Virus record (IMG/VR): IMGVR_UViG_3300045988_164457
Coordinates: 69,216 to 133,215 of that record
DNA from: a virus
Length of the DNA: 64,000 nucleotides
Strand: one strand, 5' to 3'
Shown here: piece after piece, positions 1-64,000 of the stretch
Layout: each line of letters opens with the position of its first letter
How positions within the stretch are numbered: the stretch's first letter is position 1
Position numbers and translations under genes: made by a program
The notes under the pieces: model-generated
Seen by the model: the letters and a program-made list of their open reading frames with translations, nothing else
Told to the model about the DNA's origin: nothing
The model's database searches: none

Positions 1-56
1 CAGCAGTCAACAACATAATAATCCATATTATCACCTACTTTTATTTTGCAAATTAT

Positions 57-620
57 TTAATCGTGAATATCTAAAATAGTAGCAAACATACCCTTGCTAT
101 TTTCTTTGATTTTAGCAAGTTTTTCATCAAACTGTTTATCTTCAATAAGGTTATGTCCGTCCCAAGTTTCACGCACTATGACATTTTCATTTGAGTCAAT
201 ACATATAAAACAGTTTACGTCATCAAAATTAAGCAAATCGTCTATCTTTGCTCCGTCCACATATAAGAAACCATCTCTTGAACCCATAGAAGAATAATAA
301 TCTTCTTCAAAAAATATTGCTCCTTTTGTTTTTTGTAATTCAGATAACAGTTTTGAATAGAAAAGTCTTTTATTTCGTCCTCCATTTGAAATAAAATTCC
401 AATTATAATATTCGTTGTTTTTATCAATCTTTAACTTTAATGACCCTGTGTATCTACCACCAATACAAAACCAGTCATATGTAAATATGGGACATGGCTT
501 AATCAATTCGCCAGTCTCTTCATCATATTTTATATCCTCGTAATTATAAGGCTGTAAGATTTTTTCTATCTTACTTTCAGAGGGCAATTTCTTAGTAATC
601 AATAAAACACAATAATGCAA
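57..620 (-). CDS. hypothetical protein
   Basis: 187-aa ORF co-oriented with the leftward block. No motif recognised. Confidence 0.5.
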   Translation of the reverse strand: MHYCVLLITKKLPSESKIEKILQPYNYEDIKYDEETGELIKPCPIFTYDWFCIGGRYTGSLKLKIDKNNEYYNWNFISNGGRNKRLFYSKLLSELQKTKGAIFFEEDYYSSMGSRDGFLYVDGAKIDDLLNFDDVNCFICIDSNENVIVRETWDGHNLIEDKQFDEKLAKIKENSKGMFATILDIHD

Positions 621-749
621 AAAATAATGCTCCTTTCTAAACTTAATAAAAAATCTGTTTTGTGATAGTTCAATGATTCTGTCTTTAGTCTAAAATGGAA
701 TTATTTTAGACTAAAACTTATCACGAAATTTCACTTTCATTAACTAACA

Positions 750-1148
750 TTAACTAAATAGCCTATCTATAATACCTTTACTTACTAACTTAGGATAAAA
801 GTTTTTAAGATATTTAATATATTCATTTGAAACATCTGACATTTTAGAATTTAATATCTTATCAAAATCATTTTTCCATCTATCAGGAACTTTAAACTCA
901 TAAGTGGCATATGTTTCGTCAAATTCGTCATCATATGTTTTGATAAAATTTTCATCATCATACAATGCCTCTTCACCAAACCCACAGTTTCTATTTCCAC
1001 CACCCACTCTTGTATAGATAGCGATGTTGTTTTCATCTGTTACATAACAATCTCTAAATCTCGGATAATCTTCTTGCTTTCTGCCCAACATCGGCAATAT
1101 CAGTAAGCAAGCTGGATTATAACCATTTATCATATTGTACAAACTCAT
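750..1148 (-). CDS. hypothetical protein
   Basis: 132-aa ORF. Its start abuts the stop of the upstream gene (1148/1149). Confidence 0.55.
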   Translation of the reverse strand: MSLYNMINGYNPACLLILPMLGRKQEDYPRFRDCYVTDENNIAIYTRVGGGNRNCGFGEEALYDDENFIKTYDDEFDETYATYEFKVPDRWKNDFDKILNSKMSDVSNEYIKYLKNFYPKLVSKGIIDRLFS

Positions 1149-1346
1149 TTAAATATTCTCCTTATAAACACCATTTATGCGGTCACGATGCATTTGAGCA
1201 TATTGCAAAACAATATCATGTAAACCGTTAACCCTTTTATCAATTTCTTCTAAATCATGTGTAACAGCAATACGATTTAGCAATCCATCAATCATATCTC
1301 TGATATTGCGTTGCTTATTGTACTGTTCCTGATTTACATAGGGCAT
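1149..1346 (-). CDS. hypothetical small protein
   Basis: 65-aa ORF tightly packed in the operon. Confidence 0.5.
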   Translation of the reverse strand: MPYVNQEQYNKQRNIRDMIDGLLNRIAVTHDLEEIDKRVNGLHDIVLQYAQMHRDRINGVYKENI

Positions 1347-1358
1347 ATTATTATCTCC

Positions 1359-2288
1359 TTATCTTTCACTTGCAATATTTCTTGCTAATTTCATAGCGAT
1401 GCCATTAGCAACCTTGCCGAAATTATCAATCTGCTTTACTGTTTCAGGCTCTTCCTTAACACAATCCTCGTAAACAGCCTTAGCCAAGTTCTTTGCAATA
1501 ATAGGCATTTCCTCTAAAGACCAATTCTCAGGGAGAATATCTTCATCAACAAACTTATTAAGAAGTTTCCTTACTCTTGCTTCTGTAACGATAGTTTCGG
1601 CAAGCTTCTGGACTTCTTCTCTCTTTTTCATTGTTGCTGGGTCAACAACCTTTGCTTCTTTATGAGTATGTGCTTCCTGAAACTTTTCAGCTACAATCTT
1701 GATGTAGAACGGCTGACGGGTATTAGGATTATTAAGCATTGTCTGATTTTTAATTACAATTCCTTCGCCGTGTTCACCGCCAAGGTCAGTCTTACCTACA
1801 AAACTCATACAATGTTCCCAAGAGATAAATTCACCCTCATAAAATGTAGGAACATAAGTAAGATTAAGTTTGTTTACAATAGCCTGAACTGTACTCTGAG
1901 GAAGATACTTTTCTGTGTTGGCATCATACACGTCATAACAATAAGCGTGATTATAACGCTCTTCCGGATAAGACAGCGTGTGTGGCACAAGCCATTCCAT
2001 AAACAATACAAGGTTGTCGCCGAGAACAGATTTTACGAGTTCCTTATTGAGCTTCTGCGACCACTCATAAAATCCTCTGAGATTATTGCCAACGCCAAGA
2101 ATATTATTTCTTGATTGGGCGACTATCGTATCAGTTTCAGAATCATATCTAATAGCTGCATTACAGCCATCAATCTTTTCTTGAATAACTATGTAATCAC
2201 CAACGCTAAACCCGTTAGCATACTCAGGTTTAATCCTCTGAATATCCATAAACTTCTTATGTATCATTTTAACATCTCCTTTAATCAT
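1359..2288 (-). CDS. ATP-dependent RNA ligase-like nucleotidyltransferase (Rnl2/RNA_ligase type)
   Basis: Motif I lysine in QEKIDGCNAAIRY (KxDGxN), GEGIVIK (motif IV-like) and FYIKIVAEKF (motif V-like). Size is about 300 aa. Confidence 0.65.
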   Translation of the reverse strand: MIKGDVKMIHKKFMDIQRIKPEYANGFSVGDYIVIQEKIDGCNAAIRYDSETDTIVAQSRNNILGVGNNLRGFYEWSQKLNKELVKSVLGDNLVLFMEWLVPHTLSYPEERYNHAYCYDVYDANTEKYLPQSTVQAIVNKLNLTYVPTFYEGEFISWEHCMSFVGKTDLGGEHGEGIVIKNQTMLNNPNTRQPFYIKIVAEKFQEAHTHKEAKVVDPATMKKREEVQKLAETIVTEARVRKLLNKFVDEDILPENWSLEEMPIIAKNLAKAVYEDCVKEEPETVKQIDNFGKVANGIAMKLARNIASER

Positions 2289-2296
2289 ATTGTATT

Positions 2297-2650
2297 TTAC
2301 TTGTTATTTTCTACCCAAGCCATAAACTCATACTTGTTGTTTTCTACCCAAGCCATAAACTCATTAATCGTAGTTTTCTGAATGTCTTTTACCATATTAT
2401 CATAGTCGAAACAGGAAATAAAGAGGGTAATAACATTTATAACAGGAATAGCAAAATATACATACATAGAAACACCAGCCCAATATTTTGAGTTTTTAAT
2501 ATTATATCTTTCAAACTCATGAGATAAATATTTGAACTTAGCAAACCTTTCAAGATTAAGATATACTTCTTTAGTAATACGATTCATATAGACTATATTA
2601 GCTATAAAGATTATTACATTTACTATTACCGCAAATATTATTACTCTCAT
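2297..2650 (-). CDS. small membrane protein with duplicated C-terminal 11-aa segment
   Basis: Hydrophobic N-terminus. The C-terminus reads NEFMAWVENNKYEFMAWVENNK, encoded by a 2x33-bp tandem repeat. Confidence 0.5.
   Translation of the reverse strand: MRVIIFAVIVNVIIFIANIVYMNRITKEVYLNLERFAKFKYLSHEFERYNIKNSKYWAGVSMYVYFAIPVINVITLFISCFDYDNMVKDIQKTTINEFMAWVENNKYEFMAWVENNK
2298..2363. repeat. 2 x 33-bp tandem duplication inside the 3' end of a CDS
   Basis: tacttgtt[a/g]ttttctacccaagccataaactca occurs at 2298-2330 and 2331-2363 with one mismatch. Confidence 0.9.
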
Positions 2651-2669
2651 CTTATTATCTCCTCAATAT

Positions 2670-3224
2670 TTACTTTTCAGCCCAATCAGCCGGAACTCCA
2701 TACTTTTCTTCGGCAAGTTTAGCTGCTTCGTAAGCTTCCTTACGTCTGATTACTTCCATACGGATTCTATACTTTTCGCGTCTTTTCTTGTCACGTTCTG
2801 CAAGTCTCTGTTCCTCTGCCCTCTGAATTTCAGCCTTTGCACGAGCCTCGGCTTCTCTCTTAGGCTTAGTAATGAGCCAGTAATCAGCCATATCCGAAAT
2901 ATTCTTGTTGAGGAGCTTCTTTGCTATATGCTTTGCATAACAGGTTGTGAAACCATAATAAGCATCTGCCTTATCAGCAGAACACTCTACTGATTCCTTA
3001 GAACCGTCTGCAAAAGTAAGAACTGTCCTTATGTATGTAGTATTGTACTTAGTGAACTGTTCTGCGTGATAGTCTACAACCTTGCAACGCACATCATCTA
3101 TATTAGAGTCTTTAATCATAAAATTAGGTAAATCAGACATTGTTCCAAATATGAGAGGTATTGTTGCATCATCCCTCTTTACCATTACTGCTTTTACAAC
3201 ATTATTCAGGTCTTTGTAAGCCAT
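2670..3224 (-). CDS. hypothetical protein with K/E/R-rich C-terminal helix
   Basis: 184-aa ORF. The C-terminal third is charged and coiled-coil-like. Confidence 0.55.
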   Translation of the reverse strand: MAYKDLNNVVKAVMVKRDDATIPLIFGTMSDLPNFMIKDSNIDDVRCKVVDYHAEQFTKYNTTYIRTVLTFADGSKESVECSADKADAYYGFTTCYAKHIAKKLLNKNISDMADYWLITKPKREAEARAKAEIQRAEEQRLAERDKKRREKYRIRMEVIRRKEAYEAAKLAEEKYGVPADWAEK

Positions 3225-3266
3225 TCTTATATTCTCCTTTAGTTTATTATATTTTGTGTAACCATA

Positions 3267-3285
3267 TTATTATTTACTTATAATT
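3267..3285. promoter_or_regulatory. 19-bp box TTATTATTTACTTATAATT (copy 1), operator candidate
   Basis: Exact copy also at 3355-3373, and the pair flanks a minus-strand promoter. Diverged copies lie at 17250, 21190 and 21268. Confidence 0.45.
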
Positions 3286-3298
3286 TGATTACATACTT

Positions 3299-3326
3299 AT
3301 TATACCATATATAATAGAAATGTCAA
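3299..3326 (-). promoter_or_regulatory. sigmaA-type promoter (minus strand)
   Basis: Reverse complement reads TTGACA-16-TATAAT preceded by TGG. Confidence 0.6.
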
Positions 3327-3354
3327 GTGATTTTTCGAATTATTTTGTTCATTT

Positions 3355-3373
3355 TTATTATTTACTTATAATT
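3355..3373. promoter_or_regulatory. 19-bp box TTATTATTTACTTATAATT (copy 2)
   Basis: Identical to 3267-3285. Confidence 0.45.
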
Positions 3374-4652
3374 ATATATTTGGCTCTGTCTTATCGAATC
3401 TTACTGTTTGAAACACTGGAAACTGCAAAGAACAACTACCGTCCTTGTTCTTAGTTTCTTCCTTATACTTAACCGTGACTATCTTGCCGATAATTTCATT
3501 AGGGTTATTCCAATAATAGCTTCTTTGTTCATCGGTAAAACCAGAACCAACTTTTACAATGTTGTTTTTATACTCGCAAAGGATTGAGCCAAGAGTATTT
3601 ACGTTCTTACCTGTGCCTTGCTCAATATCAATACACTTTAGGTCACAATCATAAAAACACTTTACTTTGATTAACTCCTTTGTTCTCTTGCACTTGTATG
3701 TTGTATCAAACTGAACCATACAACCTTCCTTATCTGTGCTTTCGGCATATTCAAGCCATTTCTGTATCTGCAAATGGTCTGTACCCTCATACCACATTGG
3801 AACGATTCTAAGATTTTTAATATCGTTGTTCTTTATCTTTTTTGCGATTATATCAGTAAGATACTTCTTACGTTCTCCATATTTTAATAGGCTCTCACCA
3901 GCCATAAACTCATTTTTAGGAAGGCAGTCAAAAATCACATATTCAAGGCAAGACTTATCTATATCTTTACTATTTGCAATTCCTGTACCTATTTGAAAGT
4001 TTTCGCTGTCTGATTTACCGTCTGTATTTTTACGAATAAGTTCACCGTCAAATACAAGGTCAGGAAGATTGAATTTCTGAATATCGGAAATTATATGGTC
4101 AAGACCTGTAAATTCTTTACCTGAACGACTATATAGCCTACCATTATAATAAACACATCTTGTTCCGTTCATTTTTTGACTTATGTAAATATATTCATCA
4201 CCTTTAAGCTTAACCTTATCAATAGGAGTGCCAAGTTGCACATCAAACACAGGAATAAATCCTTTACCATATATACTATTTACTGTCTTAGCATCTATAC
4301 CAAGCTTCAGAGACTTCGTTACAAGCTGTCTATAATATTCCTTATATTCTTCAGGCTGTAAACTGATAAAACCCTGTACAATAGCAATATCTGCATCTTT
4401 TCCCGTGTTATTGGTTTCAAGATAAATCATCAAATCTTGCCAAGTCTGAATTGGAGTTGTATCATACTTAACTGATTTATTAAGCTTTTTGGTGCTGATT
4501 CCTGTTATCACAAACGGATTTAAAAGCCATTTTAATGTATCAGTAAATAAAATGTTTCTTTTATTAACTTTCAGAATTTCAATCTTTTCAGTTTTTTTGC
4601 TTGTTGACTGGAGCTGATTGAATATTTTGAATACGTTAATCATTTCATTCAT
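3372..4652 (-). CDS. ATP-dependent DNA ligase
   Basis: Adenylation motif I-like ISQKMNGTRCV, FDGEL (motif III), EGCMVQF (motif IV) and LIKVK (motif V). 426 aa. Confidence 0.75.
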   Translation of the reverse strand: MNEMINVFKIFNQLQSTSKKTEKIEILKVNKRNILFTDTLKWLLNPFVITGISTKKLNKSVKYDTTPIQTWQDLMIYLETNNTGKDADIAIVQGFISLQPEEYKEYYRQLVTKSLKLGIDAKTVNSIYGKGFIPVFDVQLGTPIDKVKLKGDEYIYISQKMNGTRCVYYNGRLYSRSGKEFTGLDHIISDIQKFNLPDLVFDGELIRKNTDGKSDSENFQIGTGIANSKDIDKSCLEYVIFDCLPKNEFMAGESLLKYGERKKYLTDIIAKKIKNNDIKNLRIVPMWYEGTDHLQIQKWLEYAESTDKEGCMVQFDTTYKCKRTKELIKVKCFYDCDLKCIDIEQGTGKNVNTLGSILCEYKNNIVKVGSGFTDEQRSYYWNNPNEIIGKIVTVKYKEETKNKDGSCSLQFPVFQTVRFDKTEPNI

Positions 4653-5283
4653 TTGTGGAATCTCCTTTCAGTTCTTCATCGTAAACATCAAAATCAAAAA
4701 TAAGATGCTTTCTACTTGCAATATAATCACACAGATGAACACATTTCTGAATGTCTGTTTCGGGAGTAGGAAGTATATCATCTGAATATTTTGATGTATT
4801 CCACTTACCCATATGAGAAGCCACTGCGTCAGAAATTGTCAATACTCTTGTACCAAAATAAAGGTCTAAGGCATTAGTCATACAGTTCATATCATTCTTA
4901 TTAACATATTCTGCGTATTTTTCTAAAATAAAGTATTTCATAAGTATAGGATGATTGAAAACTGTATGATCTTCCCACATACCACACTTTAGCCCATCAT
5001 GAAGAATGAGTGCCGATGTTACAATATCTTTATCGACATCATTGAAATTATAAAAATCTGCCCTAAATAAATCCTGTGCCATTGCAACAGCAGCTTTAGT
5101 GTGTCTGATAAGTCCTCCTTCTCCTATTGTATATGACGGATGATACTTACCACTCGTACTTGCACCAATATGTCTAAAATAATCTGGAAGGTCATCAAGA
5201 ACAAAAGCTGTGAAATCTTTAATTTTACTATCCTTGATAAAACTTAATTCTCTTGTAAAATTTTCTGAATTTGTCATATTCAT
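4645..5283 (-). CDS. HD-domain phosphohydrolase
   Basis: GKYHPS...IRHT and ILHDGLK form an H...HD...D pattern. Confidence 0.7.
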   Translation of the reverse strand: MNMTNSENFTRELSFIKDSKIKDFTAFVLDDLPDYFRHIGASTSGKYHPSYTIGEGGLIRHTKAAVAMAQDLFRADFYNFNDVDKDIVTSALILHDGLKCGMWEDHTVFNHPILMKYFILEKYAEYVNKNDMNCMTNALDLYFGTRVLTISDAVASHMGKWNTSKYSDDILPTPETDIQKCVHLCDYIASRKHLIFDFDVYDEELKGDSTNE

Positions 5284-7556
5284 TCTCCTTCAATTAATAA
5301 ATTATATAACCAAGTTTGACGTGTAAAATTTTCTTTTTTCTTAATTGCTCTACCGAATGTGTTTAAATCACTAAGCAAATAACATCTTTCTTTTGCTCTT
5401 GTAATTGCTACATATAGTAAATTTGAATTAAGCATAAATGTATGTGAATTTGGTGCAAAAACAATAACAATTCTTGCTTGACCACCTTGACTCTTATGAA
5501 TCGAAATTGCATAAGCCAATTTAATGTTGGAAAACTTATCTTTTGGAATATAAATTTTATAATCATCAAAATCAACTATAATGCCATTATAAGTAATGTC
5601 TGAAATAATTCCTATATCTCCATTTGGAATAAGTGTTGTTATATCTTCTTCAGCATTATAATAGTCAGCGTGATTTTCTTGATATATAAATGACTGATAA
5701 TCATTTTTACATTGAATAATAGGATCGCCTATTCTATATTCAACATCTCCAAAAGAAGTTTTCTTTGTAACGTTAGTATTTATCACTGATTGGATTTGAT
5801 TGTTTATTTTTTCTGTACCATAATCACCTTTGTTTTGAGCTACTACAATTAGAATATCCTTTAAGGGAATATTGTTATCTAAGAGTTTTTTATACATTTT
5901 TATAATGTAATCGACTGCTCGTTCAGGTGCAATAGGAATGTAAGTACAGCCTTTATCTTCTCCAACCGTCTGAGTACCTGTTACATTCTGAAAAGTTAAT
6001 TTACTTTCTCTTATATCCGTGGCTACTGTACTCAATCCACCCTTTCCATAACGGAATACTTTTGAAAGCCACACCGTTGGAACAATATTACTATTTAAAA
6101 TATCGTGTAATACATTTCCACAAGATACTGATGGTATTTGAGCATTATCTCCTATGATTAAAAGTTTTGTCCTACTGAAATCAATAGATTCAAGTAAATG
6201 TTTAAATAAAAACACATCTACCATAGAAGTTTCATCAAGAATAACAATATCTTGAGGTAACTTATTCTTTTCATTGTAACACCATTCATTAGGTGGCATA
6301 AATCCTAATCCTCTATGAATAGTGCTTGCCATATGATTGGTATATTTCTGCAATACCTTTGCAGCTCTGCCAGTTGGAGCAAGCAAAATTGCAGTCAAAT
6401 TATTATCATAAAGCATATTCATTAATGCCAATACTGAAAAACTTTTACCACTGCCTGCAAATCCCTGTAAGACAGTTATAGTATTTTCACATACAGATTT
6501 CATAGTTTGCATTTGTTCATCTGTGAGTAACGAATTGTTTATAACACGATATTTCTCTATATCTACATTCCATTTGCGATTAACCTTTAAAGCATTTTTA
6601 AGTGTATCAGCAATATATTTTTCTGTTTCAAATGTATTTGTTTTAGAGATTCTACCCTGTTTCTTATCAAATATTATAGTATCAGATGAATTGATTGCAT
6701 CTGCAAGTTTATCCTTTGCTTCAAGGGCATAAGTCAAACATTCTTTTTGAAACTGTTTGATACTCATATAAGTATTTCCGTTATTTTCATTTTCATCAAG
6801 AACATAAAAGCAACAAGCTTTCATTCTTTCGACAGATGTTAGAAGATCAAATTTAAAATCTATAATTGGCTTCTCTCCATTTTTTACACGTTCTTTAGAT
6901 AATTCATCTATTCGGAGCAAGAGTGCATCTGCTGTTTTAAACCCTATACCTCCTAATTTACATAGACACTCATAAGGTTTAGTATGAAGATTTTCTTTAA
7001 TTTTTTCAATAGATGAATAGGTGTCATATAATTTCTTTATGATAGAAAAACTAAATACTCCTGAAAATTCATCTACTAATTCTGCAAGTTTAAAATTTTC
7101 AATTACCTTTTTCTTTATCTTGGCAAAGGTAACTTCTTTTATGCCTTTAGTTTTATTCAAATCAATATCATTAAGACGATTATTCATTATTCTGTCTATA
7201 ATATCGGGATATACAGCAAGCAGTGTGCTTGCTTGCTGATAAGTTAATATCTCCTGCAAAAAAGCCCTGCTGTTTTCAAGAGTTACTGGCTTTTCGCTTC
7301 TGATATTTATAACTTTATATCCTATACCATATTTATCTTTTTCTTCATCTGCTTTTATGATATATTCACAGTCAAGATTAAGTTCTTGTATATCTCCTTT
7401 TATTGTAACTGTTCCATATTTAGAGACTGCAATATTAGGATATTTAAAACTGTCTATAGTACAACCATAGATTTTAAAATTTTCAGAATTATAAAGACAT
7501 CTTATTGGGATTGCTTTAAATTCTTTTATTTTAGTTAATTTTTCAGAACTTCCCAA
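5280..7556 (-). CDS. RecD-like SF1 helicase
   Basis: Walker A GFAGSGKS, APTGRAAKVL, Walker B ILDETSMVD, IIGDNAQIPSV, SIHKSQGGQ and AITRAKERCYLL. Confidence 0.85.
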   Translation of the reverse strand: MGSSEKLTKIKEFKAIPIRCLYNSENFKIYGCTIDSFKYPNIAVSKYGTVTIKGDIQELNLDCEYIIKADEEKDKYGIGYKVINIRSEKPVTLENSRAFLQEILTYQQASTLLAVYPDIIDRIMNNRLNDIDLNKTKGIKEVTFAKIKKKVIENFKLAELVDEFSGVFSFSIIKKLYDTYSSIEKIKENLHTKPYECLCKLGGIGFKTADALLLRIDELSKERVKNGEKPIIDFKFDLLTSVERMKACCFYVLDENENNGNTYMSIKQFQKECLTYALEAKDKLADAINSSDTIIFDKKQGRISKTNTFETEKYIADTLKNALKVNRKWNVDIEKYRVINNSLLTDEQMQTMKSVCENTITVLQGFAGSGKSFSVLALMNMLYDNNLTAILLAPTGRAAKVLQKYTNHMASTIHRGLGFMPPNEWCYNEKNKLPQDIVILDETSMVDVFLFKHLLESIDFSRTKLLIIGDNAQIPSVSCGNVLHDILNSNIVPTVWLSKVFRYGKGGLSTVATDIRESKLTFQNVTGTQTVGEDKGCTYIPIAPERAVDYIIKMYKKLLDNNIPLKDILIVVAQNKGDYGTEKINNQIQSVINTNVTKKTSFGDVEYRIGDPIIQCKNDYQSFIYQENHADYYNAEEDITTLIPNGDIGIISDITYNGIIVDFDDYKIYIPKDKFSNIKLAYAISIHKSQGGQARIVIVFAPNSHTFMLNSNLLYVAITRAKERCYLLSDLNTFGRAIKKKENFTRQTWLYNLLIEGE

Positions 7557-10500
7557 TGTATCATCACCTTTTCTTTTTCATTTGTTTTTACCCATTTGCC
7601 ATCAATTAATTTGCTTTTATATTTATCATCAAACCAAATATTAAGAATGCTGTTTTCTCTAAATGGTATTGAAGCATATTCATTTGCAGATATTACCTTT
7701 GATTTCATAGTTATGCCTGTTTTTAGATGATAAAGCATAACATAAGGCTTGCATTTGTCCTTATAGACTTTCATTTCAAGAACATAATACAAACTCTCTG
7801 GAGCTTTGGGATTGGCATAATCTATGTATCCAAGTATTTCCTTTTGATATTGAATAGTTTTTATGAGAGAATTTTTTATGTTAGACAAAGAATCCCAATA
7901 CTCATATAATGCTGTATCATAATCAAATTCTCTATATTGCTTTTCAGTTTCCTTAGAATGATTTTTTATTATTTCAGCTATTTCAAAATAGACAGAATTT
8001 TTACTAAACTGTGTTCTTTCATATAAACTGTCAGTCATTTCAATAAACCTGAGTATTCTTTCATTGTTGCCAAAATCAGAGAAATAATTGATTTTTGCCA
8101 AGATTTCAATATGACCTTTATTTATAACAGATGATTTTTTTAATGCTTTCCATATATCATAGAAATTATCAAATTTCATTTGACCTATTGTATATAGTTC
8201 ATCTGCTACCTTTTGGCTCAATCCTTTAATTGATAACAATGAGGGATAGATACAATGATTGTTCTGATCTGCTTTAAATCGTCTATTATCCTCTCCAAAC
8301 TTATATTTCCCCTCTTCAATCTTAAAGCCTTCACGCATTTCTTGTTTCAGCAACATTACTTTATCTTTGTTTCCTTTATCAGAATAATGTTGCAAAAGAA
8401 CTTCGTAAAACTCATAGGGATAATGGGCTTTAAGATAAGCACAGTAAAGAGAATCCAATGCCATACAATAAGCATGAGCTGAATTAAATCCATATCCGCA
8501 AGAATCTGAAATAATTTGCCATACTTTATTGCTCATCTCTATAGCAGTATTTTCATCAACCTTATCATCTGCAATAATTCTTGCCTTAAATCCATCTATA
8601 AACCTGCTTTTTAAAGGTTTAACCTTTTCAGGATGCTTTTTTGCGATAGCTTTGATAATTCCATAACATTCATCAAGAGGAAATCCAGCATAGTTTAATG
8701 TATTCATTGTCTGTTCCTGATAAAGAATAAACGATTGTGGAAATTCAGGTGTCTGCAAAATATTATCAAATGCCTTAATTCCATATTCAAAATGCTCTCT
8801 TGTTTCAAATTTTGAATACATTGATTTAAAAGCTGGACGTATCGCTGCAATAAAAGCTGCTAACTCAGATATATTCTGAGGCTTGAATTTCATTGCTTTT
8901 TTAGTAGTAGATTGTTTTTCACACTGATTTATTCCAATCGTCAAGCCCGATGAATAAATATTCCATACCTTTTCATCATTTTTTACAAGTTCGGTAAGTT
9001 CATTTACAGTATGATGTTTAATGCCTATTCTTTTGTAAAGATTATTTATTAACAAAACCACATCTACTTTAAGCAGGTCATTTTTGAGAAATTTATATTT
9101 TTCAGCTATTGCACCATCAATTACAGTAGTTATATATTCTTTCTTTGTAGTATCACTTTTACACTTTATAAGTCCTACTTCAGAACGAATATCTCCTTGA
9201 TATAATAAATATGCACAGGGTGCTTTCTTTTTATCTGAAATAATTCCCCAATATTTTTTGCTTTGGTCAAGATAGTTATGATAATTTTTATCTACATAAT
9301 CATAAATATCAATCATATCCTTATCTTCATCGTCAGCATTTTTATATGCTTCTTCATAATCTCCAATTTGCTTGGAAATGTTATTTGCTAATTCAGCTTC
9401 CATATTCATTGCTCTTGAATACATCTTAAAAGCAGCTTTCTTTTTCAAAGTTCCAAAAGCAATCATAGGGTATGCGTGACCTTTACCGAGAATTTCTTCT
9501 TGCGCTTCTGCAAATATTTCAGGATTGCCACAGTTCAGATCAAGATCGGGAAGTGATCTCGTTTCAAGAATACGGCTTTCAGAAATAAATCTTTCAGGAT
9601 AAAGTTTTATAGGAGACTTAAATCTATCTACTTTACTGAATCCACAAAGAGTATTTGTAAAATAGCCAACTCCAGAACCTCTTCCCGTATCTGTAATAAG
9701 TCCACCCTTTTCAATAGCTCTTTTTACTATCTGATAATCTATCAAAGGATAGTCCACCATTTTTGTTTTTTTATAAACATCAACTTCTTGCTGAACGCTT
9801 GTGATATACTTTTTCTTTTCTTCAACCGAAAAATCTTTTATATATTCTTTAAGTTTTGAAGCAATAAGTTTTGTATAAAGTTTGTTGCGTTCTTCTTGTG
9901 TTTTATTTGGATATATTGTAGGTAACTTTATATCATCAGTTAAAATTATATCATCAAAAGTTAGACAAATATCAGTATTATCCATAGCAGTTTGAATTTC
10001 TTCTTTGGTAAAAACACCTTGTTCAAGAAATCTCTGCATTATTGTATTGTCATCAGGATAATCCATATACCAGCCTTCTTCATCCTCATAAAAGACTTTA
10101 TTGGCTTCAAGCAGATTTTGTCTATCTTCTGACTGTTCAGGATAGATATAATGACTATCAAGCCCCACAATCATTTGAATATCATTGTTATAAGCAATTT
10201 TCTTTATCTTTTTATTTAAGGCAATTTGTTGTGGTGTATTATGATATTGAATTTCAAGCATTAAATTATTCTGAAAGTGTTCTTTTAATTTTAATACAAT
10301 TTCTTCAATGTCATCATACTTCCAAAAGGCTATACAAGCTGTTGTAATAAACACATCATTAGATGGTAAAGAAAAGAGTAAATCTAAATCAAGGCGAGGT
10401 CTAAAATAATATCCTGTTTCATTGGCTTCAGATAGAACTTCGTTAATTGCTCTTCTGCCATTTTCATTTTTAGCAAGAATAATTATATGACAATTTGTCT

Positions 10501-10744
10501 TATCTTTTTCAGCCCTATCTTTTACCCAATACGCTTCTGCACCAAATACAAACTTTAAATTGTATTTTTTTGCAAGTTCAAATGTTTGATAATAATATCC
10601 TTGCCAACCGTGTTCAACACTTGATATTATTTTATGACCTACTTCTACTGCTCTTTTTGCATAATCTTCATTCATTACTGCACTATCTGCAATATAAATA
10701 TTGCTATAAGAAGAATGTCTATGATAGTTCTGCAATTTATTCAC
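7535..10744 (-). CDS. DNA polymerase III alpha-type (DnaE-like) replicase with N-terminal PHP domain
   Basis: YHRHSSYS PHP start, TGRGSGVGYF and LPDLDLNC palm motifs. 1069 aa. Confidence 0.85.
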   Translation of the reverse strand: MNKLQNYHRHSSYSNIYIADSAVMNEDYAKRAVEVGHKIISSVEHGWQGYYYQTFELAKKYNLKFVFGAEAYWVKDRAEKDKTNCHIIILAKNENGRRAINEVLSEANETGYYFRPRLDLDLLFSLPSNDVFITTACIAFWKYDDIEEIVLKLKEHFQNNLMLEIQYHNTPQQIALNKKIKKIAYNNDIQMIVGLDSHYIYPEQSEDRQNLLEANKVFYEDEEGWYMDYPDDNTIMQRFLEQGVFTKEEIQTAMDNTDICLTFDDIILTDDIKLPTIYPNKTQEERNKLYTKLIASKLKEYIKDFSVEEKKKYITSVQQEVDVYKKTKMVDYPLIDYQIVKRAIEKGGLITDTGRGSGVGYFTNTLCGFSKVDRFKSPIKLYPERFISESRILETRSLPDLDLNCGNPEIFAEAQEEILGKGHAYPMIAFGTLKKKAAFKMYSRAMNMEAELANNISKQIGDYEEAYKNADDEDKDMIDIYDYVDKNYHNYLDQSKKYWGIISDKKKAPCAYLLYQGDIRSEVGLIKCKSDTTKKEYITTVIDGAIAEKYKFLKNDLLKVDVVLLINNLYKRIGIKHHTVNELTELVKNDEKVWNIYSSGLTIGINQCEKQSTTKKAMKFKPQNISELAAFIAAIRPAFKSMYSKFETREHFEYGIKAFDNILQTPEFPQSFILYQEQTMNTLNYAGFPLDECYGIIKAIAKKHPEKVKPLKSRFIDGFKARIIADDKVDENTAIEMSNKVWQIISDSCGYGFNSAHAYCMALDSLYCAYLKAHYPYEFYEVLLQHYSDKGNKDKVMLLKQEMREGFKIEEGKYKFGEDNRRFKADQNNHCIYPSLLSIKGLSQKVADELYTIGQMKFDNFYDIWKALKKSSVINKGHIEILAKINYFSDFGNNERILRFIEMTDSLYERTQFSKNSVYFEIAEIIKNHSKETEKQYREFDYDTALYEYWDSLSNIKNSLIKTIQYQKEILGYIDYANPKAPESLYYVLEMKVYKDKCKPYVMLYHLKTGITMKSKVISANEYASIPFRENSILNIWFDDKYKSKLIDGKWVKTNEKEKVMIHWEVLKN

Positions 10745-11891
10745 CGCCTAAATCTTTTAATAACTCAGATATCTCATCATCTTCGTTATGGGTTTCGGTA
10801 TTAAACATTTCCTTTGATTCAAGATATTCATTAAAAGGCTTATGCACTTCTCTTGAATACCCTGAAAGCACTGCTAAATAATATTCATTTTTTTCATTTA
10901 CTTCACTCCAGAAGATATGGTCATCTTGTGTATCTTCATATTCCACGGTTTTCTCTTTAATTTCATTTATAATCTTAATTATATCTGCTTTAAGAGAATC
11001 AATATTCTCCTGTTCTAAAGGAAGATATACATAACAATCACTAATGATTATCTTTTCTTTTACGTCATCAGGAAGATTATCAATAGAATTACAAAGGACA
11101 ATATCATCAATATAATCATCAGGATTATATCCTAACTTCTTTAACCACATTTTAGCAATACTGGAAAGTTTACTGCCAATTTGATTTCTTTCAATTTGAC
11201 GTTCTTTCCAAGTTCCGTTTGCTTGTAAATACTTAACATTTACATATTTTAAGAATAAATATCTGATTGAAATATGGTCAAGAGGAATATTAATTTTCTG
11301 CCTTATTCCCTCTGCATATAAATATAACTGTCCACTTTCCTTTTCAAGTTTCTCTCCCTTATAAATTGTAGATGTCTTATAGTCAGTAATTATTATTCTT
11401 TTTTCACCATTTTCATCTTTATAAACTCCACAATTATCTATATATCCCTGAAATATAATATCATCAGTAATTTTGATTGTACAAAACATTTCAAGAAGCA
11501 TATTCAAGTTTGTTGGTTTTGTATGATTTCTAAAGAAATGCCTTATACAGTTCTCATATTTATCAGCAATAACAGAATTTTTATCTTCATCATTTCTATC
11601 ATATTTATATTCAGCAATATTCATAGTCATAAGACTATCTTCATATTCTTCTATCATTTGATTCTGGTGAATAGAACCATTATAATACTTTTCAATAATA
11701 TCATGGCAATATCCACCGCTTACAGCGTAAATAGAATCTCGCCTATCTTCCTTTACATTCTTTATGTATTTAAGAAAATAAGAATAATGGTCAATCTTAT
11801 ATAAATTATATCTTGACCAAGACCACATAAATGGAACTTTATATTTCTTGCATATTGAATTTAATTCTGCTTTTGTTTTTCTTTCAGCCAT
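10737..11891 (-). CDS. PD-(D/E)XK (RecB/Cas4-like) nuclease
   Basis: GYIDN...IITDYKTS core, with an AAGGAG RBS 8 nt upstream of the ATG. Confidence 0.6.
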   Translation of the reverse strand: MAERKTKAELNSICKKYKVPFMWSWSRYNLYKIDHYSYFLKYIKNVKEDRRDSIYAVSGGYCHDIIEKYYNGSIHQNQMIEEYEDSLMTMNIAEYKYDRNDEDKNSVIADKYENCIRHFFRNHTKPTNLNMLLEMFCTIKITDDIIFQGYIDNCGVYKDENGEKRIIITDYKTSTIYKGEKLEKESGQLYLYAEGIRQKINIPLDHISIRYLFLKYVNVKYLQANGTWKERQIERNQIGSKLSSIAKMWLKKLGYNPDDYIDDIVLCNSIDNLPDDVKEKIIISDCYVYLPLEQENIDSLKADIIKIINEIKEKTVEYEDTQDDHIFWSEVNEKNEYYLAVLSGYSREVHKPFNEYLESKEMFNTETHNEDDEISELLKDLGGE

Positions 11892-12931
11892 TTCAGTAAC
11901 TCCTTATGTTCTGTTTCATCATACTTAATTTTATATTTCAGCATAAATTCATATTGTTTATTAGGACGATCAGCAGGACTTTCTTTTTTATCTAAAATTC
12001 CCCACTTATCATAAATATAATAAACGTTTCTTATGTCATAGAATTTTTCACATTCTTTTCGGACTTCATTTTGGCTAACATCTTTATCAAAAGCAATTAT
12101 AATATCAACATTTAGTCCAATAAGAATTTTGACTTGTTCATCAGATAATGTATGTGAGCCTATTGATACGCCTGTACCATCTTTTCGGCTATATCGTTTT
12201 AAAGTTGATTTTTCGCTCTCAAATACTACTACATATCTTTTTTCTTGAATTGTTTGATAATTTTCATAAAGCCCATAAATGTTCATTCCTTTTGAAAAAG
12301 GCTTTATTCCAAAATACTTTGGTATGTCCAAATCATCATAATTTGGAATTGTTGTCCTGCCAACTATTCCAACATATTGATTCTCACTTCCACACCAATA
12401 ATGCCACGGAATAATAATTCGCTTTTTATCATATGAATATCCGATATTGAATTTCTTACAAGCGAAAGGCATTATACCTTCTCTTACCCAAGTTATATAT
12501 GGAAGATTGGTGTATTCTTTTAAAATGCTATCATCATAAATTTCAATATCTTTATTTACAACGCAATAAGTTCTTTTTACTTTCTTAAAGACATCAAGAA
12601 CGTCTGTGATTTTCTGCTTTTGTTTTTCTTTTTTATAATTATAATCTAAATTAAGATATTCGTGAATCATTCTATTTGCTTTACCAAATGAAATATTATT
12701 TAACTTCATTATAAGAACAAATATATCTCCGACAAAACTTAAATCAGATGAATTAACTGTTGTAAATAAATTGTCTTTTTTTACTGTTACCGCAGTTGGA
12801 TTTGTCTTATCGGGCAAAGCTGCACGATATTCAGAATGATATTCTTTAATATCGTGACAGCCTACCTTTTCTAAGACAAGCGAAATTTTGTTATTTTTTA
12901 TTATATATTCCTTTAATTCGTTTGCATTCAC
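11861..12931 (-). CDS. TOPRIM-type DNA primase
   Basis: VVFESEKS (TOPRIM Glu) and IIAFDKDV (DxD). It sits next to the helicase gene. Confidence 0.65.
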   Translation of the reverse strand: MNANELKEYIIKNNKISLVLEKVGCHDIKEYHSEYRAALPDKTNPTAVTVKKDNLFTTVNSSDLSFVGDIFVLIMKLNNISFGKANRMIHEYLNLDYNYKKEKQKQKITDVLDVFKKVKRTYCVVNKDIEIYDDSILKEYTNLPYITWVREGIMPFACKKFNIGYSYDKKRIIIPWHYWCGSENQYVGIVGRTTIPNYDDLDIPKYFGIKPFSKGMNIYGLYENYQTIQEKRYVVVFESEKSTLKRYSRKDGTGVSIGSHTLSDEQVKILIGLNVDIIIAFDKDVSQNEVRKECEKFYDIRNVYYIYDKWGILDKKESPADRPNKQYEFMLKYKIKYDETEHKELLKWLKEKQKQN

Positions 12932-12946
12932 AAAATTTCACTCCTA

Positions 12947-14455
12947 TTAGAAGTCTTGTGTTACATAAGTAATACCAACTTCCTTCATAATATTTCTTGA
13001 CATATCGTGTTCAACAACAATCTGGAACTGATTTGCTGAACCTTCACGATTTTTTACAATAAAGATTATCTGATAATGCTTATCTGGATTAAGTTGAACT
13101 GGTATTTTACTTTTACCATTCTTACCTTCAAGACGGAAAACCTTTAGTGGATTCTTACCTCCCGATTTTTCATCATCAAACAAATCTCTTATCATTATAT
13201 TGGTGCTTGCAACATCGGTTATATTCTTTGCTATACCTGTATTATCTTGTGTATAATATCTTTGCTTTGCTGAACCTTTCGCAAGCTGAAATGTAATTAA
13301 AATATGTACATCTTTATTAGCTTCTTTAATGGTATCTTGAATATCTACCATTGCCTGAGACATCGCCATTGCATTAGCCGAGCTTTCAAAGACTTTACTT
13401 CCTGCATCAGCCTTAAAAGTATCAAGCATAAAATACTTAACACCCATTCCAGCGTATTTTTTTATTATTTTAATTGCTGAATCGGTCTTATATCTTTGGA
13501 AAGGAATAATTGTAATAGTATGATTTTGAGAAATTTCCTTTATCCATCCAGTACATTTTTTTAGCAAAATCCATATATCATCTGAATACTTACCATTACG
13601 AAGTACAAATTTCTGCAAATCTTCTTTAAAAATATTATTTGCACACCAAATAATCATTTCTCTCTGCCATTTGCTAAGACCATCCTCGTTTACCATTATT
13701 ACAATCTTTTCGTTATTTTCAATAATACTTGGTAAAGTAGAACTTCTTGCAAAAGTGGACTTACCTACATTTGAAAGACCACCTACAAGAGTTATATTTC
13801 CATGTAGCTGACCTCCTGTTTCGGCTGTAAGCATTGGCATATTATGATATGGTAAACCTACTGCCTGCCCTTCATTCAAATCGTCAAGTAATTCATCAAT
13901 CTTATAATCAAGAGAATAACTATTGACATCTCCATTAATGTTTACAAATGTATGATTAAGAAAAGTTTCAAGTTCTGAATAAATTTCATCTGCTGACATA
14001 TCAGAATAATCAGACAATTTATCAGACACTGGAAAACCGTATTTAATTAATCGTAATACAACATTCCACTTATTAAGGTCTTGAATGTATCCATCAATAT
14101 TATTTACCTTAACATAACTTGTGGCATCAACAATTTTTTGCCAACCGCCATATTCGTCATATTTTTCTTTTAATTTATCGTGCTTTTCAAGATAAAACCC
14201 TACTGTTATTTCATCAAGCGATGGTTTCTTTTCTTTGACAACTATATCGTGTGCAATCTGATAATATACCTTCCACGCATTTTCAGAAATATCTTCAAGT
14301 TTTACTTCATAATCAAACAGCAATTCGGGGTTTTTATAAAAAATTGAAACAATATTTGCTTCACACGACAATTTATATTCTTTAACCCTTTTGGCTACTT
14401 TTAATTGTTCTTCTTGAAAAGGCGTAAGTTTAGTTTTTTCCTTACCACAGCTCAT
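12947..14455 (-). CDS. DnaB-like replicative helicase
   Basis: Walker A GGLSNVGKSTFA and a RecA-like C-terminal half. Start moved to the ATG at 14455 (AAAGGA RBS), which removes the overlap with the upstream gene; the ORF track starts at 14521. Confidence 0.75.
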   Translation of the reverse strand: MSCGKEKTKLTPFQEEQLKVAKRVKEYKLSCEANIVSIFYKNPELLFDYEVKLEDISENAWKVYYQIAHDIVVKEKKPSLDEITVGFYLEKHDKLKEKYDEYGGWQKIVDATSYVKVNNIDGYIQDLNKWNVVLRLIKYGFPVSDKLSDYSDMSADEIYSELETFLNHTFVNINGDVNSYSLDYKIDELLDDLNEGQAVGLPYHNMPMLTAETGGQLHGNITLVGGLSNVGKSTFARSSTLPSIIENNEKIVIMVNEDGLSKWQREMIIWCANNIFKEDLQKFVLRNGKYSDDIWILLKKCTGWIKEISQNHTITIIPFQRYKTDSAIKIIKKYAGMGVKYFMLDTFKADAGSKVFESSANAMAMSQAMVDIQDTIKEANKDVHILITFQLAKGSAKQRYYTQDNTGIAKNITDVASTNIMIRDLFDDEKSGGKNPLKVFRLEGKNGKSKIPVQLNPDKHYQIIFIVKNREGSANQFQIVVEHDMSRNIMKEVGITYVTQDF

Positions 14456-14894
14456 TAAACTTATCCTTTGCTTCTGTTGTTTCTGACTTATATTCTGCTT
14501 TATCATTTGTATGGCTTTCAAAAGAAAGTTTATTTATTTCCTGTGTAGCCTTTTCACGTTCTTTCATCTTGATAACGACATTATTTATTTCTTGTTCAAT
14601 AAACATCATAATCAGATTTATTTTATGTCGTTCATCAGTGATCTTAGCAGAATTGTTGTAAAAATAATTCTTTATTTTAGGACTACACAATTTACTTGCT
14701 ATAAGAATTTGCTCATATGTATAAGAAGCATTGGGGTTTTGACGTTTATTTGATATAAAATTTCCTTCTGCAAGTCCTTTAAATCTCAATGCAAGAAACT
14801 TTGGAAATTTCATATCAGAAGAATAACCAAGTAATTCATACTTAGCATAATCACATAACATATGCCAATCATTTTTTTCTTTTTCAGTCATCAA
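14442..14894 (-). CDS. hypothetical protein (position suggests helicase-loader/replication accessory)
   Basis: 150-aa ORF immediately upstream of the helicase. No motif recognised. Confidence 0.5.
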   Translation of the reverse strand: MMTEKEKNDWHMLCDYAKYELLGYSSDMKFPKFLALRFKGLAEGNFISNKRQNPNASYTYEQILIASKLCSPKIKNYFYNNSAKITDERHKINLIMMFIEQEINNVVIKMKEREKATQEINKLSFESHTNDKAEYKSETTEAKDKFNELW

Positions 14895-14974
14895 TTCACC
14901 GCCTGTACCAAACCTGTACCAAATAAGAGGACAGAACTAATTCCTCTGCCCTCTGTCTAAACTCAATACGACTT

Positions 14975-15967
14975 TTACCTCAGAGACTTTGTAAGATCAA
15001 GAAGTTCCTTGAGTACGTCTGGGTCTTCTGCTGTCATATTCTTTACATTCAGATTATTTTCCTTGATAAAGGTGTTAATCTGCTTAATAGCACTTGTGTT
15101 TTTATTATCAGTAATTGACTTCATAATTGATTTCCATTCAATAACAATAGCTTCTGCTTTATCGTCCTTATCAATCATATCCTCAGTTGACTTATCAAGA
15201 TCATTACGATAAGAAGTCTTAAGGGTATCAAGCTTGGAAATACCATCAAAGAAATCCTTCCACATATCATAACAAGGATTTTCGATAACGCTGCCTACCT
15301 TAGTAACTCCTGTTCTATCCTTAATTACTTCTGCATAATAAGTACAACCATCGTCATCCTTGTTCTTCTTTTTAAAGAAGCGAAGCACAACATCATAGTC
15401 AAAACCTACACTCTTATGCATATCAGGCTTATATCCGATTACCTTTTCGCCCTTATCATCCTTAATTTCTACCTGCTGTGCAATAGAAACAATGTGCATA
15501 CCCTTTGATGAAAGGTCAATCTTTGCCTGCTGGAACTTCATATTGATAAGCTTAATTCTGCCCCACTGTTTAACAGAAATACCAGCATCATCAATATCTC
15601 CACCCTTGCGTCTCGCTCTGCGTTCTTCTACTTCAAGAGCTGAAATCTGCATAGTAGAATAAAACTTTGTTTCAGAGTCGATTGAAAGAGTGCTGATTTT
15701 GCCTTCATACTCACCATCAAGAAAAGCATCAAGGTCTTCTTCGAGAGTATCAAGGTCGGATGTGTTATCTACAAGCTTTAAATTATTATATGTCTTACCA
15801 TTATTAAGGGTAATAGCTTTGCCTTCATAAAAGCCAATACCTGCCTCACTGTCAATGCAAGCTACATTAGGGAAAGTCAACTGAAACCATGACTTTCCAG
15901 AGCCTGTTTCACCATATGCGAGGAACTTGCCACCTATTTTATTTGCTTTCGCTTCTCTAAATCCCAT
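14975..15967 (-). CDS. RecA-fold ATPase (AAA_24/Sak4-like)
   Basis: P-loop AYGETGSGKSW close to the N-terminus, in a replication/recombination context. Confidence 0.6.
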   Translation of the reverse strand: MGFREAKANKIGGKFLAYGETGSGKSWFQLTFPNVACIDSEAGIGFYEGKAITLNNGKTYNNLKLVDNTSDLDTLEEDLDAFLDGEYEGKISTLSIDSETKFYSTMQISALEVEERRARRKGGDIDDAGISVKQWGRIKLINMKFQQAKIDLSSKGMHIVSIAQQVEIKDDKGEKVIGYKPDMHKSVGFDYDVVLRFFKKKNKDDDGCTYYAEVIKDRTGVTKVGSVIENPCYDMWKDFFDGISKLDTLKTSYRNDLDKSTEDMIDKDDKAEAIVIEWKSIMKSITDNKNTSAIKQINTFIKENNLNVKNMTAEDPDVLKELLDLTKSLR

Positions 15968-15990
15968 ATTATGTACCTACCTTTCTCAAA

Positions 15991-17199
15991 TTACGCAAGA
16001 TCGTTAAGAAGATTAAGAAGATCATCATCCTCATCTTCAGTATCAGTTGTTACGCCTGTATCATCTGTTGTTTCTTCTGCTTCTGCATCATCAAGATTAA
16101 GGGTTGCAAGATATGCTTCAAAGAACGAAAGATCATTAGGTTTATATTTCTTAGTATCACGAGATGCTGTAGGCTTTCTTGTTTCTCCTTCTCCAACATA
16201 TGTAATAGCAGGCTTTGTAATAATCATTCTCTTTTCTTTGCTTGTATTTCCAACAGCACACTTAGCAAGTGCTTCTTCCTCAGTATAAAGATCAAGTTCA
16301 ATAAGTTCCTTAATATCATCAGGAATATCATCTGCTGTAATATTAACTATTGAACCTCCTTCAACAAGATTACCTTCGACAGTAATTTCAATTATCTCAT
16401 TCTTCTTTGCCTTGTAAAGCTTTGCAATTTGTCTTGCCGTCAGTTCGGGATTTTCATTTATTTCAAGTTCATATGTAACAGGGATTGTAAAATTCTGCTT
16501 GACCTCTATCTTTTTACCGTTAATCTTTGGCTTACCGATATAATCAATAACATATGCAGAAACAGGAATTGTATTCTTTGTCTTATCAGGCTTTCCAATG
16601 CTTCCATCATCAAGAAGAATTGTTTGTGTAAATGTTGCCTTATACTTATCAGGCTCGCACTTAGAAAGAACAAAACTTGTTATCTTCTTCTTAATATAAA
16701 CTCTTTCGCCATCAGTTTCATATATGATATTTCCCTTAACATTTACAACTGTTTCATCTGTAAGATGTTCATTAAGATATTCAACAGCATCATAAGCAGT
16801 AATAAAGCTCTTATAAAATGTATTACCCTTTTCATCCTTTTCAATACCAACAGTAATAAAATCACCTCTTGCTATTGTTTCAAGAATATCCTTATCATTT
16901 CTATCTTCCCAATCAATAGTAAATTTATTATCATAATCGTCAACAGTCTTATTATTTTCATCCTGCTTAACACCATGAACATTAATCTTATTTTCTTTAT
17001 TTGGGAAATATCCACTTGACATTTCTACAAATACTATATTTCCATTTCCACAGTCAATGCCAATATTCATTATATTGGAAGTCCAACCACTATCATATGT
17101 ATGGTCAAGATCAAAAGTATAATCATTTACCTTTGCTTTGCCAATAAGATTAAAAGTTGCCTTACCCTTTTTAAGTGCAGTAGTGTTCTTTTCTGCCAT
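15991..17199 (-). CDS. putative ssDNA-binding protein
   Basis: 402-aa ORF with a strongly acidic C-terminal tail (TDTEDEDDDLLNLLNDLA), as in SSB tails. The function is inferred only. Confidence 0.4.
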   Translation of the reverse strand: MAEKNTTALKKGKATFNLIGKAKVNDYTFDLDHTYDSGWTSNIMNIGIDCGNGNIVFVEMSSGYFPNKENKINVHGVKQDENNKTVDDYDNKFTIDWEDRNDKDILETIARGDFITVGIEKDEKGNTFYKSFITAYDAVEYLNEHLTDETVVNVKGNIIYETDGERVYIKKKITSFVLSKCEPDKYKATFTQTILLDDGSIGKPDKTKNTIPVSAYVIDYIGKPKINGKKIEVKQNFTIPVTYELEINENPELTARQIAKLYKAKKNEIIEITVEGNLVEGGSIVNITADDIPDDIKELIELDLYTEEEALAKCAVGNTSKEKRMIITKPAITYVGEGETRKPTASRDTKKYKPNDLSFFEAYLATLNLDDAEAEETTDDTGVTTDTEDEDDDLLNLLNDLA

Positions 17200-17249
17200 A
17201 AATTCAAAATCCTTTCAATATGTATAATTTAATAATTTTAACGCTTATA

Positions 17250-17268
17250 TTATTATTTACTCACAATT
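17250..17268. promoter_or_regulatory. 19-bp box variant TTATTATTTACTCACAATT
   Basis: Matches the 3267 box at 17 of 19 positions. Intergenic. Confidence 0.35.
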
Positions 17269-17328
17269 TTAAAATTCAATAAAATCTTGGTTTAGTTGCG
17301 TTCTGTCTCTCGCCCTATAACCCATAAC

Positions 17329-17598
17329 TCAATTCCCTCCTCGGTAAAATATGGGTGTCATTATTGTATAGCCACAATCTTCGCAAGAGTAATAATATTC
17401 ATCACTACTATTCTTAATGTGAGAAGAACTTACAAATTTATAATGACCGCCACATTCAGAACAAATGCCGTTATTATATTCTTCTTCGGACTGATTTGTT
17501 TCAATCATTCCACAAATGATACCTAATGCTATCGGAATAATAAAGAAAAACAAAATAACGTTTATAATCTCCTTTATTAGTTCTTTAGCATTACCCAT
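17329..17598 (-). CDS. small membrane protein with CxxC...CxxC zinc ribbon
   Basis: TM segment followed by CSECGG...CEDCGY. Confidence 0.5.
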   Translation of the reverse strand: MGNAKELIKEIINVILFFFIIPIALGIICGMIETNQSEEEYNNGICSECGGHYKFVSSSHIKNSSDEYYYSCEDCGYTIMTPIFYRGGN

Positions 17599-17923
17599 AA
17601 ATTCTATTTATTCCATATTCAACAGCACACTGGTGTTCTATCTTACAACCTCTTGCCGTATCCCAACCAAAGCAGAAATAAGCAACGTCAGCATCTGCAA
17701 GAAGTTCAACAGCCTTAGAAAGATACTTTAAAGGAATACTCCCACCTGTTGGGTTATAGTCCTCAAAATAACTATCAATAATCTCAACTTCTCTGTTAGG
17801 GAAAATCTTCTTGACCTTATCAATAGCAAGATTTCTTTCTGTAAGAATTTCTTCCTCTGTCTTATCTCTCATTACCTGAGAAATAAATACCTTAATTGGC
17901 TTTGTCTCAGCCATTTTGACCAC
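17591..17923 (-). CDS. nucleoside 2-deoxyribosyltransferase-like (DUF4406-like) protein
   Basis: KVFISQ...ADADVAYFCFGWDTARGCKIEHQCAVEYGI pattern. Confidence 0.5.
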   Translation of the reverse strand: MVKMAETKPIKVFISQVMRDKTEEEILTERNLAIDKVKKIFPNREVEIIDSYFEDYNPTGGSIPLKYLSKAVELLADADVAYFCFGWDTARGCKIEHQCAVEYGINRIYG

Positions 17924-17943
17924 TCCTTTTACAAAATAAAAAT

Positions 17944-17967
17944 ATCTATATAAACGTCCTTTCGGAC
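17944..17967 (-). terminator. short GC hairpin plus TTTATATAGAT (tandem terminator copy 2)
   Basis: Minus sense reads gtcc-gaaa-ggac followed by tttatatagat. Same design as 17982-18005. Confidence 0.45.
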
Positions 17968-17981
17968 GGAATTAAGATGAA

Positions 17982-18005
17982 ATCTATATAAACAGCTTAG
18001 AGCTG
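17982..18005 (-). terminator. short GC hairpin plus TTTATATAGAT (tandem terminator copy 1)
   Basis: Minus sense reads cagct-ctaa-gctg followed by tttatatagat. Confidence 0.45.
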
Positions 18006-18016
18006 ATTAATAATAT

Positions 18017-18766
18017 TTAATAATCTGATGATTCAAATAAATCACCAATCATATCAGGATTGTTTGTTTTATTTCCCATTATTTCAAAATGCCTACACAT
18101 TTTAGGATTAAGATAATATAATTCATCACGATTAAGCAATACAAAACATTTCTCACTGCTCTCATATGTCACAACACCTTTTATATCACAATATGAAGAA
18201 TTACTCATTCCATATAGTATGTCTCCTTCTTGAATCTTTATATTATAAGTATCATAACATTTTGTAAGATTATTGACTTTTTCATTGCTTTGTTTTTTAT
18301 ATCTATATCTATATCTATCTCTATTTACAGACCTAAACATCATAAGCAACATTTCTGAGATAGGACGTTCTCGATCGAAGCGTTTAGCCTTTTTAATAAT
18401 TTTCATTACTTCATTATCATCGAGTATCATAACACCAATTTTATAAGGAATTTCATCTTTAACTTTTTCATAAACTTGATTGAGCATAACATAGTAATTA
18501 TAATCGCCAATAAAATTATGCCCATTCTTAGAATAAAAATCCTCTACAGATGATTTTATTTCATAACAATAAAAATCACCTTTTTCTATTCCCGAAATAG
18601 TGTTATTTACGGGGACAAATCGCATATAATCCACTCTGATTTGATTAAGTGTTCCATAGTCAAATGTAACTTCTTTAGACCAATAAATACGAGGGTCATT
18701 CTTAGGATTTATGTAATGTTCTAATGCTTTAAATAAAAGTTGTGTTATCTCTTTTCTATCAGACAC
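18017..18766 (-). CDS. PD-(D/E)XK-fold protein (MmcB-like)
   Basis: VDYMRF...CYEIKSSVEDF forms a D...ExK...DF pattern. Start set at the GTG 5 nt after GGGAGGTGA; the ORF track starts at 18784. Confidence 0.5.
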   Translation of the reverse strand: MSDRKEITQLLFKALEHYINPKNDPRIYWSKEVTFDYGTLNQIRVDYMRFVPVNNTISGIEKGDFYCYEIKSSVEDFYSKNGHNFIGDYNYYVMLNQVYEKVKDEIPYKIGVMILDDNEVMKIIKKAKRFDRERPISEMLLMMFRSVNRDRYRYRYKKQSNEKVNNLTKCYDTYNIKIQEGDILYGMSNSSYCDIKGVVTYESSEKCFVLLNRDELYYLNPKMCRHFEIMGNKTNNPDMIGDLFESSDY

Positions 18767-18804
18767 ATTTTCACCTCCCACCACAAAACATTTCTTTTAT
18801 TGTA

Positions 18805-19314
18805 TTATGCATTTTCCATCATAAATTTCTCTCGGTTAAGAATTTCACAAGCTTTTTCTGCCGCTTCTTCGGTGAAATAAACAACTAAATAACTATACGT
18901 ATAACACTGTACGTATATAAAACGCTTACTTACATTGTCATAAACCACAACCCATTTACATTCATCTTCATCCCCCCAATTAGGAAAATAATCAGGACAC
19001 AACAGCTCGTGAAGCTGCATTAATTTATTTTGAACTTTGAGAACGTTGTTACTATACCATTCGAGATGTTTTTGTGTTTTGTTATTTAATTGATATACAT
19101 TGTTGAAATCCATTCTCTGTTTTTCTACTAACGCATCTTCCAAATATGTATTACAAACACAGCCAAACGAATCAATGTAGTTATACGCTTCATAATGCTT
19201 AGGTATCCATATAGTTTCATTCTTTTCAGCAAGTTCAACCTTGAGCTTTTCAATTTCTTCCGTCATTGCTTTACAGTTGGCTTCAAGTTCTGCAATTCTT
19301 TCTTCTGGTGTCAT
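18805..19314 (-). CDS. hypothetical protein (N-terminal coiled coil)
   Basis: 169-aa ORF. Confidence 0.55.
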   Translation of the reverse strand: MTPEERIAELEANCKAMTEEIEKLKVELAEKNETIWIPKHYEAYNYIDSFGCVCNTYLEDALVEKQRMDFNNVYQLNNKTQKHLEWYSNNVLKVQNKLMQLHELLCPDYFPNWGDEDECKWVVVYDNVSKRFIYVQCYTYSYLVVYFTEEAAEKACEILNREKFMMENA

Positions 19315-19330
19315 TATTAATTACCTCCGT

Positions 19331-19678
19331 TTAAAATGAAATATTTTCAGGATTATAAATTTGCTGAAGTTTATAGAAAACATCACAGCTTTCTATTAAA
19401 GCTCTACTATAATCATTATGATAAGTAGTTAAAATCACCTTACAGCCATCATAAAAAGGTACAATTCGCTTACATTTCCAAAGTTTTTTATTGTCATCAT
19501 ATTTTATTTTAAACCAATGACCGTTTTTATCGAAAGGACTATTAAGTGTTCTTACAGCATATTCAATATCTTCGTCATCTTCATTATTTGTGTTGCTACT
19601 CATTTTAATTATTTTTAGGGTGTCATCTAATTCAAAATGAGTCCAATCACTATCAATATGAATATCAATCTCTATCAT
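19331..19678 (-). CDS. hypothetical protein
   Basis: 115-aa ORF. Confidence 0.55.
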   Translation of the reverse strand: MIEIDIHIDSDWTHFELDDTLKIIKMSSNTNNEDDEDIEYAVRTLNSPFDKNGHWFKIKYDDNKKLWKCKRIVPFYDGCKVILTTYHNDYSRALIESCDVFYKLQQIYNPENISF

Positions 19679-19690
19679 TTATTCACTTCC

Positions 19691-19852
19691 TTATTTATTA
19701 TTCTTTATTCCTTTCAAAAGTCTATATTGTCTTTCAGAGCAATAACCACCCTTATACAAACGTTCTAAATTAATTGTATTGCGTAATACTTTAGTCTGAA
19801 AAAGATACCACGGAACAAATGTTAAACGTTCTAAAAGTTGCTTTGTCTTCAT
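19691..19852 (-). CDS. hypothetical small protein (53 aa, below ORF-track cutoff)
   Basis: ATG preceded by AGGTGA. Fills an otherwise empty gap in the operon. Confidence 0.4.
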   Translation of the reverse strand: MKTKQLLERLTFVPWYLFQTKVLRNTINLERLYKGGYCSERQYRLLKGIKNNK

Positions 19853-19883
19853 TTATTATCACCTACACAAAATCAGAATTTTA

Positions 19884-20147
19884 TTAAGTTCTTTCCCATT
19901 CATCATATGTAAACTTACCAACAACATAAGCAGTAGGTTCATCTATACCAAAAGCATTGAAGATACTCTTCATCTTTTCCTTATCTGTTACATCTACTGC
20001 AAAACTATCACACAGACAGGTCGCAAGTGTTTTGCCACGCTTTGTATTTGTCTTGACTAAATCCCCAGCTTTGAGCGTTTTGTCTTCAGGAACAAGGAAT
20101 ACATATTTTGCTCCACAGTTTTCGTGTTTTACTATTACAACGTTCAT
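19884..20147 (-). CDS. hypothetical protein
   Basis: 87-aa ORF. Confidence 0.55.
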   Translation of the reverse strand: MNVVIVKHENCGAKYVFLVPEDKTLKAGDLVKTNTKRGKTLATCLCDSFAVDVTDKEKMKSIFNAFGIDEPTAYVVGKFTYDEWERT

Positions 20148-20203
20148 TATTCGTCACCTCTCAATAACCAATCTATACTTGTGGCTTCCGTATCCTTATA
20201 AGA

Positions 20204-20234
20204 ATTTCAACTCACACACCCGTGAGGGTGTGAC
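20204..20234 (-). CRISPR. solitary CRISPR-repeat-like unit C (type I-C-like architecture)
   Basis: Minus sense reads GTCACACCCTCACGGGTGTGTGAGTTGAAAT: a 7-bp stem, 4-nt loop and 11-nt tail TGAGTTGAAAT identical to units A and B. Confidence 0.6.
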
Positions 20235-20417
20235 TCTCAACTTTAGCATCAGGCGTTCCGCAAAAATAACAGATAAGACAACATGCTATTGAAAGAAGAA
20301 CACTTTGCAATTCACGCAAAAATGAAAGAGTGAGCGTATTGTATGAGGGTAAGCTTAACGAGATCAATATTTATATGGGTATTGACACAATATTGCATAG
20401 TATCGTCTTATCTGTTT

Positions 20418-20502
20418 TGGTACTCCCAGACGGATTCCAACCGTCACACCTTTCGGTACTTGATTTTGAGTCAAGCGTGTCTTGCAATTTCACCATAGGA
20501 GC
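20418..20502 (-). tRNA. tRNA-Leu (anticodon CAA), class II with long variable arm
   Basis: Hand-folded cloverleaf of 85 nt with encoded CCA. The T-loop is TTGGAAT and the D-loop lacks GG. Confidence 0.8.
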
Positions 20503-20661
20503 AGATGAGTGCCTGATTATCCTCACAGGCTTTTGGGCGGTTCATTCTAAAGTTTATCCTCATCCGCTAAAACCACAAAGTCGCTATCCGTCTCGTGAAC
20601 TACTCGCCTACTCTTGTTCTACAAACAACCCTAATGTTGCTGTTTTCTCCAATTTCAGATT

Positions 20662-20738
20662 TGGTCTCCCAAGTGGAACTCGAATCCACACTGTCAGAAT
20701 TTTAAGTTCTGTGTCTCTGCCGATTGGACTATTGGGAG
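20662..20738 (-). tRNA. tRNA with anticodon TAA but class I (short variable loop) structure
   Basis: Hand-folded, 77 nt: acceptor CTCCCAA/TTGGGAG, anticodon loop CTTAAAA, T-loop TTCGAGT, A73 and CCA encoded. Confidence 0.7.
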
Positions 20739-20948
20739 ATATTTAAACCACTTAGCAGGTTTTTCATCCGCTCAAAGTCGCTATTTGTTAATATGAAACC
20801 TCATATTCGATTTTTAGTGCCAACAGAATACGACTTGTTATTACTGTTCAGACACTTAATACATATTTAATGAAATATCAGCGCCAACTGATACGACAAA
20901 ATATGTATTAGGTTGGAGACACCTTGACGGTATCAATCCTCGCACCAA

Positions 20949-21022
20949 TGGTACACCATATCGGTTCTGCCCCGATGTTTAACGATTAAAAGTCGTTTGT
21001 TCTACTATTGAACTAATGGTGC
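20949..21022 (-). tRNA. tRNA-Lys (anticodon TTT), non-canonical D and T loops
   Basis: Hand-folded, 74 nt with CCA encoded. The T-loop is GGCAGAA (no TTC) and the D-loop is AATAGTA (no GG). Confidence 0.55.
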
Positions 21023-21093
21023 TTATTCCTGACTTTTTATACGGAAGTCAGTGAAACCGTTTATGGAGGTTATACCAGAATGAAACTAACATT

Positions 21094-21167
21094 TGGTTGG
21101 GACACTCTGATTTGAACAGAGGATCACGGAGTCAAATTCCGATGCCTTACCACTTGGCTATGCCCCA
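21094..21167 (-). tRNA. tRNA-Gln (anticodon TTG)
   Basis: Hand-folded, 74 nt: D-arm GCCAAGTGGTAAGGC, T-loop TTCAAAT, CCA encoded. Confidence 0.85.
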
Positions 21168-21221
21168 ATATTTATTTTAAAGCCTAATTTTATCATTTAC
21201 TTATCATTTGATTACATATAT

Positions 21222-21250
21222 ATGATACTCGATGATTCTGCATTTGTCAA
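21222..21250 (-). promoter_or_regulatory. promoter of the tRNA array
   Basis: Reverse complement reads TTGACA-17-TATCAT, about 50 nt upstream of tRNA-Gln. Confidence 0.6.
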
Positions 21251-21321
21251 GTGCTTTTGCAAATATTTTATTATTTACTTTGTTTTATGTATTGGAAGTG
21301 AAAATCACTTCCATATTTCTC

Positions 21322-22290
21322 TTAATCTTCTGCCTTCTCAATACTCTGTCTGAACTTATTGTATTCGCTCACCATACGATATGCTTTGGTCACTGAAGTA
21401 TTGAATGTCCGAGCATATGTTTCTGCACTATTCATGTCTCCAGAAAAGACATAATCATTTTTTCTTTCATACTGATACATTTTATTGAACATACCTGCTT
21501 TTTTAACATTGGGAGCTTCCAGTCGCACATCCTGTATAGATGCCCCCATTGCGTTCCACTTTAAATTTACGAAACTTGATTTCTTTTCGGAATTAAATAA
21601 ATTATCATATGTCCAATTCTTTGTTTTTCTTTTATACTGTCTTTTTACGCTATTTTGCTCATCTGCCTGCAATTCTAATATTTCCGAATACAGGTCATCA
21701 ATAAACTGAATTTCCTCATCTGAAAGTTCAATAGACTTTCCATTGACGGTCAGCTGTTTGGTACTGATTATATTCCTTGCATCAGACAATGTAATAGAAA
21801 TCATATCATCTGTTGTAAGTTGCTCCCAAAGAAATACATTAAATACATTGAATTTCTTTTGTCGCACAACTAAACTTTTATACATTTTTTCGGATAATTC
21901 AGATTCTTGCAGAATAAGATACTCCTCTTCTGCTTGAGTTAACGCCTGTTTCAATTCTGAAAAAGTAGCAAAGTATTCATCTTTACCGCTTTCGGTTTTT
22001 ATATTGGATACTATACTTTTAAGTCTATTGACTTCGTAAAAACTATCCTTTATGGATAAATCATAAGTCTTATTTACCCATCTATAATAATTACACAGAA
22101 CGCCGTATAAAGCGTTTAAGGTAGTAATTTTCTTCTTGTCGGCTTCTATTACATCGGCGATTTCCTCAGCTGACATATCAAATATATTTTTATCTACTTT
22201 ATTCAAAGCAGATATTCTTAGTGCGTAATTACCAAAACTGGGATTCTTTTCAATAATATGCTGACAATATTCTTCAAAGTATGGTACCAT
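21322..22290 (-). CDS. hypothetical protein
   Basis: 322-aa ORF with its own TTGACA-17-TAAAAT promoter at about 22315-22345. No catalytic motif recognised. Confidence 0.6.
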   Translation of the reverse strand: MVPYFEEYCQHIIEKNPSFGNYALRISALNKVDKNIFDMSAEEIADVIEADKKKITTLNALYGVLCNYYRWVNKTYDLSIKDSFYEVNRLKSIVSNIKTESGKDEYFATFSELKQALTQAEEEYLILQESELSEKMYKSLVVRQKKFNVFNVFLWEQLTTDDMISITLSDARNIISTKQLTVNGKSIELSDEEIQFIDDLYSEILELQADEQNSVKRQYKRKTKNWTYDNLFNSEKKSSFVNLKWNAMGASIQDVRLEAPNVKKAGMFNKMYQYERKNDYVFSGDMNSAETYARTFNTSVTKAYRMVSEYNKFRQSIEKAED

Positions 22291-22355
22291 ATAATCGTCC
22301 TTTCTATATTCACTAAATCAATTTTATCATCTTCTTTCTGATTTGTCAAGATAAA

Positions 22356-22781
22356 TTATACAGAATACGCAGAATTATTTTCCAGACCAAAGCTTGCAGC
22401 GATGGCTCTATCGATACAAGTCATCATTCTTTCCCCAAGCTTTCCTGCCCAGCTCAGAACTCGGCTCTTATCAATAGTTCTTATCTGCTCCGTCATTACA
22501 GTAGTAGGCTTTGTTAATCCTGTCTCTACAGATGGGTTTATACTTACGTGTGTTACCATTGGCTTTTTCTCCTTACTGGTCATGATAGCCACTATAAGGC
22601 ATGGTGAGTGTTTATTTCCTACTTCATTTTGTATTATTACGGCTGGACGGATATCACCTTGTTCTGAGCCGACCGTATCTCCAAAATCAACCCAGACAAT
22701 ATCGCCACGGTGATATTCCATCACAGTTGAATGATACTTATTATCATAATGTCTAAAATTAGTTGAGCTATTAGCAATCAT
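22356..22781 (-). CDS. MazF/PemK-family endoribonuclease toxin (no cognate antitoxin seen)
   Basis: GDIVWVDFGDTVGSEQGDIRPAVIIQNE...IVAIMTSK signature, with an AAGGAG RBS upstream of the ATG at 22781. Confidence 0.8.
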   Translation of the reverse strand: MIANSSTNFRHYDNKYHSTVMEYHRGDIVWVDFGDTVGSEQGDIRPAVIIQNEVGNKHSPCLIVAIMTSKEKKPMVTHVSINPSVETGLTKPTTVMTEQIRTIDKSRVLSWAGKLGERMMTCIDRAIAASFGLENNSAYSV

Positions 22782-22886
22782 TTTTTATTTTCTCCTTTCA
22801 TTCAGATTAGCAGTAATTCCGTTGTTCCTCGTTTTATTATCTATATTTTATCATTTACATATTTTTATTTATACTATATTTTGTGT

Positions 22887-23306
22887 CTAAATTGCAAATT
22901 CTATCATTTCAGAGAGATTGTTAAAAAGCAATATTCCGTCTTCTCTGACTTGACAATAATCTGTTCCTGTTAATTCATCGGATCTTATCTCCCCTTCCAG
23001 TTCGTATTTATCTTTGACAATATTTCTTAAAATTGGCTTGAACCACTGTGTAAAGGCTATTCCAAGGATATTATCATATGTATCTTCTATAATATATACT
23101 ATATTATTACCTTTCATCAATTCAAATTCCACCTTCTCTTTGTGAGGTGTGATATTGAGATGAGTTTCTTCGCTGGTGTCGGTATCGATATTTTTTATAT
23201 TTGTATAAATGCGTTTGACTTTTTTACCATCTATAAATGTGAGAAATTCAATTTTTCCGTTTTTAAAATATTGGGACAACTGATTTTTTATGTCTTCTGT
23301 ATTCAT
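22887..23306 (-). CDS. hypothetical protein
   Basis: Start set at the second ATG, 9 nt after an AAAGGA RBS. The ORF track starts at 23324. Confidence 0.55.
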   Translation of the reverse strand: MNTEDIKNQLSQYFKNGKIEFLTFIDGKKVKRIYTNIKNIDTDTSEETHLNITPHKEKVEFELMKGNNIVYIIEDTYDNILGIAFTQWFKPILRNIVKDKYELEGEIRSDELTGTDYCQVREDGILLFNNLSEMIEFAI

Positions 23307-23464
23307 TTTTATCGATCCTTTCATATCATTTACAAAACTTTCGCTTAAATTGCCACACTATTCCCTTATATACGGACTTGCCATAAGGGAACGAGAAAAC
23401 ATTCCCATTGGCATTTATCCATATTTGATGGCTTCCGTTACCGTTTCTGAAAAATGTAAAACCA

Positions 23465-23881
23465 TTATCCGTTAGCATTGCGAGAAACTTTCTGATATCC
23501 ATTCTGCATTCCTCTCAACATATTTTTAGCTTTATTTGTCGCAAGATTGTGTTCATACTCCTTTAATGCAATAAATAACTCCACTTCATCTCCATATGAG
23601 TCAACATTGCAAACATAACATTCGACAGGATATGGATTTTCATCATAAATCTTATCGAGTGCTGCTTTCATTTCCACATCATCAACTATATAATATTTAC
23701 CGCCACGATGACATACAATGAAGGGCTTTAATTTTATCTTATCAAAATCACGAACATATTGTTCCACCCAATATTTACATGGGTTTTGATGATAACCGCC
23801 ATTTTCCATAGTCATTATAAAAAGTTCATTTGACATTAAGGTACGTTTGGTAAAATCATAAGGAAGATTGTATATTTTCAT
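23465..23881 (-). CDS. hypothetical protein (weak ParB-N-like segment)
   Basis: PFIVCHRGGKYYIVDDVEMKAAL resembles a degenerate ParB N-domain core. Confidence 0.45.
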   Translation of the reverse strand: MKIYNLPYDFTKRTLMSNELFIMTMENGGYHQNPCKYWVEQYVRDFDKIKLKPFIVCHRGGKYYIVDDVEMKAALDKIYDENPYPVECYVCNVDSYGDEVELFIALKEYEHNLATNKAKNMLRGMQNGYQKVSRNANG

Positions 23882-23893
23882 TTTAGACCTCCA

Positions 23894-24274
23894 TTACTTC
23901 AAGCACAGAATATCTGCTACTTCGTCAATAGTTATTTCCCTGTATGTATTATCTCTAAGGTCAATTATAAAGCAGATGCAAGGCTTCTCTTCCTTATACT
24001 TATAAAACTGTTCTATTATCATTGAATCCCAATCTGTTCCCCTTCGAGTTAATCCCTCGGTCTTATAAGCACAACTTTCATTATAGCCAAGGAAGATAGT
24101 TCTTCCGTATTTTTCTGTATTTCTTGATTTAATTTCAGAGAGTGTATTCTCAGCTATCATAATACTTGACAGCTTTTCTACTTCATCTCGAAGATACTTT
24201 TCGTCTGCCTTTACTTTACCATTATAACCAATAAACTGGGCATATTTGTTGAGCATCTCATCATATATATTCAT
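23894..24274 (-). CDS. hypothetical protein
   Basis: Start at the ATG 8 nt after GGAGG. The ORF track uses an upstream TTG at 24289. Confidence 0.5.
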   Translation of the reverse strand: MNIYDEMLNKYAQFIGYNGKVKADEKYLRDEVEKLSSIMIAENTLSEIKSRNTEKYGRTIFLGYNESCAYKTEGLTRRGTDWDSMIIEQFYKYKEEKPCICFIIDLRDNTYREITIDEVADILCLK

Positions 24275-24296
24275 TTCAAATTCCTCCAATCAGGCT

Positions 24297-24551
24297 TTAA
24301 GCCAATGATATTGTTGTCTGTGTACGATCTGCGAGAGTGTCAATAACGATATTTCCGCAAACGGTGGGAAATATAGCTGTTACTCTCTCGCCTTTTTTTA
24401 CTTCATCGTAATGCTTAGAAACATTTTCAGCCCACATACCTTTTATATGTGCATAAAGAGCCATAGCAACATCTTTTGCAAGCATAGGATTTTCCTTCTG
24501 CTTTGTCTTGAGGTCATCGCTGACCTTGTATTTTCCTATCTGTAACACCAT
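24297..24551 (-). CDS. hypothetical small protein
   Basis: 84-aa ORF. Its start shares position 24551 with the upstream gene's stop codon. Confidence 0.5.
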   Translation of the reverse strand: MVLQIGKYKVSDDLKTKQKENPMLAKDVAMALYAHIKGMWAENVSKHYDEVKKGERVTAIFPTVCGNIVIDTLADRTQTTISLA

Positions 24552-25108
24552 TATCGATCCTTTCTTATTACTGGAAATTTGCCTTTATATCCGATAGTTT
24601 TAAGAGCTATATATCTCGTATATCCATCTTGCAGAACATTATCTTTATTTACCTTAATTGGTTTCCCATCGAGATAATCCGACAATGTATATTTCTCAAC
24701 AGCTGTCTTTATCTGCTCAATACACTTGTCAATTTTTTCTTTTTTAGGTGGACTAACTTCAAAGATTTTAGGAACTGATATTTCATCAACACTCAACCAA
24801 TCTGCTGTAGCTGAGAGCCTATGAAGAAATTCTTCTCGGTTTGTTTCTTCCACCAAAACAGCCTTGACTTCTTTTATACCGTCTCTCACGGCTATGGTAT
24901 AATCCTTCCATCCGGTTATAAGGTTATATGTACCGTTATCATTCTTATGGACGATAACAAGGAGATTTTTAACTGATTTCTGCAATCCAAAGATTGTTGA
25001 AGAATCATTCTTGGTATGAATATCAGATATCATTCTGATCTGGCTCACAGGTATGAGTTCATAATTTTTTCTTTTTCGAGATAATGCTCTAAATTCTTTA
25101 ATGGTCAT
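24551..25108 (-). CDS. ParB-N-like domain protein (two degenerate copies)
   Basis: YNLITGWKDYTIAVRDGIKEVKAVLV and VLQDGYTRYIALKTIGYKGKFPV. Confidence 0.5.
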   Translation of the reverse strand: MTIKEFRALSRKRKNYELIPVSQIRMISDIHTKNDSSTIFGLQKSVKNLLVIVHKNDNGTYNLITGWKDYTIAVRDGIKEVKAVLVEETNREEFLHRLSATADWLSVDEISVPKIFEVSPPKKEKIDKCIEQIKTAVEKYTLSDYLDGKPIKVNKDNVLQDGYTRYIALKTIGYKGKFPVIRKDR

Positions 25109-25122
25109 TTAAATCATTCCTT

Positions 25123-25965
25123 TCAAATCTTATATCCAGATAATCTTTCAAATTCTTCCAATCCAAGGTTGAGGTCAAGCCATTTCTGACGAAGCTTCAA
25201 AGGGTTTACTGTCATATAATATTTTAATGTTGTATTAAGGTCGGCGTGAGCTACGGCTATAGAAGCAACTGCTGCATTTCTATCGTCCTCCCAGCCTCGT
25301 GATATAAACTCGCAAAAAGTTTTCCGCATAGCATGAGACGAATAATGCCCCATGATGCCAAGCTTTTGAGTTATTGCTTTAAGCCATCTGCCGATTGATG
25401 ATACAGTCATAGGGGCAATTTCCCTCTCACTTCCTTTTTCATCGTACCTCTCCCCTGTTGTGATTACATCTGCGATTTCTCCGTATTCATCATATATAAA
25501 TTCATCGAAATATGTTCTACGGTTTCCATCACCTCTAAAAAGATAATTTTCAGAAGTTAATCCCTTACGATCAATAAGGTACTTGAGAACAGTCTTTACT
25601 GCTTTATTAAAATACACAGGTCTTGCTTTATCTGTCTTCTGTTCAGCGATATACTTAATATCAAGAATGTTTCCTTTCTCATCTGTCACATCTTTCACTC
25701 TGAATGAAAGAATGTCGCCACAACGATAGCCTGTATTTATTCCGAAAACAAACATTGCTGCTTTATGGTATGCTTTTTCTTCAAAACACTGACGGATAAC
25801 AGCGTTGATATCGTTCTCGTACATAAATGCGTCCGCAGAATGTTTGGTGGGTGCTTCTACATCGGTAACAACAACTTGTCTATGTGCTACTTTACGCCTA
25901 TTTTTTCGAGATGATATATCAATAATATTGGCTGTTCCGTTGTTATAGGCTATCGCTGCGTTCAT
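25123..25965 (-). CDS. tyrosine recombinase (Xer/phage-integrase catalytic domain)
   Basis: GYRCGD (Arg I), SSHAMRKTF (HxxR) and HADLNTTLKYY (His/Tyr). Confidence 0.75.
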   Translation of the reverse strand: MNAAIAYNNGTANIIDISSRKNRRKVAHRQVVVTDVEAPTKHSADAFMYENDINAVIRQCFEEKAYHKAAMFVFGINTGYRCGDILSFRVKDVTDEKGNILDIKYIAEQKTDKARPVYFNKAVKTVLKYLIDRKGLTSENYLFRGDGNRRTYFDEFIYDEYGEIADVITTGERYDEKGSEREIAPMTVSSIGRWLKAITQKLGIMGHYSSHAMRKTFCEFISRGWEDDRNAAVASIAVAHADLNTTLKYYMTVNPLKLRQKWLDLNLGLEEFERLSGYKI

Positions 25966-25996
25966 AGTGATTTTCCCTCCGTATCAAAGTATGTAA

Positions 25997-26779
25997 TCAA
26001 ACGCTGTATATCGGCTTTATTTTACCTCTTTTAGACATCTCATTATACTTATCCCTAAGAGTTTCCGTCCAGTTGATAGGATAAGACATTTTGAGGTTCT
26101 TAGCTGTGTTTGTAAGTGTCTGAGGAGTGTATTTTGCAAGAGCATTGACAAGTCTTGATGTAACGATATTATTTCCATAGAGTTTGAGAAACTCTGTTGT
26201 TCCAGCGATAATATCGCCCTGCAAACTGGATTCTCTGCCGTTATAAGCTTCAACAAGACACTTTATGGCAAGAATAGTATCATCAGAATCCTTCTTATAT
26301 AGCATTTCCACCTTTTTAACAGCATTGATTCTCATTCCGGTAGTCGTGTTTTTATCATAAGGCAATCTTCCGCCAACACGGGAGACTTCTAATGCAAGTT
26401 CACATGGAAGCTTTCTGCCTGCTTCATAAGATGCAAGCGTCATCTCATTAAATGTATGCCGATGTTTCTTTTCGTACTGGTCAACATAATAATCCGCTTC
26501 ATCGGTATAAGTCATTCCCTTATGTACAATACACTGTATATCAACAGGTCTATTCTCATTAACGGCTTCGAGAATAATCACCGTATGCTGTCCATCAATC
26601 ACATAATATATTCCGTCACGATAGGAAACGTGGACAGGATCAACTTTATTGGGATCAAATTTTTTAACACACTCAGCGATAAATTTCATATCAATTTTAC
26701 GCTGATACGGCTGTTTACTTTTAAGCTGAGATGAATTTATCATTCTTATTGTCCAGCTGGGCGATGTATTGATTTCCAT
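25997..26779 (-). CDS. ParB-like nuclease-domain protein
   Basis: PYQRKID...VHVSYRDGIYYVIDGQHTVI. Confidence 0.55.
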   Translation of the reverse strand: MEINTSPSWTIRMINSSQLKSKQPYQRKIDMKFIAECVKKFDPNKVDPVHVSYRDGIYYVIDGQHTVIILEAVNENRPVDIQCIVHKGMTYTDEADYYVDQYEKKHRHTFNEMTLASYEAGRKLPCELALEVSRVGGRLPYDKNTTTGMRINAVKKVEMLYKKDSDDTILAIKCLVEAYNGRESSLQGDIIAGTTEFLKLYGNNIVTSRLVNALAKYTPQTLTNTAKNLKMSYPINWTETLRDKYNEMSKRGKIKPIYSV

Positions 26780-26783
26780 AATT

Positions 26784-27521
26784 TCATTCCTCCATTATTG
26801 TATCTGATTTATTTATAATCGCTTCTTTAAAAGAAGTAATTGCTGTAACAACCTCATCGAGAATAATAGTTATATCATTTAGAGCTTCGTCTCTTGTATA
26901 ACGTTTATCCGTTACAGTTTCTACCATACCAGTATAATCATCAAGTGCTTCCAAATAGTTGCTTGTCTGTGCTTGAAACATACTTGTTATCATAGCAAAA
27001 GTCAACTGTGTTTCCGTATCGTCCTTTAACCGTTTGGCACGTTCTTCAAGAGATATAGCATTAGTAGTTACAACAGTAGCATTACGCCTTTTATATAATT
27101 CAGTTGAGGATATATCACCATTAAAATACAGATGCTTGTCCTCATCTTTACAGTAGTTTAAGGCACTTATGACCTTACTCGCTTGTGCAATAGATTTTTC
27201 AGCAATGACCTTATTTACACAATTACGATTAATTTCACTAGCTATAAGCCTATCATAGCAAAAAAGTATGGTTTTACAATCTTTAATTGCCCGATCAGGC
27301 AGAAGTAATGATCGGCTCACGTCCCGATAAACAGTCTGTATCTTTTTGTTCTTCGTATCCAATGTCGCTTGCTTGTCCGCAACTTCCACCAGCTGACGGC
27401 ACAGCTCCAACGTCATTGGTTTCTTCGTTAAGAGAGGTTTCAGTTTCATTATCTGTGCAGTTACTGCTTTCTGCTCGTTCTTCCTCATAAGCAATGCTTC
27501 CTTTTTCTGTGCTGTACTCAT
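26784..27521 (-). CDS. hypothetical protein (start uncertain)
   Basis: The ORF is open from 27578. Every candidate start overlaps the 3' end of the upstream DUF262 gene by more than 100 nt. Confidence 0.45.
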   Translation of the reverse strand: MSTAQKKEALLMRKNEQKAVTAQIMKLKPLLTKKPMTLELCRQLVEVADKQATLDTKNKKIQTVYRDVSRSLLLPDRAIKDCKTILFCYDRLIASEINRNCVNKVIAEKSIAQASKVISALNYCKDEDKHLYFNGDISSTELYKRRNATVVTTNAISLEERAKRLKDDTETQLTFAMITSMFQAQTSNYLEALDDYTGMVETVTDKRYTRDEALNDITIILDEVVTAITSFKEAIINKSDTIMEE

Positions 27522-28680
27522 CCTCATCATCCCCATTATCATTTTCAGCTGTATCAAGATATTCGTCAACAAAATCATAAATTATATTTTGTCTTTCTTC
27601 TACACATTCGGAAGAATAAAAAGAACTGCCACCGTCTTTCGCATTGCACTCATCAACAAATCTCTTATAACAATCACTCTGCCAAAATGCACGAAGAAAA
27701 TCAATAAACGATTTTCCATTCTTGTTGTTTGCATTAAATGCTTTGAAATTATCAAGACCTAAAATGTAATGAGGGATCGTAATAGAGTCAAATCTTTCAA
27801 TTTCTTCACCTGTAAGATTATTTTTGTTTTCAGCAAGTTCATTTACAAGATTGAAAAGCTTATGTTTTGTATGGTCATTAACATATTCATCAAAATCATT
27901 ATCAGCAAACTTAGTCATAGCAGAAGAACCGAGATTTGTATAGTTATAACGTGTCATCATCATAAAGATTCTGATTACACAACAAAGAATACTATCGTTC
28001 TTTGCCTTACAGCCCTTACTGTCGTTCCACAGTTCACTGTCACAAATGGGCTGTACATTACGCATATTTTCTGAACCAAGAAGGAAACGCATCTTCTGAT
28101 AAGAATTAGGCGTTTTACCGTTATTCATACAGAACACAATATCATCGAGTTCTTCGTCCGTAAAGCCTTCGTGTATATATGTTGTAAGCCGATATTTATC
28201 TAAGAAAACCTTAATGGCATCTGGAAGTTGAGAATATTTCTTATTGGCAATTTCGATTTCTATCTTCATTTCATTACCTTCCTTGTCTATACCCCTGCAC
28301 GCAACGGACTTTGCTCTTTTATCAAGAGCAAATTTATCATGGTAAAAATCCACAAGGGCGGTTGTTCTCTGTAAGCCGTCCAGCAATGACGTTACAGCAT
28401 AACTTTTACTTTCAGCACGTCCTTTGGCAAGAGCTATGCTTCCAATTGGTCTATTGTGGAGAGCTGCTTCGATAAGTTTAGATTTTTGCTTCCTTGTCCA
28501 CTGGTCATCAGTACGCTGGATAAGCGGATCACGGCAAATTTCTCCGTTATCTACTTCTTCCACATACATTTTTACAGAATAAGGTATCATCCGTACATCG
28601 GATTCTTCACGCACACGCTCTGCAATGGTATAGGTAGTTCCATCGATTTCTATAACATTGAAATCTTTTTTCTTTGCCAT
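27295..28680 (-). CDS. DUF262 (ParB-fold) protein with acidic C-terminal tail
   Basis: DPLIQRTDDQWTRKQKSKLIEA and LLDGLQRTTAL. Confidence 0.65.
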   Translation of the reverse strand: MAKKKDFNVIEIDGTTYTIAERVREESDVRMIPYSVKMYVEEVDNGEICRDPLIQRTDDQWTRKQKSKLIEAALHNRPIGSIALAKGRAESKSYAVTSLLDGLQRTTALVDFYHDKFALDKRAKSVACRGIDKEGNEMKIEIEIANKKYSQLPDAIKVFLDKYRLTTYIHEGFTDEELDDIVFCMNNGKTPNSYQKMRFLLGSENMRNVQPICDSELWNDSKGCKAKNDSILCCVIRIFMMMTRYNYTNLGSSAMTKFADNDFDEYVNDHTKHKLFNLVNELAENKNNLTGEEIERFDSITIPHYILGLDNFKAFNANNKNGKSFIDFLRAFWQSDCYKRFVDECNAKDGGSSFYSSECVEERQNIIYDFVDEYLDTAENDNGDDEDEYSTEKGSIAYEEERAESSNCTDNETETSLNEETNDVGAVPSAGGSCGQASDIGYEEQKDTDCLSGREPIITSA

Positions 28681-28683
28681 AAT

Positions 28684-28872
28684 TTATTCCTCCTTTATAT
28701 ACTTATTCCGATAAACTCGCACTGCTTCTTCAATAAATGCATTAAGACTTAATCCTTGTTTATCTGCTTCAGACTTCCATTCATCTTTTACACCTTTTTT
28801 GACTGTAACAGATATTCTGTCATATACTTTCGCATTATATTTGTTCTTTGCCTTTGTTGATGATTTTCCCAT
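28684..28872 (-). CDS. ribbon-helix-helix (Arc/CopG-like) protein
   Basis: RISVTVKKGVKDEW...GLSLNAFIEEAV, with a GGAGG RBS. Confidence 0.55.
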   Translation of the reverse strand: MGKSSTKAKNKYNAKVYDRISVTVKKGVKDEWKSEADKQGLSLNAFIEEAVRVYRNKYIKEE

Positions 28873-29019
28873 TATTTAAACCTCCAATTTTAAACTTTGA
28901 AATTGTCTTGAATAATCAAAAGACTTTACTAATCTATTCATCCCTAAATAGAAAACTTTGTAGTACATATGTAATCACTCTTTTTTCACTTAATTATTCA
29001 AAACAATTTTTGACCGCTC

Positions 29020-29048
29020 TTGACAAATTCAAAAACATATGTTATGAT
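29020..29048 (+). promoter_or_regulatory. module M1 rightward promoter
   Basis: TTGACA-17-TATGAT with upstream TG. Confidence 0.65.
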
Positions 29049-29093
29049 ATAAAACTAAGGTTTTATTTTACTTTATTGGTTGACCTTGGTATA

Positions 29094-29122
29094 ATAATAC
29101 CACATATTAGGGAACTTGTCAA
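29094..29122 (-). promoter_or_regulatory. module M1 leftward promoter (faces the rightward one)
   Basis: Reverse complement reads TTGACA-17-TATTAT. Its -10 lies 45 bp from the plus-strand -10. Confidence 0.6.
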
Positions 29123-29203
29123 TATATTTGTGGTATATTATTGTACAATTTTTTCTATCTTATTTTGTTAAATATTCCTATACCGAAAGGAGCATGAGCA
29201 TGT

Positions 29204-29410
29204 ATGAATCAATTTTCTTTACAAGTAAAAGAATATTTATTAAGAAATAATCTTAAACAGAAAGACATTGTTGAAAAGCTGGGGTTATCCAAAAATGCAA
29301 TCAGTCAATCACTTAATCGTGATAACATTTCTCTTGACAAAATGCTTCTCATTGCCGATGCTTTGGACTGCGACCTGGAGATTAAGCTTGTGCCGAGGTC
29401 TAAGTCTTAA
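29204..29410 (+). CDS. XRE-family HTH regulator (Aca-like candidate)
   Basis: LKQKDIVEKLGLSKNAISQSLN helix-turn-helix. Confidence 0.75.
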   Translation: MNQFSLQVKEYLLRNNLKQKDIVEKLGLSKNAISQSLNRDNISLDKMLLIADALDCDLEIKLVPRSKS

Positions 29411-29443
29411 CATAATTATAATGTAAAATAAGGAGTTGTTATT

Positions 29444-29773
29444 ATGAACAATAGTATCGCTTCCCAGCTCAAAGCTATTGAAAAGAAAATCCAAAAGGAA
29501 TCAGCAGAATACCAAGCTAAATTAAACAAAACATCAAAAAGAAATTGGTTTACGAATGATTTTATGAAAAGTATTCATTCTATATCAATTGAAGCATTAT
29601 TCGCCAAAGCTAATATTGATATATCTCACATCGATAATTTAACAGACGATGAGATTGCTGAATTAGAAAAAGTCATTCCTTCAAAGTTTAAATCGTGGGA
29701 AGATTTTTATAAAGAAGCATTTAAGTTTAATGTCAAGAAATTCATATTAGATTCTCAGTCTAACAGGCGTTAA
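29444..29773 (+). CDS. hypothetical protein
   Basis: 109-aa ORF 33 nt after the HTH gene, with an AAGGAG RBS. Confidence 0.55.
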   Translation: MNNSIASQLKAIEKKIQKESAEYQAKLNKTSKRNWFTNDFMKSIHSISIEALFAKANIDISHIDNLTDDEIAELEKVIPSKFKSWEDFYKEAFKFNVKKFILDSQSNRR

Positions 29774-29938
29774 AAGTATAGTATCTTCATTCAAACTGGA
29801 TGTAGCCCATTCAAAATTGTCACAGGTGAGATGAGTATCGCTTTTAATCACCCCATCGGCTATCCCCTGTTCTACCAAACGATAGAACTCCTTTTCATTG
29901 ACTTTTGTTTTAATATGTATTGTTAAATTTTTGCTCAT
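29747..29938 (-). CDS. hypothetical small protein (63 aa)
   Basis: Start at the ATG after AGAGAGG. The ORF track starts at 29989. Confidence 0.45.
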   Translation of the reverse strand: MSKNLTIHIKTKVNEKEFYRLVEQGIADGVIKSDTHLTCDNFEWATSSLNEDTILLTPVRLRI

Positions 29939-29957
29939 ATTAACAAACCTCTCTGAT

Positions 29958-30182
29958 TTAATAATCTTGAACAATGTAATTTGATCCACAAGGCATAGAA
30001 TTTATCTCATTCTCATATGGATCAATATGGGCAACCAAACGTCCGTCTGTAGTGAAATATTCAACAACTTCTCTAAGCGGTTCCTTAGATAAATTGTTAC
30101 TTGACTTTCCTCCCTCTTTAGATTTTACCTCAATAAGAGTAATCATTCTTACTCGTGTTGTAGACGTATAATTTTTTAACAT
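29958..30182 (-). CDS. hypothetical small protein (74 aa)
   Basis: GGAGG RBS upstream of the ATG. Confidence 0.5.
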   Translation of the reverse strand: MLKNYTSTTRVRMITLIEVKSKEGGKSSNNLSKEPLREVVEYFTTDGRLVAHIDPYENEINSMPCGSNYIVQDY

Positions 30183-30274
30183 TTTAATTGCCTCCTATTT
30201 CCGACACAATTAACAAAATATACAATAAAAATAGTGCGGTCTGACAATTTTTTCTATCAAACCGCACTATTTTC

Positions 30275-30303
30275 TTGATTTTTCGTAGATAATCTGATAC
30301 AAT
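30275..30303 (+). promoter_or_regulatory. promoter upstream of CRISPR-like unit A
   Basis: TTGATT-17-TACAAT. Confidence 0.5.
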
Positions 30304-30400
30304 CAAAAGTAATTGGAAGACTCATACACCCCTTTTCTACGTATTACTTACAGCAGTTTGACTACCTACAGAGGAGGGGATTTGTATAAAGGTTTTGATT

Positions 30401-30433
30401 GTCGCACCCCATGTGGGGCGTGTGAGTTGAAAT
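30401..30433 (+). CRISPR. solitary CRISPR-repeat-like unit A (type I-C-like architecture)
   Basis: GTCGCACCCCATGTGGGGCGTGTGAGTTGAAAT. No partner repeat within 200 bp on either side. Confidence 0.65.
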
Positions 30434-30594
30434 TTGATTATGTATCGGATTACCTACTATATCTATTATACTGCAATGCAGATAATAAATCAAGTCGATT
30501 TAGTGCGATTTTCAAATTTTATATATAACATGGGATAATACATTACATTGGCAACTATCCTTTCTATTTTTATTACTATAAATGAGGTGTTCTT

Positions 30595-32037
30595 ATGTTA
30601 GTCTTCACAACAACATTTCCCATTTCAAATAACTTATCTGTCGAAAGTTTTATAAATCTCGCTGTCGAATGGGTTTCAAATTCCAAATCCAAATACAATT
30701 TTGATGATTTTATATGGAATGGGTCAACAACTTTTTCAGTAACGGATATGTCTGGAAATGTTGAACTATCCATAAACACAATCAACGAAACACAGACCGT
30801 AGCTATCAGATTAAAAAATCTTGATGGGTCTATTGAATGGATAAGTGACTTTATTATGACAAACAATCATATTTCTGTTCAACTTCAACGAAATTCAACT
30901 GACAATGCAGATTATATTCCAAAATTTCATATTCCATATTTTTTAAGAATGATTTTAGGAAAAAACTATGGCGGATGCGATAATTGTTTAAACATCAGTA
31001 CCTCTCCTACTATTATAACAGAAAAAAATATATCTATAATTGTAGATATAATTAATTCAGGTAGTTTATATAAACTCCCGATTGTGTATATATCTCGACA
31101 AATGCCGGGAGATTATAGCATAGATGCTAATCAAATGGCACGTAAACTTGCTGGAATAGCACATATCTTAGTTGAAAACGATACGTCAGTATCAAGATTG
31201 CTTCAAGAAAAAACATCAAGTGCCAATCCATACAATGGAGCAATTCAAGTATATTACCCAAAGAATTTTACTAAAAGATTTATCCCTGAATATTTTTATT
31301 CTCGAAAAGAAATGCAAGATAGCATTATTAGTTTTATAAGTGAACGTAATCTTCAAATGAAAATTGATGAACAGTATCAATATTATTATGTAACGCAACG
31401 CATTCTTAACAATAAGCGATTAGAAGCGGAAAAGAAACATAAACAATCTGAAAACGATATTGACTCATTGACTGAAATGTATGATGCACTTGAAAAACAA
31501 TACCAAGCTCTCAAAGAGGAACAGGAACATTTAAGTTCTGAATTAAATGATTCCAAGGCCAAAACTATATTTTTGCAAGATCAAGTTATGGAATTAAAAG
31601 AAAAATTAGATCAACAAACCAATGACCAAAACACACCTTTAATATATCATGGTGATGAACCTGATTTATATACAGGTGAACAACACGATATTCTTTTAGC
31701 AGTACTTGCCGATGCTTTAAACAAAATTATTCCCAATGATACACCCTCCTCTCGCAGACACGATGTAATCAATTCTATTTTAAAACAAAACAAACCAATC
31801 GGTGTGTTAAATAACAAATTAGAAGTTGTTAATCAAGTTTTTAAACATTCCAAATTAACCAAACAAGATATTGTTGAATTACAAAAAATCGGATTATGTC
31901 TTACTTCGGACAAAAACCATTATAAATTTACATTTATGAACAAGCCATGTTATTATACTACAGTTTCTAAAACAGCAAGTGATATAGGACATGGAAACAA
32001 AAACACAGCTAATCAAATAAAGAGGTCATTCTTTTAA
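30595..32037 (+). CDS. hypothetical 480-aa protein: N-terminal globular domain, central coiled coil, C-terminal domain
   Basis: GAGGTG RBS. A heptad-rich QSENDIDSLTEMYDALEKQYQALKEEQEHLSSELNDSKAK segment. No catalytic motif recognised. Confidence 0.7.
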   Translation: MLVFTTTFPISNNLSVESFINLAVEWVSNSKSKYNFDDFIWNGSTTFSVTDMSGNVELSINTINETQTVAIRLKNLDGSIEWISDFIMTNNHISVQLQRNSTDNADYIPKFHIPYFLRMILGKNYGGCDNCLNISTSPTIITEKNISIIVDIINSGSLYKLPIVYISRQMPGDYSIDANQMARKLAGIAHILVENDTSVSRLLQEKTSSANPYNGAIQVYYPKNFTKRFIPEYFYSRKEMQDSIISFISERNLQMKIDEQYQYYYVTQRILNNKRLEAEKKHKQSENDIDSLTEMYDALEKQYQALKEEQEHLSSELNDSKAKTIFLQDQVMELKEKLDQQTNDQNTPLIYHGDEPDLYTGEQHDILLAVLADALNKIIPNDTPSSRRHDVINSILKQNKPIGVLNNKLEVVNQVFKHSKLTKQDIVELQKIGLCLTSDKNHYKFTFMNKPCYYTTVSKTASDIGHGNKNTANQIKRSFF

Positions 32038-32421
32038 TCTTACTAAGGTATCTCTTGCAAATTCTAAGTAAGGTCTTTCAAATATCCTATAACAAATGAT
32101 TGGGTTATCATATTCATTTGTACAGATATTAATCGCCCCGATTGTTAATGTATGATTAGATAATTCAAGCGGTATCCCCCATTTAGCTAAAATATCCACA
32201 TCGGTGGTCAGCTTTACATAACATCCAAATGGTAACAAGTCATCTTCGTTCATTATTAAGTCGTAGTTGGACGGAACACCTGTTAAGTCATAATATTTTT
32301 TAACGGCATCCGTTAAAGTTATATGCTTGTGTTCTGCGATTTTTGTGACGATCTCAAGATAATTCATACTCTTGGGGTCAACACTTAAATCAACTTCGTT
32401 GTTGAAATACGCTCTGTTCAT
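32026..32421 (-). CDS. hypothetical protein
   Basis: 131-aa ORF convergent with, and 12 nt overlapping, the 480-aa gene. Served by the M2 leftward promoter. Confidence 0.6.
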   Translation of the reverse strand: MNRAYFNNEVDLSVDPKSMNYLEIVTKIAEHKHITLTDAVKKYYDLTGVPSNYDLIMNEDDLLPFGCYVKLTTDVDILAKWGIPLELSNHTLTIGAINICTNEYDNPIICYRIFERPYLEFARDTLVRLKE

Positions 32422-32460
32422 GTGACACCTCTTTGACTATGTAAAGTTATAATAATTACT

Positions 32461-32499
32461 CACTAATATTTATATGTATTTGCATATTAAATATTAGTG
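32461..32499. promoter_or_regulatory. palindrome CACTAATATTTA-N15-TAAATATTAGTG (operator candidate)
   Basis: 12-bp perfect inverted arms in the leader of the 131-aa gene. Confidence 0.4.
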
Positions 32500-32524
32500 T
32501 TTAATATATTCTTTTCTATACTAC

Positions 32525-32552
32525 TTGACTTTTTATCGAAATATGTTATAAT
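32525..32552 (+). promoter_or_regulatory. module M2 rightward promoter
   Basis: TTGACT-16-TATAAT with TGt extension. Confidence 0.65.
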
Positions 32553-32597
32553 ATAATACTAAGGATTTGCGCTATCGCATTTCCTTGGTATGGTTAT

Positions 32598-32626
32598 AGT
32601 ATATCACGAATTTTGTGTAATGTCAA
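32598..32626 (-). promoter_or_regulatory. module M2 leftward promoter
   Basis: Reverse complement reads TTGACA-17-TATACT. Confidence 0.6.
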
Positions 32627-32710
32627 TACGATTTTCGTATATTTAGGTGAAAAACAATTTATAAATTTATCCATATTTTTTATTGGATTTGCACAAGAGG
32701 TGTAACCACT

Positions 32711-33319
32711 ATGATTAAATGCAATTTAAAATCTCTAAGATTTAACCATAATGACATATCTCAAAAAGAGTTATCCCAGAGCGTAAATATTAGAACACAA
32801 ACAATCTCTGATATGGAAATGGGGAAAACTAAATCTTACTCAGTTGAAAATTTGAATAAGTTATGCAACTATTTCAAATGCGACATATCAGATATCATTA
32901 GCTATGTTCCTGATGCACCAAACATCGTCTGCACATCTCATAGAATAACGTCAATACCTATCTCAGTAGTTGCAGCTGGTGCTGGTATATCCACTAAATT
33001 TACAATAGATAATTCATTTGAGAAGAAGGAATTTCCATCTGATGTTGTTCCCTCTAATGCTGATTGCGGTATTCGTATCAATGGTGACTCAATGTCCCCT
33101 GATTACCCCGATGGCTGTATTGTTTGGGTAAAACAAACCACTGAGGTCAAATATGGAGATGAGGTAATTGTCATTCTTAACGGTTCCCCCTATTTCAAAA
33201 TATACGAGAGAGACGGTCTTCAATCAATCAATCCTGATTATCCGGTTATAAAGATTTATGATGATGACAAAATCTCTGTATTTGGTAAAGTTATAGGAGC
33301 TTGTACTGACAACATCTAA
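32711..33319 (+). CDS. LexA/CI-like repressor (XRE HTH plus S24 self-cleaving peptidase)
   Basis: HTH ISQKELSQSVNIRTQTISDME, the catalytic Ser motif GDSMSP and a downstream Lys in YFKIY. Confidence 0.8.
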   Translation: MIKCNLKSLRFNHNDISQKELSQSVNIRTQTISDMEMGKTKSYSVENLNKLCNYFKCDISDIISYVPDAPNIVCTSHRITSIPISVVAAGAGISTKFTIDNSFEKKEFPSDVVPSNADCGIRINGDSMSPDYPDGCIVWVKQTTEVKYGDEVIVILNGSPYFKIYERDGLQSINPDYPVIKIYDDDKISVFGKVIGACTDNI

Positions 33320-33422
33320 TAATATGTATTAAACTGCAAAGAAATATTACGGCTGAATATGTATTTGATGTTTAACACCACCTTCCTCATATACAAGTAA
33401 TTATCAAATTCTTTTACCTTTT

Positions 33423-33462
33423 CCCTATTGCGTTTATGTTGATGCAATAGGGATTTTCTTTG
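33423..33462 (+). terminator. intrinsic terminator
   Basis: ccctattgc...gcaataggg followed by attttctttg. Confidence 0.65.
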
Positions 33463-33494
33463 TTGTAAAACTTTTAAGGCAGTAAATTCTAAAT

Positions 33495-33523
33495 TTGACA
33501 TTTCTCGTAATATGTGTTATAAT
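33495..33523 (+). promoter_or_regulatory. module M3 rightward promoter
   Basis: TTGACA-17-TATAAT with TGt extension. Confidence 0.65.
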
Positions 33524-33568
33524 GTAATACTAAGATTTTTTCTTTTATGTAATTCTTAGTATGGTTAT

Positions 33569-33597
33569 ATTATAGTACATTATTCTGTACTTGTCAA
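33569..33597 (-). promoter_or_regulatory. module M3 leftward promoter
   Basis: Reverse complement reads TTGACA-17-TATAAT. Confidence 0.6.
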
Positions 33598-33656
33598 GAC
33601 AAATGGTAAAATATTCAAAACTTTGTTGAATTTACACTATTTCAGGAGGGTATTTT

Positions 33657-34058
33657 ATGGGGTTTTATACAAATTTTGAAGAAATCTGTACCCAAAGACA
33701 TACATCCGTTAGTGCCGTATTGCTAAAATGTGGACTTACCAAAAGCCTTGGCACTGGTTGGAAAAAAGGTGTTTCCCCAAGTGGAGATAATATTATTAAA
33801 ATAGCTCAATATCTTAATGTATCAACTGATTATCTTTTAATGGATAAAGCAACAGTAGACAGCCTTTCCCACATTGAACAAGAACTAATCAATTCTTTTC
33901 GTAAGCTTTCGCCTAATGAACAGCAACGCATAATCGGGAGATGCGAGGAAATAGCTTCGTCAAAATCGACCGAAGATAATGCAGAACCTGAAATTATCGA
34001 GATTGCTGCGAGAAGTAAAAAAGGAAATACACCAAAGATTTCTACAGATGAGTTTTGA
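33657..34058 (+). CDS. XRE-family HTH protein (controller-protein candidate for the downstream R-M gene)
   Basis: HTH VSAVLLKCGLTKSLGTGWKKG. Its stop lies 9 nt before the R-M gene. Confidence 0.7.
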   Translation: MGFYTNFEEICTQRHTSVSAVLLKCGLTKSLGTGWKKGVSPSGDNIIKIAQYLNVSTDYLLMDKATVDSLSHIEQELINSFRKLSPNEQQRIIGRCEEIASSKSTEDNAEPEIIEIAARSKKGNTPKISTDEF

Positions 34059-34067
34059 GGTGAAAAT

Positions 34068-36341
34068 ATGTCAATATCTATTAATCCTAGCGAAGCAATA
34101 ACCGAAAGTATATTTAGAAATTTTTATGGAACTAACACTTTTTTAGAAAAAGCTTCTATTCCAGAAACATATGGATTCAAATCCAAAAAAGGGACTAGCA
34201 AAAGAGGTTATCCAGATTTCTTTTTAGATTCCTATAATGAATATTGTATTGTTGTTGAAATCAAAGCGTATATTGAAGACCATTCGATTGCACAAAAAGA
34301 AGTTAAACATTATATGAATAACAACAATATAACTAAAGACATAATTGGCATGGCTGTATCTGGACAGAATTTAAATGACTTGCGTGTGTCAATTTATTTT
34401 AAATTATCAAAAGGAAAAGTAAATTATATAGACACAAAAAAATTATTATCACTAAACGATATAAAAAAAGAATACGAAAAAAGAAATCCTCCTAATACAA
34501 TAAGTAATGATGAGCTAATTAAAGAATTAAAAAAACTAAACAAAGAATGGCACTCTATGAGTTTACAACCCGCTTATAGAAGTCTCTTGTTCTCAGCTAT
34601 AATGATTGCATTAAAAAACAGTAATTTTCGTAGCACATATAAATTTATTACCCCTCCATCTAAAAGTGATTCTACTAATGCAAATATTATTGTAGAGTCA
34701 TCCAATATGAACAAGGCTATTTTAACCGCAATAACAGAAGAATTACACGATAAAATTAGTAATAAATCTAAGAAATTTAGTTGGGAGGATCAATTTGCAT
34801 TCATTAATAATCTACCAATTCCGTTGCAAAAATATAAAGAGCAAATCGAGGAAATTGAGAAAAAATGTTTTTCACCTCAAAACAATAAGAAGCAAGACAT
34901 TCTCGGGAAAGCATATAAAATATTTTTAGAAAGAGCAGGCAAAACATTAGATAAAAACATAATACTCACTCCTTATCATATTATACATTTTATGGTGAAA
35001 TTAGCTCATCTCACCCCAGACGATGTCGTATTAGATACTTGTACTGGTTCAGGTGGATTTTTAATGGAAGCAATGGAACAAATGATACAAATTTCATATT
35101 TATCCCAGAAATTTTCTTCTCCAGAAAAGTGCGAAGAAAACATAAAAAAGCATCAGCTTATTGGATTTGAAAACGATTCAACATTATTTTCATTAGCCTG
35201 TTCTAATATGTTTTTACATGGAGACGGGAAAACAAACCTCATTTTTAGAAGTTCATTAATAAATGATATAAATGAAAATTTAATCAATGATAATGATGAT
35301 GACTTATTAGCATATATACACGCATTAAATCCTACTAAATGTATAATCAATCCACCATATGAAAACAATAAACCAATTGTTTTTACAAAACAGGCAATAG
35401 AATATCTTAATTCAGATTGTGGACGATTAGTAATTATTATGCCAACCGATACATTACAAAAAGATGTTGACACCACTAAAGAAATATTGACAACTTCAAA
35501 ATTAGAATGCGTTATTAAAATGCCTGACCAGTTATTTTCAGAACAGAAAAGAATCGTTGATACATCGATATTTATTTTTCAAAAGCCACATCCACATCAA
35601 ATTTCGGACGAAACATTATTTTACGATCTTGAGGATGACGGTCATGTTTCTGTACAACATAAAGGCAGGGTTGATAAAGATTCACGATGGGATAATATAG
35701 AAAAGGATGCACTTGATGTCATCAATAACTTCAAAGAAATTTCAAACAAAAGCCAAAAGACTAAAATATTTGATAAAGACGGTAATTTTATATTTAACCA
35801 AGATTTAAAAAAATTAAAAGCAACTAAGTTTAAACAGCTACCAATTGAAGATTTGTTTACAGTCAGCAAAGGCACTTTAGCAAGTCAAAAAAATGTTAAT
35901 GGTGATTATCCTTTTATTACAGCTGATAAAAATTGGAAAAAGCATAACACATATGACATTGATGACGAAGCTATTGTTTATGCCGTAGATTCAGCGGGGT
36001 CACTTGGCAGAACTCATTATGTTAATGGTAAATTTATAGCAAGTAATCTTTGCTTAGTATTAAGAAATAAAAATAATCCCGATTATCCAATTAATTTGAA
36101 ATTTTATAATTACTACTTTCAGTCTATAAGATCACAAATTGTAAAGTCTTTAAAAAGCGGAAAATCTAAAAAAACAATTAGTTCTAATTATTTTAAAAAG
36201 TTTAAGATTGATTATATTCCATACAAAAAGCAATTAGAATTTTTAGAACAAGTAGAATCCTTTAATGAAATAGAGCAAAAATATATTCAAGCACGTAAAG
36301 ATTTTGAAGAGAAAATAGAAAATTTAATTGATATTATTTAG
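34068..36341 (+). CDS. single-polypeptide restriction-modification enzyme (HSDR_N-type nuclease, gamma N6-adenine methyltransferase and HsdS-like TRD; Type IIG-like)
   Basis: N-terminus GYPDFFLD...CIVVEIKAY (PD...ExK), motif I VLDTCTGSGGFL, motif IV CIINPPYE, and a C-terminal TRD-like GDYPFITADKNW...ASNLCLVLR. Confidence 0.75.
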   Translation: MSISINPSEAITESIFRNFYGTNTFLEKASIPETYGFKSKKGTSKRGYPDFFLDSYNEYCIVVEIKAYIEDHSIAQKEVKHYMNNNNITKDIIGMAVSGQNLNDLRVSIYFKLSKGKVNYIDTKKLLSLNDIKKEYEKRNPPNTISNDELIKELKKLNKEWHSMSLQPAYRSLLFSAIMIALKNSNFRSTYKFITPPSKSDSTNANIIVESSNMNKAILTAITEELHDKISNKSKKFSWEDQFAFINNLPIPLQKYKEQIEEIEKKCFSPQNNKKQDILGKAYKIFLERAGKTLDKNIILTPYHIIHFMVKLAHLTPDDVVLDTCTGSGGFLMEAMEQMIQISYLSQKFSSPEKCEENIKKHQLIGFENDSTLFSLACSNMFLHGDGKTNLIFRSSLINDINENLINDNDDDLLAYIHALNPTKCIINPPYENNKPIVFTKQAIEYLNSDCGRLVIIMPTDTLQKDVDTTKEILTTSKLECVIKMPDQLFSEQKRIVDTSIFIFQKPHPHQISDETLFYDLEDDGHVSVQHKGRVDKDSRWDNIEKDALDVINNFKEISNKSQKTKIFDKDGNFIFNQDLKKLKATKFKQLPIEDLFTVSKGTLASQKNVNGDYPFITADKNWKKHNTYDIDDEAIVYAVDSAGSLGRTHYVNGKFIASNLCLVLRNKNNPDYPINLKFYNYYFQSIRSQIVKSLKSGKSKKTISSNYFKKFKIDYIPYKKQLEFLEQVESFNEIEQKYIQARKDFEEKIENLIDII

Positions 36342-36394
36342 TATATTATCTTATATACATATTTTTAATTTTATTCCCCTATAACTCATAACCC

Positions 36395-36433
36395 AAAGTC
36401 CTTCTTACCTCACCCGTAAGAAGGACTTTTTAT
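36395..36433 (+). terminator. intrinsic terminator
   Basis: aaagtccttcttac-ctcaccc-gtaagaaggacttt followed by a T-run. Confidence 0.8.
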
Positions 36434-36452
36434 TGTTTTCCACAAAGTCCTC

Positions 36453-36481
36453 TTGACAATTTTAAAGTTATTTTGTATAAT
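36453..36481 (+). promoter_or_regulatory. sigmaA-type promoter
   Basis: TTGACA-17-TATAAT. Confidence 0.7.
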
Positions 36482-36553
36482 ATAAACAAGCACTACACAT
36501 ACAAATCACAAAACATAAACAAAGCCAGATTTAACAAAAAAGGAGCTGATTTT

Positions 36554-36715
36554 ATGAGACGTTACCCACCACCAAGAAGTACACAACCTATCGTTGACAG
36601 TGCAGGATTATCCGTTATACTAACGATTATTACTGTATGTTGTCCACCATTAGGATTGGTCGCATACATTTTAGCAGGTATCTGTGAAGAGATCGGATTA
36701 AAGATAGGAAAATAG
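36554..36715 (+). CDS. 53-aa membrane peptide
   Basis: AAAGGAG RBS 7 nt before the ATG. Hydrophobic core LSVILTIITVCCPPLGLVAYILAGI. Confidence 0.45.
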   Translation: MRRYPPPRSTQPIVDSAGLSVILTIITVCCPPLGLVAYILAGICEEIGLKIGK

Positions 36716-36773
36716 GTTTAAAATCAGTAGTAAAAATACTATCAAATTTTTCTATAAATTTCCACAAAACCTC

Positions 36774-36802
36774 TTGACAAATCAGAATTAATCTGCTACA
36801 AT
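36774..36802 (+). promoter_or_regulatory. sigmaA-type promoter of the NYN cassette
   Basis: TTGACA-17-TACAAT. Confidence 0.7.
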
Positions 36803-36884
36803 ATAATTGTGAAATACAAGATATCTTGTATTATTTAACGCAAATTGAATTATTTAGATGTCCCTCATGTTGAGGAATGCGCGA

Positions 36885-36920
36885 CCTACGGTTAGTCCTC
36901 TAATCGTAGGTTATTTTATT
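36885..36920 (+). terminator. terminator-like hairpin inside the NYN leader (attenuator candidate)
   Basis: cctacg-N14-cgtagg followed by ttattttatt, ending 18 nt before the start codon. Confidence 0.4.
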
Positions 36921-36937
36921 GTAAGGATGTGCAAATT

Positions 36938-37543
36938 ATGTCAAAGTCTGTCATGATGATGTATATAGATTCTAATAATTTTTATAAAAATATTGCTGAT
37001 TTATATGATACAAAACCTATTAGACTTAATTGGCAATCATTATGTCTTGGGATAAGAGATGTCATCCAAGAAGATTATAGCTGTAATTTTTCAAAGGCGT
37101 TTTATTATTCAGCATTATCCGATAGGAGCGATAATCCTGATAAATATGATTCTCACAAAAAATTCTTAGATAACTTAAATCAATGCAAATACATAGATGT
37201 TGTGATTGGAAAACTTTCACGAGTACCGATTGACTCTGCTACCCCGATTAATAAGAACGATCCGTCAACTTATAAACACGTTGAAAAAACAACAGACGTA
37301 AATATATCTAATGGAATGTTGACCTCAACAGCTGATATTATTGTTCTTTTATCCGCTGACACAGATTTTGAAAGCACTATTAGATTATTAAAAAAACAAG
37401 GTAAAACTGTATTGGTGGTTGTTCCTATTGGCGCTAAAAGTTCGCATATCCAGCATATTGTCGGCGATGATAATGTGATTTTATTAGATAAAAACTTTTT
37501 TGATAAATATACTAAACCTCCTGTCGCATTAATTTCAAATTAA
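36938..37543 (+). CDS. NYN/LabA-like (PIN-like) ribonuclease-domain protein
   Basis: MMYIDSNNFY (N-terminal Asp), TTDVNISNGML and IVLLSADTDFESTIRLLKKQGKTVLVV. Start at the ATG 10 nt after AAGGA. Confidence 0.7.
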   Translation: MSKSVMMMYIDSNNFYKNIADLYDTKPIRLNWQSLCLGIRDVIQEDYSCNFSKAFYYSALSDRSDNPDKYDSHKKFLDNLNQCKYIDVVIGKLSRVPIDSATPINKNDPSTYKHVEKTTDVNISNGMLTSTADIIVLLSADTDFESTIRLLKKQGKTVLVVVPIGAKSSHIQHIVGDDNVILLDKNFFDKYTKPPVALISN

Positions 37544-37592
37544 TTTAGATAAGTTTAATTTATATATTTCAAAACGCATAATGTAATAAGCA

Positions 37593-37625
37593 AAGCCCTA
37601 CTCAATTAAGAGTAGGGCTTTCTAT
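37593..37625 (+). terminator. intrinsic terminator
   Basis: aaagccctactc-aattaa-gagtagggcttt. Confidence 0.8.
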
Positions 37626-37649
37626 ATATTGTATTTTGATAGCATAAAC

Positions 37650-37929
37650 AAAAGTCACCCACCTTATTCAGATGGGTGACTTCTTTTACGATAAAACAAC
37701 AAAGCGCATACAACTTTGCCACTCTAATCCTTGCTTTTGCAAGATAACCTAAACGGTTATATAGCCCGTGTTTTTTCACACCGATACTAAGTTGTCGTAT
37801 TCTATACAGTGAATATACTTTTCAATTACTTAGAAAATTATATATTCAAGGCTTAAATGCTCTTCTGTTTTAAAACAAATACGGTGCATCACTTGTCGTA
37901 TCATTTCAAATACAATTTGTATGCTTTAC
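37650..37929 (-). ncRNA. candidate ~280-nt non-coding transcript
   Basis: Bounded by the minus-strand promoter at 37936-37964 and the bidirectional terminator. No RBS-preceded ORF. Confidence 0.3.
37651..37687. terminator. bidirectional intrinsic terminator
   Basis: gtcaccca...tgggtgac flanked by an A-run and a T-run. Confidence 0.7.
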
Positions 37930-37935
37930 ATATAT

Positions 37936-37964
37936 ATAATACCATGAAAAATGGCATTTGTCAA
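37936..37964 (-). promoter_or_regulatory. orphan minus-strand promoter
   Basis: Reverse complement reads TTGACA-17-TATTAT preceded by TGG. Confidence 0.55.
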
Positions 37965-38103
37965 GTATTTTCTCATAAAAAATTTATTGTTTTATAAATC
38001 GGTGTACTATATAGTGTCATTTCTCAAACAACCAAAAATAAATGATTAAGCATTCTTCAAATCATCAAATAAGAATTTTGTTCTACTTTTTTCGACAATT
38101 CTC

Positions 38104-38132
38104 TTGACATTTCTTAAATCATTTTGTATAAT
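38104..38132 (+). promoter_or_regulatory. sigmaA-type promoter of the HD-GHKL gene
   Basis: TTGACA-17-TATAAT. Confidence 0.7.
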
Positions 38133-38258
38133 GTAAGCAAGTAATATATCTGATTTACCACATTGAATATTACATTTTGGTTCTACTAATTTAAACATAG
38201 TATGATAAGTATGTACAAAGTACAAATTAGTGACTATTATTTTACGGAGGAAAAAATT

Positions 38259-41200
38259 ATGGGACAATTTAATATGCAATTTACATTAGAGGAGCATTTT
38301 AAAAACTTAAGCGAATCCTATGAACAAGTTACTGATGTATACTGCCTTTGGAACTTATTAAAAAAAGACATTTCTGAAAAGCTTATAAATACATATCGTA
38401 ATTACCCTTATTTCAGTAAACATGATGCCTCACATTCAAAAACAATAATAACTAATATTGAACTTTTCTTAGGTAAGGAAAGGATACAAGCACTTTCAGC
38501 AACAGATACAATTATGTTGCTTATTTGTGCATATATGCACGATTACGGTATGGCATTAGATTTAGAAGAAATATTCAGCATTCTTAATGATTCAGAAGAT
38601 AAATTTAAAAATTTTTTAAAAGACAAAAAAAATGAAAATATTTACGCTAAACGAATATTAGACTATTATAACAAAGAAAAGTCCGATGGTAATTTAAAAG
38701 AATTATATTATTCAATATTAATTATGCTTCAAGATTTAAACAGACCATATCATTGGGTAGGTGTCGAAAAAATACGACATGATTACGAATGCTTGTTTGC
38801 AAAAAGAATTAAAGTGAGATTCGTCACAGCAATAATTGATATTTGTCAGATGCACGGTAAAAATGTGGAGGCAATTTCCACGTTAAGCCGTCGATCAAAT
38901 GGTATGTTTGCCGATGTTTTTCATCCTAGATTTATTGCTGCTATGATTCGTTTAGGTGATTTATTAGATTTAGACAATCATAGATTTAGTCAAGAATTTG
39001 AACGTGCTATGCAAAAAAACGATAATTTAATACCAGAGTTATCAAAAATTCATTATTTAAAGCATGAATCTATAACTAACTTTTTAATAACTCCAGAATA
39101 TATCGATATAGAAGCAATATGTAATGGAAATGATGCTTTAGCATTATCTGTCGCAAGAGAAATATATGATTGGTTACACTGGTTAGAAAATGACTGTATA
39201 TATTTAAAACAAGAATGGGATATGATTGCACAAAAAGATTTTGGAACTTCGCCTAAAATAAGAAATAAAAAAATTTTAGTAAACGGTATGGAATATCACC
39301 ATTTTGTATATAACTTAAGAATGGAACTTCCAAGTGATAGAATTTTTGAACTTCTTATCGGAAGTAATGTTTATGAGAATAAATATGTAGCATTTCGAGA
39401 AATTATTCAAAACGCCATTGATGCAACCTTATTGCAAATATGGGAAAATTTTTATAATAATTTACCACCTAATACTTTAAAAAGCTCATATTCATCAAAG
39501 TTAGCAGAGTATTGTTTATCATCAAATTTTGATAATGAATATAAAATACAAGTAAATGTAATTGAAAACATTAAAGAAAATGCTGTTTACGTTGAAGTAA
39601 TCGATAATGGAATTGGAATAGGTGATGAGGATTTACAATACATGTGTAGAATAGGAGAAAATAATATATGCAATCCTCAACGTCATAAATTCATAGACCA
39701 GATGCCAGATTGGTTTATTCCATCAGGCGTGTTTGGTATTGGATTACAAAGTGCCTTTCAATTAACAAATGAAATAGAATTTTTCACCAAAAAAGCTAAC
39801 AGAACTCCACGACATATACGCTTCTCTTCTTATTCTAGCAACCAAGGAAAAATTGAGGTTTCAAAATGCCCAAATTCATATTTAGAACAGTTTAATAAAT
39901 TATCGACACAAGGCACTTTAGTAAGATTAAAAATTAATCCTAAATTTTTTAGAAAGAACAAAGATTTTGATTATTTTGATTTAGCGTTTGAAAACGAAAA
40001 GCTTAACAGTCATGTCATATTTGTTGAAATCATTTATCAATTAAAAAAATATATAGAAACACAAAAAATTAATTATATGCCCATATTTTTTTCGAATTAT
40101 ATTATAGAAGATACAACTAATATTTCAAAGAAAGAAAAAATGAAACGTATAAGTAAAGATGAAAGCTTTTATTATGTTATGAATATGACTGAAACTGGTC
40201 AAAAAATAAAGTTGACCAAAAAGAATGATTTTATAATTTTAAATTATTGGAACAATGATAAAAATATTTTTTTAGAGGTGCAAATTCCTAAATGCAACAT
40301 TTTGAACCCCTCAGATGCAAAGAAAATTCTATTTTCATTACAATTTCTTGATAATGCTTTTTTAATTAAATACAAGCATAATATTATAAATAATTATGAG
40401 CAATTATTTGGATATCGTTCTAGTCAAACTGATACTCAAGTATATGATTTAAACAATAATATAATAAGATGTTTAGTTAATATTTTTGATAAGAACCCCG
40501 AAAATTATTTAAACATTGACAGAAATGTTTTAAAATATGGGAAAATAACTTATTCTGATATAGCAACTTGTGAGGAAGAAATGTTTTCCTTATTTTGCAG
40601 TAAGGTTTCCGAAAAAAAACTATTGGACGGTAAAAAGGCTTTTATTTCAAAAAATGATTATCTCCCGATTTTATCTATTTTATTTTTTCGATTTGCACGA
40701 AAGAAAGCTCTCAAATCATTTATTTTAAAATATGGCAAAGATTTACAAAATTATGAGATATCACTTAATAATGATGGTATATCTTATAATATACAATTAC
40801 AAAAAATTTTAGGTATAGAAAATAACAATTTTTTTGTTTATGATATTGTTGAAAGCAAATATGAATCTTTTTTTAATGTTGAAGATGTTAAAAATTTTGA
40901 GGAATCTCAAATAAAGCCAATTTATGTATCAGATCTATATAATTATTTCCCACGTCACTTTTTTATACCTGTTAAAATTACTATTCAAAAATACAATTCA
41001 AAATTATGTATAATTTATGAATGCCAAATAAGAATGAATACAAATCAAAATAATGAACAGTGTTTTATTGACATTGATGAAAATTATTGGAAACTAGATT
41101 GCATTAGTTTTAGCAATGCTAATAAAAGTTCCTCAAATAAAACTGTTTTAAAGCCAATATCTAAATATAAATGTTTAATTACAAAGTCATTTCCAAAACC

Positions 41201-41516
41201 ATTTTATAAAAGTACTATGTTTAGAAACGTGTTAGATCAAAACATTTCTACGTATATTATTTTCCCTTTAGAACAAAATTTAACACATCAATTATATAAA
41301 TGTAAAGAATGCAACTCAGAAAATGATTTAAAAACCATCTTAAAAGAAATAAACAATAGTATGGTCAAAGATCCTTACTTTAAAAAGTGTTTGAATTATG
41401 TTAGAAAGAATTCTTGTCAACCAAATACAACTGATGAACTTATTATAAATGATTACAAACAATTAATTCTTGATATCGGAAACGAATTTTTTTGTTTAAA
41501 TAACAAAAAGCAATAA
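38259..41516 (+). CDS. 1085-aa HD-domain plus GHKL (Hsp90/MORC/sacsin-like Bergerat) ATPase protein with ~500-aa uncharacterised C-terminal region
   Basis: HD: KHDASHSK, YMHDYGM, RLGDLLDLD. GHKL: N-box FREIIQNAIDA, G1 VIDNGIGIGDEDL, G2 SGVFGIGLQSAF. Start at the ATG 8 nt after GGAGG; the ORF track starts at 38202. Confidence 0.75.
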   Translation: MGQFNMQFTLEEHFKNLSESYEQVTDVYCLWNLLKKDISEKLINTYRNYPYFSKHDASHSKTIITNIELFLGKERIQALSATDTIMLLICAYMHDYGMALDLEEIFSILNDSEDKFKNFLKDKKNENIYAKRILDYYNKEKSDGNLKELYYSILIMLQDLNRPYHWVGVEKIRHDYECLFAKRIKVRFVTAIIDICQMHGKNVEAISTLSRRSNGMFADVFHPRFIAAMIRLGDLLDLDNHRFSQEFERAMQKNDNLIPELSKIHYLKHESITNFLITPEYIDIEAICNGNDALALSVAREIYDWLHWLENDCIYLKQEWDMIAQKDFGTSPKIRNKKILVNGMEYHHFVYNLRMELPSDRIFELLIGSNVYENKYVAFREIIQNAIDATLLQIWENFYNNLPPNTLKSSYSSKLAEYCLSSNFDNEYKIQVNVIENIKENAVYVEVIDNGIGIGDEDLQYMCRIGENNICNPQRHKFIDQMPDWFIPSGVFGIGLQSAFQLTNEIEFFTKKANRTPRHIRFSSYSSNQGKIEVSKCPNSYLEQFNKLSTQGTLVRLKINPKFFRKNKDFDYFDLAFENEKLNSHVIFVEIIYQLKKYIETQKINYMPIFFSNYIIEDTTNISKKEKMKRISKDESFYYVMNMTETGQKIKLTKKNDFIILNYWNNDKNIFLEVQIPKCNILNPSDAKKILFSLQFLDNAFLIKYKHNIINNYEQLFGYRSSQTDTQVYDLNNNIIRCLVNIFDKNPENYLNIDRNVLKYGKITYSDIATCEEEMFSLFCSKVSEKKLLDGKKAFISKNDYLPILSILFFRFARKKALKSFILKYGKDLQNYEISLNNDGISYNIQLQKILGIENNNFFVYDIVESKYESFFNVEDVKNFEESQIKPIYVSDLYNYFPRHFFIPVKITIQKYNSKLCIIYECQIRMNTNQNNEQCFIDIDENYWKLDCISFSNANKSSSNKTVLKPISKYKCLITKSFPKPFYKSTMFRNVLDQNISTYIIFPLEQNLTHQLYKCKECNSENDLKTILKEINNSMVKDPYFKKCLNYVRKNSCQPNTTDELIINDYKQLILDIGNEFFCLNNKKQ

Positions 41517-41771
41517 TTTTTATTTGAAGCCAAACCATATAAAAGATTAAAAATTACTATCAAATAATGAATATTCCGTTTATATGGTTTGGCTATTTTG
41601 ATTTCAAAAAAACAATGATTTTGCTTTAATTTAAGAAATAAGTATATTTAAATAGAACAGTTTGTCCATCGAATTTTTTAGCATTTTTATTCCATTTAGA
41701 CAACCCATATCTCATTAATTACCACTTATATATTTCTTTTAATCACTCAAACTATCTTTGGGTGATTATTT

Positions 41772-42311
41772 TTGTCTTATAATAATTATAAAAATGCGAG
41801 AGATGCTGCTTGGCGCTGTCTTATTGATTGTGGTATATCATTTCTTCCAACCAAGCTATCGGTAATATGTCATCATTACAATGTTGATATTATAAAAAAT
41901 TCCGACTTATCTGATCATGTAATGCGGTTATCTCAGGGTCAGAGAGGAAAGCTTATTTTTTCCAAAGGCAAGCATTATATCATTGTTGATGATTCTGAGA
42001 CGCATCAGGCGCAACGTTACACCATTGCTCATGAGCTGGGTCATTTGATTATTCCGACAAGTGATGAATATGAGGCTGAACGCTTTGCTATTGGCATTTT
42101 AGCGCCTGCTTGCGTTTTATGGGGCTGCAACATTCATTCCGCTGAAGACATTGCTATGATATGCAACATATCTCAGGCTTCTTCTATGATACGTGCTGAA
42201 CGCATGGAAACGCTCTATAAAAGAAACAAGTTTTTAACTTCTCCGTTGGAACGGCAAGTTTTTGACAAATTTTCCGAATTTATAAAGTCTATTTCTTCCG
42301 AAAAACATTAG
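41772..42311 (+). CDS. ImmA/IrrE-type (COG2856) zinc metallopeptidase
   Basis: HEXXH in YTIAHELGHLI plus downstream EAERFA. TTG start 7 nt after GGGTGA. No HTH domain fused. Confidence 0.7.
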   Translation: MSYNNYKNARDAAWRCLIDCGISFLPTKLSVICHHYNVDIIKNSDLSDHVMRLSQGQRGKLIFSKGKHYIIVDDSETHQAQRYTIAHELGHLIIPTSDEYEAERFAIGILAPACVLWGCNIHSAEDIAMICNISQASSMIRAERMETLYKRNKFLTSPLERQVFDKFSEFIKSISSEKH

Positions 42312-42468
42312 CCTTTTACTCATGATGACATTTTTATTGGTAAAAATCCAAAAAATTTCCGCTTAGATTTGGGTAATAAAAAAGGACGTCTGAAACAAAC
42401 ATCCTTTTAGCATCTTTTTTATATTCCTTTTTTGTGCAGAAAAATCTATAAAAATACAGACTTTTCTC

Positions 42469-42497
42469 TTGACAAATTTGCGTATATACTGTATAAT
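42469..42497 (+). promoter_or_regulatory. promoter of candidate antitoxin sRNA
   Basis: TTGACA-17-TATAAT. Confidence 0.7.
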
Positions 42498-42503
42498 AAT
42501 AAA

Positions 42504-42600
42504 TGTAGGGAACACATTGGATAGACGATAGTTCCCGACGAATTAATGATTTTAAGTGTTAATAATCCGCCTAACTGGTACTTAGGCGGATTACTTCTTT
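42504..42600 (+). ncRNA. candidate ~95-nt sRNA (type I antitoxin-like)
   Basis: Runs from a consensus promoter to an intrinsic terminator with no ORF. Internal hairpin gggaac...gttccc. Confidence 0.45.
42564..42592. terminator. bidirectional terminator shared by convergent transcripts
   Basis: aatccgcctaa-ctggtac-ttaggcggatt. Confidence 0.75.
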
Positions 42601-42680
42601 ATACGACTAAAGATAAAATCAACCAGTGTAATAACACAGCTGATAATATTTATAATAGTATCAATAGAAATAATTTCCAC
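42591..42680 (-). CDS. candidate 29-aa hydrophobic toxin peptide (VEIISIDTIINIISCVITLVDFIFSRIKK)
   Basis: Lies after a ~130-nt leader from the 42820-42848 promoter. Its stop abuts the terminator stem. Caveat: the GTG sits only 1 nt after GGAG. Confidence 0.35.
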   Translation of the reverse strand: MEIISIDTIINIISCVITLVDFIFSRIKK

Positions 42681-42819
42681 TCTCCTTTGCAGTTATTCCA
42701 CAAAGGTTTGTGAATTTCGACCTCCTTTCCAACCAATGTGGTGATGGTCGGGAGGTTTACCGCCTACTCTATACGTCCAAACTCTTCAAAACAACGCCAA
42801 TGTATTCCCTACTGCTTGT

Positions 42820-42848
42820 ATTATACCATGCTTTTCCAAATATGTCAA
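42820..42848 (-). promoter_or_regulatory. promoter of candidate toxin mRNA
   Basis: Reverse complement reads TTGACA-17-TATAAT preceded by TGG. Confidence 0.65.
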
Positions 42849-42874
42849 TATATTTATTGTTCCGACAAATAAAA

Positions 42875-42906
42875 ATAATCGTCACCTGATCAAAGATGAC
42901 GATTAT
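42875..42906. terminator. bidirectional terminator
   Basis: ataatcgtc...gacgattat flanked by an A-run and a T-run. Confidence 0.65.
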
Positions 42907-42929
42907 TTTTTATATTTTTTATATTGATA

Positions 42930-43943
42930 TTATTTTCCGAGGAACTCATTGACTGATTTTTCTATAAGTTCTCTTCTTGCCTTTATACTTGAAGGGCTGG
43001 TTGTATGCTCACGGACAAGCGATGCGTATGCTTCAGGCATATTTCCAAAGAACTTTTCCACCCACTTTGCAAACTGCTCGGGTGTATCGAATTTTTCCAG
43101 GTATGGCAGGTATCCGATGAAATGTGTGGGCTTGAACATCAGTTTGATCACGTCTGAATTTTCCTTCTCTATTGACATGTTCTTATATGTTTCAAACATA
43201 AAGTCGTATGATGTTTTAAGCTGTTCCCTTTCGTCTGTGTCGATGCTCAGTACCTTCATGACCTCGTTGACGTGGGCTGGGGTAAGATTTGGCGATTCCT
43301 CAAAGAGAGCTATCCACGATCTAATTATAATTTCCTGCTGTTTGAGTGCTTTTCTTTCCGTTGAGGTAAGCATTACGTTGAACAGCTCGTGGTTAGTAAG
43401 TTCCTTGATATCTTCCATTCCCTGCTTATAGGAACGTGCGATATCGAATTTGCTCATGGATTTTCCGTTATTAAGTCTGCGGAAAATAAGTGATTCCTGC
43501 TCGGGAGTTGCATTTTCCATGATAGAAATATTCAAAGTTGTATCTAATATCCAGCTTTGGAGTTTGGGAGGAAGCTGCTTGAAACGCTTGCCCTGAAGCT
43601 TGACGGGTTCTCCGTTAAGGTATATATCAGGCTCGTTTGTAAGTCCTGTAAGGGCAAAATCTCCGTCTATATAATGGATTATGGTTGTTCCTCTTTGCTT
43701 TCCGTCAAAGATTTTCAGGAGAGTATTTCCGTTGGGGAGTTCCCTTACACCTGCTATAAACGGGGACTGTGCATCGGTAATCTTCAGTAAGATCGAATGA
43801 ATATAGAGGGATTTTCGGGTATTGCTCCACACCTCTCCACGCTGCATATCGTCCGTGAAGTCAACCTCGGGAATATCCTCATAATACATATTATAAAGGG
43901 ATTTAATGCTGATACCTTTTTGGTACATCTTAAATTTATCCAT
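42930..43943 (-). CDS. DUF262 (ParB-fold) protein, stand-alone cassette
   Basis: DFTDDMQRGEVWS and IFDGKQRGTTII. Start at the ATG after AGGAGG; the ORF track starts at 43985. Confidence 0.65.
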   Translation of the reverse strand: MDKFKMYQKGISIKSLYNMYYEDIPEVDFTDDMQRGEVWSNTRKSLYIHSILLKITDAQSPFIAGVRELPNGNTLLKIFDGKQRGTTIIHYIDGDFALTGLTNEPDIYLNGEPVKLQGKRFKQLPPKLQSWILDTTLNISIMENATPEQESLIFRRLNNGKSMSKFDIARSYKQGMEDIKELTNHELFNVMLTSTERKALKQQEIIIRSWIALFEESPNLTPAHVNEVMKVLSIDTDEREQLKTSYDFMFETYKNMSIEKENSDVIKLMFKPTHFIGYLPYLEKFDTPEQFAKWVEKFFGNMPEAYASLVREHTTSPSSIKARRELIEKSVNEFLGK

Positions 43944-44004
43944 AAAAATCCTCCTGACAAAATTAAAAGTAATGATAATTCGCAATCATCATTTCGATGA
44001 TTTA

Positions 44005-44033
44005 ATAATATCATACTTTTTTATATTTGTCAA
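44005..44033 (-). promoter_or_regulatory. promoter of the DUF262 cassette
   Basis: Reverse complement reads TTGACA-17-TATTAT. Confidence 0.6.
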
Positions 44034-44086
44034 GAGGATAGCTTTATTTTATTATTTGCTCGCAAATTCATAGAACTTGCGTTTTA

Positions 44087-44530
44087 TTATATCTTAGTTA
44101 CTGAAATAATATTCTTTCCGTCCTTTCTTGAATATGTTGTTCTTGCAATAGTATTTATACTATATGCTCTTGCTTCTTTATCAGCTTGTTCAATAAGTTC
44201 TTTATAACGTTTTTCTCCAATTTCATCCTTAACAAGCTGTTTGAACCATTCATAGATATTCATATTCATTTCAATATTATATTGAGATTTTATATCTTTA
44301 AGCTCTTTCAACTGTTTAAGTTTTATATTTTTTGCTTCAATAGCACTTTTTTCCCACTCCTTATTTCTTTTGCATTCTGGAAGCTTTTTATTTTTTGAAA
44401 TTTGATTATTTATTTCTTCAATGTCATGTCCTAATTGTTTTATTTTCTGAGAATAATAGTTTCCGCTATAACTCCACTCGTGATGGCAATTTGGACACGA
44501 TATTTGATATACTCTATTTTCATTTGACAT
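44087..44530 (-). CDS. hypothetical protein (N-terminal CxxC/HH zinc-ribbon-like, then K/E-rich helix)
   Basis: Start at the ATG after AAGGTGG. CPNCHHEW near the N-terminus. Confidence 0.55.
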   Translation of the reverse strand: MSNENRVYQISCPNCHHEWSYSGNYYSQKIKQLGHDIEEINNQISKNKKLPECKRNKEWEKSAIEAKNIKLKQLKELKDIKSQYNIEMNMNIYEWFKQLVKDEIGEKRYKELIEQADKEARAYSINTIARTTYSRKDGKNIISVTKI

Positions 44531-44553
44531 AATAAAATCCACCTTTCATTAAA

Positions 44554-44790
44554 CTATTCCAGTTCCTCAATCATCTTCTTGACACGCTCAATTTCTTCCG
44601 ATGTATGAGGTGTTCCACCTACGTTCATATCAATATACCATTGTAAAACTTCCTTTTCGGTTTTCAGATCATTGACATTAAACCTTAATGTATGTCTCAT
44701 TCTTGGCTTATCTTCAAAGTCTTTATAATAACGTCCAAAGATAGGAATTTCATTATTAGCAAACCTCAGACAAGCTGTAATTCGCTGCAA
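44554..44790 (-). pseudogene. 5'-truncated DUF262/ParB-like gene remnant
   Basis: The reading frame opens just after a stop next to the 3x10-bp repeat and reads ...YVCVDGLQRITACLRF (the DGxQR core) with no ATG or RBS. The usual N-terminal half is missing. Confidence 0.4.
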
Positions 44791-44854
44791 TCCGTCAACG
44801 CAGACATATTCATTATATGCTCCCTCGGGAACGTGAACATTCCAATCAGGCTTA

Positions 44855-44884
44855 CTTCATACGGCTTCATACGGCTTCATACGG
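44855..44884. repeat. 3 x 10-bp perfect tandem repeat (cttcatacgg)
   Basis: Read directly from the sequence. Intergenic, immediately upstream of the truncated gene. Confidence 0.9.
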
Positions 44885-44963
44885 TATGTAAAAACCGTAA
44901 TCATTCCTTGTGGTGGTTATTCGGCAAACCACTTAATGGACTGTTTATAGCTGCCCGGACAGC

Positions 44964-45158
44964 TTAATTGATGTTTAACGTAATAATATCGTTATTATCA
45001 TAAACATTGTCCATAGAAGAAACTTCCTCATCCAGAAGTTCATCGGGTATTTCACTTCCAGATCCGTCAAATATAATTTCCTCCTTTTCGTTATCGTAAA
45101 TATTAAAATGCTGTGAGTCACCGTCAATAAGTAATTCCATAAAATCCTGTATAGTCAT
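44964..45158 (-). CDS. 64-aa highly acidic protein
   Basis: D/E-rich throughout (DELLDEEVSSMDNVYDNND). GGAGG RBS. Driven by the promoter fused to CRISPR-like unit B. Confidence 0.6.
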   Translation of the reverse strand: MTIQDFMELLIDGDSQHFNIYDNEKEEIIFDGSGSEIPDELLDEEVSSMDNVYDNNDIITLNIN

Positions 45159-45195
45159 AATATTTTCCTCCTGTTAAATGTACTTTTTTATATTT

Positions 45196-45224
45196 AATCT
45201 ATCATAATATCCGTGTGATTTCAA
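45196..45224 (-). promoter_or_regulatory. promoter whose -35 (TTGAAA) is the 3' end of CRISPR-like unit B
   Basis: Reverse complement reads TTGAAA-17-TAGATT. Confidence 0.5.
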
Positions 45225-45250
45225 CTCACACACCCCACACGAGGTGCGAC
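45218..45250 (-). CRISPR. solitary CRISPR-repeat-like unit B (type I-C-like architecture)
   Basis: Minus sense reads GTCGCACCTCGTGTGGGGTGTGTGAGTTGAAAT, beginning 12 nt after a -10 box. Confidence 0.7.
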
Positions 45251-45262
45251 CCGATTACCCCT

Positions 45263-45291
45263 ATTCTATCATAATATCCATGCGAAGTCAA
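45263..45291 (-). promoter_or_regulatory. promoter driving CRISPR-like unit B
   Basis: Reverse complement reads TTGACT-17-TAGAAT. Confidence 0.6.
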
Positions 45292-45309
45292 TCGATTTTT
45301 ATTGCTTTG

Positions 45310-45513
45310 CTAATGAATTGTTACGCCCTCAAAATACTTTTTCAGCCTCAGAGCTTCATAATTAGCCCGACACTGTTTTTGGCGTTCAAATTCTTCCGAC
45401 AGACTGAATGTGTTATCATACTTGATAACTTCCGCTGCCTGCTGTGCTTCTCCCCTATTGCCATTATATAAGCTTGTAAGAATTTCCGTAAAGCTTGTGA
45501 ATGTTGTGTTCAT
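45310..45513 (-). CDS. hypothetical small protein
   Basis: 67-aa ORF with an AGAGGA RBS. Confidence 0.5.
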   Translation of the reverse strand: MNTTFTSFTEILTSLYNGNRGEAQQAAEVIKYDNTFSLSEEFERQKQCRANYEALRLKKYFEGVTIH

Positions 45514-45528
45514 TATGGTTGTTCCTCT

Positions 45529-45714
45529 TCAATTATTTTCCATAGCCTGGCTTAACAGACTAAATGCGTTATATGGATTTTCCAATGGATCGGCATCAAG
45601 TCTATTATGTATATTGACCTCAAAGAAGCTTCCGAGGATATACAATAATATTATAGTGCTCAAAAGGTTTATAATATTTATTTTCCGTTTTGTTATTCTT
45701 GCTTTTGCTTTCAT
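45529..45714 (-). CDS. small membrane protein
   Basis: Basic N-terminus followed by a TM segment LLSTIILLYILGSFF. GGAGG RBS. Confidence 0.5.
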   Translation of the reverse strand: MKAKARITKRKINIINLLSTIILLYILGSFFEVNIHNRLDADPLENPYNAFSLLSQAMENN

Positions 45715-45732
45715 TTTATTTTTTCCTCCGTG

Positions 45733-45807
45733 TTATTTTTTGATCTGAAGCCATATATCTTCACATACGCCAGCGAAAAGATAGAGCATTAAAACTATTA
45801 TGAACAT
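45733..45807 (-). CDS. candidate 24-aa hydrophobic peptide (MFIIVLMLYLFAGVCEDIWLQIKK)
   Basis: ATG 8 nt after GGAGG. Below the ORF-track cutoff. Confidence 0.3.
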   Translation of the reverse strand: MFIIVLMLYLFAGVCEDIWLQIKK

Positions 45808-45847
45808 TGAATTTTCCTCCTTTTATCAAAATCATCAAAGTATTGTT

Positions 45848-46138
45848 TTATTCTTCTTCAAAAATTATGTACTGCTCAATATCTGATTTTTTGATTATTT
45901 CCGTGGGAGTCTCTAACATACCCATACTAACATCATAATTATAATATTTACCATCATTGAACGCACCGACCGCCCTAAGTACATGTATTGCAGAAAGTAC
46001 TTTCTTGTGATCTATACAGCGTTTTGCAAATTCCAAAAGATTGTTATAACTATGAATATGGTCGCATTCATTAACAGCCTTTTCCATTAACTCATCAAAT
46101 GACATTTCGTCATATTCTTTTCTTGTTATACTTAACAT
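45848..46138 (-). CDS. hypothetical protein
   Basis: Start at the ATG 8 nt after GGAGG. The ORF track starts at 46162. Confidence 0.55.
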   Translation of the reverse strand: MLSITRKEYDEMSFDELMEKAVNECDHIHSYNNLLEFAKRCIDHKKVLSAIHVLRAVGAFNDGKYYNYDVSMGMLETPTEIIKKSDIEQYIIFEEE

Positions 46139-46268
46139 TTTTAATACCTCCATCAAATACACGTTTTATTTGTTTAGCTGTCTCCCACCATTGCAAGAGA
46201 CTAACAGTTATACAGCCGTTTAACCGTGCTATTTTTAACATTTGCTTATAGTTTATGGTTTGATTGTG

Positions 46269-46652
46269 TTATTCTTCCTCTGCAAATTCGAGATCGTCTT
46301 CTATTTCGTCAAGAGCTTCCGAAATAGCCCAACCTAAAAGATAACATCTGATTGTTACGTCAAAATATTCCCAGTCTTCATTAAGAAACTTTTCGCCTAC
46401 TGTTTCATTATTGACACCAAATTCTTTACAAGCTTCAGCGAGCAAGTCTATATTATCATCAACATATCCGAAAGCTTCAGCACAATTAAACGTGTAACTT
46501 CCGCTTGCGTTGCCTGTTACGCTGTCTTCGTTCCAAAGGATATCATTCAGATCGTTTTCGAGTTCCTCACGGTCGGAATAGTTTGAAGTGTTGACCTCGT
46601 TTTTGATATAATCCTTTATATCGGATTTCATTGCTTCAAGATAATTATACAT
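46269..46652 (-). CDS. acidic hypothetical protein
   Basis: 127-aa ORF, D/E-rich, with C-terminus EDDLEFAEEE. Confidence 0.6.
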   Translation of the reverse strand: MYNYLEAMKSDIKDYIKNEVNTSNYSDREELENDLNDILWNEDSVTGNASGSYTFNCAEAFGYVDDNIDLLAEACKEFGVNNETVGEKFLNEDWEYFDVTIRCYLLGWAISEALDEIEDDLEFAEEE

Positions 46653-46676
46653 GATATTTAACCTCCAAATTATTAT

Positions 46677-46856
46677 TTACTTGTATTCTCTATGCTTTTC
46701 AAGTTTTACGCTTGCGTTAGTGTTTTCTTTGTATTCTTTGTAACGCTCTTTAGCTTCTTTGTATGTATATTCAGAACATTCACACTCCCAACCGTAACCG
46801 TAATTTGTCATTATATCCCATCTGTCAATGGTTTTTCTTTTATTAGTGTTTTTCAT
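46677..46856 (-). CDS. hypothetical small protein
   Basis: Start at the ATG 8 nt after GGAGG. The ORF track starts at 46886. Confidence 0.5.
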   Translation of the reverse strand: MKNTNKRKTIDRWDIMTNYGYGWECECSEYTYKEAKERYKEYKENTNASVKLEKHREYK

Positions 46857-47104
46857 TTGTTTAACCTCCATAAAATTGCATAGCATATTATCAATTACTT
46901 TATATTGATTGCATTGTGCAGGTTTTTACCTCTATTCTCCGCTTGTTACGGCGGAAGAATTCGGAAAGTCTGAAGCGGATCACCTGGATGAATGTTGCTT
47001 TTATAGTGTTCATGATTATTAGCTCCTTTATTATTATATTTTTTTAGTACCCGATTTGTCAAGCCGTTTTATTGGCTTGACTTTTTCGGGATTTTGTGTT
47101 ATGA

Positions 47105-47245
47105 TTAGTTATTATCTAATTTGGTTGATGTGTTGTTTTTAGGGTCGTTTAACTCAACGTACTTGATAATTTCAATTATCTTTGTATCGTCAAGTCCTTC
47201 AGATCTGAGCTTGTCAATCAAATTAACAACTTCTCTTCCAGTCAT
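47105..47245 (-). CDS. hypothetical 46-aa protein, first gene of the leftward block
   Basis: ATG 8 nt after AAGGTGG, downstream of the 47293-47322 promoter. Confidence 0.4.
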   Translation of the reverse strand: MTGREVVNLIDKLRSEGLDDTKIIEIIKYVELNDPKNNTSTKLDNN

Positions 47246-47292
47246 TTCATACACCACCTTTTCACCACCTTTATAATATAATTGGTACTTAT

Positions 47293-47322
47293 ATTATATC
47301 GGATTTTTATTTTACAGTCAAG
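47293..47322 (-). promoter_or_regulatory. leftward promoter
   Basis: Reverse complement reads TTGACT-18-TATAAT. Confidence 0.55.
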
Positions 47323-47449
47323 GGATTTTCTTTTCGTTTTTGTTCTTTCCTTTACTGTAATTATATTATAACATAGTCTAGACTATTTGTCAATGAATAT
47401 ATTGTATTTATAATATCAAACATTTATGAATTATAGGAGCTTTGAATTT

Positions 47450-47653
47450 ATGGATAAAAATAATATTGAACGTGAAAAAATATTTAACAAAAAAGAATAT
47501 GACAAAAACTATAAAAAAGAACATTATAAGCAATTTAATACAAATATATCAATAGAATTAAATGAACAAATAACAAATTATTGCAAGGATAACGGCATAA
47601 CAAAAGCCGACTTTTTAAGGCTTGCAATAGACAAGATAATAAATAACCTATAA
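47450..47653 (+). CDS. ribbon-helix-helix (CopG/Arc-like) protein
   Basis: QFNTNISIELNEQI...GITKADFLRLAIDK. ATG 9 nt after AGGAG; the ORF track starts at 47426. Confidence 0.55.
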   Translation: MDKNNIEREKIFNKKEYDKNYKKEHYKQFNTNISIELNEQITNYCKDNGITKADFLRLAIDKIINNL

Positions 47654-49434
47654 TGCACTATAATCATAGCAATATAGTATATTTTAATGCAATAAGTGTA
47701 TTATGTATTATAGAAGCACCGGAGCTAATAGTCAAATATAATTAGAACGTGTAAATTATATTTGTCAATAGGCATAATATATAAATATAATAATAGTACA
47801 TTGTATATATTGCATAACCAAACCGAAAGTGAATAAAACCGCCGTGACTGCTGCTATAATGCGTTATACGGCATTTTGTTTATAGTGGTATAATTACCCT
47901 AACAGGTGTATTAAAATAGCGTGTGCGTGATTTATTGTTATTTGATATAATTTTATTGTAATTTGATATTTTATTATTGATATTCAATAATCGACGTTTA
48001 TAGAGTGTTAATAATTATGATGTGTTTTAGATATATTTATGTTGTAATATTGCATAGTTTTAAGGTGTGAAATTTGGCTATTTTGCAAAATGTGAGAGTG
48101 CCTGAGCTGAAGCGGTTAAGTGACAGAGTGGTTATATACCAATGTTGTATATTTTAATGTAGTAAAGTTTAGTTGGTTAAAGTATAGTAATACAGTAGGA
48201 ATATAAGGATACCCGAAGAGCATATTTGAAGATAATTATTTGTGTACCGTTTAGGTATAGTTATATATGGTTATGTGGTGTAATTTATAGTAATGTGGTA
48301 TAGTTTAATGCTGTTATGGATTAGCGATTAGGAAAATAGGCTTATGTATTATGATATATTATGATGTATTTTTTAAAATATCTCTTGTATGCTTTGATTT
48401 TCTTTTGTTTTCTCTTGTTTTCTTTATTATGCTTTGATTTGGTTTTAATTTATTTAACAGTGTTAAATAAATTAACAATGTTAACGAACCGCTAATAATG
48501 ACTATTGGTCATTATTTTTAATGCTGCCAACAACAATATTTATATAACAAATTCAAGAAATGTTAATAAAATTAGCTCTAAAATTCATTAAGAAATGTTA
48601 GTAGAAATATTTCTAAAATATGTCTGTCTATGTTGCTTTTGGGGGAAAAATAACATAGAATCGGCAGTACAACCGGGAGGGTACGTTTACATTTAAAAGT
48701 TTGTTAACATTTGCTTATAGTCCTATAGTAGTTCCACTCAACTCACACGTCTAAAAATCCAAATTGACACTCACCCATAATTTCTCTCATAATCCAAAAA
48801 ACAAAAAAATACTCCAAAAATATTCCAAAAATCATTCGATGCTACCTTTCGATAAACTTCCCTATTTATCCCACTTCCAGACCAACAAAAATAGTTCTAA
48901 AACACATCTATCTCAAGAACTCAAAATCCATATCCACACTGCACTTTCAGACAAACTACAGAACACTCTACACCCACTTTACCATCTCAAACAATAAATT
49001 ACCCTATCCACGCAAACAGCTCTCAAATCTAATCACAGAGCCTAATGTAAGTATCTCAAAAATAACATTTCAATACTATATATCTATTCAGAATCAACTT
49101 AAAGATATAATTCATTCACTTCAAATCACACGTCAAACATTTCAAAAACCAACATAAAATCTAAATCGCTCAAATACTAATAAAATCTATACTTTCTCCG
49201 AATACTACAAAAAACAATCAAAAGTATCAGAAATTAAACCTGTATTTAATGTATCAGAAGTATCTCAAATCAAGTAAACATCATAAATTCATAGAAATAA
49301 ATCGAAGATCATAAAAATTACAGATTGTTTTTTGTGTTCTTATGAAAAATTTATAAACTTTTATAAGCTACAGGTCATTGTATGCACCATATTTAAGATA
49401 TTTAAGTAAAAGATAAAATTCAATCAAAAAGCAC

Positions 49435-49462
49435 TTGACATTTTTATGAAACATGATATAAT
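49435..49462 (+). promoter_or_regulatory. rightward promoter
   Basis: TTGACA-16-TATAAT with TGa extension. Confidence 0.65.
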
Positions 49463-49512
49463 AGTATTGTAGATATATTATAAGTAAGTAATAATATAAT
49501 AATGTTCAAAAT

Positions 49513-49626
49513 CTACTTTTCTTTTTTGCTGACAAACTCGTCCATTTCACGTTTTATGGTCTTTGCTACGCAAAGCCTCATAAAACTATGTGAAATAGCC
49601 GACTATCGCCCAAAAAAGAAAAGTAG
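49513..49626 (+). promoter_or_regulatory. 114-nt rod-like imperfect hairpin in the leader of the rightward block
   Basis: Outer 16-bp perfect arms ctacttttcttttttg/caaaaaagaaaagtag. Inner paired segments catttcac-gttttatg/cataaaac-gtgaaatag and ctttgc/gcaaag. Confidence 0.5.
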
Positions 49627-49847
49627 CAAAAGAAAAAAGGGCGAATTATAACTTTTACTAATAATAAAGGAGATGATAAAAACGAATAATAAAAATTATC
49701 CAAATTTAAAATAATAGTATATTATAGTATATATATAAAACATATAATTGGACAATTTTTATACTTATAAGTTTCACAAAGTAATAAGTTAAGTATGGAC
49801 TAACGGGTTTGTACAAATTTAACAGACAAAAGTGAGGTAGATATAAA

Positions 49848-51050
49848 ATGATATATACAGATTATAATAAGAATACTTTGGATATTACTAAATTCAAAGA
49901 ATATATAAAAAACAATGTGGAAGAAAAAGAAGATAATACTATAAAGAATTATAAAATTATGTGTCAACTCATTGGAGAAGAAGAGTGTACAGGAAATTCA
50001 AAAAAAGCACAGGTTAATCGTTGGAAAAGATATTTTGAGTTTCATAAGGAAGGACAGAAATTTGTTATTGATGAGATATACGATGAACCATTTCCCACCG
50101 ATGATGCTCGTAAACGCAGAGAAGGTCTTTATGTAAAGTACATAGAATTGCTGCTTTTAGAGTTTCTTTCAAAACAGGTTGATTACAAAGTAACATTGGG
50201 TAACAAGGAAATGTATCGTATTCTCGGTATGACAAATGACCGTTATGATATTAGAAACAGAATGGGTTCTGCTAAGGCAAATGAGATATTAAGACAGACT
50301 ATTATGAATAATGAGGATAAATTTGCTTTTACAAATACCCCCAAGGTTTCTAATTTTGATATAAACAACTTTTATTTCAGAGCAGAACAGAAGCTTAACA
50401 GGATACTTTATTCAGCTCTTAGGAGTATGAAAGATAGATTTCTCATTGATTATAAGAAAGTCAATATTATAGCTGAGTATGATGATGAAGATTCTCAGCA
50501 CCTTGATTATAGAGAGTCAAATGCTTATGAGGATAAGATAATACTTGAAGTTAAAAATAAAATTATCAAGGAAATGGGATATGATAATCTGACCGAGATA
50601 ATGCTTCGTTATAAATGTGATATTTTTTATGAAAAATTCAATGAGTATATTAAAGAAGAATATGGATGGGACAAATGTTATCCTCAACTTAGAGTTGTTT
50701 ACATTGATGATATTGCTAAACAGATACCACTTAAAGCAGAAGAGATAAAAAAGCTTTCTATTGAAGACAAAAGAACTCAACTCAATGAAGAGATAATTAA
50801 ATGTCTTAATACACAAGCAGAAAAGAAATATAAAGAAGCTGAAACAAGGTTCTTTGAATATGAATGTGATAAAACTGAAGCAGAAGAAAGTGGTGAATGG
50901 GGTAAATATAATCCTTTTGAAAAAGAACCATTTATGTATAAGTCTGATTACGTGGAGATTCAAATGGCATTAACTGATTATCTTTTGAATATTCGTTTTG
51001 AGGAATTAGAGGTAAACCCTAAGAAGAACGATGATAAAAGTGCTGAATAA
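49848..51050 (+). CDS. hypothetical 400-aa protein
   Basis: GAGGTAG RBS. First gene of the rightward block. No motif recognised. Confidence 0.65.
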   Translation: MIYTDYNKNTLDITKFKEYIKNNVEEKEDNTIKNYKIMCQLIGEEECTGNSKKAQVNRWKRYFEFHKEGQKFVIDEIYDEPFPTDDARKRREGLYVKYIELLLLEFLSKQVDYKVTLGNKEMYRILGMTNDRYDIRNRMGSAKANEILRQTIMNNEDKFAFTNTPKVSNFDINNFYFRAEQKLNRILYSALRSMKDRFLIDYKKVNIIAEYDDEDSQHLDYRESNAYEDKIILEVKNKIIKEMGYDNLTEIMLRYKCDIFYEKFNEYIKEEYGWDKCYPQLRVVYIDDIAKQIPLKAEEIKKLSIEDKRTQLNEEIIKCLNTQAEKKYKEAETRFFEYECDKTEAEESGEWGKYNPFEKEPFMYKSDYVEIQMALTDYLLNIRFEELEVNPKKNDDKSAE

Positions 51051-51237
51051 CCTATTCATCAAATATACTACAGGCAGTTGTTATATAGACGGTGAACCGA
51101 GGAATGTTCCTAATATATATGTACTTCCCGATGACCAAACTGAGAATAACATTAAGGCTTTGCTGGAAGAACTAAAGCAAAGATATGGAGTTGATGAATT
51201 TGCTCCTGTACTTATTTCTTCTGAAAATAATAAGTAA
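51031..51237 (+). CDS. hypothetical small protein
   Basis: 68-aa ORF overlapping the upstream stop by 20 nt. Confidence 0.45.
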   Translation: MIKVLNNLFIKYTTGSCYIDGEPRNVPNIYVLPDDQTENNIKALLEELKQRYGVDEFAPVLISSENNK

Positions 51238-51263
51238 ATAATAATATTTGTTGCAAAAAATAC

Positions 51264-51292
51264 TTGACAAATTAAAATTTCCAGTATATACT
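51264..51292 (+). promoter_or_regulatory. sigmaA-type promoter
   Basis: TTGACA-17-TATACT. Confidence 0.6.
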
Positions 51293-51352
51293 ATACTTAG
51301 GAGCAGTAAAAGGCTCAGAATTTATAATACTTATATTAAAGGAGATGTTAAA

Positions 51353-51664
51353 ATGGCAAGTAAAATTAAAATCACAGATAATTTCTATTTTACAGCTGAT
51401 TCAGACCAGTATATTCTTATGGAATGTGGTGAGCGTGAAAAGATTGATCGTAAGACAAGAAAACCTACTGGTGAAATTGGGCAGTATGAAGATATTATCG
51501 GATACTATTCATCTATAGAAGCTCTTATTAGAGGTTGTCGTAAGATTATGGTTAGAGAAAAGGTATCAGAAGGCAGTCTTACTACTATTGACGATATTAT
51601 TGACTATATGAATAACATCAATGATAGACTCGATAATATTCTGTCCAAAGTAGAAGATTATTAA
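51353..51664 (+). CDS. hypothetical protein
   Basis: Start at the ATG after AAGGAG. The ORF track starts at 51248, inside the promoter. Confidence 0.55.
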   Translation: MASKIKITDNFYFTADSDQYILMECGEREKIDRKTRKPTGEIGQYEDIIGYYSSIEALIRGCRKIMVREKVSEGSLTTIDDIIDYMNNINDRLDNILSKVEDY

Positions 51665-51953
51665 CACGATACTCAAATACTCAACTCTGCACACGATACA
51701 GACACTTTACACCTTTATAGGTGAAATTATACTATCAAAGTTAAAGTGGCTGAAATCAGTTCAGATTAGCTCAGAACAGTATGCTTATATTTTACTGACA
51801 GCTTAAAATATGTTTGTTAAAATGGGACTTGACTCAGAGGATATAGGAGATGTGGTTCTGAGCGAGATGCAAGTGGCAATACTATTATAAATCATAAGGA
51901 CGTAAGGAGATGATAACATAAAAGCTAACAATGTTGTAAGAAATGATAATATT

Positions 51954-52166
51954 GTGTTTACTGGGAATGATGCTTTGGAATATATAAAAATATGTGATGG
52001 AAGCTACGATAATACCAAGTATAAAGAGTTTAAAGCTTGGGGGAAGAAACATATTCACAGCAAACACAATTATGAAACTGGTGAAGAGATAATAACATCA
52101 GATGTTATTGATTGGAATGGGATATATAAGACAATAGAACAAGAAAAGGAGAATAATAAAAAATGA
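51954..52166 (+). CDS. hypothetical small protein (weak)
   Basis: 70-aa ORF with a GTG start and no clear RBS. Confidence 0.3.
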   Translation: MFTGNDALEYIKICDGSYDNTKYKEFKAWGKKHIHSKHNYETGEEIITSDVIDWNGIYKTIEQEKENNKK

Positions 52167-53065
52167 AGTCTAAAAATAAGATTACAATGGATTATAACAT
52201 AAAAGATAGTGATATTGAAAAAATTATAAAAGAATATGAGGATAATCACACAAATCATTTGTTAAATAACCTTAATCGTGTTGGATATATATATTTGGCG
52301 TTAGACCCAGATAACAATTTTGTAAAAATCGGAAAGACTTCAAAAAAAGTGTCTCAGCGTATTGGAAATTTAAATACAGGAAGAACAAATCCAATTATTA
52401 CCTATAAATCATTTGATTGTTGTAATATTCACGAAGCTGAAGCAATAGCCCATAAGATTTTTGCTCAACATAATGTTATAAGGGAATGGTTTGATATTAA
52501 TTTTGATAATGCAACAAAAATAGTTAGTAGTATTGTTCAGAAAGTTAATGAACACCCTATTCCTATTAAAGATGATTCAAATTCGTCTTTACTGGCAAAA
52601 GACTATTTACAATATTTATCTGATTGTTATGACAATACAGTAATGATTCCAAAAGAACAATTTGAGTGTTTAATGAATACCTGTCAAGAATCAATAAAAT
52701 TATGCGACCAAGTTATAGATTTAGTTAATGATGTTAATGAAGCTGTTAAACGTTATCAACATTCATCGCAACCAAATTTTGATCTTTGGATAACCGCCGT
52801 TGCAGATAAGCATATTGCCACGATTGCAACGGCGTTTGGTATATCGCATGACGAGGCTTATGAAATAGTTTTTAAATCAATGAGAGAAAAATATTCATAT
52901 TTTTGGTATGACTCGGCTACTTGGCTTTTCAAAGACGAATATCATCTTGATGAATATGAAAATGTTAGGTTTATTGATGTTATTGCTGATAAACCCATAT
53001 ATCAGCATTGTTTCATTGAAACGGTTAATGCTCTCCTCATAGAAAGTGAGGTGACTACAAAATGA
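52163..53065 (+). CDS. T5orf172/GIY-YIG-like (MUG113-type) domain protein
   Basis: GYIYLALDPDNNFVKIGKTSKKVSQRIGNLNTGRTNP...REWFDI. Confidence 0.65.
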   Translation: MKSKNKITMDYNIKDSDIEKIIKEYEDNHTNHLLNNLNRVGYIYLALDPDNNFVKIGKTSKKVSQRIGNLNTGRTNPIITYKSFDCCNIHEAEAIAHKIFAQHNVIREWFDINFDNATKIVSSIVQKVNEHPIPIKDDSNSSLLAKDYLQYLSDCYDNTVMIPKEQFECLMNTCQESIKLCDQVIDLVNDVNEAVKRYQHSSQPNFDLWITAVADKHIATIATAFGISHDEAYEIVFKSMREKYSYFWYDSATWLFKDEYHLDEYENVRFIDVIADKPIYQHCFIETVNALLIESEVTTK

Positions 53066-53187
53066 ATATTAATCACAACATAATTTATCAGTGCAGTCAA
53101 AGTACTATGAGCCATAGACGTGATTTTGTCAAGGCTGTAAATCAGCTTATGAAAACTGGCAATGTGGAAGTAGGTGGTGTAGTATGA
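53062..53187 (+). CDS. 41-aa protein, translationally coupled on both sides
   Basis: ATGA overlaps at both the start (53062) and the stop (53184-53187). Confidence 0.4.
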   Translation: MNINHNIIYQCSQSTMSHRRDFVKAVNQLMKTGNVEVGGVV

Positions 53188-53609
53188 ACTTTGCCAAGGA
53201 ATTTGCTTCCGTAGGGTTACATTACGATTGTTCTACTTGCGGATTTAGAAACTGTTCAAGCCGAGGTCTTCCCTACTGTTGTACAAATTATTTCCCTAAG
53301 AATATGAGTAAAATTATGGATAGTATTTCGTTCAATCTTCGAATGAATACTGGTAAATCACACGATAAGAGACTTATAAGAAGACCTGTTGATAACAGAC
53401 ACAAGATGACTTGTGACGGTGATACTTTAGACAAGTATTATGTTGGTATGATAAATGATACGTTGTCTGAAATCAGGAAGGGCAAAATTGCTTATTTATT
53501 TCATCTGTCACAGATACAGGAAGTTATGAAATTTGAGAATATTGATTTTACATATGATGTTGTGGGTGGTAATTTTGCGGTTAGGTTAAGAAAGGAAGAT
53601 AATAAATGA
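53184..53609 (+). CDS. Cys-rich hypothetical protein
   Basis: CSTCGFRNCSSRGLPYCC near the N-terminus. Confidence 0.55.
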   Translation: MNFAKEFASVGLHYDCSTCGFRNCSSRGLPYCCTNYFPKNMSKIMDSISFNLRMNTGKSHDKRLIRRPVDNRHKMTCDGDTLDKYYVGMINDTLSEIRKGKIAYLFHLSQIQEVMKFENIDFTYDVVGGNFAVRLRKEDNK

Positions 53610-53932
53610 CTAAAGAACAATTTATAAAACTTATGACAGTTGTAAAGGAAAGATACTACTCGTTGGAAAGCATATACGACAAATTCAATGAGTTATTCGG
53701 AGATGTTGGCGATAAATTTATTAATAACACATCATTATTCCCTATTATAAAGACTATTTCTGAAATTATCGGTGATGATGAGAGTTGGATAGAATGGTAC
53801 ATATACGAGAAAGAATGGGGAACTAAGGAAGATATGGAAGTTACTGATGTAAATAACAATGTTGTACCTTCTGAAACGTTGGAGGATTTGTGGAAACTGA
53901 TACAGAGTAGTAAGGAAGGTGACAAAATTTGA
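53606..53932 (+). CDS. hypothetical protein
   Basis: 108-aa ORF with 4-nt overlaps to its neighbours. Confidence 0.55.
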   Translation: MTKEQFIKLMTVVKERYYSLESIYDKFNELFGDVGDKFINNTSLFPIIKTISEIIGDDESWIEWYIYEKEWGTKEDMEVTDVNNNVVPSETLEDLWKLIQSSKEGDKI

Positions 53933-54711
53933 ATGATATAGAACTTTGGCACGGTGATTGCCTTGAACTTATGAAAGATATACCTGATAAGTCGATAGAT
54001 ATGATATTGTGTGACTTGCCTTATGGTACTACTGCTTGTAAGTGGGATACTGTAATTCCTTTTGATAATATGTGGAAGCAACTAAGACGCATAGTAAAAT
54101 CCAATGCACCAATTATACTGTTTGGTACACAACCATTTACGTCAAAGATTATTACAAGTAATATAAGTTGGTTCAGAGAAGAACTAATTTGGCTAAAAAA
54201 CAAACCTGCGAGTGGTATGCAGTGTAATCAAAAGCATATGAAAATTCACGAAAATATATGTGTGTTCAGTGAAAATGCCAAATATACATATAATCCACAA
54301 AAGTGGCTTATTTCCGAAAAAGAGTTTATAACGCAAAGAAAGACCTTTAAAGAAAATGAATATATAGGTAATCAGATTTATGGTGCAACACACAGAACCC
54401 GCAAGCCTGACACTGGAGAAAGAAATCCAATTTCAATATTGAGTTGCCGTGTACCGTTTACACCACAAAACAATAAGTCTTATTCTGATAATATAGATTT
54501 GAGGTATCATCCAACTCAAAAACCTGTTAAACTACTTGAATACCTCATCAAGACCTTTTGTAATGAAGAAGATGTTGTACTTGATTTTACAATGGGTTCA
54601 GGTAGTACAGGTGTAGCTTGTAAAAATCTTAATCGTAAATTTATCGGTATTGAGCTTGATGATACATATTTTGAGATAGCTAAAGAAAGAATTGAGAATG
54701 CAAATGTATGA
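53929..54711 (+). CDS. DNA methyltransferase (beta-class N6A/N4C, N6_N4_Mtase type), orphan
   Basis: Motif IV CDLPYGT precedes HPTQKPVKLLEYLI and motif I FTMGSGSTGVAC. No adjacent endonuclease. Confidence 0.8.
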   Translation: MNDIELWHGDCLELMKDIPDKSIDMILCDLPYGTTACKWDTVIPFDNMWKQLRRIVKSNAPIILFGTQPFTSKIITSNISWFREELIWLKNKPASGMQCNQKHMKIHENICVFSENAKYTYNPQKWLISEKEFITQRKTFKENEYIGNQIYGATHRTRKPDTGERNPISILSCRVPFTPQNNKSYSDNIDLRYHPTQKPVKLLEYLIKTFCNEEDVVLDFTMGSGSTGVACKNLNRKFIGIELDDTYFEIAKERIENANV

Positions 54712-54751
54712 TAAAAACAGATTTTTATTAAATTTAAGGAGATGATAAGAT

Positions 54752-57547
54752 ATGAGACAGATATATACACTGAAATTTAAATCTTCGCTTCTGAAGGAAT
54801 TTGGGTATAAAATTAATATGGAATTTGATGAAGCTAAAAAATTAAAATGTGTAATTGCATTGGCTGATAGTCAGATGCTTCGTACAATAAGAGAAGTCCG
54901 TGGGCAGGTTATTGATTTTGATAAGGTTGAGGGATTATATACAGACAGAGAAATTTATAATAAAAAGCTTTCAAATTCAAAATCTCTTGGAAAAGATGAC
55001 ATTGAAAAGATTGTTGCTAACAGAAACAAAGTACAATCTGAAATAGACGATATGCTATATGTAAAAGATTATGTAACTATCGTTATGGAAAGCACAAAAG
55101 ATTATGATTATATTTGTGAAAATGGCGTTGAAATAAACGGCAAGGTTTATCACAGGTTGAGTTGTTCTGCTGGACAAGCTCGTAAATCAACTATTGTGGT
55201 TTGTCCAGATGATATTATTGATGAAGTAATTCACAGACTTGATAATGACAGAAACAAGAATATTCCTCTCGCTGCAAGTAAATATAATGCCTATTTTGGA
55301 CTTAGCAGTTCTGCAACTCAGGTTGTAAGTGAACCAAAGTTTATTGTAGTTAAAGATTTTGAAAATACCGATACCTTTGACGTACATTTTGTAACTGAGA
55401 TAGCAGGAAACACCGATGATTTAGTAGAAGATAAGACCGTTACACAGACTTTTAACAGAACTGACGGAATGGGACTTATATCTCCAAGACAGGCTAAGAA
55501 ATGGGCTAATGAGTTAGGATTAGATTATATACCCTCACAATTTGGATTAAGGCAAAGCTTTATAAAGGGTATGCTTTGTACGTTCCCCATTCACGAATTT
55601 TGTGAAGAAATAAACGGTGGCAATTACATAGTAGATACGATTTATAAAGATGAAAGTGGAAATTATATAAAAGTTGATCTTCGAGATTACGACATTATTA
55701 TTTCTGAATCGCAGTTTAAGCTTTGGAATTGTTATAATGGTGTCGATGATTACCTTGAAAAATGCCACAAAAACGGTTTGAAATGGGGTATTCCCCAGTA
55801 TGCACCTAAAGAGTGTAAAAACATTCTAAAGATGAATTACCAGTTCTTACAGACTTTGAACTTGAACGAAACTGACATAAAGGAACTATGCAAGCCTTTT
55901 GTTGATTGGATAACGGGTGTTTCATATGATAACTTTGAATATATGTTACTGTTTTTACTTGGAGTAAATAATACAGAAGAAAGCATAAACAATTTTTTGA
56001 GAAGCAGTGATAATTATTGGTTAAAGTCACTTGTAGTAAATCCCGATTTGAAGAATGATAAATTTATTCGTACAAAAATAAGGGATTTGATAAAGAACAA
56101 AATAAAAAAAGGCTGTATGGGTGATATTTATGTTAAGGGTAATTTTCAGACTTTAGTATCTGACCCATATGCTTATATGCAACACGTTTGTGGTATTGAA
56201 CCCGCAGGATTGCTTGATAAAGATGAATTTTATTCAAACTATTGGAATGAACGTAATGTAGCACAAGTAGACGGTATGAGGTCTCCCCTTACTTTCAGAT
56301 CGGAACACGTTGTTATGAATTTAAAAAAGAATGCTGAAACCGAGAAATGGTACAGGTATTGCAAAACTGGCATTATAATAAATTGGTTTGGTCATACAGT
56401 GCAGAATTTCGGGGGTGCAGATTTTGACCTTGATATTTTAGCAACAACGTCTGACCCTACAATTATTAAGGGTGTTTACAGAAATGAATTAACAATGACG
56501 TATGATGCTCCAAAGCCTGAAAAGAAAATTTTTTCAAAAGAAGATATTCAGAATGCCGACAAGTTTGGTTTTGGTTCAATTATTGGTCAAATAACAAATA
56601 AGAGTAGTAATGCTTACGCTTTACTTAAAGAAATTGAAGATAAATATGGCAAAGATAATGATATGTGGAGAATTACATATTCAAGGTTAATCCAGTGCTG
56701 TAAAGCACAGAGCTGTCAGATTGATAAGACTAAACTGGGACGAGAGGTTAAGGGTATTCCAAAATTATGGGTTGAATATCGAAAAACTGATGATAAAACG
56801 GCTGAAAAGAACAGCTATACGCCAGAGGATATAGAGAAAATAAGGTTTTATAATAGTATTCTTCTTGACAAATATCCATATTTCTTTAGATACAGATACC
56901 CTGATTGTAAGAAGAAGTATGATAAATATGTTGATAGCAATGAAACAGCTTGCAAACAGCGTTTTGGTATTTCCTTAAAGTCTTTAATTGATTTAAGTCA
57001 AAAGACCCCAGAACAAATGACTTTCTTAGATAATTATTATAAGTATATGCCTGTTACAATGAGCGATAGTTCAATGAATTTGCTTTGTAAATACATAGAG
57101 GGTGTCAACTTTGAAATTTCAAAAAAAATCAAAGAAGAAACACTAAGCGAGTTCCTTCCAACATTAAAATATGATGTAGAATATAATAAATCTGAATATA
57201 ATACTGTATCAGATATTATAGATGAATGTTTGCTCTTATATAGAGAAGTACAATTTGAAAACGCTGAGAAGGACAAGGATAACCGAGAAATTTTTGATTT
57301 TTCAAAATACACCTCAGAAATCATACTTGCAATAGGAAGTGTTGAGAAGGCTTTAAACTATGTGATTGATTATTTTTACATCAATAATCCAAAAAAGAGT
57401 AAAGACATTATGTGGGAAATGTTTGGCAGATACATTTACACAAGAATAAAAAAAGATATTTCTACTGTAATATTTCCGATGCCTGATAAAAATGGTAATA
57501 TTACATATTTGGGTGAAAACTATTCTGTACAGGAGGTTGAAATATGA
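54752..57547 (+). CDS. candidate single-subunit two-barrel RNA polymerase (SPbeta YonO-like)
   Basis: 931 aa. GGADFDLDIL resembles the NADFDGD/DxDxD catalytic loop of two-barrel RNAPs. HU-like gene lies downstream, as with yonN-yonO in SPbeta. Confidence 0.55.
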   Translation: MRQIYTLKFKSSLLKEFGYKINMEFDEAKKLKCVIALADSQMLRTIREVRGQVIDFDKVEGLYTDREIYNKKLSNSKSLGKDDIEKIVANRNKVQSEIDDMLYVKDYVTIVMESTKDYDYICENGVEINGKVYHRLSCSAGQARKSTIVVCPDDIIDEVIHRLDNDRNKNIPLAASKYNAYFGLSSSATQVVSEPKFIVVKDFENTDTFDVHFVTEIAGNTDDLVEDKTVTQTFNRTDGMGLISPRQAKKWANELGLDYIPSQFGLRQSFIKGMLCTFPIHEFCEEINGGNYIVDTIYKDESGNYIKVDLRDYDIIISESQFKLWNCYNGVDDYLEKCHKNGLKWGIPQYAPKECKNILKMNYQFLQTLNLNETDIKELCKPFVDWITGVSYDNFEYMLLFLLGVNNTEESINNFLRSSDNYWLKSLVVNPDLKNDKFIRTKIRDLIKNKIKKGCMGDIYVKGNFQTLVSDPYAYMQHVCGIEPAGLLDKDEFYSNYWNERNVAQVDGMRSPLTFRSEHVVMNLKKNAETEKWYRYCKTGIIINWFGHTVQNFGGADFDLDILATTSDPTIIKGVYRNELTMTYDAPKPEKKIFSKEDIQNADKFGFGSIIGQITNKSSNAYALLKEIEDKYGKDNDMWRITYSRLIQCCKAQSCQIDKTKLGREVKGIPKLWVEYRKTDDKTAEKNSYTPEDIEKIRFYNSILLDKYPYFFRYRYPDCKKKYDKYVDSNETACKQRFGISLKSLIDLSQKTPEQMTFLDNYYKYMPVTMSDSSMNLLCKYIEGVNFEISKKIKEETLSEFLPTLKYDVEYNKSEYNTVSDIIDECLLLYREVQFENAEKDKDNREIFDFSKYTSEIILAIGSVEKALNYVIDYFYINNPKKSKDIMWEMFGRYIYTRIKKDISTVIFPMPDKNGNITYLGENYSVQEVEI

Positions 57548-58455
57548 ACGAGTTTAAATATAAAGACTTAGATTATGCTAAAAATATAATTGAACACGGA
57601 TTTTCTAAAAAGTATTTTAACACAGAAATTAAACTTGTAGCACTCTATCTTCGTGACGTTCTTGATATAAGAAAAAAGGAAGAGAGAAAAAATGAGTTAC
57701 ATAATATTTGTAAGAAATATCTTAAAGATTATCACAGAATGAGATACTACAAGGTGGTTAATAAGGCAATAGATTACTCTACTTGTAAAAAAAATCAATT
57801 AATCACAATAGAAAGTATTCCTGTTTTAAAGTGTGAGGTTGATTATTTCAATAAGGCAGAACTGACCCTTGATGAAAAGAAACTGTTATTTGCGTTGCTT
57901 ATGGTACATAAACTTAATAAAGAATACTTTGAAATCAAGAATCCAAACGAGCCTTATAATAACATTTATTTTAAAGGTGGGACATCAAGATACTCCGACT
58001 TGAAGAAAGTAAGTAATATTTCAAATAAGGTGGATATAAACATAGACCTTATTTCCAAACTTGCTAAGAGAGGTTATTTACAGCTTTATAGCCGTGGATG
58101 TATCAGAATGAACTTTATAGAACAGATTGATTATGACGATAATGCTGGTGAGGTTGCGTTCGAGATAACTAATTATAATAATATTGGATATTGGTTTGAA
58201 TGGTATAACGGTAATAAGAGAATTAGCAAATGTAATAAGTGCGGTAATGTATTTTATAAGAAATCTAATCATCAGGTTTATTGTGATAAGTGTCAAGGAT
58301 ATGAGAAACAAAATGTTAAAACTATTGTTTGTTGTGATTGTGGCAAGAAATTTGAAACAAATAGCCTTAGTAGAAAGTTAAGATGTCCTACCTGTAACAA
58401 GCTTGAGCGTAGTAGAATCAATGCTCAATATAGAAAAACTCATAAAAAAGACTAA
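57544..58455 (+). CDS. hypothetical protein with two C-terminal zinc ribbons
   Basis: CNKCGN...CDKC and CCDCGK...CPTCNK. 4-nt overlap with the RNAP candidate. Confidence 0.6.
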   Translation: MNEFKYKDLDYAKNIIEHGFSKKYFNTEIKLVALYLRDVLDIRKKEERKNELHNICKKYLKDYHRMRYYKVVNKAIDYSTCKKNQLITIESIPVLKCEVDYFNKAELTLDEKKLLFALLMVHKLNKEYFEIKNPNEPYNNIYFKGGTSRYSDLKKVSNISNKVDINIDLISKLAKRGYLQLYSRGCIRMNFIEQIDYDDNAGEVAFEITNYNNIGYWFEWYNGNKRISKCNKCGNVFYKKSNHQVYCDKCQGYEKQNVKTIVCCDCGKKFETNSLSRKLRCPTCNKLERSRINAQYRKTHKKD

Positions 58456-58470
58456 CTCATTTAATATAGA

Positions 58471-58516
58471 AAACACCCACAAATGACGTATTTATGCGGT
58501 TTGTGGGTGTTTTTAA
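58471..58516 (+). terminator. intrinsic terminator
   Basis: aaacacccacaa...ttgtgggtgttt followed by a T-run. Confidence 0.7.
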
Positions 58517-58623
58517 TTTTCTTTATTATATGATATGATAAAATGGTTAAAATACTCTATTTTATACTATATCACACAATAAGTCAAATGTAAATTGACA
58601 AATTAAACAAAAATTTATTATGA

Positions 58624-58818
58624 ATGGTGGTTAAAAATTTGATCGCAATTTCAAAAGCCGAAGCGCAGGAACTCAGAAAAATACTTTCTAATGTAGAAAT
58701 CCACAAGACCCTCAGAACTAAATCAGGTCGTGGAAAGTATTATCTTGTTGAAGAAAAGAGAAATCTTATTGCTTTGGCGAAGCTCAGAAATACTGATGTT
58801 AGGTCAATTACTGAGTAA
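58624..58818 (+). CDS. hypothetical small basic protein
   Basis: 64-aa ORF. Confidence 0.45.
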   Translation: MVVKNLIAISKAEAQELRKILSNVEIHKTLRTKSGRGKYYLVEEKRNLIALAKLRNTDVRSITE

Positions 58819-58828
58819 CTAACTATCC

Positions 58829-58968
58829 CTACTGTCCCAGAACCCTACCTACTATATCCACAAGCCACTGTGGTTCATCTCCTTTTACAAACTCTTTTCA
58901 TAAATATATACCTCCTGAAAATATATTTTATCTCCTTTTCTTATAGTAGGTACGGCTGTGGGACAGTA
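58829..58968. promoter_or_regulatory. long-range inverted repeat (about 28-nt arms, about 85-nt spacer)
   Basis: actgtccca/tgggacagt and tacctactata/tatagtaggta pair. The distal arm motif ggctgt(c)ggg(tg)acagtaac recurs at 59001-59020. Confidence 0.45.
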
Positions 58969-59042
58969 ACAAAAAATCAAATATCCTATGTAAAACATAG
59001 GGCTGTCGGGTGACAGTAACTTATTTTAAGGAAAATTTTAAT

Positions 59043-59666
59043 ATGATTGACGTTAAGAAGCCTCTGGAAAATGCAAATCTCACTGTAAATTGTGAATATA
59101 TGGACTTGCTTGATATGAGTTCACACTCGGAGAGAAAAATCTATCTCAATGATGAAATCGAAGCTATCTCAGCTCACGATGTAATTTATGAAATTTTGAG
59201 ATTCAATGTTGAAGATAAGGATATTGGTGTAGCTGATAGAAAGCCTATTTTTCTGTATTGTACGTCTGTTGGAGGGTCTGTTATAGATGGGTTTGGAATT
59301 ATAGATGCCATTACAAACAGTAAAACTCCAGTGTATACGATAAACCTTGCATATCAGTACAGTATGGGATTTCTTATTGGTCTTGCAGGACATAAACGTT
59401 ATGCTATGCCAAATGCAACTTTTCTTCTTCACGATGGACAGAATTTTGTGTGGGATAGCTCTGCAAAGTGTAAAGACCAGCTTAAATTTCAAGAGAAACG
59501 TGAGCAGAGAATTAAGGAATATGTTCTTGAACACAGTAACCTTACTGAAAAGGAATATGACGAAAATTATCGTGTAGAATTTTACACTTATGCTGATGAA
59601 GCAAAGAAATATGGTTTTACTGACTATATTATTGGTGTAGATTGTTCCTTGGACGAGGTGCTTTGA
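59043..59666 (+). CDS. ClpP-family (S14) serine protease
   Basis: GGSVIDGFGIIDAI, the catalytic Ser context QYSMGFLIGLAG and His in FLLHDG. ATG at 59043 after AAGGA. Confidence 0.7.
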   Translation: MIDVKKPLENANLTVNCEYMDLLDMSSHSERKIYLNDEIEAISAHDVIYEILRFNVEDKDIGVADRKPIFLYCTSVGGSVIDGFGIIDAITNSKTPVYTINLAYQYSMGFLIGLAGHKRYAMPNATFLLHDGQNFVWDSSAKCKDQLKFQEKREQRIKEYVLEHSNLTEKEYDENYRVEFYTYADEAKKYGFTDYIIGVDCSLDEVL

Positions 59667-59667
59667 T

Positions 59668-60369
59668 ATGGGAAGAAAATCAATTTCTATTACATATGAT
59701 AATCCACCGGAAACATTAGAAGATAATCCTTTCTTTGGATTAACACTTGATGATGAGCAAAAGGCGTTTAGAGATGCTATTTGGAACAAAGATAAACTTA
59801 TAGTATTTTGTAATGCAAGAGCAGGAACGGGTAAAACAACAATAGCAACTGCAACAGCAGATCTTCTTGTTAAATTTGGAAGGTATAATGGCATTGTATT
59901 TATTGCTGCTCCTACACAAGAACAGAAACAGGGTTTTCTTAAAGGCTCGATTGAAGAAAAAAGTGAACCCTATTTTGAGCCTTTTTATCAGGCTTTAGAA
60001 AAGATAGGTGTAAATCTAAATACAGCTATGTATTCAGACATAATGAACGAAAAGAATGGCACTGCATATATAGAATGCATGACACACACGTTTTTGCGTG
60101 GTTGTAATTTTGAAAATAAAATTGTTATTGTTGATGAGGCACAGAATTATTACACCGATGAGTTAAAAAAGGTGCTTACAAGAATACACGATAATTGTAA
60201 GGTGATCGTTATAGGTCACTCAGGACAGATTGATTTATATAGTAACCCTCAGAACAGTGGTTTTGTACGTTATCTTAATCATTTTGCAAAAGATGAAAGG
60301 TGTGCTGTGTGTCAGCTCACGCATAATTATCGTGGTTGGATAAGTAACTATGCAGATGAATTAGAATAA
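59668..60369 (+). CDS. PhoH-like ATPase
   Basis: Walker A ARAGTGKTT, Walker B IVIVDEAQN and IGHSGQIDL. Confidence 0.8.
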   Translation: MGRKSISITYDNPPETLEDNPFFGLTLDDEQKAFRDAIWNKDKLIVFCNARAGTGKTTIATATADLLVKFGRYNGIVFIAAPTQEQKQGFLKGSIEEKSEPYFEPFYQALEKIGVNLNTAMYSDIMNEKNGTAYIECMTHTFLRGCNFENKIVIVDEAQNYYTDELKKVLTRIHDNCKVIVIGHSGQIDLYSNPQNSGFVRYLNHFAKDERCAVCQLTHNYRGWISNYADELE

Positions 60370-60387
60370 TGCAAGGAGAATAAATAA

Positions 60388-60570
60388 ATGGCTTCAAAAA
60401 TTAACAGAAAATATAGTTGTGACGTAAAGGGTCTTATTTCTACTGATGACGGTATAATTACTATCGAGGTAGAAGATATGGAAGAGCCTGTTGTACTTGC
60501 TGACTTTATTAAGGATTTTGTAGGCAAGCCCGATGTTAAGATTTCAGTTTCTTATGGTGAGGGACTGTAA
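60388..60570 (+). CDS. hypothetical small protein
   Basis: 60-aa ORF with a GGAG RBS. Confidence 0.5.
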   Translation: MASKINRKYSCDVKGLISTDDGIITIEVEDMEEPVVLADFIKDFVGKPDVKISVSYGEGL

Positions 60571-60582
60571 TAAGAGGTATAA

Positions 60583-61752
60583 ATGATTGAATATAAAAGA
60601 TTTGATGGCGAAACAGATGATGCTTTGATTCTGAGAATTTGCCGAGATAAAGATATTATTGGTAGTTGGGAAGATGTTTGTGAAATTCTAAACAATTTGC
60701 TTGGCGCAAATTATCGTCCTAATACATATAGAAATAGATTTCAGAATTATGATAAATTTCGTCAGGCTGATTTAGGAACAACTGAAAGTTCTTTACTTGA
60801 AGAAATTAAGGAACAGAGAAAAGAACTTGAAAAAGAACGTATTAAGTTTCGTGATGAACGTAATGAATATAATCGCATTATAAGAGAGGAAGCAAGAAAA
60901 GAATCGTATATTGATATGGTAAAGCGTATGTTATCTGATTACGCTCCCAAGTCATTAAATTACACTACTCCTCCGTCTTATAAATCTGATACAGACATGG
61001 TTCTTGTAGTTTCTGATCTACATTGTGGAATTGAAATAAATCATTATTTAAACCATTTTAATTCTGATATTTTGGCTGATAGATTTGTTACTTGTATTAG
61101 CAAGGTTATAGAAATACAGAACAGGCATCAGTCTGAAAATATTACTGTGCTTATTTCAGAAGTAATAAGTGGTCTTATTCACGAGAATTTAAGATGTGAA
61201 AATAATGAAAATATAATTGAGCAGTTTCTTACTGTGACACAGTATCTTAGTGACCTCCTAACTGAGTTTTCTAAACATTTCAACAATGTTGAAGTGCTTG
61301 TTATGCCGGGAAATCACAGTCGGGTCACACCTAAGAAGGAAAGTAGTTTAAAGGGTGAAAACATAGATAATCTGCTTGTCCCCTATTTGAGTGCTGTTTT
61401 ACAGAATATAAGCAATATTCATTTTCATAAAAACAATATTGATGAAAGTATTGCTATGTTTTCTGTAAGAAATAATACTATTTATGCTGTACACGGAGAT
61501 AAAGATACGCCAAATAATGTAGTTCAAAATCTCACAATGCAGTATGGTATTTGCCCCAAACTTATTTATATGGGTCATCGTCACAAGAATAGTATGGAAA
61601 CTGTTTATAATACAAAGGTCATTTCAGCAGGTTGTTGGTCTGGCGTAGATAACTATGCTATTGATAATAGATATAACACACGTCCTGAGACGGTGCTGTC
61701 TGTTATTAATGAAAATGGTCTTGTATGTAACTATGATATTAAGTTAAATTAA
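60583..61752 (+). CDS. calcineurin-like metallophosphoesterase
   Basis: VVSDLHCG, GNHS, VHGD and GHRH motifs in the canonical order. Confidence 0.75.
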   Translation: MIEYKRFDGETDDALILRICRDKDIIGSWEDVCEILNNLLGANYRPNTYRNRFQNYDKFRQADLGTTESSLLEEIKEQRKELEKERIKFRDERNEYNRIIREEARKESYIDMVKRMLSDYAPKSLNYTTPPSYKSDTDMVLVVSDLHCGIEINHYLNHFNSDILADRFVTCISKVIEIQNRHQSENITVLISEVISGLIHENLRCENNENIIEQFLTVTQYLSDLLTEFSKHFNNVEVLVMPGNHSRVTPKKESSLKGENIDNLLVPYLSAVLQNISNIHFHKNNIDESIAMFSVRNNTIYAVHGDKDTPNNVVQNLTMQYGICPKLIYMGHRHKNSMETVYNTKVISAGCWSGVDNYAIDNRYNTRPETVLSVINENGLVCNYDIKLN

Positions 61753-61777
61753 TTGATTTGAAAGGAATATAAAATAT

Positions 61778-62059
61778 ATGACAAAGGCTGAATTTATTAC
61801 AAAGGTTAGAGAGAACTCAGAGCTTTCTAAGGCACAGATTGATGAGGTACTTACAGTGATTCTTGATACTATTGTTGATAGTGTTGCAGCTGGCGAGAAG
61901 GTCAATTTCGTTGGCTTTGGTTCTTTTGAAAAGCACAAGAGAGCCGCAAGAACAGGCGTAAATCCCTCTACAGGAAAGCCTATTGAGATAGCAGAGAAGA
62001 ATGTACCTGCTTTTAAGGCAGGTAAGATGTTCAAGGATACAGTTGCTGAAAGTAAGTAA
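61778..62059 (+). CDS. HU/IHF-family DNA-binding protein
   Basis: MTKAEFI...VNFVGFGSFEKHKRAARTGVNPSTGKPIEI...PAFKAGK. 93 aa. Confidence 0.85.
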   Translation: MTKAEFITKVRENSELSKAQIDEVLTVILDTIVDSVAAGEKVNFVGFGSFEKHKRAARTGVNPSTGKPIEIAEKNVPAFKAGKMFKDTVAESK

Positions 62060-62075
62060 TATTTGAGGTGATTTT

Positions 62076-62459
62076 ATGTTAAAGGTAAAGTCTCATAATA
62101 CATATCTTACAACGGAAATGCTGATTGGTGATATTATTAATGATGTCAAACGCAAGCTAAACGTGTCTGTAGTAGTACAGGGAGATATTGTGAAGCCGAT
62201 TATAAAGGCAATGATGAATATTGACGACATTGATATTCAGCTTCTTGACTATGATTTTTACGATTATGGCGGTGAATATTATATTGATGTCATTTGGCAC
62301 GATAATATTCCTGAACTTTGGGTCGAGAAGGCTTGGAATGATGAAACAAAGAGATATCTTGGCGGTGAAGCCGATTTTTATTATGTAGCTTCTGATATTA
62401 GCACGAATATGTATAATTATCTTGATGGTCTTGGAACTGTTTTCTCTATCGAAGAATAA
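62076..62459 (+). CDS. hypothetical protein
   Basis: 127-aa ORF with a GAGGTG RBS. Confidence 0.55.
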   Translation: MLKVKSHNTYLTTEMLIGDIINDVKRKLNVSVVVQGDIVKPIIKAMMNIDDIDIQLLDYDFYDYGGEYYIDVIWHDNIPELWVEKAWNDETKRYLGGEADFYYVASDISTNMYNYLDGLGTVFSIEE

Positions 62460-62470
62460 TTAAATGTTAA

Positions 62471-62506
62471 GACGGTGGGTTGCAATAGTAACTCACTGTC
62501 TTTTTT
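62471..62506 (+). terminator. intrinsic terminator
   Basis: gacggtgggtt...aactcactgtc (two G-U pairs) followed by tttttt. Confidence 0.65.
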
Positions 62507-62538
62507 ATTTATGCCTTACAAGAAGTCAACCAACCTTA

Positions 62539-62566
62539 TTGGACGTCTGGGGCAGACGTTTATAAT
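62539..62566 (+). promoter_or_regulatory. promoter upstream of tRNA(CAT) and the long non-coding region
   Basis: TTGGAC-16-TATAAT. Confidence 0.55.
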
Positions 62567-62697
62567 TACGTCTATAAATAATATGTCAGGTTTTTATATC
62601 GCTTAGTAGGCATATCAGCGAAGCGGTCACATTTTATAATGTGTGATTGGTGGGCTTGGTTTAGAGTTATCCAAGTGATATGACAAAACTCTTTTAT

Positions 62698-62771
62698 GGC
62701 GAGTTGGTCTAATGGTAGGATTAGGGTCTCATAAACCTTAGATTTACGTTCAAGTCGTAAGCTCGCACCCA
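62698..62771 (+). tRNA. tRNA with anticodon CAT (Met, fMet or Ile2 identity unresolved)
   Basis: Hand-folded, 74 nt: D-arm GTCTAATGGTAGGAT, anticodon loop CTCATAA, T-loop TTCAAGT, CCA encoded. Position 1-72 is a G-A mismatch. Confidence 0.75.
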
Positions 62772-64000
62772 ATAGTAAAAATCACTGTCAATGAAGGTTT
62801 TTGTAATAACCATCGTGAGTGTACGATTATATTATGGTCAAATTTAATCAGATGCCTCAAATTATGATGATTATAGTTTTTGGCGTTATACATAGCTATG
62901 AGCATTTGTATTAACAATAGTTGACAAAGTGTTTGACCAACACTATTCGTCTGATGACAAGGATAAGAGTAAATGGATATGATGCCTTGTAAAAACTTTA
63001 TTCTAACGTGTGCAATAAACCTATTAAGATTATCCATTCGAGATAGTACGAATAGAATAGACATACTGAAGTAATTGGATTCTGATTTATCAGAATGGGC
63101 GTTTATAAGTATGTTATATGTAAACACAGATTTAATACGTTTGTGTTTACACCAAGTAGGCAGTTCTCGATAATCTGCTGTTAGTAGCTCTGTCTGCGGA
63201 CAACTGAGGTCAAAGTAGATATGCGTATCAAAATGACTAAATCAAATATGAAGTGAAACCAACACTCTTTAAATAAATGGTAAAAACGGAAAATATAAAA
63301 CAATAATAAACTTGTTTGTAAGAAAGATGCTTGCATTTTCCCATTTTCACTACCGTTTGTGAAGTTTATTCGTCCAGTCGAGGGTGGAATGACGTTAAAC
63401 TCTACCCTACCATAATGGTTCTGAGAAAATAATTATCAGAATTATGTTTACAATAACCCCGATGAAAACGGTTGTCAACCTTTCGGGACACGATTATAAT
63501 GAATGTTTATGGAATGATAGTTTTATAAGCAAGTCAACTTTGTATTATGAAAGTATGCAAGATGAGAGGAAAATCCTCAAATTTAGTTGTGGTGCTAAGA
63601 GTTATCGCTTCAAAAAGCACAGAACTTATCGCTGTGGTAATAGACGCTTCTGTGAAGAATAAGCCTTATACTAACGAGTGGAATCGCAAAGTCACTAAGG
63701 TAATCCAAAAGAACACAGTCTGTTTTGATGCTTGAGAAATCAAGCTATAAGGTAAGTCGCTGGTAAAAGTAGCCATATGACAGTATTGGGAACAAATCTT
63801 TTTTTTGTAATGATTTTAAAGAAAATTTCAAATGCTGAATGACTGGTGAAATTTGTGTATAACCAATTACACGCAAGCTTTGAGAGTAATCTACGGTAAG
63901 AAGCTATAGGGTCGCTACCTATAGTTCAGCCTTATCGTCTTGGTGGCTGAATATTGAAGAAGATAATGGAGGTACGGCGAAGGTCGTATTGCAGGCATAA
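62772..64000 (+). ncRNA. candidate large structured non-coding RNA (truncated by window end)
   Basis: More than 1.2 kb without an RBS-supported ORF, visibly more GC-rich than its surroundings. Many local hairpins, e.g. 63079-63096, 63120-63150, 63904-63924 and 63925-63951. Directly downstream of a tRNA. Confidence 0.35.

What the first reader, a model, noticed from the sequence alone, without database searches (positions are those of the whole stretch)
47654..49847. 2.2-kb ORF-free pivot whose top strand flips from C-depleted to G-depleted where gene orientation flips
Seen: there is no RBS-supported ORF between the RHH gene (ends 47653) and the first rightward gene (49848). My per-60-nt tallies on the top strand follow. 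For 47941-48000, C=3. For 48001-48060, C=1. For 48241-48300, C=2 against G=16. After the centre, 48721-48780 has G=4 against C=19, 48781-48840 has G=1 against C=13, and 48841-48900 has G=4 against C=18. G stays at 2-6 per line until about 49320. Both arms carry degenerate repeats. The left arm has GTATATTTTAATG at 47687 and 48147. The right arm has TCACACGTC at 48743 and 49126, and at least five copies of ATCTCAA(A/G) between 48909 and 49269. A 12-nt match to the CRISPR-like unit (TCAACTCACACG, 48738-48749) sits at the start of the right arm. All genes to the left of about 47.3 kb are on the minus strand and all to the right of 49.85 kb are on the plus strand. Possible explanations, all inference: a replication origin or terminus with R-loop-prone arms (RNA made toward the centre would be G-rich and C-free on both sides); long unstructured non-coding RNAs; or the footprint of strand-specific cytosine deamination.
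Basis: partly seen in the sequence, partly recalled or inferred. Interest (0 to 1): 0.7.

Follow-up and report, generated by a model that had tools for sequence, protein, structure and literature searches.

The report
Skewed arms flanking phage packaging site
The gene-free "pivot" is most likely where this SPβ-like gut phage starts packaging its DNA, and the stretches on either side of that site have a lopsided base composition that is kept from Bacillus phages to gut phages even though their sequence is not.

Summary
The top strand is G-rich and C-poor over about 47905-48340 (GC skew +0.6). It is C-rich and G-poor over 48730-49320 (skew -0.6 to -0.7). No other part of the window exceeds 0.46. 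The arms are non-coding. All roughly 50 related human-gut phage contigs checked keep the same pattern, although the arms of the two clades no longer align. So composition is conserved and sequence is not.

The new point concerns the roughly 250-bp centre, about 48480-48729. It matches the "genome opening / pac" block mapped by read coverage in Bacillus phage SPβ between yonR and yonP. The block-end motif and an anchor spacing (216 vs 217 nt) are shared. SPβ's strongest skew genome-wide lies beside that block. Two Bacillus phage records, BUCT082 and BUCT083, open exactly at the two block edges and carry the same arms.

On each side, the strand that would end 3' at a cut in the block is G/T-rich and C-poor. 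All four arm strands are the least foldable single strands in the window.

Best reading: a packaging-start or genome-end region with strand-asymmetric flanks tied to single-stranded end processing. The pac identity rests on homology, and the cause of the skew is inferred. An oriC-like origin is not supported.

The parts
47365..47414 (.). Back-to-back sigma-70-type promoters: a leftward one (47393-47365, 12/12 with TG) and a rightward one (47387-47414, 11/12) for the RHH gene
47426..47653 (+). Small ribbon-helix-helix regulator (Arc/CopG-like; PF10723 RepB-RCR_reg)
   Evidence: called as a gene on independent contigs
47856..47877 (+). Short terminator-like hairpin followed by a T run (AATGCGTTRTACGGCRTTTT), present in both clades with a U-G to U-A change
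   Evidence: read from the alignment; inference
47886..47894 (+). Extended -10-like element TGgTATAAT pointing right, sited just before the left arm begins. It is only weakly conserved (TGgTAGTAT in clade B)
   Evidence: inference, not a demonstrated promoter
47905..48340 (.). Left arm. The top strand is G/T-rich and C-poor (A31 C5 G22 T41 %). It is 460 nt here and up to about 1000 nt in clade B
48380..48475 (.). T/C-rich direct repeats (48381-48400 and 48421-48440) and a perfect 15+15 palindrome (48445-48475), lying just outside the predicted block start
48480..48729 (.). Predicted packaging-start / terminal block, homologous to the roughly 251-bp SPβ 'pac-site fragment'. It contains a hairpin plus T run with ATTATTTTTAATG (48494-48523), 30-nt direct repeats (48555-48619), the hairpin CTATGTTG..CAACATAG (48627-48660), GGGTACGTTTACATTT (48679-48694) and the end motif CCTATAGT (48722-48729). 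The left edge is predicted from spacing only (±15 nt)
48730..49320 (.). Right arm. The top strand is C/A-rich and G-poor (A43 C27 G5 T26 %). It starts with the conserved AGTTCCACTCAACTCACAC and includes phased A-tracts at 48805-48837
49298..49348 (.). Most conserved 50 nt of the whole interval (95% in clade A), at the sharp outer edge of the right arm. CGAAGA..ATAAAATT is shared with clade B. Function unknown
49435..49462 (+). Consensus promoter TTGACA-16-TGnTATAAT for the rightward operon, conserved in clade B
49513..49626 (+). Conserved 114-nt leader hairpin. The 16-bp basal stem is invariant and the inner stems differ between clades with compensatory changes
49668..49715 (+). Conserved AAGGAGATGAT (Shine-Dalgarno plus ATG) followed by a short, non-conserved mini-ORF (13 codons here)
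   Evidence: inference
49848..51050 (+). First rightward gene (400 aa, phrog_36702, function unknown), used as the anchor for finding relatives

Best explanation
The interval is the phage's DNA-packaging start and genome-end region, joined to its early control elements. The phage is SPβ-like: it has a YonO-type RNA polymerase, a YorL-type DNA polymerase and a genome of 120-135 kb. The central block of about 250 bp (roughly 48480-48729) is the counterpart of the SPβ 'genome opening / pac' block, where terminase starts packaging toward the YonO operon. Both edges of that block behave as DNA ends in SPβ-like virion DNA. The two skewed arms are the flanks of that block. On each side, the strand that would end 3' at a cut in the block is G/T-rich and almost C-free, and its partner is C/A-rich and almost G-free, so neither strand can fold on itself. 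My inferred mechanism is that these flanks are repeatedly made single-stranded during end processing, meaning 5'-to-3' resection for circularisation or concatemer formation, or strand displacement at the terminal block. That exposure causes C-to-T and A-to-G decay on the exposed strand, and selection additionally favours unstructured, C-free, GT-rich 3' tails. Shown here: the skew, its conservation without sequence conservation, its non-coding nature, homology of the centre to the SPβ block, the polarity relative to the block in four lineages, and the low foldability. Inferred: that DNA ends form here in this particular phage, and why the arms are skewed.
For: (1) Every relative checked keeps the +arm/-arm pattern: 24 IMG/VR loci (23 with enough upstream sequence to profile) plus further motif-found viral contigs. 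The 20 metagenome loci were retrieved but not skew-profiled. The arms of clade A and clade B give no blastn match to each other.
(2) In SPβ the top-scoring 300-nt skew window of the whole 134-kb genome (0.61) is 64126-64650, in the yonP-yonR gap.
(3) Kohm et al. (bioRxiv 10.1101/2021.11.22.469490, section 18 and supplement item 11) place the genome opening point and a sharp-edged block of about 251 bp in that gap. The block's yonP-side end...GGGGGTATATTTACATCT..CCCATAGC|ACTTCC, is the motif I had found conserved at the start of the window's right arm, GGGTACGTTTACATTT..CCTATAGT|AGTTCC. The review PMC8270828 cites restriction mapping to the same gap.
(4) The combined pattern occurs once in the window (0 expected), once in SPβ, once in BUCT082 and once in each gut relative where it matched. 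The anchor-to-block-end spacing is 216 nt in the window and 217 nt in SPβ and BUCT082.
(5) The BUCT082 record begins exactly at the SPβ first-packed base, and BUCT083 begins exactly at the other block edge. Both have arms of the same polarity on both sides: -0.6 to -0.95 and +0.57 to +0.77.
(6) In BUCT082 the C-rich arm is followed by a terminator and by genes converging on it, so the arm stays with the block rather than with a promoter.
(7) As ssDNA the four arm strands have MFE/nt of -0.022 to -0.041. That is weaker than all 174 background windows (mean -0.081, least stable -0.044). The block itself is -0.10 to -0.11.
(8) The G-rich strand is also T-rich (T 41-43%), as expected for C-to-T and A-to-G decay or a GT-rich preference.
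Against: No direct evidence of DNA ends exists for this phage or its gut relatives, and metagenome contig ends do not coincide with the block. The SPβ mapping comes from a preprint's read-coverage edges. The BUCT record starts could follow that convention rather than independent end mapping. The full-length alignment of the window centre to the SPβ block is only z≈2.5 above shuffles, so the homology rests on the end motif, one anchor, spacing and context. Clade B has a different anchor spacing (172 nt).

Against a purely mutational cause: the outer edges of the arms are sharp, going from -0.51 to about 0 within 100 nt while the next 500 nt of non-coding DNA is unskewed. The right arm is not faster-evolving than third codon positions, with 47% against 60% variable sites. 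C>T and G>A per-site frequencies are equal in the right arm. Substitution counts cannot separate mutation bias from selection.
Confidence: 0.5

Rival explanations
1. Outward G-poor transcripts. Promoters in or near the block send RNA outward through each arm. These C-rich, G-poor, unstructured RNAs would be very strong loading sites for termination factor Rho. The arms would then act as insulators that stop read-through into the repressed early operons on either side.
For: Read outward, both arms are C 22-32% and G 4-7% and essentially unstructured, which is the composition of rut sites (established knowledge, from memory). The right arm ends sharply about 110 nt before the consensus promoter at 49435. 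In SPβ the arm is followed by a sigma-A-like promoter of yonP that carries an MrpR operator peak. An sRNA candidate in the yonP orientation (ncr1052, 183 nt) was detected between yonR and yonP. The likely host class, Clostridia, usually has Rho (from memory; host inferred).
Against: No conserved outward promoter was found. The TTGACA-18-CATAAT at 48764 and the TATAGT at 48724 are not conserved in clade B or SPβ. An arm of 500-1000 nt is far more than a rut site needs. Rho gives no reason for T>A on the G-rich strand. In BUCT082 the C-rich arm is followed by an intrinsic terminator and converging genes rather than an operon to insulate.
Confidence: 0.15
2. Inward G-rich transcripts forming R-loops. 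Transcription enters each arm from its outer edge and makes G-rich, C-poor RNA that stays hybridised. The hybrid would prime replication, or help open or process DNA at the block, as in R-loop origins or the T7 phiOR-dependent concatemer processing.
For: An extended -10-like TGgTATAAT sits immediately before the left arm and points inward. A hairpin plus T run at 48494-48523 could end such a transcript. Positive GC skew downstream of a promoter favours R-loops (from memory). YonO-type polymerases lack the lid that separates RNA from template, as noted in PMC5467207. A weak replication-initiator-like gene lies 1.4 kb away at 51248-51664 (phrog_154, E=4e-10).
Against: No credible leftward promoter lies at the outer edge of the right arm, and the best candidate is deleted in L005. 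The arms have isolated G's rather than G-clusters. There is no DnaA-box cluster. The sign of the skew is the reverse of that expected for an origin at the centre. Arm-to-arm complementarity is no better than shuffled sequence (-122 vs -131±8.5 kcal/mol).
Confidence: 0.12
3. Protein-binding arrays for packaging. The arms are loosely repeated binding or bending sites for the small terminase or an accessory protein, like pacL/pacR of SPP1 or the repeat arrays beside the T7 terminal repeat. The skew would be a by-product of oriented short motifs.
For: Short oriented repeats occur in the arms: ATCTCAA(A/G) x4 exact, GTATC(A/T)(G/C)AA, TCCAAAAA with an 11-nt phase at 48805-48837, and GGACTGCT(T/G) five to six times in clade B. 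In T7 the repeat array next to the left terminal repeat has skew -0.57/-0.51.
Against: The motifs are few, differ between clades, and cover a small part of each arm. Most of each arm has no repeat structure. A binding array does not predict that both strands be unfoldable, or the mirror polarity. The right side of T7 is not mirrored.
Confidence: 0.12

Closest known systems
SPβ 'genome opening point / pac-site fragment' between yonR and yonP (Kohm et al., bioRxiv 10.1101/2021.11.22.469490; Fink & Zahler 1982 as cited there and in PMC8270828)
   Same: It has the same genomic place, a non-coding gap upstream of the YonO-polymerase operon at a switch of gene orientation. It shares the block-end motif GGGTAnnTTTACAT..TAGnAnTTnCAy, the ATT(T/C)TTTAAT anchor about 217 nt before the block end, and flanking arms of the same polarity.
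   Different: Most of the block interior is not alignable. The arms here are longer (0.46-1.0 kb against 0.3-0.4 kb). The neighbouring regulator is an RHH protein pointing toward the block, not the Xre-type yonR pointing away. The SPβ papers read here do not mention the skewed arms.
T7 concatemer junction: terminal repeat flanked by the short-repeat arrays SRL and SRR (names from memory; composition computed here)
   Same: A terminal block (160 bp) is followed on the left end by a C/A-rich, G-poor non-coding stretch of about 200 bp, with skew -0.57/-0.51.
   Different: The T7 stretch is an obvious heptamer array. The right-hand side is not the mirror image (skew -0.3 to 0). There is no sequence relationship.
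SPP1-type pac site (pacL-pacC-pacR bound by the small terminase; from memory)
   Same: A cleavage region is flanked by two recognition or bending regions, with phased A-tracts near the cut.
   Different: SPP1 pac lies within or next to the terminase small-subunit gene and spans about 270 bp. No strand-composition asymmetry is described for it, and no sequence similarity was tested here.
Vertebrate mitochondrial strand asymmetry and telomere polarity (from memory)
   Same: The composition matches: one strand is G+T-rich and the other A+C-rich with about 5% G, a pattern attributed in mtDNA to time spent single-stranded. As at telomeres, the strand running 5'-to-3' toward the DNA end is the G/T-rich one.
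   Different: These are entirely different replication and maintenance systems. There is no repeat unit and no telomerase. The analogy is one of polarity and composition only.
Rho utilisation (rut) sites and R-loop origins (ColE1 RNA II, T4 oriF/oriG, lactococcal phage c2 ori transcript; from memory)
   Same: They share the C-rich/G-poor unstructured RNA (rut) or the G-rich RNA over a C-rich template (R-loop). The c2 ori also lies between divergent early and late clusters.
   Different: No transcripts are known here. The arms are 5-10 times longer than rut sites and lack G-clusters, and they stay with the packaging block when gene order changes (BUCT082).

Membership tests
SPβ-type packaging-start (pac / genome-opening) block | Lies in the non-coding gap upstream of the YonO-type RNA polymerase operon in an SPβ-like genome | tested here: met
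   The YonO homologue at 54752-57547 matches PF05183, is 46% identical to the BUCT082 protein and 25% identical to SPβ YonO. The block lies 6 kb upstream on the same side.
SPβ-type packaging-start (pac / genome-opening) block | Block-end sequence GGGTAnnTTTACAT-(20-50)-TAGnAnTTnCAy at the junction with the C-rich arm | tested here: met
   There is one match in the window at 48679-48737 with 0 expected, one each in SPβ and BUCT082 at the mapped block end, and one in each gut relative matched. The pattern was generalised after seeing SPβ.
SPβ-type packaging-start (pac / genome-opening) block | Block length of about 250 bp | tested here: inconclusive
   The anchor-to-end distance is 216 nt in the window, 217 in SPβ and BUCT082 and 211 in L005/L024, but 172 in clade B. 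The left edge in the window is predicted from spacing only.
SPβ-type packaging-start (pac / genome-opening) block | Virion DNA ends or read-coverage edges at the block boundaries | not testable with these tools
   No virion reads are available. Metagenome contig ends do not coincide with the block. For Bacillus relatives, the supplement of the Kohm preprint and the BUCT082/083 record starts agree.
Chromosome-type replication origin (DnaA boxes plus AT-rich unwinding element) | Cluster of DnaA boxes TTATCCACA | tested here: not met
   Only two one-mismatch hits lie in the interval (48930, 49696). The window total is 33 against 24±5 expected.
Chromosome-type replication origin (DnaA boxes plus AT-rich unwinding element) | GC skew switches from negative to positive across the origin | tested here: not met
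   Within the interval the switch runs from positive to negative. The window-scale minimum of cumulative skew follows gene orientation.
Iteron-type phage or plasmid origin | Three or more tandem iterons next to an initiator gene | tested here: inconclusive
   Only two-copy repeats are present (48555-48619, and 48381-48400 with 48421-48440). A weak phrog_154 match lies at 51248-51664.
Rho-dependent terminator (rut site) | C>G, unstructured RNA of at least about 80 nt in the direction of transcription | tested here: met
   This is met for outward reading of both arms, on composition only.
Rho-dependent terminator (rut site) | A transcript actually crosses it and ends downstream in a Rho-dependent way | not testable with these tools
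   No RNA data are available and no conserved outward promoter was found.
Known structured RNA family (Rfam) | Covariance-model match | tested here: not met
   There is no match in 47300-49900 even at E<=1. At gathering threshold the window yields only tRNAs and ROOL elsewhere.
CRISPR array | Two or more repeats separated by spacers | tested here: not met
   Only a 12-nt match to a solitary repeat-like unit is present, with no repeat-spacer structure in the interval or around 30.4 kb.
Protein-coding region / small-ORF array | Three-base periodicity of substitutions and indels in multiples of three | tested here: not met
   Variable sites by phase are 83/85/90 and 101/90/92, against 38/29/60 in the neighbouring gene. 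Indel lengths include 1, 5, 8 and 10 nt.

The most novel reading that the evidence does not exclude
SPβ-like phages carry 'telomere-like' subterminal arms. Over 0.3-1 kb on each side of the terminal packaging block, selection rather than only mutation keeps the strand that ends 3' at the genome end C-free and G/T-rich, and keeps its partner G-free. Resected or displaced tails would then be unstructured, resistant to cytosine deamination, and good substrates for recombinase or annealase loading. This would be a composition-encoded, sequence-independent element for end processing, circularisation or concatemer formation, conserved from Bacillus to gut Clostridia phages.
Probability: 0.25. Interest if true: 0.75.

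Novelty: new variant of a known kind. Interest (0 to 1): 0.6.

Why it matters
If correct, this places the packaging start site of a whole family of uncultured human-gut phages of 120-146 kb, which helps with genome orientation, end prediction and engineering.

It also adds a feature that the SPβ papers I could read do not describe. These are two non-coding flanks whose base composition, not sequence, is conserved with a fixed polarity relative to the DNA ends.

That feature is directly testable in SPβ, a genetically tractable model whose replication and packaging are described in the review PMC8270828 as almost unstudied. It could show how strand-specific single-stranded exposure or selection shapes phage genome ends.

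It also offers a simple computational signature for finding termini in SPβ-like metagenomic genomes: paired opposite skew peaks around an unskewed block of about 250 bp.

Tried and rejected
(1) A giant hairpin or ancient inverted repeat between the arms. MFE folds pair the arms, but the duplex energy of -122 kcal/mol is no better than shuffled arms (-131±8.5). The best local match of 26 nt is within the shuffle range. Rejected.

(2) Hidden coding or a small-ORF array. There is no periodicity and the indels are not in frame. Rejected.

(3) A known RNA family. None was found, even at a permissive threshold.

(4) An oriC-like origin. There is no DnaA-box cluster.

(5) B. subtilis Chi sites (AGCGG) in the Bacillus arms. 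I saw none when reading the BUCT082 and SPβ arms. This was not counted formally, and the host Chi for the gut phages is unknown.

(6) INPHARED blastn of the interval gave no hit.

(7) A genome-contig scan with the 400-aa protein profile gave no relatives.

(8) The YonO-encoding Enterocloster phage CB473P1 has extremely AT-rich ends and no arms, so the feature is not general to YonO phages.

(9) Contig ends as a proxy for physical ends. Breaks cluster about 2060 nt upstream of the gene, in a low-complexity and strain-variable spot, and not at the block.

(10) Mapping the SPβ sRNA candidate ncr1052 onto the block or the arm failed. I could not fix the offset between the B. subtilis and SPβ coordinates to better than ±270 nt.

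(11) The substitution spectrum, as a way to separate mutation bias from selection, is uninformative in principle and confounded by polarisation.
Full report
**The observation**

G stays at 1-6 per 60 nt from 48721 to 49320. In 200-nt windows the top-strand GC skew is +0.55 to +0.63 over 47900-48400 and -0.51 to -0.73 over 48700-49300. Nowhere else in the 64 kb does a 400-nt window exceed |0.46|.

The left arm (47921-48340) is A31 C5 G22 T41 %. The right arm is A43 C27 G5 T26 %. Some details need correcting. One repeat coordinate is off by 10. ATCTCAA(A/G) has four exact copies rather than five. The statement that all genes to the left are on the minus strand is wrong, because 30.6-42.3 kb is a plus-strand block and the RHH gene is on the plus strand.

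**The interval is non-coding and matches no known RNA**

In an alignment of ten close relatives, variable sites show no three-base periodicity in the arms (83/85/90 and 101/90/92). The neighbouring gene gives 38/29/60. Indels are not multiples of three. Gene callers on independent contigs call nothing between the RHH gene and the 400-aa gene. Rfam gives no match even at E<=1.

**Composition is conserved and sequence is not**

The 400-aa gene at 49848 recovered 24 viral contigs and 20 metagenome contigs, all from human gut, with contigs up to 146 kb. They fall into two clades, with 87-98% and about 67% protein identity to the window's gene.

Every locus profiled that had enough upstream sequence shows the same positive-then-negative skew. 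Yet blastn finds no similarity between the arms of the two clades. Only three short islands match. The left arm is 460-1000 nt, the right arm is 465-555 nt, and the spacer is 300-390 nt.

**What kind of phage this is**

The window encodes a YonO-type single-subunit RNA polymerase (PF05183). It is 46% identical to that of Bacillus phage BUCT082 (genus Spbetavirus) and 25% identical to SPβ YonO. The window also encodes a large DNA polymerase, a PhoH-like protein, an exonuclease, methyltransferases, tRNAs and a ROOL RNA. It is therefore a distant SPβ-like phage.

A solitary CRISPR-repeat-like unit at 30397-30436 matches the repeats of a CRISPR array in an uncultured Clostridia genome at about 89%. 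This suggests the host class.

**The key comparison with SPβ**

Scanning SPβ itself, the strongest 300-nt skew in its 134 kb (0.61) is at 64126-64650, in the non-coding gap between yonP and yonR upstream of yonO. Read in the yonO direction, the C-rich arm there is preceded by GGGGGTATATTTACATCT...CCCATAGC|ACTTCCATTTCCACAC.

This is the same module I had already found conserved in both gut clades at the start of the right arm: GGGTAnGTTTACATTT, about 30 variable nt, then TAGTAGTTyCAyTC..CACAC.

Kohm et al. (bioRxiv 10.1101/2021.11.22.469490) report that the genome opening point and packaging start of SPβ, phi3T and Goe11-14 lie between yonR and yonP. Their supplement gives a sharp-edged fragment of about 251 bp "containing the pac-site". 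One end of it is exactly ...CCCATAGC. The other end, CTTCGATTCCC..., is the first base packaged, with packaging running toward yonP. The review PMC8270828 cites older restriction mapping to the same gap.

Two GenBank records agree with this. BUCT082 (linear) starts exactly at CTTCGATTCCC. BUCT083 starts exactly at GCTATGGGTAC, the other edge.

In both records the block of about 250 bp is unskewed and is flanked by arms of -0.6 to -0.95 on one side and +0.57 to +0.77 on the other, with the same polarity as in the window.

**Strength of the homology**

The combined end pattern occurs once in the window (48679-48737, none expected). It occurs once in SPβ, once in BUCT082, and once in each gut relative it matched.

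A second shared element, ATT(T/C)TTTAAT, lies 216 nt before the block end in the window and 217 nt before it in SPβ and BUCT082. From this I predict the window's block at about 48480-48729.

There are weaknesses. The block interior does not align convincingly (z≈2.5). Clade B has a 172-nt spacing. No end mapping exists for the gut phages, and contig ends do not help.

**Polarity and physical properties**

On both sides, the strand that would end 3' at a cut in the block is the G/T-rich, C-poor strand. Folded as single-stranded DNA, all four arm strands (-0.022 to -0.041 kcal/mol per nt) are less stable than every one of 174 background windows (mean -0.081, least stable -0.044). The block itself is more structured than average, at -0.10 to -0.11.

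In BUCT082 the C-rich arm is followed by a terminator and by genes that converge on it. The arm therefore travels with the block, not with an operon promoter.

**Why the arms are skewed (inference)**

Plain cytosine deamination is not sufficient. The complementary base is enriched (C 22-32% or G 20-23%, against 11-14% in the adjacent non-coding centre), and GC content is not lowered. In the right arm C>T and G>A are equally frequent per site (0.57 and 0.56). The asymmetry lies instead in T>C (0.40) against A>G (0.18).

A combination of C-to-T and A-to-G change on an exposed strand, as in mitochondrial DNA (from memory), would give the observed G+T-rich strand. So would selection for GT-rich, C-free, unfoldable tails.

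The sharp outer edges, and the fact that the right arm varies less than third codon positions (47% against 60%), argue that selection contributes.

I therefore favour repeated single-strandedness of these flanks during end processing, with both decay and selection acting. I hold the mechanism loosely.

**Rival explanations**

- Outward G-poor transcripts serving as Rho loading sites fit the composition and the sharp stop before the consensus promoter at 49435. They lack a conserved promoter and do not explain the BUCT082 arrangement.
- Inward R-loop-forming transcripts have one plausible promoter (TGgTATAAT at 47886-47894) and one terminator-like hairpin (48494-48523). They have no counterpart on the right side, no G-clusters, and no origin signatures.
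- Terminase-binding arrays are suggested by a few oriented short repeats and phased A-tracts. These cover little of the arms and differ between clades.
- A giant inter-arm hairpin is rejected.

**Other elements inside the interval**

- Back-to-back promoters and the RHH regulator at 47365-47653.
- A consensus promoter at 49435-49462.
- A 114-nt leader hairpin at 49513-49626. It has 29 predicted pairs, six of which keep pairing through changes on both sides between clades.
- A conserved Shine-Dalgarno plus ATG with a non-conserved mini-ORF at 49668-49715.

**Verdict**

The finding is real and conserved. The pivot is best read as the packaging-start or genome-end region of an SPβ-like phage. Its skewed flanks are not mentioned in the SPβ papers I read or among the listed hits of my literature searches. 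Identity of the centre: about 0.75. Mechanism of the skew: open.

Noticed in passing
window 30390-30436 (+): A solitary CRISPR-repeat-like unit, GTTTTGATTGTCGCACCCCATGTGGGGCGTGTGAGTTGAAAT, with no array around it. An uncultured Clostridia MAG (CALZUA010000016.1, L069) carries an array of at least 16 repeats that are about 88-91% identical. It may be a solitary repeat unit of the RNA anti-CRISPR kind, and it hints at the host. The 12-nt reverse-complement match at 48738-48749 lies in the conserved start of the right arm, but it is not conserved in clade B and is probably chance.
   Followed up: partly
window 63439-64000 (+): A full-length ROOL RNA (313 bits, model 1-574) sits just after a tRNA-Met at 62698-62771, downstream of the YonO-type polymerase cluster. 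In SPβ the YonO-transcribed late operon also starts with an unannotated non-coding RNA (PMC5467207).
   Followed up: no
window 54752-57547 (+): A 931-aa YonO-type single-subunit RNA polymerase (PF05183). It is 46% identical to a protein annotated as hypothetical in Bacillus phage BUCT082 and 25-34% identical to homologues in SPβ, Clostridium phage c-st and Enterocloster phages.
   Followed up: partly
window 49513-49626 (+): A 114-nt near-palindromic leader hairpin downstream of the consensus promoter. The basal 16-bp T-run/A-run stem is invariant. The inner stems are replaced between clades with compensatory pairs. In L008 the apical loop sequence is the reverse complement of the window's. On the minus strand it would be followed by AUUUU, so it may also act as a leftward terminator.
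   Followed up: partly
L070 3410-3475 (SPβ) and L025 8632-8697 (BUCT082): The 1.7-kb gene-free, GC-rich (40-49%) gap between yonN and yonK in SPβ-like Bacillus phages contains a DUF3800-VIII RNA motif hit (47.5 bits). This is the region where YonO starts transcription.
   Followed up: no
window 47029-47062 and 47762-47795: A 34-nt imperfect inverted repeat, each arm carrying a TTGTCAA/TTGACAA promoter-like -35 element. The TGTCAATAG core at 47764 is conserved in both clades. Several metagenome contigs break about 2060 nt upstream of the 400-aa gene, right at this spot.
   Followed up: no
L080 (ENA scaffold BRIT16-1_SAMN02334089_METAG-scaffold_12, 241 kb): One contig carrying an identical 400-aa protein is 241 kb long, about twice the phage genome size. 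It may be an integrated prophage, a concatemer or a mis-scaffold, and could reveal the host.
   Followed up: no
L083 7849-8898 and L084 7075-8124: In some close relatives the N6/N4 methyltransferase slot upstream of the polymerase is occupied by a ParB_N-domain protein of 349 aa.
   Followed up: no
SPβ-like Bacillus phages: Similarity between Bacillus SPβ-like genomes in the yonR-yonP gap starts at or within about 55 nt of the block start (query positions 235-290). The block plus arm is only about 78% identical between SPβ and phi3T, although their genome-wide ANI is about 97% (Table S1 of the preprint). The block edge therefore looks like a mosaic boundary.
   Followed up: no

What the first reader, a model, noticed from the sequence alone, without database searches (positions are those of the whole stretch)
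62539..64000. Promoter, then tRNA(CAT), then more than 1.2 kb of hairpin-rich non-coding sequence: possible large ornate ncRNA (GOLLD/ROOL-like context)
Seen: after a terminator (62471-62506) and a TTGGAC-16-TATAAT promoter comes a 74-nt tRNA, then sequence to the window end in which the three or four ORF-track entries lack RBSs and overlap each other on both strands. This stretch is visibly less AT-rich than neighbouring intergenic DNA. It contains many clean local helices: 63079-63096, 63120-63150 (9 bp), 63904-63924 and 63925-63951. Known: the giant structured RNAs GOLLD and ROOL occur in Firmicute prophages, frequently adjacent to tRNA genes. Inference: this may be a member of, or analogous to, that class. 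I cannot verify the consensus by eye, and the element is truncated at 64000.
Basis: partly seen in the sequence, partly recalled or inferred. Interest (0 to 1): 0.65.

Follow-up and report, generated by a model that had tools for sequence, protein, structure and literature searches.

The report
ROOL RNA beside a phage tRNA
The last 560 bases of the window are a clear copy of ROOL, a known large "ornate" phage RNA that builds hollow RNA cages and has no known function; it lies downstream of a phage tRNA gene, and the 670 bases between them are variable spacer, not part of the RNA.

Summary
Rfam's ROOL model (RF03087) matches window 63439-64000 at 313 bits (threshold 99), E 4e-71, over the whole model. 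Identical contigs show that the RNA spans 63434-64005, so the window loses only about 5 nt. Sister phages support the consensus fold: 28 base pairs change on both sides, against about 6 in shuffles. The embedded ORFs are broken in those phages.

The tRNA-Met(CAT) at 62698-62771 and the terminator at 62469-62502 are real. The 667 nt between tRNA and ROOL are not part of ROOL. They are a patchwork of three insertions (186, 379 and 88 nt) that sister phages lack; there the spacer is 196-579 nt. The proposed promoter lies inside one of these optional insertions.

The host element is an SPbeta-like prophage that is common in human-gut metagenomes. The tRNA-ROOL cassette lies between homologues of yonJ and yonG, that is, inside what in SPbeta is the late operon transcribed by YonO. 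Three sister phages have lost ROOL cleanly and one carries a truncated copy, so ROOL is dispensable.

This is a textbook member of a known family. The new information is its context and the natural ROOL-minus alleles. ROOL's function remains unknown.

The parts
62469..62508 (+). Intrinsic terminator of the HU / 127-aa gene pair (15-bp hairpin plus T-run)
   Evidence: Found by the scan. The hairpin keeps pairing through a U-A to C-G change between alleles. In short alleles the tRNA starts 2-3 nt after the T-run.
62506..62691 (+). modA: a 186-nt optional insertion.
   Evidence: Present in the window and in L001-L008, L010, L026 and L031. Absent in L011-L014, L016, L020, L028 and L035-L037. The -35 box matches 3 of 6 and is not listed by the promoter scan. 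The exact 26-mer occurs only at this locus in IMG/VR.
62698..62771 (+). tRNA-Met(CAT), elongator-like, with CCA encoded; G1.A72 mismatch in this allele
   Evidence: ARAGORN and Rfam tRNA at 43.4 bits. It has U11-A24 and only two G-C pairs in the anticodon stem, so it is not initiator-like (read). Sister alleles have U1-A72.
62773..63151 (+). modB: a 379-nt optional insertion. It ends in a 12-13-bp hairpin with a 7-nt loop followed by (A)CCA (63120-63153).
   Evidence: Absent together with modA in short alleles. There is no Rfam hit at E<=1. Folding z-score is -2.6. The 125-aa minus-strand ORF has no family hit. The exact 24-mer occurs only at this locus in IMG/VR.
63152..63282 (+). Spacer segment shared by all alleles that carry tRNA type 1. 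Only 63246-63282 is kept in alleles with other tRNAs.
   Evidence: blastn block structure.
63283..63370 (+). modC: an 88-nt optional insertion that folds as an imperfect long hairpin
   Evidence: Present only in the window, L001, L002, L026 and the L014-type alleles. Fold.
63371..63433 (+). Conserved leader in front of ROOL. It is kept even in ROOL-less alleles and holds a weak sigma-A-like site, ATGACG-16-CATAAT (63389-63416).
   Evidence: Present in every allele. Promoter-like match of 9/12.
63434..64000 (+). ROOL RNA (Rfam RF03087). It continues to about 64005 beyond the window end. The closing helix P1 pairs 63440-63455 with 63987-64002.
   Evidence: Scores 313.1 bits, E 4e-71, model 1-574/574. 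Relatives' hits start 5 nt earlier and end 5 nt later, and L001/L002 are 100% identical and continue past 64000. 119 of 151 consensus pairs are canonical. 28 pairs covary.
63779..63831 (+). Variable internal linker of ROOL (the disordered, cage-interior linker in solved ROOLs)
   Evidence: Substitutions and indels among alleles pile up here. The linker is described in PMC12286853.
63720..63783 (+). Candidate ROOL pseudoknot: 63720-63724 (CUGUU) pairs with 63779-63783 (GACAG)
   Evidence: All 15 variants pair here. The terminal pair is seen as U.G, U-A and C-G. The two segments match complementary uGcc / Ggca segments of the Rfam consensus line.

Best explanation
**Shown**
- Window 63434-64000 (plus 5 nt beyond the window) is a complete gene for ROOL RNA. 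It lies 667 nt downstream of a phage tRNA-Met(CAT) gene, on the same strand.
- The element is an SPbeta-like prophage from human-gut metagenomes.
- The cassette sits between homologues of yonK/yonJ/HU and yonG...yonB.
- The ROOL fold is under purifying selection in this phage lineage.
- The interval between tRNA and ROOL is a mosaic of optional insertions and is not part of ROOL.
- The whole ROOL core has been lost cleanly in some sister phages.

**Inferred from solved ROOLs (env-120, E. faecalis, L. salivarius)**
- The roughly 570-nt RNA folds into the flat multi-junction monomer closed by P1.
- It self-assembles without protein into a hollow hexameric or octameric cage, with the variable linker facing the interior.

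**Inferred from synteny with SPbeta**
- By analogy, the tRNA and ROOL here are made mainly during lytic growth. In short alleles they would be part of a long transcript that reads through the terminator at 62469-62502, which abuts the tRNA.
- The transcript would then be cut by tRNA-processing enzymes and trimmed back to the stable P1 helix.
- A weak conserved sigma-A-like site (63389-63416) may add ROOL-specific transcription.

**Role**
ROOL acts in trans as an accessory, non-essential phage RNA. Its molecular task is not known; encapsulation or sequestration of a translation-related partner is the leading published idea.
For: **Identity**
- ROOL scores 313.1 bits against a gathering score of 99.1, over the full model. 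It and the tRNA are the only Rfam hits at E<=1 in 62400-64000.

**Structure**
- 119 of 151 consensus pairs are canonical.
- In 15 distinct alleles, 28 pairs change on both sides, against 5.8+-1.7 in shuffles and 1-8 in slid controls. 79% of cells are paired, against 33-47% when slid.
- The close-allele set alone gives 6 such pairs, against 0-1 when slid.
- A pseudoknot candidate covaries.
- Variation clusters in the linker.

**Not coding**
-.

**Context**
- Pfam names YonK, YonJ_N, YonG_N, YonD_N and YonB appear in SPbeta order, with an RdRP-type YonO homologue upstream.
- The SPbeta late operon starts upstream of yonK (PMC5467207).
- In short alleles the tRNA starts 2-3 nt after the terminator T-run, which leaves no room for a promoter.
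- There is no plus-strand terminator after ROOL.

**Dispensability**
- L009 and L015 keep only the two P1 halves. L025 is a precise loss between 11-nt direct repeats. L008 is truncated. The distant relative L017 lacks the cassette.

**Cage assembly and tRNA/phage association of the family**
- PMC12286853, PMC12990946 and PMC5737381.
Against: - There is no expression data for this locus.
- The late-operon placement rests on synteny with a phage whose proteins are below 35% identical. The YonO promoter of this phage is unknown.
- YonO's insensitivity to hairpin terminators is inferred from its missing flap domain, not measured.
- The oligomeric state cannot be read from sequence: solved ROOLs are hexamers or octamers.
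- The CM alignment leaves a few helices poorly paired in this lineage (helices 9, 21 and 25). At least one of these is a register shift.
- The window allele has an A.C mismatch in P1.
- The function of ROOL is unknown for the whole family.
Confidence: 0.85

Rival explanations
1. The whole stretch from the tRNA to the window end (about 1.2 kb) is one giant structured RNA, larger than ROOL, for example a ROOL with a long structured 5' domain as GOLLD has.
For: modB folds somewhat better than shuffles (z -2.6) and the stretch has several clean hairpins. There is no convincing ORF.
Against: - Sister phages with an intact ROOL that scores equally well have spacers of only 196 or 283 nt and lack modA and modB.
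- There is no Rfam hit at E<=1 in the spacer.
- The z-scores of the other spacer parts are -2.0 and -1.0.
- The ROOL model is matched end to end, with its own closing helix.
Confidence: 0.04
2. modA-tRNA-modB is an autonomous tRNA expression cassette. modA would supply a promoter (TTGGAC-16-TATAAT) and modB would end in a tRNA-minihelix-like hairpin plus CCA that serves as a processing or stop signal. The long alleles would then express the tRNA (and ROOL) independently of upstream genes.
For: - modA and modB always occur together around the same tRNA.
- There is a perfect -10 hexamer with 16-nt spacing (read).
- The hairpin 63120-63150 has 12-13 bp, a 7-nt loop, then A-CCA.
- Short direct repeats lie at the module borders: TCTTTT(T)AT and CACC(C)AA(G)TAG.
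Against: - The -35 box is poor (3 of 6) and not called by the scan.
- The alleles are 99% identical, so there is no covariation or conservation test.
- The hairpin lacks a U-tract.
- Neither module is found anywhere else in IMG/VR.
- The modules may simply be junk insertions or the ancestral state.
Confidence: 0.2
3. The region encodes small proteins: the 125-aa minus-strand ORF 62750-63127, or the 72-aa and 62-aa plus-strand ORFs inside 63444-63735.
For: The ORFs exist. Gene callers in public assemblies called the 62-aa ORF in some contigs.
Against: - There are no Pfam or PHROGs hits.
- The 125-aa ORF overlaps the tRNA and is deleted in short alleles.
- The 72-aa ORF has stops in L034 and L035 and frameshifts in L014 and L038. 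The 62-aa ORF loses its start and has a stop at codon 8 in L034.
- Substitutions are spread evenly over codon positions, while RNA pairs covary.
Confidence: 0.02
4. The ROOL copy is a decaying relic with no present function in this phage.
For: ROOL has been deleted or truncated in 4 of 29 sampled contigs. The window allele has an A.C mismatch in P1. ROOL is more divergent than its flanks.
Against: Nearly all substitutions at paired sites keep pairing. 28 pairs change on both sides, even in an allele only 77% identical that scores 328 bits. Changes concentrate in the known variable linker.
Confidence: 0.06

Closest known systems
ROOL RNA (Rfam RF03087; Weinberg et al. 2017, PMC5737381; cryo-EM structures of env-120, E. 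faecalis and L. salivarius ROOLs, PMC12286853 and PMC12990946)
   Same: - Full-length match to the covariance model at three times the gathering score.
- Length of about 570 nt, against a family mean of 581 nt.
- A closing P1 helix, multi-junction architecture and conserved single-stranded motifs (AAUAGACGC, GUGGUGC, CUGAAUGA..GGUGAAA, GCUGAAUAU, GGCGAAGG).
- A variable internal linker.
- Prophage location next to a tRNA gene.
   Different: - Nothing defining differs.
- The specifics of this lineage are new: an SPbeta-like phage of the human gut, a position inside the presumptive YonO late operon, a long insertion-ridden spacer to the tRNA in this allele, and natural ROOL-less sister alleles.
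- The oligomeric state (hexamer or octamer) is unknown.
GOLLD RNA (the other phage-associated giant cage-forming RNA)
   Same: Prophage and tRNA-adjacent context. GOLLD env-38 also lies downstream of a tRNA-Met. Expression of a GOLLD rises during phage-induced lysis.
   Different: The sequence and fold are unrelated. There is no GOLLD hit at E<=1 in 62400-64000.
Late operon of Bacillus phage SPbeta transcribed by YonO (PMC5467207)
   Same: The order of homologues is the same: YonO ... YonK, YonJ ... YonG ... YonD ... YonB. SPbeta's YonO transcript also begins with an unannotated non-coding RNA upstream of yonK.
   Different: - Protein identities to isolated SPbeta-like phages are below 35%.
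- The three isolated SPbeta-related phages scanned, phiCD211, Staphylococcus SPbeta-like and Alicyclobacillus MMB025, have no ROOL at this position. SPbeta itself was not scanned.
- HU lies after YonJ here.

Membership tests
ROOL RNA (RF03087) | Score at or above the curated gathering threshold of the covariance model, over the whole model | tested here: met
   313.1 bits against 99.1, E 3.8e-71, model 1-574/574. Alleles score 309-328 bits.
ROOL RNA (RF03087) | Nested multi-junction secondary structure closed by P1, supported by compensatory changes | tested here: met
   119 of 151 pairs are canonical. 28 pairs have changes on both sides, against 5.8+-1.7 in shuffles and 1-8 when slid. P1 is 98% paired across alleles.
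ROOL RNA (RF03087) | Size near the family mean of 581 nt | tested here: met
   572 nt (63434-64005). The family mean is from PMC5737381.
ROOL RNA (RF03087) | Internal linker with little sequence or structure conservation | tested here: met
   Indels and substitutions among alleles cluster at 63779-63831. The linker is described.
ROOL RNA (RF03087) | Pseudoknots (three predicted in 2017; P10 and P13 seen by cryo-EM) | tested here: inconclusive
   The CM does not model pseudoknots. One candidate (63720-63724 with 63779-63783) pairs in all 15 alleles with U.G, U-A and C-G states. The others were not located.
ROOL RNA (RF03087) | Phage or prophage location, often near tRNA genes | tested here: met
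   SPbeta-like prophage. tRNA(CAT) lies 667 nt upstream, or 196-579 nt in sister alleles.
ROOL RNA (RF03087) | Protein-free self-assembly into a hexameric or octameric cage through kissing loops and A-minor contacts | not testable with these tools
   This needs cryo-EM, SEC-MALS or native gels of the transcript. The inter-chain contacts could not be mapped without the solved sequences.
   cmscan of 62400-64000 against all 4227 Rfam families at E<=1 returns only ROOL and tRNA.
tRNA | Cloverleaf with an anticodon loop, detected by two independent tools | tested here: met
   ARAGORN tRNA-Met(cat) of 74 nt with encoded CCA. Rfam tRNA at 43.4 bits against 29. The 1:72 position is G.A in this allele and U-A in the short alleles.

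The most novel reading that the evidence does not exclude
The tRNA(CAU)-ROOL unit may be a hot-swappable accessory cassette inside the YonO-transcribed late operon of a very common human-gut SPbeta-like prophage. Three observations point this way.

- Three different tRNA(CAU) genes alternate at one slot that abuts a terminator.
- ROOL diverges faster than its flanks yet keeps its fold.
- ROOL has been excised cleanly in some sister phages.

On this reading ROOL is released from a terminator-read-through late transcript by tRNA-type processing. That would explain why giant phage RNAs sit next to tRNAs. The natural ROOL+ and ROOL- sister phages would give a near-isogenic system for finding ROOL's function.
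Probability: 0.3. Interest if true: 0.55.

Novelty: already known. Interest (0 to 1): 0.3.

Why it matters
ROOL is one of the few giant bacterial or phage RNAs. It forms protein-free cages larger than a ribosome, and nobody knows what it does.

This copy adds no new kind of molecule. It does place ROOL in a defined and widespread human-gut prophage, at a defined position in a late-gene cluster whose model relative (SPbeta) is genetically tractable. It also reveals natural alleles with and without ROOL, and with different tRNA(CAU) partners.

These alleles are useful material for a functional test: compare induction, burst size, host range and defence evasion between ROOL+ and ROOL- phages. As a scan result it is a correct call of a known family.

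Tried and rejected
- **Isolated-phage DNA search.** blastn of 62460-64000 against 50,697 isolated-phage records, in near and distant modes, found nothing. The YonJ-like protein finds only relatives below 35% identity.
- **Host identification.** Both genome-contig scans were empty, one with the YonJ-like protein and one with the leader DNA pattern. The host species stays unknown.
- **Integrative island at the tRNA.** I looked for att-like direct repeats of the tRNA 3' end around the adjacent tyrosine recombinase. None was convincing.
- **modA and modB as mobile repeats.** Exact 24- and 26-mers occur only at this locus in IMG/VR. There are no copies elsewhere in the window.
- **Decayed tRNAs in the spacer.** There is no tRNA or other Rfam hit at E<=1. 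ARAGORN at a relaxed threshold finds only the one tRNA.
- **Folding z-scores as evidence for structure.** These are uninformative: ROOL itself scores only z -1.7, and the spacer parts score -1.0 to -2.6.
- **ROOL in other SPbeta-like phages.** phiCD211, Staphylococcus SPbeta-like, Alicyclobacillus MMB025, MT836002 and L017 have none at the syntenic position.
- **Mapping of the cryo-EM inter-chain contacts** onto this sequence was not done, because the solved sequences and the Rfam pseudoknot annotation were not available to the tools.

Full report
**1. What is in the sequence**

- A 15-bp hairpin with a T-run at 62469-62502 ends the upstream gene pair.
- ARAGORN and Rfam both call a 74-nt tRNA-Met(CAT) at 62698-62771.
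- Downstream there are only short ORFs that overlap on both strands.
- TTGGAC-16-TATAAT is present at 62539-62566, but its -35 box matches only 3 of 6 positions and it is not among the sites the promoter scan lists.
- GC content (31-37%) is no different from the neighbouring coding DNA.

**2.

cmscan of the whole window against Rfam 15 gives ROOL (RF03087) at 63439-64000, plus strand. The score is 313.1 bits against a gathering score of 99.1, E 3.8e-71, over model positions 1-574 of 574. A permissive scan of 62400-64000 (E<=1, all 4227 families) returns only ROOL and the tRNA. That rules out GOLLD, HEARO, OLE, group I/II introns and any hit in the 667 nt between tRNA and ROOL.

Contigs L001 and L002 are 100% identical to the window and continue past 64000. 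In sister alleles the ROOL hit begins 5 nt earlier and ends 5 nt later. The RNA therefore spans 63434-64005. Its 16-bp closing helix pairs 63440-63455 with 63987-64002, so the window removes only 5 nt.

**3. Is the fold real in this lineage?**

I mapped the Rfam consensus structure onto the window. This gave 151 pairs, of which 119 are canonical. I then collected alleles of the same locus from public assemblies, IMG/VR and JGI/ENA metagenomes.
- In 11 close alleles (mean column identity 94%), 6 pairs change on both sides, against 0-1 when the partner columns are slid.
- Adding more alleles, including one only 77% identical that still scores 328 bits (L034), gives 28 pairs with changes on both sides. 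Column shuffles give 5.8+-1.7 and slid controls give 1-8.
- In that larger set 79% of cells are paired, against 33-47% when slid.
- Substitutions and indels concentrate at 63779-63831. This corresponds to the unconserved linker that is disordered inside the cage in the cryo-EM structure.
- A candidate pseudoknot (63720-63724 with 63779-63783) pairs in all alleles through U.G, U-A and C-G states.
- The two ORFs inside ROOL carry stops or frameshifts in L014, L034, L035 and L038, and their substitutions fall evenly on the three codon positions.

**4. The 667 nt between tRNA and ROOL are not part of ROOL**

blastn block comparison and alignment of alleles show the following mosaic.

| Segment | Coordinates | Length | Distribution among alleles |
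|---|---|---|---|
| tRNA module | 62692-62772 | 81 nt | all alleles with tRNA type 1 |
| modB | 62773-63151 | 379 nt | optional |
| shared segment | 63152-63282 | 131 nt | alleles with tRNA type 1 |
| modC | 63283-63370 | 88 nt | optional; hairpin-forming |
| leader | 63371-63433 | 63 nt | every allele |

- The tRNA-to-ROOL distance is 196, 283, 579 or 667 nt in different alleles, all with equally good ROOL hits.
- modA and modB are always present or absent together. Their exact 24- and 26-mers occur nowhere else in IMG/VR.
- In short alleles the tRNA begins 2-3 nt after the terminator's T-run. No promoter can lie between them, so the tRNA must be transcribed by read-through.
- The conserved leader carries a weak sigma-A-like site, ATGACG-16-CATAAT, at 63389-63416.
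- No plus-strand terminator follows ROOL in L001.

**5. Allelic turnover of the cassette**

- Three different tRNA(CAU) or tRNA-like genes occupy the same slot. All end in ...CGCACCCA.
  - Type 1 is the window's tRNA.
  - Type 2 is in L009 and L015 and scores 60 bits.
  - Type 3 is in L025, L032, L034 and L038. It is a cloverleaf with a CAU anticodon but aberrant D- and T-loops, and it is missed by ARAGORN and by Rfam at the gathering score.
- ROOL is intact, or running off a contig end, in 25 of 29 sampled contigs.
- In L009 and L015 the core is replaced by 21 nt, leaving only the two halves of P1.
- In L025 ROOL is lost exactly between the 11-nt direct repeats (AAAATAATTAT) that flank it in L004-type alleles.
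- In L008 ROOL is cut at 63571.
- A more distant relative (L017, 67% YonJ identity) has neither tRNA nor ROOL.
- ROOL is 92.7-97.8% identical among phages whose flanks are about 99% identical.

ROOL is thus an accessory, dispensable element, yet its structure is conserved where it is present.

**6. Genomic setting**

- The genes upstream on the same strand are a YonO-type single-subunit RNA polymerase (Pfam RdRP, 54752-57547), a ClpP-like protease, PhoH, a YonK-like protein, a YonJ-like exonuclease (60583-61752), HU (61778-62059) and a 127-aa protein of unknown function.
- Downstream, depending on the allele, come an Abi_alpha gene on the other strand, a tyrosine recombinase, then YonG, YonD and YonB homologues.
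- This is the SPbeta gene order. Protein identity to isolated relatives is below 35%. Those relatives are Bacillus, Staphylococcus and Clostridioides SPbeta-like phages and Alicyclobacillus phages.
- The 127-aa protein occurs in 448 blocks of the public assembly collection, on contigs up to 515 kb from human-gut cohorts.
- By synteny, the tRNA-ROOL cassette lies inside that late transcription unit. This is an inference, not a measurement.
- Three isolated SPbeta-related phages scanned (phiCD211, Staphylococcus SPbeta-like, Alicyclobacillus MMB025), together with MT836002 and L017, have no ROOL there.

**7. How it most likely works**

The family facts come from the literature.
- ROOLs average 581 nt, occur in phages and prophages near tRNAs, and are not known to need protein partners (PMC5737381).
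- Env-120 and E. faecalis ROOL form D4 octameric cages about 280 Å wide. L. salivarius ROOL forms a hexamer. The variable linker faces inward.
- ROOL is as abundant as 16S rRNA in one L. salivarius strain, yet non-essential. Its function is unknown (PMC12286853 and PMC12990946).

For this locus I commit to the following model.
- The tRNA and ROOL are expressed mainly in the lytic cycle, as part of the late transcript.
- The tRNA is excised by RNase P and RNase Z.
- ROOL is trimmed to its P1-closed core and self-assembles into a cage.
- The cage acts in trans on some translation-related partner.

Its non-essentiality is shown by the natural deletions. The expression mode and the cage are inferred.

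**8. Comparison and verdict**

Every testable defining feature of ROOL is met. Only the pseudoknots (partly) and the self-assembly could not be tested.

This is a member of an already known family that a standard Rfam annotation would label. The additional value lies in the context (SPbeta-like late operon, human gut) and in the natural ROOL+ and ROOL- alleles and the alternative tRNA(CAU) alleles.

Noticed in passing
window 54752-57547 (+): A 931-aa protein matches Pfam RdRP PF05183 (E 6.5e-12) and phrog_8308 (E 3e-143). It is a YonO-type single-subunit, two-barrel RNA polymerase, which marks the element as SPbeta-like.
   Followed up: partly
L009/L015 7931-8005; L025, L032, L034, L038 (segment between the terminator and ATGAAGTGAA): Three different tRNA(CAU) genes alternate at the slot in front of ROOL. 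The third type has a full cloverleaf and a CAU anticodon, but its D-loop is AGUCAGAA and its T-loop is GGCAGAG. ARAGORN and Rfam at the gathering score both miss it.
   Followed up: partly
window 63120-63153 (+): A hairpin of 12-13 bp with a 7-nt loop is followed by A-CCA at the end of the optional 379-nt insertion. This is the geometry of a tRNA acceptor/T-arm minihelix, so it could be a processing signal or chance.
   Followed up: no
L041 9168-10861 (Staphylococcus phage SPbeta-like NC_029119, record 30352-32045): A 1.7-kb stretch directly after the HU-YonK-YonJ genes has no annotated gene, no ORF of 80 aa or more, and no Rfam hit. It is syntenic with the tRNA-ROOL slot and could hold an undescribed large RNA.
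   Followed up: partly
window 20418-21167 (-): A cluster of four tRNA genes: Leu-CAA, Leu-TAA, one tRNA at 20952-21022 seen only by Rfam, and Gln-TTG.
   Followed up: no
window 1359-2288 (-), 3372-4652 (-), 5280-7556 (-), 7535-10744 (-): The phage encodes an RNA ligase (PF09414), an ATP-dependent DNA ligase, a RecD2-like helicase and a DnaE-type polymerase III alpha subunit. An RNA ligase together with phage tRNAs hints at tRNA repair or counter-defence.
   Followed up: no
L038 5925-5985 (-): A RAGATH-18 RNA hit (RF03064, 57.4 bits against 44.9) lies about 4.3 kb upstream of ROOL in one sister phage. The window has no such hit at the gathering score.
   Followed up: no
L001 12052-12201 (+), 12198-13049 (-), 13347-14375 (+): Just beyond the window end come a 49-aa hydrophobic ORF, an oppositely oriented Abi_alpha (abortive-infection-type) gene with its own terminator abutting ROOL's 3' end, and a tyrosine recombinase in the middle of the late-gene cluster. 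The content of this island differs between alleles.
   Followed up: partly
window 63472-63500 (+): The best sigma-70-like match of the region, TTGTCA-17-TATAAT (11 of 12), lies inside the 5' domain of ROOL. It is probably a by-product of the RNA's sequence.
   Followed up: no
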